From contig OZ024741.1 of NCBI GenBank assembly GCA_964016885.1, forward strand, positions 410,750,001 through 410,814,000: a stretch of DNA of 64,000 bases. Direction: 5' to 3'. The DNA comes from Eledone cirrhosa. Its lineage: Eukaryota. Both the position numbers and the translations under genes were made by a program. This document shows positions 1-64,000 of this stretch, piece by piece. Numbering within the stretch: position 1 is the stretch's first letter; each line of letters begins with the position of its first letter. The notes under the pieces were generated by a model. That model was not told the DNA's origin. It worked only from the letters and a program-made list of their open reading frames with translations, and did not search any database.

Positions 1-3000
1 CCTATTATAAACCAGATATACACTGGGATACAGTGTACCTATTGTAAACCTGATATACAGGGATACAGTGTACCTATTGTAAACCAGATATATACAGGGA
101 TACAGTGTACCTATTGTAAACCAGATACACACAGGGATAGTGTACTTATTGTAAACTAGATACACAGGGATACAGTGTACCTATTATTAACCAGATATAC
201 ACTGGGATACAGTGTACCTATTGTAAACCAGATACACAGGGTTACAGTGTACCTATTGTAAACCAGATAAACACAGGGATGCAGTGTACCTATTGTAAAC
301 CAGATATACACAGGGATACAGTGTACCTATTGTAAACCAGATATACACAGGGATACAGTGTACTTATTGTAAACCTGATATACACAGGGATACAGTGTAC
401 CTATTGTAAACCAGATATAAACAGGGATACATTGTACCTATTGAAAACAAGATATACACAGGGATACAGTGTACCTATTGTAAACCAGATATACACAGGG
501 ATACAGTGTACCTATTGTAAACCAGATATACACAGGGATAGTGTACCTAGTGTAAACCAGATATACACAGGGATACAGTGTACCTATTGTAAACCAGATA
601 CACGACAGGGATACAGTGTACCTGTTGTAAACCAGATATACACAGGGATACAGTGTACCTATTGTAAACCAGATATACACAGGGATACAGTGTACCTATT
701 GTAAACCAGATATACCCAGGGATACAGTGTACCTATTGTAAACCTTACATACACAGGGATACAGTGAACCTATTGTAAACCAGATACACACTGGGATACA
801 GTGTACCTATTGTAAAACAGATATACAAAGGGATAGTGTACCTATTATAAACTAGATATAGACTGGGATACAGTGTACCTATTGTAAACCAGATACACAG
901 GGATACAGTGTACCTATTGTAAACCTGATATACACTGGGATACAGTGTACCTACTCTAAACCAGGTACACAGGGATACAGTGTACCTATTGTAAACCAGA
1001 TACACACAGGGATACAGTGTACCTATTGTAAACCAGATATACACAGGGATACAGTGTACCTATTGTAAACCTGATATACACTGGGATACAGTGTACCTGC
1101 TCTAAATCAGGTACACAGGGATACAGTGTACCTATTGTAAACCAGATATACCCAGGGATACAGTGTACCTATTGTAAACCAGATATACACAGGGATACAG
1201 TGTACCTATTGTAAACCAGATATACACAGGGATACAGTGTACCTATTGTAAACCAGATATACCCAGGGATACAGTGTACCTATTATAAACCAGATATACA
1301 CAGGGATACAGTGTACCTATTATAAACCAGATATACAAAGGGATAGTGTACCTATTATAAACTAGATATAGACTGGGATACAGTGTACCTATTGTAAACC
1401 AGATACACAGGGATACAGTGTACCTATTGTAAACCTGATATACACTGGGATACAGTGTACCTACTCTAAACCAGGTACACAGGGATACAGTGTACCTATT
1501 GTAAACCAGATACACACAGGGATACAGTGTACCTATTGTAAACCAGATATACACAGGGATACAGTGTACCTATTGTAGACCTGATATACCACAGGGATAC
1601 AGTGTACCTATTGTAAACCTTACATACACAGGGATACAGTGTACCTATTGTAAACCAGCTATACACAGGGATACAGTGTACCTATTGTAAACCAGATACA
1701 CACAGGGATGCAGTGTACCTATTGTAAACCAGATATACACAGGGATGCAGTGTACCTATTGTAAACCAGATATACACAGGGATACAGTGTACCTATTGTA
1801 AACCAGATACACACAGGGATGCAGTGTACCTATTGTAAACCAGATACACACAGGGATACAGTGTACCTATTGTAAACCAGATATACACAGGGATACAGTG
1901 TACCTATTGTAAACCAGATACACACAGGGATGCAGTGTACCTATTGTAAACCAGATACACACAGGGATACAGTGTACCTATTGTAAACCAGATATACACA
2001 GGGATACAGTGTACCTATTGTAAACCAGATACACACAGGGATGCAGTGTACCTATTGTAAACCAGATATACACAGGGATGCAGTGTACCTATTGTAAACC
2101 AGATATACACAGGGATACAGTGTACCTATTGTAAACCAGATACACACAGGGATGCAGTGTACCTATTGTAAACCAGATACACACAGGGATACAGTGTACC
2201 TATTGTAAACCAGATATACACAGGGATACAGTGTACCTATTGTAAACCAGATACACACAGGGATGCAGTGTACCTATTGTAAACCAGATACACACAGGGA
2301 TACAGTGTACCTATTGTAAACCAGATATACACAGGGATACAGTGTACCTATTGTAAACCAGATACACACAGGGATGCAGTGTACCTATTGTAAACCAGAT
2401 ACACACAGGGATACAGTGTACCTATTGTAAACCAGATATACACAGGGATACAGTGTACCTATTGTAAACCAGATACACACAGGGATGCAGTGTACATATT
2501 GTAAACCAGATATACACAGGGATGCAGTGTACCTATTGTAAACCAGATATACACAGGGATACAGTGTACCTATTGTAAACCAGATATACACAGGGATACA
2601 GTGTACTTATTGTAAACCTGATATACACAGGGATACAGTGTACCTATTGTAAACCAGATATACACAGGGATACAGTGTACCTATTGTAAACCAGATATAC
2701 ACAGGGATACAGTGTACCTATTGTAAACCAGATATACACAGGGATATAGTGTACCTATTGTAAACTAGATATACACTGGGATACAGCGTACCTATTGTAA
2801 ACCAGATATACACAGGGATACAGTGTACCTATTATAAACCAGATATACACAGGGATACAGTGTACCTATTGTAAACCAGATACACAGGGATATGGTGTAC
2901 CTAGTGTAAACCAGATATATACAGGGATACAGTGTGCCTGTTGTAAATCAGATATACACAGGGATACAGTGTACCTATTGTAAACCAGATATACACAGGG

Positions 3001-6000
3001 ATACAGTGTACCTATTGTAAACCAGATACACACTAGGATAGTGTACCTATTGTAAACCAGATATACACAGGGATACAGTGTACCTATTGTAAACCAGATA
3101 TACACAGGGATACAGTGTACCTATTGTAAACTAGATATACACTGGGATACAGCGTACCTATTGTAAACCAGATATACACAGGGATACAGTGTACCTATTA
3201 TAAACCAGATATACACAGGGATACAGTGTACCTATTGTAAACCAGATACACAGGGATATGGTGTACCTAGTGTAAACCAGATATATACAGGGATACAGTG
3301 TGCCTGTTGTAAATCAGATATACACAGGGATACAGTGTACCTATTATAAACCAGATATACAAAGGGATAGTGTACCTATTATAAACTAGATATAGACTGG
3401 GATACAGTGTACCTATTGTAAACCAGATACACAGGGATACAGTGTACCTATTGTAAACCTGATATACACTGGGATACAGTGTACCTACTCTAAACCAGGT
3501 ACACAGGGATACAGTGTACCTATTGTAAACCAGATACACACATGGATACTGTGTACCTATTGTAAACCAGATATACACAGGGATACAGTGTACCTATTGT
3601 AAACCTGATATACCACAGGGATACAGTGTACCTATTGTAAACCTTACATACACAGGGATACAGTGTACCTATTGTAAACCAGCTATACACAGGGATACAG
3701 TGTACCTATTGTAAACCAGATACACAGGGATACAGTGTACCTATTGTAAACCAGATATACACAGGGATACAGTGTACCTATTGTAAACCAGATACACTGG
3801 GAGACAGTGTACCTATTGAAAACCAGATATACACAGGGATACAGTGTACCTATTATAAACCAGATATACACAGGGATACAGTGTACCTATTGTAAACCAG
3901 ATACACAGGGATATGGTGTACCTAGTGTAAACCAGATATATACAGGGATACAGTGTGCCTGTTGTAAATCAGATATACACAGGGATACAGTGTACCTATT
4001 GTAAACCAGATACACACATGGATACTGTGTACCTATTGTAAACCATATATACACAGGGATACAGTGTACCTATTGTAAACCAGATATACACAGGGATACA
4101 GTGTACCTATTGTAAACCAGATATACCCAGGGATACAGTGTACCTATTGTAAACCAGATACACAGGGATATGGTGTACCTAGTGTAAACCAGATATACAC
4201 AGGGATATAGTGTACCTATTGTAAACCAGATACCCAGGGATACAATATACCTATTGCAAACCAGATATACAGAGATACAGTGTACCTATTGTAAACCAGA
4301 TATACACTGGGATCCAGTGTACCTATTGTAAACCTGATATACCACAGGGATACAGTGTACCTATTGTAAACCAGATATACACTGGGATACAGTGTACCTA
4401 TTGTAAACCAGATACACACAGGGATACAGTGTACCTATTGTAAACCTGATATACACTGGGATACAGTGTACCTCTTGTAAACCAGATATACCCAGGGATA
4501 GTGTACCTATTGTAAACCTTACATACACAAGGATACAGTGTACCTATTGTAAACCAGCTATACACAGGGATACAGTGTACCTATTGTAAACCAGATACAC
4601 AGGGATACAGTGTACCTATTGTAAACCAGATATACACAGGTATACAGTGTACCTATTGTAAACCAGATATACACTGGGATACAGTGTACCTATTATAAAC
4701 CAGATATACAAAGGGATAGTGTACCTATTATAAACTAGATATAGACTGGGATACAGTGTACCTATTGTAAACCAGATACACAGGGATACAGTGTACCTAT
4801 TGTAAACCTGATATACACTGGGATACAGTGTACCTACTCTAAACCAGGTACACAGGGATACAGTGTACCTATTGTAAACCAGATACACACAGGGATACAG
4901 TGTACCTATTGTAAACCAGCTATACACAGGGATACAGTGTACCTATTGTAAACCAGATACACAGGGATACAGTGTACCTATTGTAAACGAGATATACACA
5001 GGGATACAGTGTACCTATTGTAAACCACATATACACAGGGATACAGTGTACCTATTGTAAACCAGAAATACCCAGGGATAGAGTGTACCTATTGTAAACC
5101 AGATATACACAGGGATACAGTGTACCTATTGTAAACCAGATATACACAGGGATACAGTGTACCTATTGTAAATCAGATATACACAGGGATACAGTGTACC
5201 TATTGTAAACCAGATACACACAGGGATACAGTGTACCTATTGTAAACCAGATACACAGGGATACAGTGTACCTATTGTAAACGAGATATACACAGGGATA
5301 CAGTGTACCTATTGTAAACCACATATACACAGAGATACAGTGTACCTATTGTAAACCAGATATACACAGGGATACAGTGTACCTATTGTAAACCAGATAT
5401 ACACTGGGATACAGTGTACCTATTGTAAACCAGATATACACAGGGATACAGTGTACCTATTGTAAACCAGATACACACACGGATACAGTGTACCTATTGT
5501 AAACCAGATATACACAGGGATACAGTGTACCTATTGTAAACCAGATATACACTAGGATACAGTGTACCTAATGTAAACCTGTATACAGGGATACAGTGTA
5601 CCTATTGTAAACCAGATACAAACACGGATACAGTGTACCTATTGTAAACCAGATATACACAGGGATACAGTGTACATATTGTAAACCAGATATACACTAG
5701 GATACAGTGTACCTAATGTAAACCTGTATACAGGGATACAGTGTTCCTATTGTAAACCAGATACACAGGGATACAGTGTACCTATTGTAAACCAGATATA
5801 TACTGGGATACAGTGTACCTATTGTAAACCAGATATACACAGGGATACAGTGTACCTATTGTAAACCAGATATACCCAGGGATACAGTGTACCTATTGTA
5901 AACCAGATATACACAGGGATACAGTGTACCTATTGTAAACCATATATATACAGGGATACAGTGTACCTATTGTAAACCAGATATACACTGGGATACAGTG

Positions 6001-9000
6001 TACCTATTGTAAACCAGATACACAGGGATACAGTGTACCTATTGTAAACCAGATATACCCAGGGATAGTGTACCTATTATAAACCAGATATACACAGGGA
6101 TACAGTGTACCTATCGTAAACCAGATACACAGGGATATGGTGTACCTAGTGTAAACCAGATATACACAGGGATATAGTGTACCTATTGTAAACCAGATAC
6201 CCAGGGATACAATATACCTATTGCAAACCAGATATACAGAGATACAGTGTACCTATTGTAAACCAGATATACACTGGGATCCAGTGTACCTATTGTAAAC
6301 CTGATATACCACAGGGATACAGTGTACCTATTGTAAACCAGATATACACTGGGATACAGTGTACCTATTGTAAACCAGATACACACAGGGATACAGTGTA
6401 CCTATTGTAAACCTGATATACACTGGGATACAGTGTACCTCTTGTAAACCAGATATACCCAGGGATAGTGTACCTATTGTAAACCTTACATACACAAGGA
6501 TACAGTGTACCTATTGTAAACCAGCTATACACAGGGATACAGTGTACCTATTGTAAACCAGATACACAGGGATACAGTGTACCTATTGTAAACCAGATAT
6601 ACACAGGTATACAGTGTACCTATTGTAAACCAGATATACACTGGGATACAGTGTACCTATTGTAAACCAGATACACACAGGGATACAGTGTACCTATTGT
6701 AAACCTGATATACACTGGGATACAGTGTACCTCTTGTAAACCAGATATACACAGGGATACAGTGTACCTATTGTAAACCAGATACGCAGGGATACAGTGT
6801 ACCTATTGTAAACCAGATATACCCAGGGATACAGTGTACCTATTGTAAACCAGATATACACAGGGATACAGTGTACCTATTGTAAACCAGATATACACAG
6901 GGATACAGTGTACCTATTGTAAACCAGATATAAACAGGGATACAGTGTACCTACTGTAAACCAGATATACACTGGGATACAGTGTACCTATTGTAAACCA
7001 GATATACACTGGGAGACAGTGTACCTATTGTAAACCAGATATACACTGGGATACAGTGTACCTATTGTAAACCAGATACACACAGGGATACAGTGTACCT
7101 ATTATAAACCAGATATACACAGGGATACAGTGTACCTATCGTAAACCAGATACACAGGGATATGGTGTACCTAGTGTAAACCAGATATACACAGGGATAT
7201 AGTGTATCTATTGTAAACCAGATACCCAGGGATACAATATACCTATTGCAAACCAGATATACAGAGATACAGTGTACCTATTGTAAACCAGATATACACT
7301 GGGATCCAGTGTACCTATTGTAAACCTGATATACCACAGGGATACAGTGTACCTATTGTAAACCAGATATACACTGGGATACAGTGTACCTATTGTAAAC
7401 CAGATACACACAGGGATACAGTGTACCTATTGTAAACCTGATATACACTGGGATACAGTGTACCTCTTGTAAACCAGATATACCCAGGGATAGTGTACCT
7501 ATTGTAAACCTTACATACACAAGGATACAGTGTACCTATTGTAAACCAGCTATACACAGGGATACAGTGTACCTATTGTAAACCAGATACACAGGGATAC
7601 AGTGTACCTATTGTAAACCAGATATACACAGGTATACAGTGTACCTATTGTAAACCAGATATACACTGGGATACAGTGTACCTATTGTAAACCAGATACA
7701 CACAGGGATACAGTGTACCTATTGTAAACCTGATATACACTGGGATACAGTGTACCTCTTGTAAACCAGATATACACAGGGATACAGTGTACCTATTGTA
7801 AACCAGATACGCAGGGATACAGTGTACCTATTGTAAACCAGATATACCCAGGGATACAGTGTACCTATTGTAAACCAGATATACACAGGGATACAGTGTA
7901 CCTATTGTAAACCAGATATACACAGGGATACAGTGTACCTATTGTAAACCAGATATAAACAGGGATACAGTGTACCTACTGTAAACCAGATATACACTGG
8001 GATACAGTGTACCTATTGTAAACCAGATATACACTGGGAGACAGTGTACCTATTGTAAACCAGATATACACTGGGATACAGTGTACCTATTGTAAACCAG
8101 ATACACACAGGGATACAGTGTACCTATTGTAAACCTGATATACACTGGGATACAGTGTACCTATTGTAAACCAAATATGCAGGGATACAGTGTACCTATT
8201 GTAAACCAGATATACCCAGGGATACAGTGTACCTATTGTAAACCAGATATACACTGGGATACAGTGTACCTAATGTAAACCTGTAATACACTGGGATATA
8301 GTGTACCTATTGTAAACCAGATATACACAGGGATACAGTGTACCTATTGTAAACCAGATATACAAAGGGATAGTGAACCTATTATAAACTAGATATACAC
8401 TGGGATACAGTGTACCTATTGTAAACCAGATACACAGGGATACAGTGTACCTATTGTAAACCTGATATACACTGGGATACAGTGTACCTACTCTAAACCA
8501 GGTACACAGGGATACAGTGTACCTATTGTAAACGAGATATACACAGGGATACAGTGTACCTATTGTAAACCAGATATACACAGGGATACAGTGTACCTAT
8601 TATAAACCAGATATACACTGGGATACAGTGTACCTATTGTAAACCTGATATACACAGGGATACAGTGTACCTATTTTAATCTAGATATACACTGGGATAC
8701 AGTGTACTTATTGTAAACTAGATACACCACAGGGATACAGTGTACCTATTGAAAACCAGATATACACAGGGATACAGTGTACCTATTGTAAACCAGATAT
8801 ACACTGGGATACAGTGTACCTATTGTAAACCAGATATACACAGGGATACAGTGTACCTATTGTAAACCAGATACCCAGGGATACAGTGTACCTATTATAA
8901 ACCAGATATACACAGGGATACAGTGTACCTATTGTAAACCAGATACACAGGGATATGGTGTACCTAGTGTAAACCAAATATACACAGGGATACAGTGTAC

Positions 9001-12000
9001 CTATTGTAAACCAGATATATACAGGGATACAGTGTACCTATTGTAAACCAGATATACACAGGGATACAGTGTACCTATTGTAAACCTGATATACAGGGAT
9101 ACATTGTACCTATTGTAAACCAGATATATACAGGGATACAGTGTACCTATTGTAAACAAGATACACACAGGGATAGTGTACCTATTGTAAACTAGATACA
9201 CAGGGATACAGTGTACCTATTGTAAACCAGATATACACTCGGATACAGTGTACTTATTGTAAACCAGATACACCACAGGGATACAGTGTACCTGTTGTAA
9301 ACCAGATATACACAGGGATACAGTGTACCTATTGTAAACCAGATATACACAGGGATACAGTGTACCTATTGTAAATCAGGTATATACACAGAGACACAGT
9401 GTACCTATTGTAAACCAGATATACCCAGGGATACAGTGTACCTATTGTAAACCAGATACACACAGGAATAGTGTACCTATTGTAAACCAGATATACACAG
9501 GGATACAGTGTACCTATTGTAAACCAGATATACAATGTACCTATTGTAAACAAGATATACACAGGGATACAGTGTACCTATTGTAAACCAGATATACCCA
9601 GGGATAGTGTACCTATTGTAAACCAGATATACACAGGGATACAGTGTACCTATTGTATACCAGACATACACTGGGATACAGTGTACCTATTGTAAACCAG
9701 ACATACACAGGGATACAGTGTACCTATTGTAACCCAGATGTACCCAGGGATACAGTATACCTATTGTAAACCAGATATACACAGGGATACAGTGTACCTA
9801 TTGTAAACCAGATATACACAGGGATACAGTGTACCTATTGTAAACCAGATATACACAGGGATACAGTGTACCTATTGTAAACCAGATACACACAGGGATA
9901 CAGTGTACCTATTGTAAACCAGATACACAGGGATACAGTGTACCTATTGTAAACCAGATATACACAGGGATACAGTGTACCTATTGTAAACCAGATATAC
10001 CCAGGGATACAATATACCTATTGCAAACCAGATATACAGAGATACAGTGTACCTATTGTAAACCAGATATACACTGGGATCCAGTGTACCTATTGTAAAC
10101 CTGATATACCACAGGGATACAGTGTACCTATTGTAAACCAGATATACACTGGGATACAGTGTACCTATTGTAAACCAGATACACACAGGGATACAGTGTA
10201 CCTATTGTAAACCTGATATACACTGGGATACAGTGTACCTCTTGTAAACCAGATATACCCAGGGATAGTGTACCTATTGTAAACCTTACATACACAAGGA
10301 TACAGTGTACCTATTGTAAACCAGCTATACACAGGGATACAGTGTACCTATTGTAAACCAGATACACAGGGATACAGTGTACCTATTGTAAACCAGATAT
10401 ACACAGGTATACAGTGTACCTATTGTAAACCAGATATACACTGGGATACAGTGTACCTATTGTAAACCAGATACACACAGGGATACAGTGTACCTATTGT
10501 AAACCTGATATACACTGGGATACAGTGTACCTCTTGTAAACCAGATATACACAGGGATACAGTGTACCTATTGTAAACCAGATACGCAGGGATACAGTGT
10601 ACCTATTGTAAACCAGATATACCCAGGGATACAGTGTACCTATTGTAAACCAGATATACACAGGGATACAGTGTACCTATTGTAAACCAGATATACACAG
10701 GGATACAGTGTACCTATTGTAAACCAGATATAAACAGGGATACAGTGTACCTACTGTAAACCAGATATACACTGGGATACAGTGTACCTATTGTAAACCA
10801 GATATACACTGGGAGACAGTGTACCTATTGTAAACCAGATATACACTGGGATACAGTGTACCTATTGTAAACCAGATACACACAGGGATACAGTGTACCT
10901 ATTGTAAACCAGATATACCCAGGGATAGTGTACCTATTATAAACCAGATATACACAGGGATACAGTGTACCTATCGTAAACCAGATACACAGGGATATGG
11001 TGTACCTAGTGTAAACCAGATATACACAGGGATATAGTGTATCTATTGTAAACCAGATACCCAGGGATACAATATACCTATTGCAAACCAGATATACAGA
11101 GATACAGTGTACCTATTGTAAACCAGATATACACTGGGATCCAGTGTACCTATTGTAAACCTGATATACCACAGGGATACAGTGTACCTATTGTAAACCA
11201 GATATACACTGGGATACAGTGTACCTATTGTAAACCAGATACACACAGGGATACAGTGTACCTATTGTAAACCTGATATACACTGGGATACAGTGTACCT
11301 CTTGTAAACCAGATATACCCAGGGATAGTGTACCTATTGTAAACCTTACATACACAAGGATACAGTGTACCTATTGTAAACCAGCTATACACAGGGATAC
11401 AGTGTACCTATTGTAAACCAGATACACAGGGATACAGTGTACCTATTGTAAACCAGATATACACAGGTATACAGTGTACCTATTGTAAACCAGATATACA
11501 CTGGGATACAGTGTACCTATTGTAAACCAGATACACACAGGGATACAGTGTACCTATTGTAAACCTGATATACACTGGGATACAGTGTACCTCTTGTAAA
11601 CCAGATATACACAGGGATACAGTGTACCTATTGTAAACCAGATACGCAGGGATACAGTGTACCTATTGTAAACCAGATATACCCAGGGATACAGTGTACC
11701 TATTGTAAACCAGATATACACAGGGATACAGTGTACCTATTGTAAACCAGATATACACAGGGATACAGTGTACCTATTGTAAACCAGATATAAACAGGGA
11801 TACAGTGTACCTACTGTAAACCAGATATACACTGGGATACAGTGTACCTATTGTAAACCAGATATACACTGGGAGACAGTGTACCTATTGTAAACCAGAT
11901 ATACACTGGGATACAGTGTACCTATTGTAAACCAGATACACACAGGGATACAGTGTACCTATTGTAAACCTGATATACACTGGGATACAGTGTACCTATT

Positions 12001-15000
12001 GTAAACCAAATATGCAGGGATACAGTGTACCTATTGTAAACCAGATATACCCAGGGATACAGTGTACCTATTGTAAACCAGATATACACTGGGATACAGT
12101 GTACCTAATGTAAACCTGTAATACACTGGGATATAGTGTACCTATTGTAAACCAGATATACACAGGGATACAGTGTACCTATTGTAAACCAGATATACAA
12201 AGGGATAGTGAACCTATTATAAACTAGATATACACTGGGATACAGTGTACCTATTGTAAACCAGATACACAGGGATACAGTGTACCTATTGTAAACCTGA
12301 TATACACTGGGATACAGTGTACCTACTCTAAACCAGGTACACAGGGATACAGTGTACCTATTGTAAACGAGATATACACAGGGATACAGTGTACCTATTG
12401 TAAACCAGATATACACAGGGATACAGTGTACCTATTATAAACCAGATATACACTGGGATACAGTGTACCTATTGTAAACCTGATATACACAGGGATACAG
12501 TGTACCTATTTTAATCTAGATATACACTGGGATACAGTGTACTTATTGTAAACTAGATACACCACAGGGATACAGTGTACCTATTGAAAACCAGATATAC
12601 ACAGGGATACAGTGTACCTATTGTAAACCAGATATACACTGGGATACAGTGTACCTATTGTAAACCAGATATACACAGGGATACAGTGTACCTATTGTAA
12701 ACCAGATACCCAGGGATACAGTGTACCTATTATAAACCAGATATACACAGGGATACAGTGTACCTATTGTAAACCAGATACACAGGGATATGGTGTACCT
12801 AGTGTAAACCAAATATACACAGGGATACAGTGTACCTATTGTAAACCAGATATATACAGGGATACAGTGTACCTATTGTAAACCAGATATACACAGGGAT
12901 ACAGTGTACCTATTGTAAACCTGATATACAGGGATACATTGTACCTATTGTAAACCAGATATATACAGGGATACAGTGTACCTATTGTAAACAAGATACA
13001 CACAGGGATAGTGTACCTATTGTAAACTAGATACACAGGGATACAGTGTACCTATTGTAAACCAGATATACACTCGGATACAGTGTACTTATTGTAAACC
13101 AGATACACCACAGGGATACAGTGTACCTGTTGTAAACCAGATATACACAGGGATACAGTGTACCTATTGTAAACCAGATATACACAGGGATACAGTGTAC
13201 CTATTGTAAATCAGGTATATACACAGAGACACAGTGTACCTATTGTAAACCAGATATACCCAGGGATACAGTGTACCTATTGTAAACCAGATACACACAG
13301 GAATAGTGTACCTATTGTAAACCAGATATACACAGGGATACAGTGTACCTATTGTAAACCAGATATACAATGTACCTATTGTAAACAAGATATACACAGG
13401 GATACAGTGTACCTATTGTAAACCAGATATACCCAGGGATAGTGTACCTATTGTAAACCAGATATACACAGGGATACAGTGTACCTATTGTATACCAGAC
13501 ATACACTGGGATACAGTGTACCTATTGTAAACCAGACATACACAGGGATACAGTGTACCTATTGTAACCCAGATGTACCCAGGGATACAGTATACCTATT
13601 GTAAACCAGATATACACAGGGATACAGTGTACCTATTGTAAACCAGATATACACAGGGATACAGTGTACCTATTGTAAACCAGATATACACAGGGATACA
13701 GTGTACCTATTGTAAACCAGATACACACAGGGATACAGTGTACCTATTGTAAACCAGATATACACAGGGATACAGTGTACCTATTGTAAACCAGATATAC
13801 ACAGGGATACAGTGTACCGATTGTAAACCAGATATACCCAGGGATACAGTTTACCTATTGTAAACCAGATATACACAGGGATACAGTGTACATATTGTAA
13901 ACCAGATATGCACAGGGATACAGTGTACCTATTGTAAACCAGATATACACAGGGATACAGTGTACCTATTGTATACCAGATATACACAGGGATACAGTGT
14001 ACCTATTGTAAACCAGATGTACCCAGGGATACAGTGTACCTATTGTAAACCAGATATACACTGGGATACAGTGTACCTATTGTAAACCTGATATACTGGG
14101 ATACAGTGTACCTATTGTAAACCTGATATACACAGGGATACAGTGTACCTATTGTAAACCAGATACACACAGGGATACAGTGTACCTATTGTAAACCAGA
14201 TATACACAGGGATACAGTGTACCTATTGTAAACCAGATATACACAGGGATACAGTGTACCGATTGTAAACCAGATATACCCAGGGATACAGTGTACCTAT
14301 TGTAAACCAGATATACACTGGGATACAGTGTACCTATTGTAAACCTGATATACTGGGATACAGTGTACCTCTTGTAAACCAGATATACACAGGGATACAG
14401 TGTACCTATTGTAAACCAGATACGCAGGGATACAGTGTACCTATTGTAAACCAGATATACCCAGGGATACAGTGTACCTATTGTAAACCAGATATACACA
14501 GGGATACAGTGTACCTATTGTAAACCAGATATACACAGGGATACAGTGTACCTATTGTAAACCAGATATAAACAGGGATACAGTGTACCTACTGTAAACC
14601 AGATATACACTGGGATACAGTGTACCTATTGTAAACCAGATATACACTGGGAGACAGTGTACCTATTGTAAACCAGATATACACTGGGATACAGTGTACC
14701 TATTGTAAACCAGATACACACAGGGATACAGTGTACCTATTGTAAACCTGATATACACTGGGATACAGTGTACCTATTGTAAACCAAATATGCAGGGATA
14801 CAGTGTACCTATTGTAAACCAGATATACCCAGGGATACAGTGTACCTATTGTAAACCAGATATACACTGGGATACAGTGTACCTAATGTAAACCTGTAAT
14901 ACACTGGGATATAGTGTACCTATTGTAAACCAGATATACACAGGGATACAGTGTACCTATTGTAAACCAGATATACAAAGGGATAGTGAACCTATTATAA

Positions 15001-17099
15001 ACTAGATATACACTGGGATACAGTGTACCTATTGTAAACCAGATACACAGGGATACAGTGTACCTATTGTAAACCTGATATACACTGGGATACAGTGTAC
15101 CTACTCTAAACCAGGTACACAGGGATACAGTGTACCTATTGTAAACGAGATATACACAGGGATACAGTGTACCTATTGTAAACCAGATATACACAGGGAT
15201 ACAGTGTACCTATTATAAACCAGATATACACTGGGATACAGTGTACCTATTGTAAACCTGATATACACAGGGATACAGTGTACCTATTTTAATCTAGATA
15301 TACACTGGGATACAGTGTACTTATTGTAAACTAGATACACCACAGGGATACAGTGTACCTATTGAAAACCAGATATACACAGGGATACAGTGTACCTATT
15401 GTAAACCAGATATACACTGGGATACAGTGTACCTATTGTAAACCAGATATACACAGGGATACAGTGTACCTATTGTAAACAAGATACACACAGGGATAGT
15501 GTACCTATTGTAAACTAGATACACAGGGATACAGTGTACCTATTGTAAACCAGATATACACTCGGATACAGTGTACTTATTGTAAACCAGATACACCACA
15601 GGGATACAGTGTACCTGTTGTAAACCAGATATACACAGGGATACAGTGTACCTATTGTAAACCAGATATACACAGGGATACAGTGTACCTATTGTAAATC
15701 AGGTATATACACAGAGACACAGTGTACCTATTGTAAACCAGATATACCCAGGGATACAGTGTACCTATTGTAAACCAGATACACACAGGAATAGTGTACC
15801 TATTGTAAACCAGATATACACAGGGATACAGTGTACCTATTGTAAACCTGTAATACAGTGGGATATAGTGTACCTATTGTAAACCAGATATACACAGGGA
15901 TACAGTGTACCTATTGTAAACCAGATATACAATGTACCTATTGTAAACAAGATATACACAGGGATACAGTGTACCTATTGTAAACCAGATATACCCAGGG
16001 ATAGTGTACCTATTGTAAACCAGATATACACAGGGATACAGTGTACCTATTGTATACCAGACATACACTGGGATACAGTGTACCTATTGTAAACCAGACA
16101 TACACAGGGATACAGTGTACCTATTGTAACCCAGATGTACCCAGGGATACAGTATACCTATTGTAAACCAGATATACACAGGGATACAGTGTACCTATTG
16201 TAAACCAGATATACACAGGGATACAGTGTACCTATTGTAAACCAGATATACACAGGGATACAGTGTACCTATTGTAAACCAGATACACACAGGGATACAG
16301 TGTACCTATTGTAAACCAGATATACACAGGGATACAGTGTACCTATTGTAAACCAGATATACACAGGGATACAGTGTACCGATTGTAAACCAGATATACC
16401 CAGGGATACAGTTTACCTATTGTAAACCAGATATACACAGGGATAAAATGTACATATTGTAAACCAGATATGCACAGGGATACAGTGTACCTATTGTAAA
16501 CCAGATATACACAGGGATACAGTGTACCTATTGTATACCAGATATACACAGGGATACAGTGTACCTATTGTAAACCAGATGTACCCAGGGATACAGTGTA
16601 CCTATTGTAAACCAGATATACACTGGGATACAGTGTACCTATTGTAAACCTGATATACTGGGATACAGTGTACCTATTGTAAACCTGATATACAGGGATA
16701 CAGTGTACCTATTGTAAACCAGATGTACCCAGGGATACAGTGTACCTATTGTAAACCAGATATACCCAGGGATACAGTGTACCTATTGTAAACTTGATAT
16801 ACACTGGGATACAGTGTACCTATTGTAAACCAGATATACACAGGGATACAGTGTACCTATTGTAAACCTGATACACACAGGCATAGTGTACCTATTGTAA
16901 ACCTGATATACACTGGGATACAGCGTACCTCTTGTAAACCTGATATACACAGGGATACAGTGTACCTATTGTAAACCTGATACACACAGGGATACAGTGT
17001 ACCTATTGTAAACCTGATACACACCGGGATACAGTGTACCTCTTGTAAACCTGATATACACAGGGATACAGTGTACCTATTGTAAACCTGATACACACA
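1..17099. repeat. 37-bp tandem satellite (consensus CCTATTGTAAACCAGATATACACAGGGATACAGTGTA; 35/38-bp variants), roughly 460 copies, in putative LHPP intron 5; continues beyond window start
   Basis: Unit recurs at 1, 38, ... without interruption to ~17099. Confidence 0.98.
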
Positions 17100-17160
17100 C
17101 TAGAAATCAAAATCAAAATTAAAAGAAAAACAATGTTGTCTCTGAGATGATGTGTGAGTG

Positions 17161-17295
17161 TATTTGAATAGATATAAAAATGAGAAAACTCATCATTAAG
17201 ACAGCCGTTAAAACAGCTAAATGCTGTCAAAGACAGTGAAGGGCAAAAATGCCTAAGAGGACAGAGACCAGTGGTCAACAGAGAGACAATCCACA
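17161..17295 (+). repeat. Dispersed repeat copy, left arm of an inverted pair with 17359-18067
   Basis: ACAGCCGTTAAAACA (17201-17215) is the exact reverse complement of 18018-18032; 17268-17295 pairs with 17359-17387; a third diverged copy lies at ~18523-18620. Confidence 0.75.
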
Positions 17296-17371
17296 AGGTG
17301 AGGGACAGTTAGATGAAATATACAAAAGTTTGAAAGAGGTGGAGTGCAAGGAGAAGTGTGTGGATTATCTT

Positions 17372-18000
17372 TCTGTTGACCACTGGTTACTGGTCTCTGT
17401 TGACTACAGGTCTCTGGTCTCTGTTGACCACTGGCTACTGGTCTCTGTTGACCACTGGCTACTGGTCTCTGTTGACCACAGGTCTCTGTTGACTACAGGT
17501 CTCGGGTGACCACAGGTCTCTGGTCTCTGTTGACCACAGGTCTCTGGTCTCTGTTGACCACAGGTCTCTGGTCTCTGTTGACCACAGGTCTCTGGTCTCT
17601 GTTGACCACAGGTCTCTGGTCTCTGTTGACCACAGGTCTCTGGTCTCTGTTGACCACAGGCTACTGGTCTCTGTTGACTACAGGTCTCTGGTCTCTGTTG
17701 ACCACAGGTCTCTGGTCTCTGTTGACCACAGGTCTCTGGTCTCTGTTGACCACAGGTCTCTGGTCTGTTGACCACAGGTCTCTGGTCTGTTGACCACAGG
17801 TCTCTGGTCTGTTGACCACAGGTCTCTGGTCTGTTGACCACAGGTCTCTGGTCTCTGTTGACCACTGGCTACTGGTCTGTTGACTACAGGTCTCTGGTCT
17901 CTGTTGACCACTGGCTACTGGTCTCTGTTGACTCCATGTCTCTGGTCTCTGTTGACTACAGGTCTCTGGTCTCTGTTGACCACTGGCTACTGGTCTCTGT
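17372..18000. repeat. 24-bp minisatellite (GGTCTCTGTTGACCACAGGTCTCT; 22-bp variants)
   Basis: Direct tandem repetition; gives 8-aa periodic ORFs (TTGLWSLL). Confidence 0.95.
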
Positions 18001-18085
18001 CCACTGAAGTCTTTAGTTGTTTTAACGGCTGTTCTAGCGATAGGTTCTCATGTTTATATGTACAAATGAAAATATTTGTATTTAC

Positions 18086-18178
18086 CTGATCTGGTGTTAG
18101 CTTCATATCAGTGACAGCAGTTTTAAAAAATTCTGGAGCTGGTTTACCAACAACTTCGGCCTCAATATCACAGGCACT
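18086..18178 (-). CDS. LHPP: LHPP-like HAD phosphatase, coding exon 5 (SACDIEAEVVGKPAPEFFKTAVTDMKLTPDQ)
   Basis: 93 bp, phase 0/0, acceptor TTTCCCTCAG, donor GTAAAT; contains HAD-IIA motif III GKP. Confidence 0.92.
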
Positions 18179-18759
18179 CTGAGGGAAAGGTATATTTAAC
18201 AACAACAGAGAAACAAAAACATATAAAGGATTTGTTTATAGATATATATATATATATGTAAAAGGTAAACAGAAATAACAACATAATCAGTATATGGAAG
18301 GGATATATTAGGTTAACGCTTGAAATAGCAGGAAGACGGTCTTAACGTTTTGGATGCTAGTCCTTCCTCAGAAGAAAGAATGAGAAATAAGATAGATTGA
18401 GGGGACGGGTGGGTTGGAATTGGAAAAAATGTCTTTAGATAAAAATAACAGGTCCATTCATGTTGACATCACTTTTCTCAAAGATCAAGTTGAAGCGCGA
18501 GAGTATTAGAATTCATAGAACAATGAGAAGAACTCAACGCAAGAAAAGCTGTTAAAACAGTAAAATGCCTTCAATGATGGCATCAGGTAAAATATTACCT
18601 GAAAGGACAGAAATGAGTGGCTAGAAGTGTGTTCACAGAAGTGATAGCAAGAGGAGAGCAAAGGAAGAAAATGAAGAAGACAAGATCACATAAACATCAA
18701 CTGACCTCTTCAGCTCTCATACCAGATGTAGTTTTGCATGATTTAAGTTAATGACATAC

Positions 18760-18761
<2 letters not shown>

Positions 18762-18814
<53 letters not shown>
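18762..18814. repeat. (TA)n microsatellite
   Basis: Pure TA run. Confidence 0.95.
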
Positions 18815-18816
<2 letters not shown>

Positions 18817-18953
18817 GAGAGACCTTGCTGCTAGTTGTATTACTGTGACTGTAAAGGCACAATTACTGTTTTATTGTTACAAATCTAATTCTTAGTATTT
18901 GCACCTTAAAAGATCAATATACTTTAATAAAAATACTAAAAATATTCAGTTAC

Positions 18954-19017
18954 CTCCAGTACTTTCACATAAGCCCCTGCATCAAGTACAAGTTTCCCAT
19001 TTTCTTGGTAATATTTG
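18954..19017 (-). CDS. LHPP: LHPP-like coding exon 4 ((S)KYYQENGKLVLDAGAYVKVLE)
   Basis: 64 bp, acceptor TATTTTATAG, donor GTAACT; phase 2 matches exon 3; resembles the LHPP YY...LD.G.Y.K.LE segment. Confidence 0.9.
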
Positions 19018-19371
19018 CTATAAAATACCATGGAAACAAATTGTAAGAAGAAATTAAAACTTCAAAATATGTCTTATAATACTTTTATTCCTGACTCCCC
19101 GAAACCATCCCTGGTTCTGTCAGACAAAATTGTTTATTTTAAGAACCTGTGTTATGTTCCAAACACTAACTTAATAATGAGAATGTTAGTTATATTACTT
19201 CTTTTAATCAACTGACAAGATCCCAGACCTCATTCACTTACCAAGTCAGGTGGAACAATTCAAATCAAACCAAGGGAACAATGTTTCCATTGGTCTTTCC
19301 GTTGTTGATACAATCTACCAGTCACAACCCCAAAGTTGTTGGTAAACCAGTTCTAAAATTTTTTAAGAGCA

Positions 19372-19478
19372 GTGTGAAATAAAGTGTTTTGCTCAAGAAC
19401 ATAACACATCCCCTGGTCCATGAATCAAACTCACAACCTCACAATTGCAAATCCAATCCTCTACCCACTAAGCCACAC
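19372..19478 (-). mobile_element. tRNA-derived SINE head fragment
   Basis: Minus strand has a Pol III box A-like TGGCTTAGTGG (19475-19465) and box B-like GAGTTTGATTC (19432-19422). Confidence 0.55.
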
Positions 19479-19735
19479 TGAGTGGTTAAAGAAATCTCCA
19501 ACCCGTACACAACATGGAAAAAGTCTCTTTTGTTATTAACTCGTCCAGAAATTAACACAGGTTTTATATTTCGTTTTGTTGCAACATTAACCCTTTAGCA
19601 TTTAAACCGGCCATATCCAGCCAGAATTGTCTCACCTCTTTCTGTTCAAACCAACCATAACTGGCCACTCATACTGATGTTATGGTATTGTTCTCAAAAT
19701 AAATAATATCAATATCTCATAGATTTGATATCATG

Positions 19736-20267
19736 TGTGAAAATATAATAGTATATATAGAATAATGTAAATATTATGTGAGATATTATGTGAGGTAAAG
19801 CCTTTACTGTGAAAATATAATAGTATATATAGAATAATGTAAATATTATGCGAGATATTATGTGAGGTAAAGCCTTTACTGTGAAAATATAATAGTATAT
19901 ATAGAATAATGTAAATATTATGTGAGATATTATGTGAGGTAAAGCCTTTACTGTGAAAATATAATAGTATATATAGAATAATGTAAATATTATGTGAGAT
20001 ATTATGTGAAGTAAAGCCTTTACTGTGAAAATACAATAGTATATATAGAATAATGTAAATGTTAGGTGAGATATTATGTGAGGTAAAGCCTTTACTGTGA
20101 AAATACAATAGTATATATAGAGTAATGTAAATGTTATGCGAGATATTATGTGAGGTAAAGCCTTTACTGTGAAAATACAATAGTATATATAGAGTAATGT
20201 AAATGTTATGCGAGATATTATGTGAGGTAAAGCCTTTACTGTGAAAATACAATAGTATATATAGAGT
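19736..20267. repeat. 72-bp minisatellite, left part (~7.4 copies)
   Basis: Unit TGTGAAAATACAATAGTATATATAGAGTAATGTAAATGTTATGTGAGATATTATGTGAGGTAAAGCCTTTAC at 19736, 19808, ..., 20240. Confidence 0.97.
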
Positions 20268-20273
20268 GATTTC

Positions 20274-20279
20274 TTTATT
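20274..20279 (-). promoter_or_regulatory. AATAAA polyadenylation signal at the LINE 3' end (no poly-A tail follows)
   Basis: Minus strand reads ...GGTGGCAAATAAAGAAATC then satellite sequence. Confidence 0.6.
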
Positions 20280-20490
20280 TGCCACCAGGGACAGATACAA
20301 GGGGGGAAGTTTACATATAATTAACGAGTACAAAAATATAACAATGAAATAACAACAACAAACGAAGTCCTCAATAGGGAGGGGGCATTCACATGGGTCG
20401 CACACACCCCGGAAAAAATGTGCAACCCTTCTCCTCAGGAGCACAAAGAGTAGGTGCTTCCCTCGTCTCCTCTTTTTCCTCTTCTTTCAC

Positions 20491-23400
20491 CTACAGGCTG
20501 ATATAGAGAGAAGACCCATTCACTCTGGCCATTCTCCCTACTTTCACCCACCTTTCATAAAACTTGCTGGGGTAGAACACCTCTCTCTCCATTCTGATCC
20601 TTCTTTTAAAATGGTATTTGAAAAAGGGGACCAGTTGTTGGCCGGAGAGAAAGGTGTCTGACCTCAGCCCTTTCAGCCTCGTCCACCATACAACTTCTTT
20701 AGCCATGGCTATCACACAGAGAAAAGCCGCCTCTCCTTCGTTTTTGAAAGGAGGAGGCGGTTTGATCGTGACAATGGACTCGGTGGTCAACCGGATTGGT
20801 GCCACCCTCGACAGTAGTCGTTCCACATAGCCCCACAGGTCAGCAATGCCTGGGCAGTGTACGAATGCGTGCGCAATGGTTTCGTCGTCATGCACGCATC
20901 TCGGACAGATCTTATTCAAAGGATCCCTAGCCAGGCTCCCATGCCTGTGGAGCTTGTCTCGAACGGGTAGAGCCCCTCGGTAGCACTGCCAAGCCAGGGA
21001 CTTTTGGAAGTTGTCCATCGGTCCAGGGCCAAACGTCCTACCGAACAGACAGGCCAGTTCATCTTCCTCCATGTCTAGAGCTTCTCCGAGAGCATCGTCG
21101 CACCTGCTGCGTACCACCCCTCTATAGAATGTCGAGGTGGAGTCTCCACTGATTGCCGGGTCCGCTTTCCAGAGGGCCGTGAGCGCCTGGGCACATTCAA
21201 TGTGCCAGTCGCCCACTTTTCTCGGTCTTTGCTTGACCCAGGATTGCAGCTCGGTGAGCGAGACGAGTCTGGGAAAGGCTCACCTCACAAACGGGGCTCA
21301 CACCGGTTGACCGGTGAGGAATACCTGGAGGTGCCGTAGCCTTAATGCGTGTTTACGCATCTGTAGCCACAGCATCCCCAGCCCTCCTTTCGAAGGGTGT
21401 TGACAGCAGATGGATCTCCTCACCAAAGGGGTCCGCTTGTTCCAAAGAAATTGGAACAGCGCGCACTCCATTTTGGCGAGACTTTTCACTGGGCAAGGCA
21501 CGACGGTCAAGCGGTAGTAGATGACGGATGCTATATAAGTATTCGCCACCTCCGCTCGACCTTTCAGGGATAGTTTGCACTGGGCCCACTTCTGGGTGAG
21601 TGCAAACACCCTGGCCGTTACCTCGTTCCAGTTTTTCTCCACCTGGAGGTCTGGTCCGAACCAGACCCCAAGCAGCTTCACCGGGCCCTCCGTCCAGCGT
21701 CCAACGACGTCGTTGGAGGGCATCGGTTTGCCTCTCCATGTTCCGAGTTGCAAACTGACGGACTTGTCCCGGTTCAGCTTGGCTCCTGTAAACCTTTCAT
21801 ATTCCTCCAGTAAGGTGCCGATCTCACCGATTTGCGAGGTTTTCGACACCATTACTGTCACGTCATCGGCGTAGGCCGACGCCGCTTTCTGCAATCCCGG
21901 TTCCAAAGGGATGCCCTGCAACCGCTCCAACTTCCGCAGTAGTGGCTCAAGAGCCAGCACATACAGAAGGGAGGAGAGAGGGCATCCCTGTCGGATGGAT
22001 CGCATGATTTGGAACGGCTCCGAGAGGTGGCCGTTCACCTTGATCCTTGAGCAGACGTTGCTGCTGTGCATCGCAGCAATCCAACCCCTGAAAACGGGTC
22101 CGAAGCCTGCTGCCGCGAGCACCGCATCCAGGTAACGATGGTCAACCCTATCGACAGCTTTAGATTGATCCAAGTTGATCAGGGCCCCACCAAAGCCGGG
22201 TTCATTCCCTACCCTCTCTATGATGTATCGCATAAGGTGGAGATTGTCGTGAATGGACCTGGACGGGATTGCGCATGTCTGCGCTTCTCCCACCAGGTTT
22301 CCGACGACAAGCGCCAACCTCTTCGCTAACACCTTGGCCAAAATCTTTAACTCTGTATTTAGCAGAGTTATGGGCCTGAAGTTATTTATGTCATCCCCCT
22401 TGTTCTCATCCTTCCTCACCAGCGTAACTACGCCCTTGGTCACAGAACTGGGAATTCTCCCGTTCTGCTGCCAGTTGCAGTAGACCGCTTCGAGGATATC
22501 GGAGAACAAGTCCGGCATCGCTACATATAGCTCGTATGGTAGACCATCGAGACCCGGGGATTTGCGTTTGCCGCATTGGCTCAGCGCCGCCACTATCTCA
22601 GCAGCTGAAATCGGCCTTTCGCAGGACTTCGCCTCCGCGTCCGAGAGGCGTGGCAGACCGTCGAGGTATGGATTGAAATCCATAGTCTCACCCGGCGCGC
22701 CGCCCCTCTCGAACAGTCGTGCAAAGTGCCGCTGAAAGGCCGCACACATCTGCCCAGGTTCAAGGATCACACGCCCATCCTGGTCCTTCAAAGACCGAAT
22801 CGTGGACTTGTTCCCACTTTTTGCCTCTGTCACTCGGGCCCAGCTCACAGCTTTGGCTCCCTCATTACCCAGAGCACGTATTTTACTTCTGACGACGCAG
22901 CCTTCATGCTTCACCTCAAAGAACTGGTCTAAGCCAATTCTTGATGCCAGCACGCCGGCTACATTGCCACTCCTAATCGCCTCTTCTACTCTATCTACTA
23001 ATTCCCTTTCCGTCTTGTTCCTATCCCTTGCTAATTCCTGACTAAAACCTATCGATTCTATTCTAATTGTTCTCTTAAGAGAGCTCCACCACCTGTTGTT
23101 GACAATTGCCCCTGTCAAACTCTGCTTAACTAACGTGCTAATCCGTTTACTGTAAGCTTTGCTAACGTGCTAATCCGTTTACTGTAAGCTTTGCTTGTCG
23201 GTAAGGACAAGTTCAGCTTCCAGTAACCGGGTCCCTGTCTATGGGTTCTATCAAGGTTGGCTATGCAGGTCACTAACTTGTGATCCGAATAGTCAACCAT
23301 GAACATTTTTGGACAGCTAAATGTGTCCCTATCCTTCTCTCTAACTAGGACCCTATCTAGGTACGACCTAGATGTTCCGCTGTGATTGGTCCACGTCCAT

Positions 23401-23960
23401 AGTGGTACAGTCGGAAAATCTAGTCGATATCTATCGGCCAGGTCAAATCGGCCGATTAACCTTTTGAGGCTTTTACACCCCCCTCTATTGGCACATGCCC
23501 CTACATAGTCCCAACGTGCATCCAGGATACCATTCCAGTCCCCCACTAAAAGCAAGGAGCGGGACGTTCCCAGAAAAGTTTCCAGACGTTGGAAGTATTC
23601 CGGCCGCGCTGCCCAAAAAGGGGCGTACACAGCTATTAGTCTAAGGGCTCCACTTTCACTACTGCCAACGTCTAAAACCACCAGTCGACCCTCCGGGTCC
23701 AGGTGCACCTTCTGTATGGCGAGGCCCAGGTGTTTTCGCAGCAGAACGACAACTCCACCCCCACCCCCCGGTTGACAGAGAGATGCGAAGATCTCAAAGT
23801 CGTCAAAGAGGGGCGCCAGTTGGTGCTCGCTGCTGATCCTGGACTCGCAAATAGCCATTACATCCATTCTATGCGACCTGAGATCGTTTAAAAGTTTGCC
23901 TTGTTTCCAAGACAGTCCCAGGCCGCGTACATTCAGACACCCAACTTTTATATCAGCCAT
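20491..23960 (-). pseudogene. LINE ORF2 (APE endonuclease + reverse transcriptase + zinc-binding domain), disrupted; about 1145 aa after repair
   Basis: EN motifs NVRGL, YAP, GDWN, LDR, SDH; RT PGLDGLP, RPITLLN, QGCPLS, YADD; CPRC...H...C. Lesions: 32-bp tandem duplication (23130-23161/23162-23193) and in-frame TGA at 21298-21300 and 21280-21282. Confidence 0.93.
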
Positions 23961-25714
23961 GTTGGTTAAAAGAGGAAGGACCTACCTGTTCGGCTCCTGA
24001 GGAGCAGGTTGCACAATATCCATGGGCGTATTGGAGGGGTTGTTTGGTGGGGTGTTTTTCTGTGGTGGAGTGGGGGGTGTTTGGTGAGGTGTGGGTGGGG
24101 AAACGTTTCAAGAGGACGCGGTTATAGGGTCGAGTACATGTTTTCCCCACGTCCTCAGGAAAGTTCTCTCTTAGTTTTGCATAGGTGTCCATTGGGAGTC
24201 TTATCATTTTTAAATGCGGTTTGTTGGCCGCGCTTGCAAAGAATTGCCCTTCAGTTTCCACCGAAGGGTCTTTGTGTATTGTTTTTACTAGTTCTTTGTT
24301 ATTTGTGTTAATGTATGTATACTGTTTTATTTGTGTTGTGTTTGTTTGTTGTTCTTGTGTGTGCTTACGTTTTGTTGTATGTGTTATGTTTTGGGGTGGG
24401 GCGGATTTTGTTTGTACTGTTTGTTTTGTTTTTGTTGGTGGTTGTGTGTTTGTTTCGTTTATGTTCGAGTGGTGCTTTCTTTTTTTCCTTTTTACAGGTT
24501 GGAAGGGTTCCCCCTCTTCGTCACTAGGTGCCGTTTCCGCTGGGTCCTCATCCGTGCTGTCGGGTAGTGGTGTATTTTGGGGTTTTGTTGTATTTGTGTG
24601 TGTTTTGGGAGTTGTTTTGGGTGGGGCCGTGTCTTGTGTTATTTTTCCGTGTTGTTTTTGTTGTTGTTGTGGTGGTGGTGGTGGTGGAGGTGGTGGTGGT
24701 GGTGGTGTGTGGGGTGTAGGCAAAAGAGCCTTTTTTTTTTGTCAATTGAGGACAGGCAGCCCTTAGATGACCCCTGCTTGAACAGTAGTAACATATGGGC
24801 CTCCTACCCTCGGCTGAAATGTATATAAATGTTTCTTCATCGAGGGACACCCTCTGTGGTATTCTAGCTATTCGTTCTGGTCTCATTTGGACCAGAACCT
24901 CCACGCTCAAACCGCCGAAAACGTCTGTGGTGACTTCTCCTACTGAGAGGATTCCGTCCTCGTCTTCTAAAAATCCTGTTAGTACCCAGGAAATGCATGC
25001 ATTTGGCCGGATTCCGGAGACTTTTATTTTCTGCGTTCTTTTCCCTAAATATGTGGGGGAAAATGTGTGTAGCTTGGAAACAATTGGCGCCACAGAGTAT
25101 TTCCTGGCTGTCAATTGATCCTTCATTAGCACCGTTATATTCCCATAGAGTGGCCCTTTTTGTATGAACGATATATCACTCCACACATTTTTTAGGACCA
25201 GCTCAATTTCTTTTTGGGATAATTGAGCTGGTTTCCTTGTTATGTTGGAAATTGTTCTGAAAGATATCGTTCTTAGTGTCGTGTCTCTTTCGATTTCTTG
25301 TGGGGAGGTGATTGTGAAGTCTCCTCCTTCTTTGAAAGTTACATACTGTTTTGCTTCCTTCATCTTTTCTCTCAGAGTTGTGATGTCCAGTTGCTTGCAG
25401 GTCTGTGTTTTCCGGACCGCCTGTGCAAAGGAGGCACCAGTAGTGGGTTCGCTTTGTTTGGTGTTCTCGTTATTTTTTCCTTGGTTGGTGTTGTGACTAT
25501 TGCTGTTATTGTCATTGTTGTTTTTGTCTGCGTTTATGTGACTTTCTGGGTTTTCATCCATTTTTACAAATTTTTCTTTTAATTCCGTGTTCCATGTTTC
25601 TTTTGCAGGAGTGAGGAGGGAAGACTTAGAGCCTTGTGCTTCTAGCTTCTCTGTATCACCTTTCTTAGGGGGCGTGGCTTTCTCGTTAGGATGAGATGTG
25701 AAAATTCCGTCCAT
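23953..25714 (-). pseudogene. LINE ORF1 (gag-like nucleic-acid-binding protein), one frameshift; about 586 aa after repair
   Basis: First ATG at 25714; CYYCSSRGHLRAAC knuckle; removing one base from the T10 run at 24731-24740 joins it to the Pro/Gln/Thr-rich frame with KRKKRK, ending at TGA 23953-23955, which overlaps the ORF2 ATG. Confidence 0.85.
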
Positions 25715-25924
25715 TTCTATTAGTTTGCCGTAATAAATTTTTAACTGGAAAATTCGCCCCAAAAAGGGGCGAAAATAAATAAACTCAAAGTTTGACGACC
25801 AAGGCAAGGGGTTAACGTATATTACAGTATAAAAAAATTAATCAAAACTCACTTTTGAGTAAGTAAATCCAACTCGGTAGCCGAGCTTGTTCATACACGT
25901 CAACACACGTCTCTCGTATACGAG

Positions 25925-26788
25925 ATGTTATGTGAGATATTATGTGAGGTAAAGCCTTTACTGTGAAAATACAATAGTATATATAGAGTAATGTAAATGT
26001 TATGTGAGATATTATGTGAGGTAAAGCCTTTACTGTGAAAATACAATAGTATATATAGAGTAATGTAAATGTTATGTGAGATATTATGTGAGGTAAAGCC
26101 TTTACTGTGAAAATACAATAGTATATATAGAGTAATGTAAATGTTATGTGAGATATTATGTGAGGTAAAGCCTTTACTGTGAAAATACAATAGTATATAT
26201 AGAGTAATGTAAATGTTAGGTGAGATATTATGTGAGGTAAAGCCTTTACTGTGAAAATACAATAGTTATATAGAGTAATGTAAATGTTATGTGAAATATT
26301 ATGTGGGGTAAAGACTTTACTGTGAAAATACAATAGTTTATATAGAGTAATGTAAATGTTATGTGAGATATTATGTGGGGTAAAGACTTTACTGTGAAAA
26401 TACAATAGTATATATAGAGTAATGTAAATGTTATGTGAGATATTATGTGAGGTAAAGCCTTTACTGTGAAAATACAATAGTATATATAGAGTAATGTAAA
26501 TGTTATGTGAGATATTATGTGAGGTAAAGCCTTTACTGTGAAAATACAATAGTTATATAGAGTAATGTAAATGTTATGTGAAATATTATGTGGGGTAAAG
26601 ACTTTACTGTGAAAATACAATAGTTTATATAGAGTAATGTAAATGTTATGTGAGGTATTATGTGGGGTAAAGACTTTACTGTGAAAATACAATAGTATAT
26701 ATAGAGTAATGTAAATGTTATGTGAGATATTATGTGAGGTAAAGCCTTTACTGTGAAAATACAATAGTATATATAGAGTAATGTAAAT
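25925..26788. repeat. 72-bp minisatellite, right part (~12 copies), running into the right TIR
   Basis: Same unit as 19736-20267; the last unit ...GAGTAATGTAAAT continues into ACTAAAGGGTTAA. Confidence 0.97.
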
Positions 26789-26939
26789 ACTAAAGGGTTA
26801 AACAATAAAACCTCACAAAAGGTGTTTAACATTATATTTCATTTTACAACTTCTTCTGTTATCTTTCTTTCCATGTAATCTAATTTTGTTTGTTTTTTTA
26901 ATTTTCAGATCTTTAAATTTAAGTTGTCAAACTTGATTT

Positions 26940-27330
26940 TCACCAAATTTATTCCTATAAGGTAGAAGTTTAAACTCGACCACAGTGCAACAGAACAGCT
27001 GGAAACATCAATGAAGTTTGGGGTGAAAGAAGTGTTAAGGAATACACTGTGCTACGTGGGTTTCAGAAATTCCATCATGGTAAATTCACTCTTGAAGATA
27101 AGGAAGCTCACAGACGTCCTTCTATTAATGGAGACATATTGAAGACTTTGATGGAGGCAAACCCTGGCACAACAGGTCAAAACTTGCAAGAGAGTTAGAT
27201 ATAAGAATTGGAACAATTTCGGAACATGTGAACCAAATTCATTGCTTCTTCAACTTTAGAATTCAATGTTACCAAAATACATAAACGTGTATCTTGTTGG
27301 CAAAAATGTGTAGATTCTTGTGGGTTTGAT
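26940..27330 (+). mobile_element. Degraded, internally deleted mariner transposase remnant
   Basis: Frameshifted translation includes AGNINEVWGERSVKEYTVLRGFQKFHHGKFTLEDKEAHRRPS...LKTLMEANP (mariner HTH region) and the C-terminal WQKCVDS. Confidence 0.7.
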
Positions 27331-27406
27331 CAATAGTGTTTATTCTGACCTGAGATATGTTGAGTTAATGTTTATGAACCTGGATTAATTTCTGAACAAC
27401 ACGATA

Positions 27407-27600
27407 TACAAGGGGGATTAGGAAGTTTTGGGACTTCTTCAGAAGAGACATTTATTAATTTCAAAGAAGTACAACACTCTAATCTCTTTCTAAGTAGGAT
27501 CCTCTGTCTTCAATGGACTTGTTGTGCTCCAACCACTTCATGAAGGCACCATGGAAGTCCTTTATAGTGAAGATGTCCAGGATCTTTCTCATAGTCTTCT
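27407..27600 (-). mobile_element. 3' end of a second mariner-like element
   Basis: Minus translation DFHGAFMKWLEHNKSIEDRGSYLE resembles the mariner C-terminal W..R..KC....G.Y.E motif; TA-CAAGGGGG end at 27407. Confidence 0.5.
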
Positions 27601-27603
27601 TAA

Positions 27604-27892
27604 TGATGTTGTTGTTGTTGTTGGGGGTAGTGGTGGTGTTGTTGGTGGTGGGGATGGTGGTGTTGGTGGTAGTGGTGTTGGTGGTAGTGGGGATGGTGGT
27701 GTTGGTGGTGATGGTGGTGGTGTTGATGGTGGTAGTGGTGGTGTTGTTGGTGGTAGTGGTGGTGTTGTTGGTGGTAGTGGTGGTGTTGTTGGTGGTGGGG
27801 ATGGTGGTGTTGGTGGTAGTGGTGGTGTTGATGGTGGTAGTGGTGTTGTTGTTGGTGTTGTTGTTGGTGTTGTTGTTGGTGGTGTTGTTGGT
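27604..27892. repeat. Compound trinucleotide microsatellite (GGT/TGT/GAT)n
   Basis: Continuous G/T-rich triplets. Confidence 0.93.
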
Positions 27893-27976
27893 CGTGAGGA
27901 AGAACAATAAAATAGTTATACATCAAAAAGAAAAGATAATTTGTAATAAGAGATTGCCAACTAAAGCAATATTTAC

Positions 27977-28130
27977 CTGCTTCCTAAAGTGAACAAGACT
28001 GGCTGAGATAAGGACTTGAGCAGCTGAAATGCTTGATTCAGGACTTCGTGTGTGAAGTGTTCTGCCATGTCTCCAATGACAACACAATTGGGATTAGTTT
28101 GATCAATGTCAGAAAAGTCATTAACAGCCT
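27977..28130 (-). CDS. LHPP: LHPP-like coding exon 3 ((K)AVNDFSDIDQTNPNCVVIGDMAEHFTHEVLNQAFQLLKSLSQPVLFTLGS)
   Basis: 154 bp, acceptor ACATTTCAG, donor GTAAAT, phases 1/2 compatible; NPNCVVI.D cap motif; absent from the ORF track. Confidence 0.92.
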
Positions 28131-28415
28131 CTGAAATGTACATAACAGTAATTGTTAATGGGATAACAACTTATATCTTCAGCATGATGAATTTTTTTAT
28201 GAATTGCTTCCCTTGACATTAAGGGGAGATTACTCTCTTGTCACAATTTGTCACCAACAGTGTGCTGAACGTTAATATCTGAAACTGAGTGGAATGGCTT
28301 GAAATGGTGACATGTTGCCTGGTTAATCACCACCACCACAACATGGTCTTTGAAGACTAACATGTGGCCTGGTTAAACACCACAAGGTAGTTTGAAAGGG
28401 TAACATATGACCTGG

Positions 28416-28591
28416 TTAATCCCTTCGTTACCATATTCCAAATGAAAGACACTGCTTATGATTTTCAATTAATTTTGAAAATAATCAAGAATTTGGAGGG
28501 ATTTAATAATATAACTAACTTTCTCATTAAGTTGATGTTTGGAATATAACTTAACAAAGGTTCTTACATAAAATTATAATGAAAGGTTTTT
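28416..28591 (+). repeat. Dispersed repeat copy with TTAA-CCC-like end; inverted fragments at 29238-29277 and 29295-29352
   Basis: 28556-28577 is the exact 22-bp reverse complement of 29309-29330. Confidence 0.7.
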
Positions 28592-28947
28592 GAATGAATA
28601 TATATATATATATACATTAAAATAATCAGTTGACACTGTAAAGTGGTTGGTGTTAGGAAGGGCATCCAGCTGTAGAGAGTATTGGGAGGACTGTTCAGTT
28701 GTGTCAAGGACATGACAACCTCTCCTCTCAATAGAATTTATGACTGTGTAAGCATGATGCAGACATTTTGGCCTGTCTGGGAGGTCAATGTCCCTGGGAG
28801 GTCAATGTCCCTGGGAGGTCAGTGTCCCTGCTTCAGTACTGACTTGATCTATGTAGACACGCCCAACCCTTGTTAACAGAGAAAGCAGGCATTAAAACAA
28901 CAATGATGATGATGAAAACAAAAGAGAAAGAAAAGAAACTATCTTAC

Positions 28948-29135
28948 TTGGGTTGACAAGAAGTAATGGACGTAAAGCACGGCTTTTAAGGACATGGGAT
29001 ACAGCTGGTATTGGAGAGAATATCTGGGAAGATTCAAGGTCAAAGCCTAACTTCTTCAGTTTTTCGGTAAGACTTTGTCGGGTGACAGCATTTTCATTGC
29101 TACAAAACCTCACAGGTAACCCACTGCCTTTTAAC
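28948..29135 (-). CDS. LHPP: LHPP-like coding exon 2 ((R)LKGSGLPVRFCSNENAVTRQSLTEKLKKLGFDLESSQIFSPIPAVSHVLKSRALRPLLLVNP)
   Basis: 188 bp, acceptor TATTTCCAG, donor GTAAGA; HAD motif II RFCSNE. Confidence 0.93.
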
Positions 29136-29366
29136 CTGGAAATAGGGTTTAAACATTTATTTAGAAAAAATTCAAAAACATACAAAAGAATAAATATTTT
29201 AAAAAAATAATCTATTAAAATTATGTATGAGAGGAATCAGTGTATTTTTATTAGAAATATGGAAGTGAAAGGGTTAAACTGTTTATATTTAGCTAAAAAC
29301 CTTCCACCATAATTTTATGTAAGAACCTTTATTACATTCCAAACACCAGCTTGTCTATTTCAGCCC

Positions 29367-29882
29367 CTTAGTCATGCTATCTCCCAATCTTACTGAAATA
29401 TCAGGTGATGCTGGCAAGGATACTTGGCTATTCCCACACCTTAGTCTTGCTATCTCCCAATCTTACTGAAATATCAGGTGATGCTGGCAAGGATACTTGG
29501 CTATTCCCACACCTTAGTCTTGCTATCTCCCAATCTTACTGAAATATCAGGTGATGCTGGCAAGGATACTTGGCTATTCCCACACCTTAGTCTTGCTATC
29601 TCCCAATCTTACTGAAATATCAGGTGATGCTGGCAAGGATACTTGGCTATTCCCACACCTTAGTCTTGCTATCTCCCAATCTTCCTGAAATATCAGGTGA
29701 TGCTGGCAAGGATACTTGGCTATTCCCACACCTTAGTCTTGCTATCTCCCAATCTTACTGAAATATCAGGTGATGCTGGCAAGGGTACTTGGCTATTCCC
29801 ACACCTTAGTCTTGCTATCTCCCAATCTTACTGAAATATCAGGTGATGCTGGCAAGGGTACTTGGCTATTCCCACACCTTAG
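29367..29882. repeat. 73-bp minisatellite, 7 near-identical copies
   Basis: Unit CTTAGTCTTGCTATCTCCCAATCTTACTGAAATATCAGGTGATGCTGGCAAGGATACTTGGCTATTCCCACAC at 29367, 29440, ... Confidence 0.97.
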
Positions 29883-30060
29883 CCTCAATATCAACCATTA
29901 ATACAATAAATTTCCAGACATTCCTCAAATATTTTCAGAGAACAACACAAACTGTTGTCTGTAATTGTGTCTCATCACATTTTATTTATATTTTTCTTTC
30001 TGGCTTATTTTTATTGTTATTGTCAATTTGTTGATTCTCTACATATTTCACACTAATATA

Positions 30061-30200
30061 TTCTGAGTTCAAATCCCACCAAGGTTAACTTTGCCTTTCA
30101 TCCTTACGGGGTCGATAAAATGAAGTACCAGTAATGTACTGGGTAATTGCTGGCCTTGTGCCAAAAGTAGAAACAATTATATTATATTATATTATACTAT
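30061..30200 (+). mobile_element. SINE-like dispersed repeat with ATATT tail; further copies at ~30560-30720, ~30945-31020 and minus-strand ~35605-35735, ~36686-36730
   Basis: Shared core TCATCCTTACGG.GTCGATAAAAT.AAGTACCAGTAATGTACTG...TGCTGGCCTTGTGCCAAAAGTAGAAACAATTAT; box B-like GAGTTCAAATCC. Confidence 0.65.
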
Positions 30201-30783
30201 ATTATTGTCCTGGGTATGACATTAAACTACATCCAGTGGCAAGACTCCAGTTCGAAAGTTTAGGAGCTGTGGGGAATGTGGAGTTACCCCTTAGTTGTCA
30301 TAACTCCCAGGTCTGGCCCAGAGTAGTAGTACCTGTTAGGGCCCCATTTATGTGTTAAATAATTACCTTATTCGAGTGGCACCAGTAAGGTATTATCAGC
30401 CACTGAAAAGAACCATGGATAGTCGATTTCTGGAGAGAACTCGTCAATGTATCTCGGGAATTTTACCCGCAAAAGATATATTATATTATATTATATTATA
30501 TTACATTGTATAAAAGATATTATATTATATTATATTATATTACATTATAATATAGTATCGGTAGAGGGTCGGACGCCATGCTTTCTAGCATAGTTACGTC
30601 CCTTTATGTTCTGAGTTTCATCCTTACGGAGTCGATAAAATAAAGTACCAGTAATGTACTGTATAATTGCTGGCCTTGTGCCAAAAGTAGAAACAATTAT
30701 AATATATTATACTATTTTATATTATGTTACATTATATTAAACTATATTATACTATATATTATTATATCATATTATACTATATT

Positions 30784-30915
30784 ATCACCTGATATTTGAG
30801 TAGGATTGGATAGCGAGGCTAAGGTGTTGGAATAGCCAAGTACCCTTGCTAGCATCACCTGATACTTCAGTAAGACTGGTAAATAGCAAAGCTAAGGTGC
30901 TGTGAAATAGCCAAG
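30784..30915 (-). repeat. Diverged inverted copy (~1.8 units) of the 73-bp minisatellite unit
   Basis: GGAATAGCCAAGTACCCTTGCTAGCATCACCTGATA matches the reverse complement of the unit. Confidence 0.85.
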
Positions 30916-31755
30916 CCCTCTCACTATCATCACTATATTATTTTATACCAGTAATGCACTGGGTATTTGCTGGCCTTGTGCCTAAAGTAGAAACAATTAT
31001 TTTATACTATACTATATCATATTATATTATATTATAATATATTTATTACATTATATTATATGCTATATCCCAGACCACCAAATCTGAAATATGGTGACAG
31101 GAATGAAAAAGAACCATACTGCACCATACCATACAGTAATTTTTCTAGGGTGACTCTGGTGGTTTAAAAAAAAAACAATTGGTTTAGTTTACATATTGAG
31201 ACTCCAGCCCATCCTATTTATTTTATAAAGTATGGGATTTTTAATAATGTATTTTTTTTGTCATGTATGTTTTTTTAATGTATAAAAAAAACTGTCGCAG
31301 GAATGCTACCACTTAAAATAAAATTTCACCGGAGATAGGTTAGCAATATTAAATAAGTGTGTGTGAGGAGTGATAAGAGCGAAGATTGGGGGGGGGGGTC
31401 TGAAATATGTAATAAGTGGTGCGGGGTGGGTACATTTTTCTATGGCATGATAAAACGTTAATTGAAGCAGGTTTCTCTGTTGATGGCATCAAGTAGATCA
31501 CTCATCGTCGAAACAGACCGAGGTCCAACACATATTATACTATACTATATTGACAATTTTTTTGTTTTTATTTTTTTCAAGTTCATTACAGCAAAATACA
31601 GTTTTTAACAAATTAAATTGATTTCTAGAAGAAAATGTAAAGGAAGGGGTGAACAACGGAGCCAACACCAGAGCAAAAGACAGCAGCGAGGGGTACTGGG
31701 CAACCTCTCTAATGATTTACTGTTCTATTATGTTATGTTATATTGATAAATTTAT

Positions 31756-32051
31756 AGAAAAGCGCCTGCTGGGGTTCGCGAAGTAATTTTTTTTCCTTAT
31801 TTTTTCCGTGTTTTCAACTTATAAGACATTCGATATATTCGCATTCGACTTTTTTCTCCGAAAACGAGAAGGATGGAGGGGGGGGGGCATAAATGTATCT
31901 TCTCAGCCTCATTTAAAATCTGAGGCTGAGAACATCTGAGAGTTCCCCTATTCGGTTTCCAGTAGTAAACAGTCGATTGCGAATATATTGGAGGTCAGAT
32001 TAGATGAAAACACGAAAAATTTCTTAGCGAACAGCAGCAGGTGCTTTTTCT
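31756..32051. mobile_element. Palindromic MITE-like foldback (~295 bp) in intron 1
   Basis: Ends AGAAAAGCGCCTGCTG / CAGCAGGTGCTTTTTCT; inner ATATATTCGCATTCGACT / AGTCGATTGCGAATATAT; central perfect 12-bp stem 31900-31911/31921-31932. Confidence 0.7.
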
Positions 32052-32101
32052 GGGGATTTACAGTTATGTTAGATGGATATATTAATTGTATCAATAAATA
32101 C

Positions 32102-32241
32102 CTTTGTATTGCTTCAGGTGAGCCTTCAATAGCACGACCACCACTCTCCGTACTTTCATACAATACTCCTGTTATATCTAATAACAGACCTTTCACGTTG
32201 TTCCAGTAATAACCAGTAGAAACTTTACAACCAGAAGCCAT
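32102..32241 (-). CDS. LHPP: LHPP-like coding exon 1 (MASGCKVSTGYYWNNVKGLLLDITGVLYESTESGGRAIEGSPEAIQ(R))
   Basis: ATG at 32241, donor AG|GTATTT; HAD motif I LLDITGVLY (LHPP-type DxS/T rather than DxD); 140 bp, phase 2 fits exon 2. Confidence 0.93.
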
Positions 32242-32307
32242 TCTAGTAATATTACAGAAAGTTAATTACTCTATATATAAATACATACACTAAACATATA
32301 CATGTAC

Positions 32308-32358
<51 letters not shown>

Positions 32359-32826
32359 GCTTCCGTTCTATATAACAACCTACGTATTTACATAGTTGCC
32401 CTATATGTATATATTTTTAATATTGCAGATATATAATCCACATTTTCCAAAATACAGATTACAATTATAATTCTTACAGAATGAAAATATATCCACTAAT
32501 AAATATAATTAACTCTTGCTAGGAAGCTCACACAATTGCACAATATATAACGAAAGTGTAGAAGAGAAACAGAAATTATTTTGAAATTGCGGGTTAAATA
32601 ATTATGGATGATACGAGTGTAAATTCTTACTAGAATTTAAAAGTGTTATTTATTGCGATATTATATAAAATATATAAACTTTGTTATATTTCAAACTCGA
32701 CACAGCTTTTTATTTGCTGCGGTAACTTCCAATGTGTTTACTTCTATGGTGCACAATTGTGACATTAAAAAGATAATTTCCTTAGTCTCCACCACACACA
32801 CAAAATGCTGGGATGTGTATTTCACA

Positions 32827-32878
<52 letters not shown>

Positions 32879-32880
<2 letters not shown>

Positions 32881-33484
32881 TGGCTGCCAACTCGTTTTCG
32901 AGTACGGCCATTACTTTATATCCATGTAGGAGAACCCCTACCGATGCGCTGAACGAGTGTGACTTTTTAGTCCAGCCAGCGACTTGAAAACTCTGGTACA
33001 AACACTACACTTGTGACAATTATTGACACATAGTGCTGGGCCCATGGTACCATGTGACGACAAGTGCAGAGAGATCTCCAGATATAAAGCAATGCCTGTG
33101 CCGTGAAGCTTTTATAGTGAGCAAAGGCACTGCACAAAGCCAGTCCCACTCTCTTAACCAAGATAATATTTACCAAAAAGAAGAACAAGTCAACATCATT
33201 GAATACCATCAGGGTTGCAGGTGTTATATCAGAGTTTTCCTTCTCCTAGAATTCTGCCTTGACAAAGGCTAAGGGGTCATTTCTCCCAGTGTTTTTGGAT
33301 GGCCATTGACTCTAAAGAGCTCCTTTGCCCTTTGACAGGTTTTGTTTTTAGTCCTGCAGGATGTCCAAAGTCACCCTCCTCGCCAAGAAACCTTGGTGGG
33401 GTTGCCAGTTTAGTCGCCAACGACCCGACCATGGGACAGGTTGTACTGGGATACATGTTACCAGTAGCACCAACTGGTGACCTG

Positions 33485-33488
<4 letters not shown>
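32879..33488 (-). mobile_element. Non-autonomous bipartite RTE-clade derivative (5'UTR-like part fused to the ORF 3' end) within (TA)n
   Basis: Flanked by (TA)n at 32828-32878 and 33489-33516; minus strand encodes a terminal C2H2 finger CSVCTRVFKSLAGLKSHTRSAH-R-stop (33009-32938); CTAGGAGAAGGAAAACTCTG resembles RTE 5'UTRs; no EN or RT sequence. Confidence 0.6.
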
Positions 33489-33522
<34 letters not shown>

Positions 33523-34056
33523 TGTAGTATAAGTTTGGCAGAAAAATCCAAGGGTAAGAGCACTCAGCCCATAGGTCGAGTTAAGTATAATTAGTTACAA
33601 CAGTGACATGTAGCGGTACTTAAGTTTCGTTGGGTTGTATATACCAACTCATTCAGCTTTATATATATATATATAAAATATTAAGAAAGTACCAGCCGTG
33701 GTCAGAGAGGTTAACTTTACATGGTGCCGTTTGTAGACAAATCCACTACAAATAGACAAGAAAATACAGTATATAGAGGGATTACTTTCACGTTATACCT
33801 TACACTATGAATCCCTATATATCAGAGGTAGATTTATAAACTGTAGTTCTCATTAGGTCGGTGGAGTCCATTAGATAAAAAACACAAGGTCGACATCGTC
33901 GTCTTATGTTTAGCTTCGTATTATTGACGACTGACCAAACGTTAGATTAGAATTATCTCCCTTGTAATAAGAGTTATGTCCCTTTAAATATGTTTCTTTT
34001 TTTCACTTCGCACTTTCGAATTTTACTCCTCTCTCTCACACACATATATATATATA

Positions 34057-35009
34057 TAGACATGAAAAATGCGCAAGCTCAAAAGTGCCACAGAATGTTA
34101 TAATAAACCTTCAAAAGTGTGGGACTAGAGTTGTTGCTAAAAAATATTGTAATCATTATATATCGTACATATTGTGGCATCCTTTATAAAAATAGCTTAA
34201 ACCAACGAAGCCTTTATTTTTACGCTATTTCACTTAGTTAATTCTTAGAGTGTAACATATAAAAATATGATTTACAACTATAAAATAAATTAATTAATAT
34301 AATAACAGAGCTGCGGAGCTGAAATTTAGGAAATAATGGAGTATCGGATCCTGAGTTGGAGCCAGTCAATTTTGGGCCGACTCCGCAGCCCTGTATAATA
34401 CATTTCATATTAAAGTTATTAATAAACCTATTTTACACTGCATGCAAATTACCATGAGATATTGATATTAGATATAAGATACAGCGCAATATCTACAGCT
34501 GTAAAAGTACGAAAGCGAAGTAATAATAAGTGGCTTAAGGTAATTCCAATATGAAAGTTTGTAGTGATAAAAATTTGATAATGCAATACGATTGTTAATA
34601 TTATAGTTCTATGAAAATGTAACAATAGATAACTAAATTATTTTACTATTAGTATATTTAAGAAATTATCATTATAGATTTGATCGTTCATATAAGCATC
34701 ATATTAATTTTCAACACAATTATTTTGTTACTATGAGTATATGATAATAATATTACGTAATTATTTATAGCTGTTATTACATTAAACATAGATGTATTTA
34801 TTTTTATATGTTACACTCTAAGAATTAACTAAGTGAAATAGCGTAAAAATAAAGGCTTCGTTGGTTTAAGCTATTTTTATAAAGGATGCCACAGAATGTA
34901 CGATATATAATGATTACAATATTTTTTAGCAACAACTCTAGTCCCACACTTTTGAAGGTTTATTATAACATTCTGTGGCACTTTTGAGCTTGCGCATTTT
35001 TCATGTCTA
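34057..35009. mobile_element. Non-autonomous DNA transposon/foldback with 211-bp near-perfect terminal inverted repeats
   Basis: 34057-34267 is the reverse complement of 34799-35009 with about 2 visible mismatches; ends TA-GACATG...CATGTC-TA. Confidence 0.9.
34306..34393. mobile_element. 88-bp hAT-type MITE nested in the foldback element
   Basis: TIRs CAGAGCTGCGGAG / CTCCGCAGCCCTG (12/13); 8-bp flanks TATAATAA / TATAATAC. Confidence 0.7.
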
Positions 35010-36235
35010 GTTTAATATTTTTTTAAGGCAACGCTTGTAATAACTCTAGTTAAACAGGATATATATTAATAATAAATTATCGTTGTAATGTAATTAGATT
35101 ATGTAATTGTTATTATAAATTATCTTATAAATATTAGTGTAAGATGTATAAAAATATTTTCAGACTTTTAATATAAACAACTACAAAAAACAATCAATAT
35201 TAAATCAATATATTATACATAATAGAAAACATAAAATAAACAATACAAAAACAAAATATTTACATACAATTGCAATTATCAGTGTATATACATTTTCTTT
35301 ATATTCCCTGAGCAAATTAATAAGATTTGTTTTTATTGTACATAATTTGATGACTTGTTGGAGTGTATTAAAAGATAGCAACAATTTGTGATTAAATTGT
35401 TATCTTAAGCAACTCACTTTTTAATAGTTGTTGGCTGAGCGAAATTGTAAAAGCCTATGAGCAAATATAAAAAAAAATACACAAACAACATTTCCTTGTG
35501 TTATTACAACATTAGATAAAATAATTGAGCAATGTCGTTATATTTTGCTCTTATTGCACATTAATAGTGTTTCTATTTTTCGGCACAAATCCATTACGGC
35601 AGTCCATTACTGGTACTTTATTTTATCGAATTAGTAAGTATGAAAGTCGAAGTTAACCTCGGCAGGATTTGAACTTAGAATGCAAAGGACCATAACAATA
35701 CTGCAAAGCATGGTGTCTGACGCTCTACCAATACTTGTGTTGAGCTGGTCATTAATTTATGGTGGTCGTGCGTGGAGTAGAGCAATCGCTAGTTGAAATA
35801 TTATGAACAAAACATTTTTATTTGCCGAAGAACATATTTTCAATACTGTTTGTGAATGTGACGAAGGAAATACATTCTGATATGGAACAGTGTACAAAGT
35901 GTGTCTGTGAATAACATAATGTTACCTCATGTTGTTGTCAAGACATAATGGATTTCGTATATCCAGTTAGAAGATGAAACCTAGCCATCTCGGATTAGTT
36001 ATATTTCATGCCATGTGTAAACGTGTTTGAGGATAGCAAAATATGCGTGTTTCTTGTCTGGAAACTTTCTGCTAAACTGATTGGTTTCAGTATATATTTA
36101 ATATAATATTAATATATTTTGTAATATTATTAACTAATTATTATAATTAGCGCTTCAGGCTTTGTCTACATACTGAAACAAATTTGTAAGTCATTACCTA
36201 ATTAAACTCTTTGCTTGAAATTTTATCATTCTTCG

Positions 36236-36302
<67 letters not shown>

Positions 36303-37700
36303 GGAGAGAGATTTATCTAGTCCTTCGCTCAAGATTAATCTATAAGTTTAGATGTTTGCCTTCGTTTAAGTAAATATTACAGTAAGATTTTTAATATAAA
36401 CAACTACAAAAAACAATTAATATTAAAACGAAAAAATTATCAATGATAAAAGAAGCGGATGCAACTTTTTTTTTTATAAAGTTATATTCCTGTTTCTTTA
36501 AAGAACATTTCATTTTTGTTCTATTGTAGGCGAAATAATGCAATGGTTTAATAGGGAAGATATAACTTACCAATTATGTCTCTAACCATGTAACGCTTTT
36601 TAAGTAGATAACTACAATTGAAAATACTAAAGAAATGGAACCAACAATTCAATTTGAAAGTCGTCTACTTATAGTGACAGTGTATTACTGGTACTTTATT
36701 TTATCGATCCCGTAACGATGAAAGGCAAATGCTTAAAATTTAAATTGCCTTAATTCTATCGTCTGCTGTTTCATTAAAGGGAGATTCTCGTCTGTATTTA
36801 ATTCTATCGTCTACTGTTCCACTAAACAGATATACCTCCACTATCGTCTCTATTTATACATTTTAACTTATAACTTATACACATTTGATTTGAAATATTT
36901 TATCTAGTCCCCCCTCTCAATATTATGATGATTTCTTTCGAATGAAACAGTTCTAGTCCTGTAGAAGCCATTTATATATATAATTGAGCTGAGTTAAAAA
37001 TTCACAATATTTATAATTAAATAAGCTCATATATATATGTGTGTATTTATCTGTTTATTGTATTATATATAATGTGTGTATATACAGGATGTCCCCCAAA
37101 AATATATACACACTTCAACAGCATTCTAATAACTATTGCCTGTACAGGTAATCAAAGTGTCAATCGAATGTTAGTTTCGTGTTTTAACAGTACAAATTTA
37201 CAATACACACATAAAACCAGTGTATATACATACATGAGTGTGTATACACATACATGAATGTGTATATACAATATATATGTGTCTATATATATATAGACAC
37301 ATATATTCACGGTGCAACGGAACATTAAAATATAGATGCGGGGGGGGGGTATATATAGGGGCGCTGGGGATAAAGGAGTGTACAGCGTAAGTGTGTAATT
37401 GATATATTGAAGGAGAGGAGCGTGCAGCGATAGAGTAACAAATATATAGAGAGAGGGAGAGATGGTATTGAAGGGGAGGAGTGCAAAGCGAAAGAGTAAG
37501 AGAGATATATATAGAGACGGAACAGATAGAGAGAAACAGGCGTAAGTAACAGTGGAAGAGATATAGAGAGAGGGCGTAATAAATAAATGGAAATATAAGT
37601 GTAACAGTATAAGAGATATATATAGAGGGAGAAATGTGTTATTGAAGGGGAGGAGTGTAAAGCGAAAGCGTAAGATATATATATAGAGAGAGGGGGAATA

Positions 37701-37756
<56 letters not shown>

Positions 37757-37768
37757 ACACTTACTCTG

Positions 37769-37789
37769 ATTGGTTGAAAATTAGCCAAT
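37769..37789. promoter_or_regulatory. Pair of oppositely oriented CCAAT boxes (possible NF-Y sites)
   Basis: CTGATTGGTT and TAGCCAATGA, both with NF-Y-like flanks; no transcript evidence. Confidence 0.3.
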
Positions 37790-37845
37790 GACATACGATC
37801 ACCACCACCACGGCTATCCCCGGAAAATTTATGAAGAAGTTACCC

Positions 37846-37910
37846 ATATATGTTAGAACACGAAAAGTGAACATTCTGTTGTTTCACACTTTTCGTGTTC
37901 TAACAGATAT
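37846..37910. other. Hairpin with 19-bp perfect stem and 17-nt loop
   Basis: TGTTAGAACACGAAAAGTG (37851-37869) / CACTTTTCGTGTTCTAACA (37887-37905). Confidence 0.85.
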
Positions 37911-38345
37911 ATTGACATGGTTATAGTCAGTATTAGCCATAAACCCGTTTACTCACTCATTGAGATATGGTTTGAACGTGTGTCGAGCAAAGCTTGTCTC
38001 AGATTGGTAATCAACTGTATATTCGTAAGGTGTATATATATATATATGTAGATTACAATAATCAAAGTTCAGTTTAAATCATTTATTTGCTTACAATTGT
38101 TTCCTCCAAACCGAGGTTTAATCTCTTCGGAGCAACTATTTAGTGATCTATAACATACTTGACCTCCTTTTCAACACAAGAGACATATAAAAACATATGC
38201 ACATATTGATCCACAGTGGGATGACATCCATCAAAATGATATAGCATGGCAATTTAAATATAAAGGTTAAACGATAAAAATAAAAATAAAAATAAAAATA
38301 AAAATAAAAATAAAAATGAAAATGAAGCATTGGCAGTTTATGAAG

Positions 38346-41300
38346 ATGTCCTACTGTTATATTATATTGTTCTATATGTACTGTGTTATACGTATGACCT
38401 ACAGTTATATTATATTGTTCTATATCCTCTGTTATACCTATGTCCTACTGTTATATTATATTGTTCTATATCCTCTGTTATACCTATATCCTACTGTTAT
38501 ATTATATTGTTCTATATCCTGTGTTCTACGTATGTCATACTGTTATATTATATTGTAATATATCCTCTGTTATACCTATATCCTACTGTTATATTATATT
38601 GTTCTATATCCTCTGTGTTATACGTATGTCCTACTGTTATATTATATTGTTCTCTATCCTCTGTTATACGTATGTCCTACTGTTATATTATATTTTTCTA
38701 TATCCTCTGTGGTATACGTATGTCCTACTGTTAAATTATATTTTAATATATCCTCTGTTATACATATATCCTAGTGTTATATTATATTGATCTATATCCT
38801 CTGTTATACCTATGTCCTACTGTTATATTATATTGTTCTATATCCTATATGTTATACGTATGTCCTACTGTTATATTATATAGTTCTATATCCTCTGTTA
38901 TACCTATATTTTACTGTTATCTTATATTGTTCTATATCCTCTGTGTTATACCTATGTCCTACAGTTATATTATATTGTTCTATATCCTCTGTTATACCTA
39001 TGTCCTTCTGTTTTATTATATTGTTCTATATCCCCTGTGTTATGCGTATGTCATTCTGTTATATTATATTGTTCTATATCCTCTGTTATACGTATGTCCT
39101 ACTGTTATATTATATTGTTCTATATCCTCTGTGTTATACGTATGTCCTACTGTTATATTATATTGTTCTATATCCTCTGTGTTATACCTATGTCCTACTG
39201 TTATATTTTATTATTTTATATCCTCTGTGTTATACGTATGTCCTACTGTTATAGTATATTGTTCTATATCCTCTGTGTTATACCTATATCCTACTGTTAT
39301 ATTATATTGTTCTATATTCTCTGTGTTATACGTATGACCTACAGTTATATTATATTGTTCTATATCCTCTGTTATACCTATGTCCTACTGTTATATTATA
39401 TTGTTCTATATCCTCTGTTATACCTATATCCTACTGTTATATTATATTGTTCTATATCCGCTGTGTTCTACGTATGTCCTACTGTTCTAGTATATTGTAA
39501 TATATCCTCTGTTATACCTATATCCTACTGTTATATTATATTGTTCTATATCCTCTGTGTTATACGTATGTCCTACTGTTATATTATATTGTTCTATATC
39601 CTCTGTTATACCTATATCCTACTGTTATATTATATTGTTCTATATCCTCTGTGTTATACCTATGTCCTTCTGTTATATTATATTGTACTATATCACCTGT
39701 GTTATGCGTATGTCCTTCTGTTATATTATATTGTTCTATATCCTCTGTTATACGTATGTCCTACTGTTATATTATATTGTTCTATATCCTCTGTTATACG
39801 TATGTCCTACTGTTTTATTATATTGTTCTATATCCTATGTTATACCAGTGTCCAACTGTTATATTATATTGTTCTATATCCTCTGTGTTATACGTATGTG
39901 CTACTGTTATATTATATTGTTCTATATCTTCTGAGTTATACCTATGTCCTACTGTAATATTATATTGTTCTATATCCTCTGTGTTATACCATGTCCTATT
40001 GTAATATTATATTGTTCTATATCCTCTGTGTTATACCTATGTCCTACTGTTATATTATATTGTTCTATATCCTCAGTTATACGTATGTCCTACTGTTATA
40101 TTTTATTGTTCTATATCCTCTGTGTTATACGTATGTGCTACTGTTATATTATATTGTTATATATCCTCTGTGTTATACCTATGTCGTACTGTAATATTAT
40201 ATTGTTCTATATCCTCTGTGTTATAAGTATGTCCTACTGTTATATTATATTGTTCTATATCCTCTGTTATACGTATGTCCTACTGTTTTATTATATTGTT
40301 CTATATCCTCTGTGTTATACCTATGTCCTACTGTTATATTATATTGTTCTATATCATCTGTGTTATACCTATATCCTACTGTTATATTATATTCTTCTAT
40401 ATCCTCTGTGTTTTACCTATTTCCTACTGTTATATCATATTGTTCTATATCCTCTATTATACGTTTGTCCTACTGTTACATTATATTGTTCTATATCCAC
40501 TGTTATACGTATGTCCTACTGTTATATTATATTGTATAATATCCTCTGTGTTATACGCATGTGCTACTGTTATATTATATTGTTCTATATCCTCTGTGTT
40601 ATACCTATGTCCTACTGTTATATTATATTGTTCTATATTCTCTGTTATACGTATGTCCTACTGTTATATTATATTGTTCTATATCCTCTGTGTTATACGT
40701 ATGTGCTACTGTTATATTATATTGTTCTATATCCTCTGTGTTTTACTTATTTCCTACTGTTATATCATGTTGTTCTATATCCTCTATTATACGTTTGTCC
40801 TACTGTTACATTATATTGTTCTATATCCTCTGTTATACGTATGTCCTACTGTTATATTATATTGTATAATATCCTCTGTGTTATACGCATGTGCTACTGT
40901 TATATTATATTGTTCTATATCCTCTGAGTTATACGTATGTCCTACTGTTACATTATATTGTTCTATATCCTCTGTTGTTATACGTATGTCCTACTGTTAT
41001 ATTATATTGTTCTATATCTTCAGAGTTATACCTATGTCCTACTATTATATTATAATGTTCTATATCCTCTGTTATACGTATGTCCTACTGTTACATTATA
41101 TTGTTCTATATCCTCTGTTATACGTATGTCCTACTGTTATATTTTATTGTTCTATATCCTCTGTGTTATACGTATGTGCTTTCTGTTTTATTATGTTGTT
41201 CTATATCCTCTGTGTTATACGTATGTCCTACTGTTATAGTATATTGTAATATATCCTCTGTTATACCTATATCCTACTGTTATATTATATTGTTCTATAT

Positions 41301-44300
41301 CCTCTGTGTTATACGTATGTCATACTGTTATATTATATTGTTCTATATCTTCTGTGTTATACGTATGTCCTACTGTTATATTATATTGTTCTATATCCTC
41401 TGTTATACCTGTGTCCTACTGTTATATTCTATTGATCTATATCCTCTGTGTTATACCTATTTCCTACTGTTATATTATATTGTTCTATATCCTCTGTTAT
41501 ACGTATGTCCTACTGTTACATTATATTATTCTATATCCTCTGTTATACTGTTATATTTTATTGTTCTTTATCCTCTGTGTTATACGTATGTGCTTTCTGT
41601 TATATTATATTGTTCTATATTCTCTGTGTTATACCTATGGCCTACGGTAGTATTATATTATTCTATATCCTCTGTGTTATACGTATGTCATACTGCTATA
41701 TTATATTGTTCTATATCCTCTGTGTTATACCTATTTCCTACTGTTATATTATATTGTATAATATCCTCTGTATTATACGTATGTCCTACTGTTATATTAT
41801 ATTGTTCTATATCCTCTGTGTTATACGTATGTCCTACTGTTATATTATATTGTTCTATATCCTCTGTGTTACACTTATGTCCTACTGTTATATAATATTG
41901 TTCTATATCCTCTGTGTTATACCCATGTCCTACTGTTATATTATATTGTTCTATATCCTCGGTGTTATACGTATGTCCTACTGTTATAGTATATTGTAAT
42001 ATATCCTCTGTTATACCTATATCCTACTGTTATATTATATTGTTCTATATCCTCTGTGTTATACGTATGTCCTACTGTTATATTATATTGTTCTATATCC
42101 TCTGTTATACCTATATCCTACTGTTATATTATATTGTTCTATATCTTCTGTGTTATACCTATGTCCTACTGTTATATTATATTGTTCTATATCCACTGTA
42201 TTATACCTATGTCCTACTGTTATATTATATTGGTCTATATCCTCTGTTATACCTATATCCTACTGTTATATTATATTGTTCTATATCCTCTGTGTTATAC
42301 CTATGTCCTTCTGTTATATTATATTGTTCTATATCCCCTGTGTTATGCGTATGTCCTTATGTTATATTATATTGTTCTATATCCTCTGTTATACGTATGT
42401 CCTACTGTTATATTATATTGTTCTATATCGTCTGTTATACGTATGTTCTCCTGTTACATTGTATTGTTCTATATCCTCTGTTATACGTATGTCCTACTGT
42501 TATATTATATTGTTCTATATCTTCTGTGTTATACGTATGTCCTACTGTTATATTATATTGTTCTATATCCTCTGTTATACCTGTGTCCTACTGTTATATT
42601 ATATTGTTCTATATCCTCTGTGTTATACCTATTTCCTACTGTTATATTATATTGTTCTATATCCTCTGTTATACGTATGTCCTACTGTTACATTATATTA
42701 TTCTATATCCTCTGTTATACTGTTATATTTTATTGTTCTTTATCCTCTGTGTTATACGTATGTGCTTTCTGTTATATTATATTGTTCTATATTCTCTGTG
42801 TTATACCTATGGCCTACTGTAGTATTATATTATTCTATATCCTCTGTGTTATACGTATGTCATACTGCTATATTATATTGTTCTATATCCTCTGTGTTAT
42901 ACCTATTTCCTACTGTTATATTATATTGTATAATATCCTCTGTATTATACGTATGTCCTACTGTTATATTATAGTGTTCTATATCCTCTGTGTTATACGT
43001 ATGTCCTACTGTTATATTATATTGTTCTATATCCTCTGTGTTACACTTATGTCCTACTGTTATATAATATTGTTCTATATCCTCTGTGTTATACCCATGT
43101 CCTACTGTTATATTATATTGTTCTGTATCCTCGGTGTTATACGTATGTCCTACTGTTATAGTATATTGTAATATATCCTCTGTTATACCTATATCCTACT
43201 GTTATATTATATTGTTCTATATCCTCTGTGTTATACGTATGTCCTACTGTTATATTATATTGTTCTATATCCTCCTTGTTATACCTATGTCCTACTGTTA
43301 TATTATATTGTTCTATATCCTCTGTGTTATACCTATGTCCTACTCTTATATTATATTGTTCTATATCCTATGTGTTATACCTATGTCCTACTCTTATATT
43401 ATATTGTTCTATATCCTCTGTGTTATACCTATGTCCTACTGTTATATTATATTGTTCTATATCCTCTGTGTTATACCGATGTCCTTCTGTTATATTATAT
43501 TGTTCTATATCCTCCTCGTTATACCTATGTCCTACTGTTATATTATATTGTTCTATATCCTCTGTGTTATACCTATGTCCTACTCTTATGTTATATTGTT
43601 CTATATCCTATGTGTTATACCTATGTCCTACTGTTATATTATATTGTTCTATATCCTCTGTTATACCTATATCCTACTGTTATATTATATTGTTCTATAT
43701 ACTCTGTGTTATACCTATGTCCTTCTGTTATATTATACTGTTCTATATCTCCTGTGTTATGCGTATGTCCTTCTGTTATATTATATTGTTCTATATCCTC
43801 TGTGTTATATCTCTATCCTACTGTTATATAATATTGTTCTATATCCTCTGTGTTATACGTATGTGCTACTGTTATATTATATTGTTCTATATCCTCTGTG
43901 TTATACCTATGTCCTACTGTTATATTATTCTGTTCTATATCCTCGGTGTTAAACGTATGACCTACAGTTATATTATATTGTTCTATATCCTCTGTTATAC
44001 CTATATCCTACTGTTATATTATATTGTTCTATATCTTCTGTGTTATACCTACGCCCTACTGTTATATTATATTGTTCTATATCCTCTGTATTATACCTAT
44101 GTCCTACTGTTATATTATATTGGTCTATATCCTCTGTTATACCTATATCCTACTGTTATATTATATTGTTCTATATCCCCTGTGTTATGCGTATGTCCTT
44201 ATGTTATATTATATTGTTCTATATCCTGTGTTATACGTATGTCCTACTGTTTTATTATATTGTTCTATATCCTCTGTTATACCTGTGTCCTACTGTTATA

Positions 44301-47300
44301 TTATATTGTTCTATATCCTCTGAGTTATACCTATGTGCTACTGTTATATTATATTGTTCTATATCGTCTGTTATACGTATGTTCTCCTGTTACATTGTAT
44401 TGTTCTATATCCTCTGTTATACGTATGTCCGACTGTTATATTATATTGTTCTATATCTTCTGTGTTATACGTATGTCCTACTGTTATATTATATTGTTCT
44501 ATATCCTCTGTTAAACCTGTGTCCTACTGTTATATTATATTCTTCTATATCCTCTGTGTTATACCTATTTCCTACTGTTATATTATATTGTTCTATATCC
44601 TCTGTTATACGTATGTCCTACTGTTACATTATATTATTCTATATCCTCTGTTATATTTTATTGTTCTTTATCCTCTGTGTTATACGTATGTGCTTTCTGT
44701 TATATTATATTGTTCTATATTCTCTGTGTTATACCTATGGCCTACTGTAGTATTATATTATTCTATATCCTCTGTGTTATACGTATGTCATACTGATATA
44801 TTATATTGTTCTATATCCTCTGTGTTATACCTATTTCCTACTGTTATATTATATTGTATAATATCCTCTGTATTATACGTATGTCCTACTGTTATATTAT
44901 ATTGTTCTATATCCTCTGTGTTATACGTACGTCCTACTGTTATATTATATTGTTCTATATCCTCTGTGTTACACTTATGTCCTACTGTTATATAATATTG
45001 TTCTATATCCTCTGTGTTATACCCATGTCCTACTGTTATATTATATTGTTCTATATCCTCGGTGCTATACGTATGTCCTTCTGTTATAGTATATTGTAAT
45101 ATATCCTCTGTTATACCTATATCCTACTGTTATATTATATTGTTCTATATCCTCTGTGTTATACGTATGTCCTACTGTTATATTATATTGTTCTATATCC
45201 TCTGTTATACCTATATCCTACTGTTATATTATATTGTTCTATATCTTCTGTGTTATACCTATGTCCTACTGTTATATTATATTGTTCTATATCGTCTGTT
45301 ATACGTATGTTCTCCTGTTACATTGTATTGTTCTATATCCTCTGTTATACGTATGTCCTACTGTTATATTATATTGTTCTATATCCTCTGTGTTATACTT
45401 ATGTCCTACTGTTATATTATATTGTTCTATATCTTCTGAGTTATCCCTATGTCCTACTGTTATATTATAATGTTCTATATCCTCTGTTATACCTATGTCC
45501 TACTGTTACATTATATTGTTCTGTATCCTCTGTTATACGTATGTCCTACTGTTATATTTTATTGTTCCATATCCTCTGTGTTATACGTATATGCTTTCTG
45601 TTATATTATATTGTTCTATATCCTCTGTGTTATACGTAAGTCACACTGCTATATTATATTGTTCTATATCCTCTGTGTTATACCTATTTCCTACTGTTAT
45701 ATTATATTGTTCTATATCCTCTGTTATACGTATGTCCTACTGTTACATTATATTATTCTATATCCTCTGTTATACGTATGTCCGACTGTTATATTATATT
45801 GTATAATATCTTCTGTATTATACGTATGTGGAACTGTTATATTATATTGTTCTATATCCTCTGTGTTATACGTATGTCCTACTGTTATATTATATTGTTC
45901 TATATCCTCTGTGTTATACCTATGTCCTACTGTTATATTATTCTGTTCTATATCCTCGGTGTTAAACGTATGACCTACAGTTATATTATATTGTTCTATA
46001 TCCTCTGTTATACCTATATCCTACTGTTATATTATATTGTTCTATATCCTCTGTGTTATACCTATGTCCTACTGTTATATTATATTGTTCTATATCCTCT
46101 ATTATACGTGTGTCCTACTTTTATATTATATTGTTCTATATCCTCTGTGTTATACCTATGTCCTACTGTTATATTATATTGTTCTATATCCTCTGTTATA
46201 CCTATATCCTACTGTTATATTATATTGTTCTATATCCTCTATTATACGTGTGTCCTACTGTTATAGTATTTTGTTCTATATCCTCTGTTATACCTATGTC
46301 CTACTGTTATATTATATTGTTCTATATCCTCTGTGTTATACCTATGTCAATCTGTTATATTATATTGTTCTATATCCCCTGTGTTATGCGTATGTCCTTA
46401 TGTTATATTATATTCTTCTATATCCTCTGTTATACGTATGTCCTACTGTTTTATTATATTGTTCTATATCCTCTGTTATACCTGTGTACTACTGTTATAT
46501 TATATTGTTCTATATCCTCTGAGTTATACCTATGTCCTACTGTTATATTATATTGTTCTATATCCTCTGTTATACGTATGTCCTACTGTTACATTATATT
46601 GTTCTATATCCCCTGTTATACGTATGTCCTGCTGTTATATTATATTCTTCTATATCCTCTGTGTTATACGTATGTGCTAGTGTTATATTATACTGTTCTA
46701 TATTCTCTGTGTTATACCATTTCCTATTGTAAGATTATATTGTTCTATATCCTCTGTTATACGTATGTCCTACTGTTATATTTTATTGTTCTATATCCTC
46801 TGTGTTATACGTATGTGCTTCTGTTATATTATATTGTTCTATATTCTCTGTGTTATACCATGTCCTATTGTAATATTATATTGTTCTATATCCTCTTTAT
46901 TATACGTATGTCCTACTGTTATATTATATTGTTCTATATATTCTGTTATACGTATGTCATACTGTTTTATTATATTGTTCTATATCTTCTGAGTTATACC
47001 TATGTCCTACCGTTATATTATAATGTTCTATATCCTCTGTTATACGTATGTCCTACTGTTACAACATATTGTTCTATATCCTCTGTTATACGTATGTTTT
47101 ACTGTTATATTGTATTGTTCTATATCCTCTATTATACCTGTGTCCTACTGTTATATTATATTGTTCTATAACCTCTGTGTTATACCTATTTCCTACTGTT
47201 ATATTATATCGTTCTATATCCTCTGTTATACGTATATCCTACTGTTACATTATATTGTTCTATATCCTCTGTTATACGTATGTCCTACTGTTATATTATA

Positions 47301-49752
47301 TTGTATAATGTCCTCTGTGTTATACGTATGTGCTACTGTTATATTATATTATTCTATATTCTCTGTGTTATACCTATGTCCTACTGTTATATTATATTGT
47401 TCTATATACTCTGTGTTATACCTATGTCCTACTGTTATATTATATTGTTTCATATCCTCTGTGTTATACGTATGTGCTACTGTTATATTATATTGTTCTA
47501 TATCCTCTGTGTTATACATATGTCCTACTGTTATATTATATTATTACATATGCTCTGTTTTATACGTATGTCCTACTGTTATATTATATTATTTTATATC
47601 CTCTGTGTTATATTATATTGTTCTATATCCTCTGTGTTATACATATGTCCTACTGTTATATTATATTGTTCTATATCCTCTGTGTTATATCTCTGTCCTA
47701 CTGTTATATTATATTGTTCTATATTCTCTGTGTTATACGTATGTTCTACTGTTATATTATATAGTTCTATATCCTCTGTGTTATACCTATGTCCTACTGT
47801 TATGTTATATTGTTCTATATCCTCTGTGTTATACCGATGTCCTTCTGTTATATTATATTGTTCTATATCCTCCTTGTTATACCTATGTCCTACTGTTATA
47901 TTATATTGTTCTATATCCTCTGTGTTATACCTATCTCCTACTCTTATATTATATTGTTCTATATCCTATGTGTTATACCTATGTCCTACTGTTATATTAT
48001 ATTGTTCTATATCCTCTGTTATACCTATATCCTACTGTTATATTATATTGTTCTATATACTCTGTGTTATACCTATGTCCTTCTGTTATATTATACTGTT
48101 CTATATCTCCTGTGTTATGCGTATGTCCTTCTGTTATATTATATTGTTCTATATCCTCTGTGTTATATCTCTATCCTACTGTTATATAATATTGTTCTAT
48201 ATCCTCTCTGTTATACGTATGTCCTACTGTTATATTGTATTGTTCTATATCCTCTGTGTTATACATATGTCCTACTGTTAGATTATATTGTTCTATGTCC
48301 TCTGTGTTATATCTCTGTCCTACTGTTATATTATATTGTTCTATATCCTCTGTGTTATACGTATGTCCTACTGTTATATTATATTGTTCTATATCCTCTG
48401 TGTTATACCTATGTCCTACTGTTATATTATATTGTTCTATATCCTCTGTTATACGTATGTCCTACTGTTATATTATATTGTTCTATATCCTCTGAGTTAT
48501 ACCTATGTCCTACTGTTATATTATATTGTTCTATATCCTCTGTGTTATAGGTATGTGTTACTGTTATATTATATTGTTCTATATCCTCTGTTATACGTAT
48601 GTCCTACTGTTACATTATATTGTTCTCTATCCTCTGTTATACGTATGTCCTACTGTTATATTTTATTGTTCTATATCCTCTGTGTTATACGTATGTGCTA
48701 CTGTTATATTATACTGTTCTATATTCTCTGTGTTATACCATGTCCTACTGTAATATTATATTGTTCTATATCCTCTGTGTTATACGTATGTCCTACTGTT
48801 ATATTATATTGTTCTATATATTCTGTTATACGTATGTACTACTGTTTTATTATATTGTTCTATATCCTCTGTTATACCTGTGTCCTACTGTTATATTATA
48901 TTGTTCTATATCTTCTGAGTTATACCTGTGTCCTGCTGTTATATTATATTGTTCTATATACTCTGTGTTATACGTATGTCCTACTGTTACATTATATTGT
49001 TCTATATCCTCTGTTATACGTATGTCCTACTGTTATATTTTATTGTTCTATATCCTCTGTGTTATACGTATGTGCTACTGTTATATTATATTGTTCTATA
49101 TCCTTTGTTTTATCCCTATATCCTACTGTTATATTATATTATTCTATATCCTCTGTGTTAAACGTATGTCCTACTGTTACATTAGATTCTTCTATATCCT
49201 CTGTTATACGTATGTCCTACTCTCATATTATATTGTTCTATATCCTCTGTGTTATACCTATCTACTACTGTTATATTATATTTTTCTATATCCTCTGTTA
49301 TACCTATGTCCTACTGTTATATTATATTGTTCTATATCCTCTGTGTTATACGTATGTCCTACTGTTATATTATATTGTTCTATATCCCCTGTGTTACACT
49401 TATGTCCTACTGTTATATTATATTGTTCTATAACTTCTGTGTTATACCTATGTCCTACTCTTATATTATATTGTTCTATATCCTCTGTTATACCTATATC
49501 CTACTGTTATATTATATTGCTCTATATCCTCTGTTATACCTATATCCTACTGTTAGATTTTATTGTTCTATATCCTTTGTGTTATACGTATGTCCTACTG
49601 TTATATTATATTGTTCTATATCCTCTGTGTTATACCATGTCCTACTGTAATATTATATTGTTCTATATCCTCTGTGTTATACGTATGTCCTACTGTTATA
49701 TTATATTGTTCTATATCCCATGTTATACGTATGTTCTATATCCTCTGTTATA
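38346..49752 (+). repeat. 46/48-bp satellite, forward block (ATGTCCTACTGTTATATTATATTGTTCTATATCCTCT[GT]GTTATAC[G/C]T)
   Basis: Continuous tandem array of roughly 240 units. Confidence 0.98.
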
Positions 49753-52700
49753 ATAAAACAGTAGGACATACGTATAACACAGAAGATATAGAACAATATA
49801 ATATAACAGAAGGACATAGTTATAACAGAGGATATAGGACAATATAATATAACAGTAGGATATACGTATAACACGGAGGATATAGAACAACATAATATAA
49901 CAGTAGGACATACGTATAACACAGAAGATATAGAACAATATAATATAACAGAAGGACATAGGTATAACAGAGGATATAGAACAATATAATATAACAGTAG
50001 GATATAGGTATAACAGAGGATATAGAACAATATAATATTACTGTAGGATATAGGTATAACAGAGGATATAGAATAATATCGTATAACATTAGGACCTACG
50101 TATAACAGAGGATATAGAAAATATAATATAACAGTAGGACAAACGTATAGCACAGAGGTTATCGTATAATAGTAGGATATAGGTATAACAGAGGATATAG
50201 AACAATATAATTTAACAGTAGGACATAAGAATAACACAGAGGATATAGAACAATATAATATAACAGTAGGACATAGGTATAACACAGTGGATATAGAACA
50301 ATATAATATAACATTAGGACATAGGTATTTCAGAGGATATAGAACAATATAATATAACAGTAGGCATATGTATAACACAGAGGATATAGTACAATATAAT
50401 ATAACAGTAGGACATACGTATAAGCCAGAGGATAGAGAACAATATAATATAACAGTCGGACGTACCTATAACAGAGGATATAGAACAATATAATGTACAG
50501 TAGGACATACGTATAACAGAGGATATAGAACAATATAATATAACAGTAGGACATACGTATAACAGAGGTTATAGAACAATATAATAGAACAATAGGACAT
50601 ACGTATAACACAGAGGATATAGAACAATATAATGTAACAGTAGGACATACGTATAACAGAGGATATAGAATAATATAATATAACAGTAGGACATACGTAT
50701 AACACAGAGGATATAGAACAATATAATATAACAGTAGGACATATGTATAACACAGAAGATATAGAACAATATAATATAACAGTATGACATAGGTATAACA
50801 CTGAGGATATGAAATAATATAATATAACAGTAGGACATAGGCATGACAGAGGATATAGAACAATATAATGTAACAGTAGGACATACGTATAACAGACGAT
50901 ATAGAACGATATAATATAACAGTAGGACATACGTATAAAACAGAGGATATAGAACAATATAATATAACAGTAGGACATACGTATAACAGAGGATATAGAA
51001 CAATATAATGTAACAGTAGGACATACGTATAACACAGAGGATATAGAAAAATATAATATAACAGTAGGACATAGGTATAACACAGAGGATATAGAACAAT
51101 ATAAATATAACAGTAGGACATATGTATAACACAGAAGATATAGAACAATATAATATAACAGTATGACATAGGTATAACACTGAGGATATGAAATAATGTA
51201 ATATAACAGTAGGACATTGGTATGACAGAGGATATAGAACAATATAATATAACAGTAGAACACAGCTATAACAGAGGATATAGAACAATATAATGTAACA
51301 GTAGGACATACGTATAACAGAGGATATAGAACAATATAATATAACAGTAGGACATACGTATAACACAGAGGATATAGAACAATATAATATAACAGTAGGA
51401 CATAGGTATAGCAGAGGATGTAGAACAATATAAGATAACAGTAGAACATAGGTATAACACATAGGTTGTAGAACAATATAATATAACAGTAGGACATAGG
51501 TATAACACAGGGGATATAAAATAATATAATATAACAGTAGGACATACGCATAGCACAGAAGATATAGAACAATATAATATAACAGTAGGTCATACGTATA
51601 ACACAGAGGATATAGATCAATATAATATAACAGTAGGACATATGTATGACAGAGGATATAAAACAATATAATATAACAGTAGAACACAGGTATAACAGGG
51701 GATATAGAACAACATAATGTAACATTAGGACATACGTATAACAGAGGATAGAGAACAATATAATATAACAGTAGGACATGCGTATAACACAGACGATATA
51801 GAACAATATAATATAACAGTAGGATATAGGTATAACAGAGGATATAGAACAATATAATATAACAGTAGGACATACGTGTAACACAGGGGATATAGAACAA
51901 TATAAAATAACAGTAGGACATAGGTATAACAGAGGATATAGAACAATATAATATAACAGTAGGATATAGGTATAACAGAGGATATAGAACAATATATTAT
52001 AACAGTAGGACATAGGTATAACAGAGGATAGAGTACAATATAATATAACAGTAGGACATACGTATAACACAGACGATATAGAACAATATAATATAACAGT
52101 AGGACATAGGTATAACAGAGGATATTGAACAATATAATATAACAGTAGGATATAGGTATAACAGACGATATAGAACTATATAATATAACAGTAGGACATA
52201 CGTATAGCACAGAGGATATAGAACAATATAATATAATAGTAGGATATAGGTATAACAGAGGATATAGAACAATATAATATAACAGTAGGCATATGTATAA
52301 CACAGAGAATAGAGTACAATATAATATAACAGTAGGACATACGTATAACACAGAGGATAGAGAACAATATAATATAACAGTAGGACATAGGTATAACAGA
52401 GGATAAAGAACAATATAATATAACACTAGGACAATGTATAACACAGAAGATATAGAACAATATAATATAACAGTAGGACATAGGTATGACAGAGGATATA
52501 GAACAATATAATATAACAGTAGGCATATGTATAACACACAGGATATAGTACAATATAATATAACAGTAGGACATACGTATAACAGAGGATATAGAACAAT
52601 ATTATGTAACAGTAGGACATACGTATAACAGAGGATATAGAACAATATAATATAACAGTAGGACATACGTATAACAGAGGATATAGAACAATATAATATA

Positions 52701-55700
52701 ACAGTAGGACATACGTATAACAGAGGATATAGAACAATATAATATAACAGTATGACATACGTATAACACAGAGGATATAGAACAATATAATATAACAGTA
52801 GAACATATGTATAACACAGAAGATATAGAACAATATAATATAACAGTATGACATAGGTATAACACTGAGGATATGAAATAATATAATATAACAGTAGGAC
52901 ATAGGTATGACAGAGGATATAGAACAATATAATATAACAGTAGGCATATGTATAACACACAGGATATAGTACAATATAATATAACAGTAGGACATACGTA
53001 TGACAGAGGATATAGAACAATATAATATAACGGTAGAACACAGATATAACAGAGGGTATAGAACAATATAATGTAACAGTAGGACATACGTATAACAGAG
53101 GATATAGAACGATATAATATAACAGTAGGACACGTATAAAACAGAGGATATAGAACAATATAATATAACAGTAGGACATACGTATAACAGAGGATATAGA
53201 ACAATATAATGTAACAGTAGGACATACGTATAACAGAAGATATTGAACAATATAATATAACACTAGGACAATGTATAACACAGAAGATATAGAACAATAT
53301 AATATAACAGTAGGACATAGGTATGATAGAGGATATAGAACAATATAATATAACAGTAGGCATATGTATAACACAGAGGATATAGTACAATATAATATAA
53401 CAGTAGGATATACGTATAACACAGAGGATATAGAATTATATAATATAACAGTCGGACATAGGTATAACAGAGGATATAGATCAATATAATATAACAGTAG
53501 GACATACGTATAACAGAGGATATAGAACAATATAATATAACGGTAGGACATACGTATAACAGAGGTTATAGAACAATATAATATAATAGTAGGATATAGG
53601 TATAATAGAGGATATAGAACAATATAATATAACAGTAGGACATAAGAATAACACAGAGGATATAGAACAATATAATATAACAGTAGGTCATAGGTATAAC
53701 AGAGGATAGAGAACAATATAATATAACACTAGGACAATGTATAACACAGAAGATATAGAACAATATAATATAACAGTAGGACATAGGTATGTCAGAGGAT
53801 ATAGAACAATATAATATAACAGTAGGCAGATGTATAACACAGAGGATATAGTACAATATAATATAACAGTAGGACATACGTATAAGCCAGAGGATATAGA
53901 ACAATATAATATAACAGTAGGACATACGTATAACAGAGGATATAGAACAATATAATGTAACAGTAGGACATACGTATAACAGAGGTTATAGAACAATATA
54001 ATATAACAGTAGGACATACGTATAACACAGAGGATATAGAACAATATAATATAACAGTAGGACATATGTATAACACAGAAGAAGATATAGAACAATATAA
54101 TATAACAGTATGACATAGGTATAACACTGAGGATATGAAATAATATAATATAACAGTAGGACATAGGTATGACAGAGGATATAGAACAATATAATATAAC
54201 AGTAGGACATACGTATAACAGAGAGGATATAGAACATTATAATATAACAGTAGAACACAGGTATAACAGAGGATATAGAACAATATAATATAACAGTAGG
54301 AGATAGGTATAGCAGAGGATATAGAACAATATAATATAACAGTAGTACATACGTATAACACAGAAGATATAGAACAATATAATATAACAGTAGGACATAG
54401 GTATAACAGAGGATATAGAACAATATAATATAACAGTAGGACATACGTATAACACAGAAGATATAGAACAATAAAATATAACAGTAGGATATAGTTATAA
54501 CAGAGGATATAGAAAAATATAAGATAACGGTAGGACATACATATTACACAGAGGATATAGAACAATATAATATAACATTCGGACATAGGTATAACACAGA
54601 GGATATAGAACAATATAATATAACAGTAGGACATAGGTATAACAGAGGATATAGTACAATATAATATAACAGTAGGACATACGTGTAACACAGGGGATAT
54701 AGAACAATATAAAATAACAGTAGGACATAGGTATAACAGAGGATATAGAACAATATAATATAAGAGTAGGATATAGGTATAACAGAGGATATAGAACAAT
54801 ATAATATAACAGTAGGACATACGTATAACACAGACGATATAGAACAATATAATATAACAGTAGGACATAGGTATAACAGAGGATATAGAACAATATAATA
54901 TAACAGTAGGACATAGTTTTAGCAGAGGATATAGAACAATATAATATAACAGAAGGACATAGGTATAACAGAGGATATAGAACAATATAATATAACAGTA
55001 GGACATACGTATAACACATAAGATATAGAACAATATAATATAACAGTAGAACATAGGTATAACAGAGTATATAGAACAATATAATATAACAGTAGGAGAT
55101 AGGTATAGCAGAGGATATAGAACAATATAATATAACAGTAGTACATACGTATAACACAGAAGATATAGAACGATATAATATAACATTCGGACATAGGTAT
55201 AACACAGAGGATATAAAATAATATAATATAACAGTAGGACATACTCATAACACATAAGAAATAGAACAATATAATATAACAGTAGGACATAGGTATAACA
55301 CAGAGGATATAGAACAATATAATATAACAGTAGGATATAGGTACAACAGAGGATATAGAACAATATCGTATAACAGTAGTACATACGTATAACACAGAAG
55401 ATATAGAACAATATAATATAACAGTAGGCATATGTATAACGCAGAGAATATAGTACAATATAATATAACACTAGGACATACGTATAACACAGAGGATATA
55501 GAACAATATAATATAACAGTAGGACATAGGTATAACAGAGGATATATAACAATATAATATAACTGTAGGATATAGGTATAACAGAGGATATAGAACAATA
55601 TAATATAACAGTAGGACATACGTATAACACAGACGATATAGAACAATATAATATAACAGTAGGACATAGGTATAACAGAGGATATAGAACAATATAATAT

Positions 55701-58700
55701 AACAGTAGGACATACGTATAACACAGAAGATATAGAACAATATAATATAACAGAAGGACATAGGTATAACAGAGGATATAGAACAATATAATATAACAGT
55801 AGGACATACGTATAACACATAAGATATAGAACAATATAATATAACAGTAGAACATAGGTATAACAGAGTATATAGAACAATATAATATAACAGTAGGAGA
55901 TAGGTATAGCAGAGGATATAGAACAATATAATATAACAGTAGTACATACGTATAACACAGAAGATATAGAACGATATAATATAACATTCGGACATAGGTA
56001 TAACACAGAGGATATAAAATAATATAATATAACAGTAGGACATACTCATAACACATAAGAAATAGAACAATATAATATAACAGTAGGACATAGGTATAAC
56101 ACAGAGGATATAGAACAATATAATATAACAGTAGGATATAGGTACAACAGAGGATATAGAACAATATCGTATAACAGTAGTACATACGTATAACACAGAA
56201 GATATAGAACAATATAATATAACAGTAGGCATATGTATAACGCAGAGAATATAGTACAATATAATATAACACTAGGACATACGTATAACACAGAGGATAT
56301 AGAACAATATAATATAACAGTAGGACATAGGTATAACAGAGGATATATAACAATATAATATAACAGTAGGATATAGGTATAACAGAGGATATAGAACAAT
56401 ATAATAGTAGACATACGTATAACACAGAAGTTATAGAACAATATAATATAACAGTATGATATAGGTATAACAGAGGATGAAGAACAATATAATATAAAAG
56501 TAGGACATAGGTATAACACACAGGATATAGAACAATATTATATAATAGAAGGACATACGTATAACACAGAGGATATAGAACAATATAATATAACTTTAAG
56601 ACATACGTATAACACAGAGGATATAGAACAATATAACATAACAGTAGGACATACGTATAACAGAGGATATAGAACAATATAATATAACAGTAGGACATAG
56701 GTATAACACAGAGCATAGAACAATATAATATAACAGTAGGACATATGTATAACACAGAAGATATAGAACAATATAATATAACAGTAGGACATAAGTATAA
56801 CACTGAGGATATGATATAATGGAATATAACCATAGGACATAGGTATGACAGAGGATATAGAACAATATAATATAACAGTAGAACACAGGTATAACAGAGG
56901 ATATAGAACAATATAATGTAACAGTAGGACATACGTATAACAGAGGATATAGAACAATATAATATAACAGTAGGACATACGTATAACACAGAGGATATAG
57001 AACAATATAATATAACAGTAGGACATAGGTATGACAGAGGGTATAGAACAATATAATATAACAGTAAACATATGTATAACACAGAGGATATAGTACAATA
57101 TATTATAACAGTAGGACATACGTATAACACAGAGGATATAGAACAATATAATATAACAGTAGGAGATATGTATAACACAGAAGATATAGAACAATATAAT
57201 ATAACAGTAGGACATAGGTATAACACTGAGGATATGATATAATGTAATATAACCGTAGGACATAGGTATGACAGAGTATATAGAACAATATAATATAACA
57301 GTAGAACACAGGTATAACAGAGGATATAGAACAATATAATGTAACAGAAGGACATACGTATAACAGAGGATATAGAACAATATAATATAACAGTAGGACA
57401 TAGTTTTAGCAGAGGATATAGAACAATATAAGATAACAGTAGGACATACGTATAACACAGAAGATTTAGAACAATATATTTTAACAGTCGGACATAGGTA
57501 TAACATGCCCTACTGTTATATTATATTGTTCTATATATTCTGTGTTATACGTATGTACTACTGTTATATTATATTGTTCTTTATCTTCTGTTATACCTAT
57601 AACACAGAGGATATAAAATAATATAATATAACAGAGGATATAGAAAAATATAAGATAACGGTAGGACATACGTATAACACAGAGGATATAGAACAATATA
57701 ATATAACAGTAGAACATAGGTATAACAGAGAATATAGAACAATATATTATAACAGTAGGACATAGGTATAACAGAGGATATAGAACAATATAATATAACC
57801 GTAGGACATACGTATAACACAGAAGATATAGAACAATATAATATAACAGAAGGACATAGGTATGACAGAGGATATAGAACAATATAATATAACAGTAGAA
57901 CACAGGTATAACAGAGGATATAGAACAATATAATATAACAGTAGGACATACGTATAACACAGAAGATATAGAACAATATAATATAACAGAAGGACATAGG
58001 TATAACAGAGGATATAGAACAATATAATATAACAGTAGGATATACGTATAACACGGAGGATATAGAACAATATAATATAACAGTAGGACATACGTATAAC
58101 ACAGAAGATATAGAACAATATAATATAACAGAAGGACATAGGTATAACAGAGGATATAGAACAATATAATATAACAGTAGGACATACGTATAACACAGAA
58201 GATATAGAACAATATAATATAACAGTAGAACATAGGTATAACAGAGGATATAGAACAATATAATATAAAAGTAGGATCTACACTAAGGTATAACAGAGGA
58301 TATAGAACAATATAATATAAAAGTAGGATCTACACTAAGGTATAACAGTGGATATAGAACAATATAACTGTAGGATACAGGTATAACAGAGGATATAGAA
58401 CATATAAAGTATAACATTAGGACATACATATAACAGAGGATATAGAACAATATAATATAACAGTATTACATACGTATAACACAGAGGATATAGAACAATA
58501 TAATATAACAGTAGGACATAGGTATAACACAGAGGATATAGAACAATATAATATAACAGTAGGAGATACGTATAACACAGAGAATATAGAACAATATAAT
58601 ATAACAGTAGGATATAGTTATAACAGAGGATATAGAATAATATAAGATAACAGTAGGACATATGAATAACACAGTGGATATAGAATAATATAATATAACA

Positions 58701-61700
58701 GTAGGACATAGGTATAGCAGAGGATATAGAACAATGTAAGATAACAGTAGGACATACGTATAACACAGAGGATATAGAACAATATAATATAACAGTCGGG
58801 CATAGGTATAACACAGAGGATATAAAATAATATAATATTACAGTAGGAATACGCATAACACAGAAGATATAGAACAATATAATATAAAAGTAGGATATAC
58901 GTATAACAGAGGATATAGAACAATATAATATAACAGTAGGACATATGTATAACACAGAGGATATAGAACAATATCGTATAACATTAGGCCATACGTATAA
59001 CAGAGGATATAGAACAATATAATATAACAGTAGAACATAGGTATAACAGAGGATATAGAACAATATAATATAAAAGTAGGATATACACGTAGGTATAACA
59101 GAGGATATAGAACAATATAATATAACAGTAGGATATAGGTATAACAGAGGATATAGAATATAATATAACTGTAGGATATCGGTATAACAGAGGATATAGA
59201 ACAATATCGTATAACATTAGGACATACTTACAACAGAGGATATAGAACAATATAATATAAGAGTATTACGTACGTATAACACAGAGGATATAGAACAATA
59301 TAATATAACAGTAGGACATAGGTATAACACAGAGGATATAGAACAATATAATATAACAGTAGGACATACGTATAACACGGAGGATATAGAACAATATAAT
59401 ATAACAGTAGGATATAGGTATAAAAGAGGATATAGAACAATATAATATAACAGTAGTACATACGTATAACACAGAGGATATGGAACAATATAATATAACA
59501 GTAGGACATAGGTATAACACAGAGGATATAGAACAATATAATATACCAGTAGGACATACGTATAACACAGAAGATATAGAACAATATAATATAACAGAAG
59601 GACATAGGTATAACAGAGGATATAGAACAATATAATATAACAGTAGGACATACGTATAACACAGAAGATATAGAACAAGATAATATAACAGTAGAACATA
59701 GGTATAACAGAGGATATAGAACAATATAATATAAAAGTAGGATCTACACTAACGTATAACAGAGGATATAGAACAATATAATATAACAGTAGGAGATAGG
59801 TATAACAGAGGATATAGTACAATATAATATAACAGTAGTACATACGTATAACACAGAAGATATAGAACGATATAATATAACAGTAGGACATACGTATAAC
59901 ACAGAGAATATAGAACAATATAATATAACAGTAGGATATAGAATAATATAAGATATCAGTAGGACATATGTATAACACAGAGGATATAGAACAATATAAT
60001 ATAACAGTAGGACATACGTATAACACAGACGATATAGAACAATATAATATAACAGAAGGACATAGGTATAACAGAGGATATAGAACAATATAATATAACA
60101 GTAGGACATACGTATAACACAGAAGATATAGAACAATATAATATAACAGAAGGACATAGGTATAACAGAGGATATAGAACAATATAATATAACAGTAGGA
60201 CATACGTATAACACAGAAGATATAGAACAAGATAATATAACAGTAGAACATAGGTATAACAGAGGATATAGAACAATATAATATAAAAGTAGGATCTACA
60301 CTAAGGTATAACAGAGGATATAGAACAATATAATATAACAGTAGGAGATAGGTATAACAGAGGATATAGTACAATATAATATAACAGTAGTACATACGTA
60401 TAACACAGAAGATATAGAACGATATAATATAACAGTAGGACATACGTATAACACAGAGAATATAGAACAATATAATATAACAGTAGGATATAGAATAATA
60501 TAAGATAACAGTAGGACATATGTATAACACAGAGGATATAGAACAATATAATATAACAGTAGAACACAGGTATAACAGAGGATATAGAACGATGTAATAT
60601 AACAGTAGGATATAGGTATAACAGAGGATATAGAAAAATATAAGATAACGGTAGGACATACGTATAACACAGGGGATATAGAACAATATAATATAACATT
60701 CGGACATAGGTATAACACAGAGGATATAAAATAATATAATATAACAGTAGGACATACTCATAACACATAAGAAATAGAACAATATAATATAACAGTAGGA
60801 CATAGGTATAACACAGAGGATATAGAACAATATAATATAACAGTAGGATATAGGTATAACAGAGGATATAGAACAATATAATATAAAAGAAGGATATAGG
60901 TACAACAGAGGATATACAACAATATCGTATAACAGTAGTACATACGTATAACACAGAAGATATAGAACAATATAATATAACAGAAGGACATAGGTATAAC
61001 AGAGGATATAGAACAATATAATATAACAGTAGGACATACGTATAACACAGAGGATATAGAACAATATAATATAAAAGTAGGATCTACACTAAGGTATAAC
61101 AGAGGATATAGAACAATATAATATAAAAGTAGGATCTACACTAAGGTATAACAGGGGATATAGAACAATATAATATAACAGTAGGAGATATGTATAACAG
61201 AGGATATAGAACAATATAATATAACTGTAGGATATAGGTATAACAGAGGATATAGAACATATAAAGTATAACATTAGGACATACGTATAACAGAGGATAT
61301 AGAACAATATAATATAACAGTATTACATACGTATAACACAGAGGATATAGAACAATATAATATAACAGTAGGACATAGGTATAACACAGAGGATATAGAA
61401 CAATATAATATAACAGTAGGATATACGTATAACACAGAGAATATAGAACAATATAATATAACAGTAGGATATAGGTATAACAGAGGATATAGAATAATAT
61501 AAGATATCAGTATGACATATGTATAACACAGTGGATATAGAATAATATAATATAACAGTAGAACATAGGTATAACACAGAGGATATAAAATAATATAATA
61601 TTACAGTAGGACATACGCATAACACAGAAGATATAGAACAATATAATATAACAGTAGGATATAGGTATAACAGAGGATATAGAACAATATCGTATAAAAG

Positions 61701-64000
61701 TAGAACATAGGTATAACAGAGGATATATAACAATATAATATAAAAGTAGGATATACACGTAGGTATAACAGAGGATATATAACAATATAATATAAAAGTA
61801 GGATATACACGTAGGTATAACAGAGGATATAGAACAATATAATATAACAGTAGGATATAGGTATAACAGAGGATATAGAAAAATATAATATAACTGTAGG
61901 ATATAGGTATAACAGAGGATATAGTACAATATCGTATAACATTAGGACATACGTACAACAGAGGATATAGAACAATATAATATAAGAGTATTACGTACGT
62001 ATAACACAGAGGATATAGAACAATATAATATAACAGTAGGACATAGGTATAACACAGAGGATATAGAACAATATAATATAACAGTAGGACATACGTATAA
62101 CACGGAGGATATAGAACAATATAATATAACAGTAGGATATAGGTATAAAAGAGGATATAGAACAATATAATATAACAGTAGTACATACGTATAACACAGA
62201 GGATATAGAACAATATAATATAACAGTAGGACATAGGTATAACAAAGAGGATATAGAACAATATAATATACCAGTGGGATATAAGTTTAACAGAGGATAT
62301 AGAACAATATAATATAACAGTAGTACATACGTATAACACAGAAGATATAGAACAATATAATATAACAGTAGGACATACGTATAACACAGAGGATATAGAA
62401 CAATATAATATAACAGTAGGATATAGGTATAACAGAGGATATAGAAAAATATAATATAACAATAGGCATATGTATAACACAGAGGATATAGTACAATATA
62501 ATATAACAGTAAGACATACGTATAACACAGAGGATATAGAACAATATAATATAACAGTAGGACATAAGAATAACACAGAGGATATAGAACAATATAATAT
62601 AACAGTAGGACATAGGTATAACAGAGGATATATAACAATATAATATAACAGTAAGATATAAGTATAACAGAGGATATAGAACAATATAATAAAACAGTAG
62701 GATATAGGTATAACAGAGGATATAGAACAATATAATATAACTGTAGGATATAGGTATAACAGAGGATATAGAACAATATCGTATAACATTAGGACATACG
62801 TACAACAGAGGATATAGAACAATATAATATAAGAGTATTACGTACGTATAACACAGGATAAATAACAATATAATATAACAGTAGGACATAGGTATAACAC
62901 AGAGGATATAGAACAATATAATATAACAGTATGACATAAGTATAACAGAGGATATAGAACAATATAATATAAGCGTAGGACATAGTTATGACAGAGGATA
63001 TATAACAATATAATATAACAGTAGGATATAGGTATAACCGAGGATATAGAACAATATATTATAATAGTAGACATACGTATTACACAGAAGTTATAGAACA
63101 ATATAATATAACAGTATGATATAGGTATAACAGAGGATAAAGAACAATATAATATAAAAGTAGGACATAGGTATAACACACAGGATATAGAACAATCTTA
63201 TATAATAGTAGGACATACGTATAACACAGAGGATATAGAACAATATAATATAACTTTAGGATATACGTATAACACAGAGGATATAGAACAATATAATATA
63301 ACTGTAGGACATACGTATAACAGAGGATATAGAACAATATAATATAACAGTAGGACATAGGTATAACACAGAGGACATAGAACGAAATAATATAACAGTA
63401 GGACATAGGTATAACACAGACGATATAGAACAATATAATATAAAAGTAGGACATATGTATAACACAGAGGATATAGAACAATATAATATAACAGTAGGAC
63501 ATACGTATAACACAAAAGATATAGAACAATATAATATAACAGAAGGACATAGGTATAGCAGAGGATATAGAACAATATAATATAACAGTAGGACATACGT
63601 ATTACACAGAAGATATAGAACAATATAATATAACAGTAGAACATAGGTATAACAGAGGATATAGAACAATATAATATAAAAGTAGGATCTACACTAAGGT
63701 ATAACAGAGGATATAGAACAATATAATATAAAAGTAGGATCTACACTAAGGTATAACTGAGGATATAGAACAATATAATATAACAGTAGGAGATAGGTAT
63801 AACAGAGGATATAGAACAATATAATATAACTGTAGGATATAGGTATAACAGAGTATATAGAACAATAAAGTATAACATTAGGACATACGTATAACAGAGG
63901 ATATAGAACAATATAATATAGCAGTAGGACATACGTATAACACGGAGGATATAGAACAATATAATATAACAGTAGGATATAGGTATAACAGAGGATATAG
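49753..64000 (-). repeat. Same 46/48-bp satellite, inverted block, running off the window end; contains a ~96-bp re-inverted patch at 57505-57600
   Basis: Units read ACAGAGGATATAGAACAATATAATATAACAGTAGGACAT, the reverse complement of the forward block. Confidence 0.98.

What the first reader, a model, noticed from the sequence alone, without database searches (positions are those of the whole stretch)
19587..26801. Composite element: Tx1-clade LINE inside the internal tandem repeats of a TTAA DNA transposon (candidate invertebrate analogue of Xenopus Tx1C)
Seen: TTAA-CCCTTTAGCATTTA...TAAATACTAAAGGG-TTAA brackets a 72-bp tandem array, and that array is split by a full-length Tx1-type LINE. Established: Xenopus Tx1D is a TTAA-duplicating, short-TIR element with internal tandem repeats, and Tx1L inserts site-specifically into those repeats; many Tx1-clade LINEs are target-specific. 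Inference: this may be an independent retroelement-on-DNA-transposon system with a sequence-specific APE endonuclease. The whole 7.2-kb unit could in principle be mobilised in trans. One copy cannot prove targeting.
Basis: partly seen in the sequence, partly recalled or inferred. Interest (0 to 1): 0.85.

Follow-up and report, generated by a model that had tools for sequence, protein, structure and literature searches.

The report
Octopod LINE targeting a piggyBac MITE
A young copy-and-paste jumping gene with about 340 copies sits at one exact base of a 72-base repeat inside an older cut-and-paste element, entered each host copy separately rather than travelling with it, and likely switched to this site from the TATC microsatellite that its close sister families use, which gives a natural test of how such elements change targets.

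Summary
Anatomy confirmed. TTAA-flanked 14-bp inverted ends (19587-26801) enclose a 72-bp array, split by a 5,657-bp L1/Tx1-type LINE (20268-25924, minus strand; this copy is broken).

Targeting is real. 298 of 310 exact LINE 5' ends follow the same 12 target bases. All 56 family members among the first 100 3'-end hits sit at the same base.

The host is a ~229-bp MITE sharing ends with a young, intact piggyBac family.

Travel as one unit was not seen: 40 LINE-bearing host ends differ by at least 6%, while the LINEs differ by a median 1.4%.

Full-length copies have a uniform 5' junction lacking 7 target bases, whereas truncated copies mostly show 2-9-bp duplications. The RNA therefore likely carries about 15-25 upstream target bases that anneal to the target, as in R2.

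Sister families, the closest 90-95% identical in RT, sit in (TATC)n or a minisatellite. A recent target switch is likely; its direction is favoured but not proven.

The scan found this family before on other pieces of this genome. It is a new variant of the Tx1L/Tx1D and Tx1-Mar theme, not a new principle.

The parts
19587..19604 (+). TTAA target duplication plus left terminal inverted repeat (CCCTTTAGCATTTA) of the host MITE; corresponds to the 5' end of the autonomous piggyBac
19605..19735 (+). Unique body of the ~229-bp piggyBac MITE; aligns with gaps to the first ~150 bp of a 2,575-bp autonomous piggyBac (71-77% over the first 69-75 bp)
19736..20267 (+). Left part of the 72-bp tandem array (7.4 units), the amplified 3'-subterminal segment of the MITE; ends at the LINE 3' junction (...TATAGAGT|)
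20268..25924 (-). Full-length, inactivated L1/Tx1-type LINE (family A here), 5,657 bp, no poly(A) tail
20268..20279 (-). 3' terminus AATAAA-GAAA-TC; the last two bases (CC/TC/TT) vary with a linked LINE SNP, so they are inherited with the element
20491..23960 (-). ORF2: APE endonuclease, RT, zf-RVT; broken here (32-bp duplication at 23130-23195, two stops near 21280-21300); 1,145 aa from the ATG in intact natural copy L107
23982..25714 (-). ORF1 with a zinc knuckle (weak zf-CCHC hit), in frame with ORF2 and separated by one stop codon in intact copies; frameshifted here
25906..25912 (-). AGACGTG, a DPE-like motif at LINE position +13, also present in 24 of 30 sister-family 5' ends; predicted to place the transcription start ~15 nt upstream, inside the repeat (inference)
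25925..25949 (-). Target bases upstream of the LINE that are nearly invariant across full-length copies (strongest over 25925-25939); inferred to be copied from an RNA 5' extension
25925..26788 (+). Right part of the 72-bp array (12 units); 7 target bases (AATGTAA on +) are missing at the junction, counted modulo the period
26784..26801 (+). Right terminal inverted repeat (one mismatch) plus TTAA

Best explanation
The window holds one broken copy of a young L1/Tx1-type LINE family of about 340 copies that sits at a single phosphodiester of the 72-bp repeat of an older piggyBac MITE, inserted separately into each host copy, and likely fixes its 5' junction by annealing target bases carried on its own RNA. 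Steps. (1) Shown: a ~229-bp MITE with piggyBac ends spread long ago (copies 89% alike), and in some copies its 3'-subterminal 72 bp expanded into arrays (28,775 exact empty junctions). (2) Inferred from junctions: the APE endonuclease nicks the bottom strand at ACATT^ACTCTATAT and target-primed reverse transcription starts there; the top strand is likely cut or joined 2-9 nt downstream, as the truncated copies show. (3) Inferred: a DPE-like internal promoter starts transcription about 15 nt upstream, inside the repeat. Full-length cDNA then ends in target sequence, anneals to the homologous end of a unit, and reproduces a uniform junction lacking 7 bp. In a single-unit host only the downstream homology exists, which gives a 51-bp duplication (L272). 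(4) Shown: the composite was not copied as a unit in the sample. (5) Inferred: the family arose by a target switch from sister families that insert into (TATC)n; the TCTAT core lies at the same distance from the 3' end in both targets.
For: Targeting: 298 of 310 exact 5' ends follow CTCACATAACAT. 338 of 434 exact 3'-end matches are followed by NN-ACTCTATA. Of the first 100 listed, 54 match the target pattern; of the other 46, 2 are family A at a variant target and 44 are sister families or unrelated. Independent insertion: 40 host ends, minimum divergence 6.0%, mean 15.7%; LINE median 1.4%; Mantel rho -0.08, p 0.74; unit numbers on each side vary widely. RNA-borne extension: among 65-nt-long units, positions -15..-1 differ from the reference in 5 of 90 units next to a LINE 5' end versus 257 of 758 other units, while positions -65..-36 vary normally. 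L272 has a 51-bp exact duplication with private variants followed by 14 nt of array-type sequence absent from its host. Truncated copies L261, L277/L351, L352 and L353 keep the 7 bases and show 2-9-bp duplications; 3 of these 4 carry non-reference upstream bases versus 8 of 102 full-length copies (p 0.003). Precedent: R2, including a uniform 7-bp deletion in springtail elements (PMC3774820). Switch: families B, C, D, E, F and H lie in (TATC)n and G in a minisatellite; A-C identity is 90-95% in RT; family A is monophyletic. Host: a piggyBac family of 14 copies, 1.1% divergent, with a 561-aa ORF shares the termini.
Against: No RNA data exist for this organism in the tools, so the transcription start and the extension are inferred from DNA only. 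L352 and L353 were found by a pattern that demands the 7 bases. Of the truncated copies found without that bias, 2 of 3 (L261, L277) show duplications and 1 (L110) has the full-length-type junction; a fourth (L276) is rearranged and its junction was not read. L272 is a single case. Rooting is unresolved: the best full-ORF2 tree puts A among the TATC families (61/98.6), but 'A sister to all others' is not rejected (p-AU 0.49), and a quick RT-only tree put A basal (SH-aLRT 86). Only 40 of ~340 composites were tested for joint movement. Tandem clusters of the LINE within one array (for example C1 4.22-4.26 Mb) may partly be unequal-exchange duplicates rather than insertions.
Confidence: 0.8

Rival explanations
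1. The composite MITE+array+LINE spread as one unit by piggyBac transposase in trans, so the shared junction reflects one or a few ancestral insertions.
For: An intact young piggyBac family with matching termini exists; about 90% of copies are full-length (310 5' ends versus 338 3' ends); many composites keep both TTAA ends.
Against: Host ends of LINE-bearing copies are about ten times more divergent than their LINEs, with no pair under 6% and no correlation. The LINE sits at different unit numbers in each array. Truncated copies with their own junctions sit at the same 3' site. One copy lies in a single-unit host with its own duplication (L272).
Confidence: 0.04
2. The endonuclease alone explains everything: it reads about 20 upstream bases strictly and cuts the top strand 7 nt upstream of the bottom nick, with no RNA-borne target sequence.
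For: The 5'-truncated copy L110 has the full-length-type junction. The EN differs from the near TATC families at 23 of 220 codons versus 12 of 343 in RT (p 0.001), with changes in the loop after the YAP motif (115-118) and at 157/158/163.
Against: Insertions occur where the upstream bases are the TIR or local variants (L272, L351, L352, L353). Those truncated copies show duplications, not a deletion. In L272 the 14 junction bases do not exist in the host. The nonsynonymous/synonymous ratio is not significantly higher in EN than in RT (23/31 versus 12/30, p 0.20).
Confidence: 0.12
3. The MITE target is ancestral in this group, or A is simply sister to all TATC families, so no switch from TATC occurred on the A lineage.
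For: A quick RT tree with outgroups put A basal; the AU test does not reject it.
Against: The best full-ORF2 tree and the midpoint-rooted DNA trees put B (with D in the EN and full-ORF2 trees) outside A+C+E+F+G. A and C are much closer to each other (5' region 65-83%) than either is to B (47-60%). Six labelled lineages use TATC and one uses the MITE.
Confidence: 0.15

Closest known systems
Xenopus laevis Tx1L in Tx1D (non-autonomous piggyBac family)
   Same: An APE-type two-ORF LINE inserted site-specifically in a non-autonomous piggyBac element (PMC4494074 introduction passage; PMC1950540 passage; PMC6719617 passage).
   Different: Invertebrate host. The target is a 72-bp unit of a 229-bp MITE. 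Full-length copies lack 7 target bases, whereas Tx1L makes a ~23-bp duplication (recalled, not checked). The EN beta-hairpin loop is short (NRSGTS), unlike the Tx1L loop in 2V0R. The composite was not seen to move as a unit.
Crocodilian Tx1-Mar, Tx1-9_AMi and SINEU-3 (Kojima 2015, PMC4494074, sections 14-15 read)
   Same: Tx1 families inserting independently into an abundant, older non-autonomous DNA transposon; hitchhiking was tested there and rejected for SINEU-3.
   Different: Targets are Mariner-N4_AMi or Harbinger, not a tandem unit in a piggyBac MITE. Here the family is young (1-2% divergence), single-base precise and has close microsatellite-targeting sisters.
Microsatellite-targeting Tx1 families Kibi (TC)n, Koshi (TTC)n and crocodilian (TTCC)n/(TTTC)n families
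   Same: Sister families B-F and H here insert into a microsatellite and stack in tandem.
   Different: The unit is (TATC)n; I did not find this target in the passages read or in searches.
R2 elements with upstream 28S sequence on the RNA (Eickbush et al. 2013, PMC3774820; abstract and first part of the Discussion read)
   Same: Uniform 5' junctions explained by cDNA annealing to upstream target; an inherited uniform 7-bp deletion in springtail R2.
   Different: R2 has a restriction-like endonuclease, and an HDV-like ribozyme makes the extension. Here the enzyme is APE-type, Rfam finds no ribozyme, and a DPE-like promoter is the candidate source.

Membership tests
L1/Tx1-type non-LTR retrotransposon | ORF2 with N-terminal APE endonuclease followed by RT and a C-terminal zinc region; no RNase H | tested here: met
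   Pfam on intact L107: Exo_endo_phos, RVT_1, zf-RVT only. Best solved relative is human L1 ORF2p, E 1e-53, versus R2 at 3e-23. The EN model (pLDDT 94) matches L1-EN with TM 0.85. E39, D141, N143, D202, D226 and H227 are invariant in 40 homologues.
L1/Tx1-type non-LTR retrotransposon | Separate ORF1 encoding a nucleic-acid-binding protein with a zinc knuckle | tested here: inconclusive
   A 622-codon open frame (stop to stop) precedes ORF2 in L107; zf-CCHC E 0.0075, below the curated cut-off.
Tx1 clade (Kojima and Fujiwara) | RT groups with Tx1L, Keno, Dewa, Kibi and Koshi in a phylogeny | not testable with these tools
   No named Tx1 reference among the hits listed; the supplement of PMC4494074 is not readable. 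Nearest named protein: Argonauta hians hypothetical protein, 68% over the RT region.
Target-specific LINE (Kojima criterion: more than 20% of flanks of one type) | Most copies flanked by the same sequence at the same position | tested here: met
   298 of 310 exact 5' ends; 56 of 56 family-A 3' ends among the first 100 hits.
piggyBac non-autonomous element (host) | TTAA duplication and CCC...GGG terminal inverted repeats | tested here: met
piggyBac non-autonomous element (host) | Ends shared with an autonomous DDE_Tnp_1_7 transposase element | tested here: met
   14 copies of a 2,552-2,576-bp family found with PF13843 carry TTAACCCTTTAGC termini. The right end matches 20 of 22 bases and the left end 71-77% over 69-75 bp. 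Whether today's transposase acts on the old MITE is untested.
Tx1C-like mobile composite (recalled concept) | LINE and host are copied together to new TTAA sites | tested here: not met
   40 composites: host ends at least 6.0% apart, LINE median 1.4%, Mantel p 0.74.
R2-like upstream-cleaving HDV ribozyme | HDV-like fold at the 5' end incorporating target bases | tested here: not met
   Rfam scan of 19400-27000 at E up to 1 gave 0 hits. A hairpin between 25 upstream bases and the 5' UTR is weak: 27 of 500 shuffles and 3 of 72 rotations are as stable. No dedicated descriptor search was run.

The most novel reading that the evidence does not exclude
These octopod LINEs write their landing site onto both ends of their RNA. 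A DPE promoter starts transcription inside the upstream target, and an AATAAA six bases from the 3' end lets processing fall inside the downstream target. One chance insertion of a TATC-seeking ancestor into a TCTAT-like site of the MITE then retargeted the lineage mainly through RNA-DNA pairing, with an almost unchanged endonuclease (beta-hairpin loop unchanged). The family would be a naturally RNA-addressed APE retrotransposon, caught switching target at least twice in one genome (MITE repeat, minisatellite).
Probability: 0.22. Interest if true: 0.8.

Novelty: new variant of a known kind. Interest (0 to 1): 0.48.

Why it matters
How APE-type LINEs acquire and change strict target specificity is open: loop grafts from Tx1L and R1 onto L1-EN did not transfer specificity (PMC1950540 passages). 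This genome holds close sister families with three different targets, natural intact copies of family A (L094, L107, L124, L125, L126) and long open ORF2 frames in TATC families (L166, L168, L177). It also gives a short list of EN differences and a candidate RNA-borne address. The contribution of enzyme versus RNA can therefore be tested by swaps between natural sequences. A 72-bp non-genic repeat with ~29,000 free sites also shows a transposon relic serving as a safe harbour in a mollusc. The nesting itself is a known strategy.

Tried and rejected
65-bp target-site duplication as the general rule: rejected. The units on the two sides are identical in 2 of 37 elements; over the first 40 nt they match in 2 of 68 informative elements, no more than adjacent units (4 of 54 and 6 of 60).

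The array junction as an obligatory target: rejected, because L272 and L277/L351 lie in single-unit hosts.

The 72-mer as a 3' tail of the LINE: rejected, because it flanks both ends and occurs in ~29,000 LINE-free junctions.

Kolobok-type host: dropped once matching piggyBac ends were found.

Ribozyme: no Rfam hit; the 5' hairpin is not significant.

RNA-templated 3' extension: the first 9 downstream bases differ in 3 of 78 versus 111 of 970 units (p 0.037), but over the first 12 bases of full-length units in 7 of 60 versus 121 of 758 (p 0.46). Not established; only the inherited dinucleotide is shown.

Expression: no RNA holder listed. Contigs of two DNA runs laid on the locus could not tell whether this insertion is polymorphic.

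ESM Atlas and protein searches gave no named Tx1 relative.

Literature searches listed no description of this family. The Octopus vulgaris repeat paper PMC13282606 (passages) lists 13 recently active L1-Tx1 families and has no occurrence of 'target' in its main text. Repbase and Dfam could not be searched, and supplements of these papers that I did not see may describe the family.
Full report
Observation. An 18-nt inverted pair including TTAA bounds 19587-26801, and no other such ends occur in the window. Two 72-bp arrays of 7.4 and 12.0 units are separated by a minus-strand element at 20268-25924 that encodes APE endonuclease, RT and zf-RVT domains and a weak zinc knuckle. The copy is inactive: compared with the intact natural copy L107 it has frameshifts, a 32-bp duplication, two deletions and 1.5% substitutions, plus two in-frame stops. 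The nearest named protein is from Argonauta hians (68% over the RT region), so the genome is probably octopod (inference).

The host. A search with the unique left end gave 3,307 first-look candidates, the best non-self hits 92-96% identical. Of 29 other loci examined, 26 are 211-240-bp elements with one 72-bp unit and the same right end, on average 89% alike. One exact right-end pattern occurs 10,263 times, and the exact empty array junction 28,775 times. A PF13843 search found a piggyBac family with TTAACCCTTTAGC termini: 14 copies of about 2,575 bp, 1.1% divergent, six with a 561-aa open frame. Its left end aligns with the MITE body and its right end matches 20 of 22 bases. The host is therefore a piggyBac MITE whose 3'-subterminal unit sometimes expanded.

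Targeting. The 3'-end pattern occurs 434 times; 338 are followed by two bases and ACTCTATA. I examined all 46 non-matching hits among the first 100 listed. Two are family A at a variant target, 41 are related families and 3 had no alignable upstream sequence, so 56 of 56 family-A ends in that sample are on target. The 5'-end pattern occurs 310 times, and 298 of these follow the exact 12 target bases. About 90% of copies are thus full-length, and roughly 1% of array junctions are occupied. Five of 40 fetched copies have both ORFs intact (L094, L107, L124, L125, L126). On the three largest contigs, 50 of 50 exact-target copies lie within 8% of a contig end, versus 6 of 42 other hits.

Does the composite move? 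No evidence that it does. For 40 distinct LINE-bearing host ends the closest pair differs by 6.0% (mean 15.7%), while the adjacent LINE DNA differs by a median 1.4% (the mean, 7.2%, is probably inflated by internally deleted copies). The two distance matrices do not correlate (rho -0.08, p 0.74; one search gave rho 0.04 with 22 copies). Unit numbers on each side vary from about 1 to over 20. A young LINE entered old, separate hosts. This mirrors Kojima's rejection of hitchhiking for SINEU-3 in Mariner-N4_AMi (PMC4494074 section 14). The test covers 40 of about 340 composites, and a transposase with matching termini exists, so rare joint moves are not excluded.

Junction mechanism. Full-length copies join after ...CACATAACAT and resume at ACTCTATAT, losing TTACATT modulo the period. 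This is not a 65-bp duplication. The last 15 upstream bases are nearly invariant (5 of 90 versus 257 of 758 other units), positions -25..-16 less so (9 of 90 versus 168 of 758), and -65..-36 vary normally. Strict upstream recognition does not explain this. Truncated copies L261, L277 (= L351), L352 and L353 keep the 7 bases and have 9-, 2-, 2- and 3-bp duplications, and three of the four have a TIR or local variants upstream. L352 and L353 were selected by a pattern requiring the 7 bases. L110 is truncated yet has the full-length junction, which a template jump or later deletion would explain but which also fits the enzyme-only rival. L272 is a full-length copy in a single-unit host, with a 51-bp exact duplication carrying private variants and then 14 array-type bases that its host lacks. 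The simplest reading is an RNA 5' extension whose cDNA anneals to target homology, as described for R2, where springtail elements inherit a uniform 7-bp deletion (PMC3774820 abstract and Discussion part 1). Rfam finds no ribozyme. AGACGTG at LINE +13 is kept in 24 of 30 sister 5' ends. A DPE usually lies at about +28 to +32, and CGTG is the LINE-type motif (PMC4748587 passages), which would put the start near -15. That is inference; there are no RNA data. The last two 3' bases track a linked SNP (A-CC 47, G-TT 16, A-TC 12, G-TC 11, G-CC 2, A-CT 1 of 89), so they are templated by the RNA; a longer 3' extension was not established.

Sister families. Related elements, labelled B, C, D, E, F and H here, are flanked by (TATC)n. 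It lies on both sides where both ends were read, and the elements often stack in tandem. Group G lies in a CTCTCTATATC-type minisatellite; L162, also in that repeat, falls elsewhere in the trees. Family C is 90-95% identical to A in RT and 83-93% across the EN. A is monophyletic in every tree. In both targets TCTAT starts four bases after the element's GAAA. The best full-ORF2 protein tree has A, C, E, F and G together with B and D outside (61/98.6), but 'A sister to all' is not rejected (p-AU 0.49) and a quick RT tree favoured it weakly. I put the direction TATC-to-MITE at about 0.8. In the EN, A differs from C/E/F/H at 23 of 220 codons (RT 12 of 343). Ten differences fall in residues 103-122, including SGTP to FWAA after the YAP motif (B and D share F115), and three fall at 157, 158 and 163. 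The beta-hairpin loop is unchanged. By alignment to L1-EN, 157-163 follow the catalytic GDWN strand. I take this to be the betaB4-alphaB2 loop that PMC1950540 mentions as a predicted major-groove reader for R1Bm (passage); the loop assignment is my inference. The EN model is confident and L1-EN-like.

Comparison and novelty. LINEs that target DNA transposons are known: Tx1 in Tx1D, Tx1-Mar in Mariner-N4_AMi, Tx1-9_AMi in Harbingers (PMC4494074 passages and section 15). Microsatellite-targeting Kibi and Koshi are known too. My searches listed no paper on this octopod family, but Repbase was not searchable. Formal Tx1 membership is untested. Earlier agents of this scan reported the same family, the RNA-carried target copy and the TATC sisters on other DNA; I consulted them after reaching my reading. 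Verdict: real, a clean new variant of a known strategy, most valuable as a natural system for testing target switching.

Noticed in passing
window 19543-19563 and 27377-27397; 26974-27195 (+): The MITE sits inside a decayed mariner-like element: a 21-nt inverted pair brackets it, and a 74-aa frame has a weak Mos1 HTH_48 hit (E 0.00045). This makes a nest of mariner > MITE array > LINE.
   Followed up: partly
L355-L363, L365, L366, L370, L375, L379 (e.g. G000:C1:421857997-421860571): Young autonomous piggyBac family: 14 copies, 1.1% divergent (some pairs identical), 561-aa open frame in six; possibly still active. A second piggyBac family with CCCTTTCGTTACC termini also occurs (L367, L369, L371, L376, L380).
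   Followed up: partly
L240, L244, L245, L218, L220, L221, L224, L226, L227, L162: Related LINE copies (group G, plus L162 from another branch) inserted in a CTCTCTATATC-containing minisatellite: a probable second, perhaps third, target switch.
   Followed up: partly
G000 C1-C3: Family A copies are confined to the distal 8% of the three largest contigs (50 of 50), whereas TATC-family copies are spread throughout (6 of 42 distal); local clusters occur on C8 40-45 Mb and C10 40-44 Mb.
   Followed up: partly
L099 (G000:C22:8427114-8437113): A copy in which ORF1 and ORF2 form one 1,781-codon open frame; in other intact copies the two ORFs are in frame and separated by a single TAG.
   Followed up: no
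L121 and L130 (C1 ~11.03 and ~10.99 Mb): The same unrelated sequence, which looks like an LTR-retrotransposon end by eye (not tested), abuts the unit upstream of the LINE in two loci 40 kb apart with different LINE 3' ends.
   Followed up: no
window 1-17099, 38346-49738 / 49749-64000, 29366-29882: Large satellites of 37 bp (468 copies) and 46-48 bp, the latter switching orientation at 49738/49749; also a 73-bp array of 7 near-identical units with a related inverted piece at 30780-30933.
   Followed up: no
L276 (G000:C6:101632900-101640400): A family A copy whose 5' part appears inverted relative to its 3' part; the junction was not analysed.
   Followed up: no
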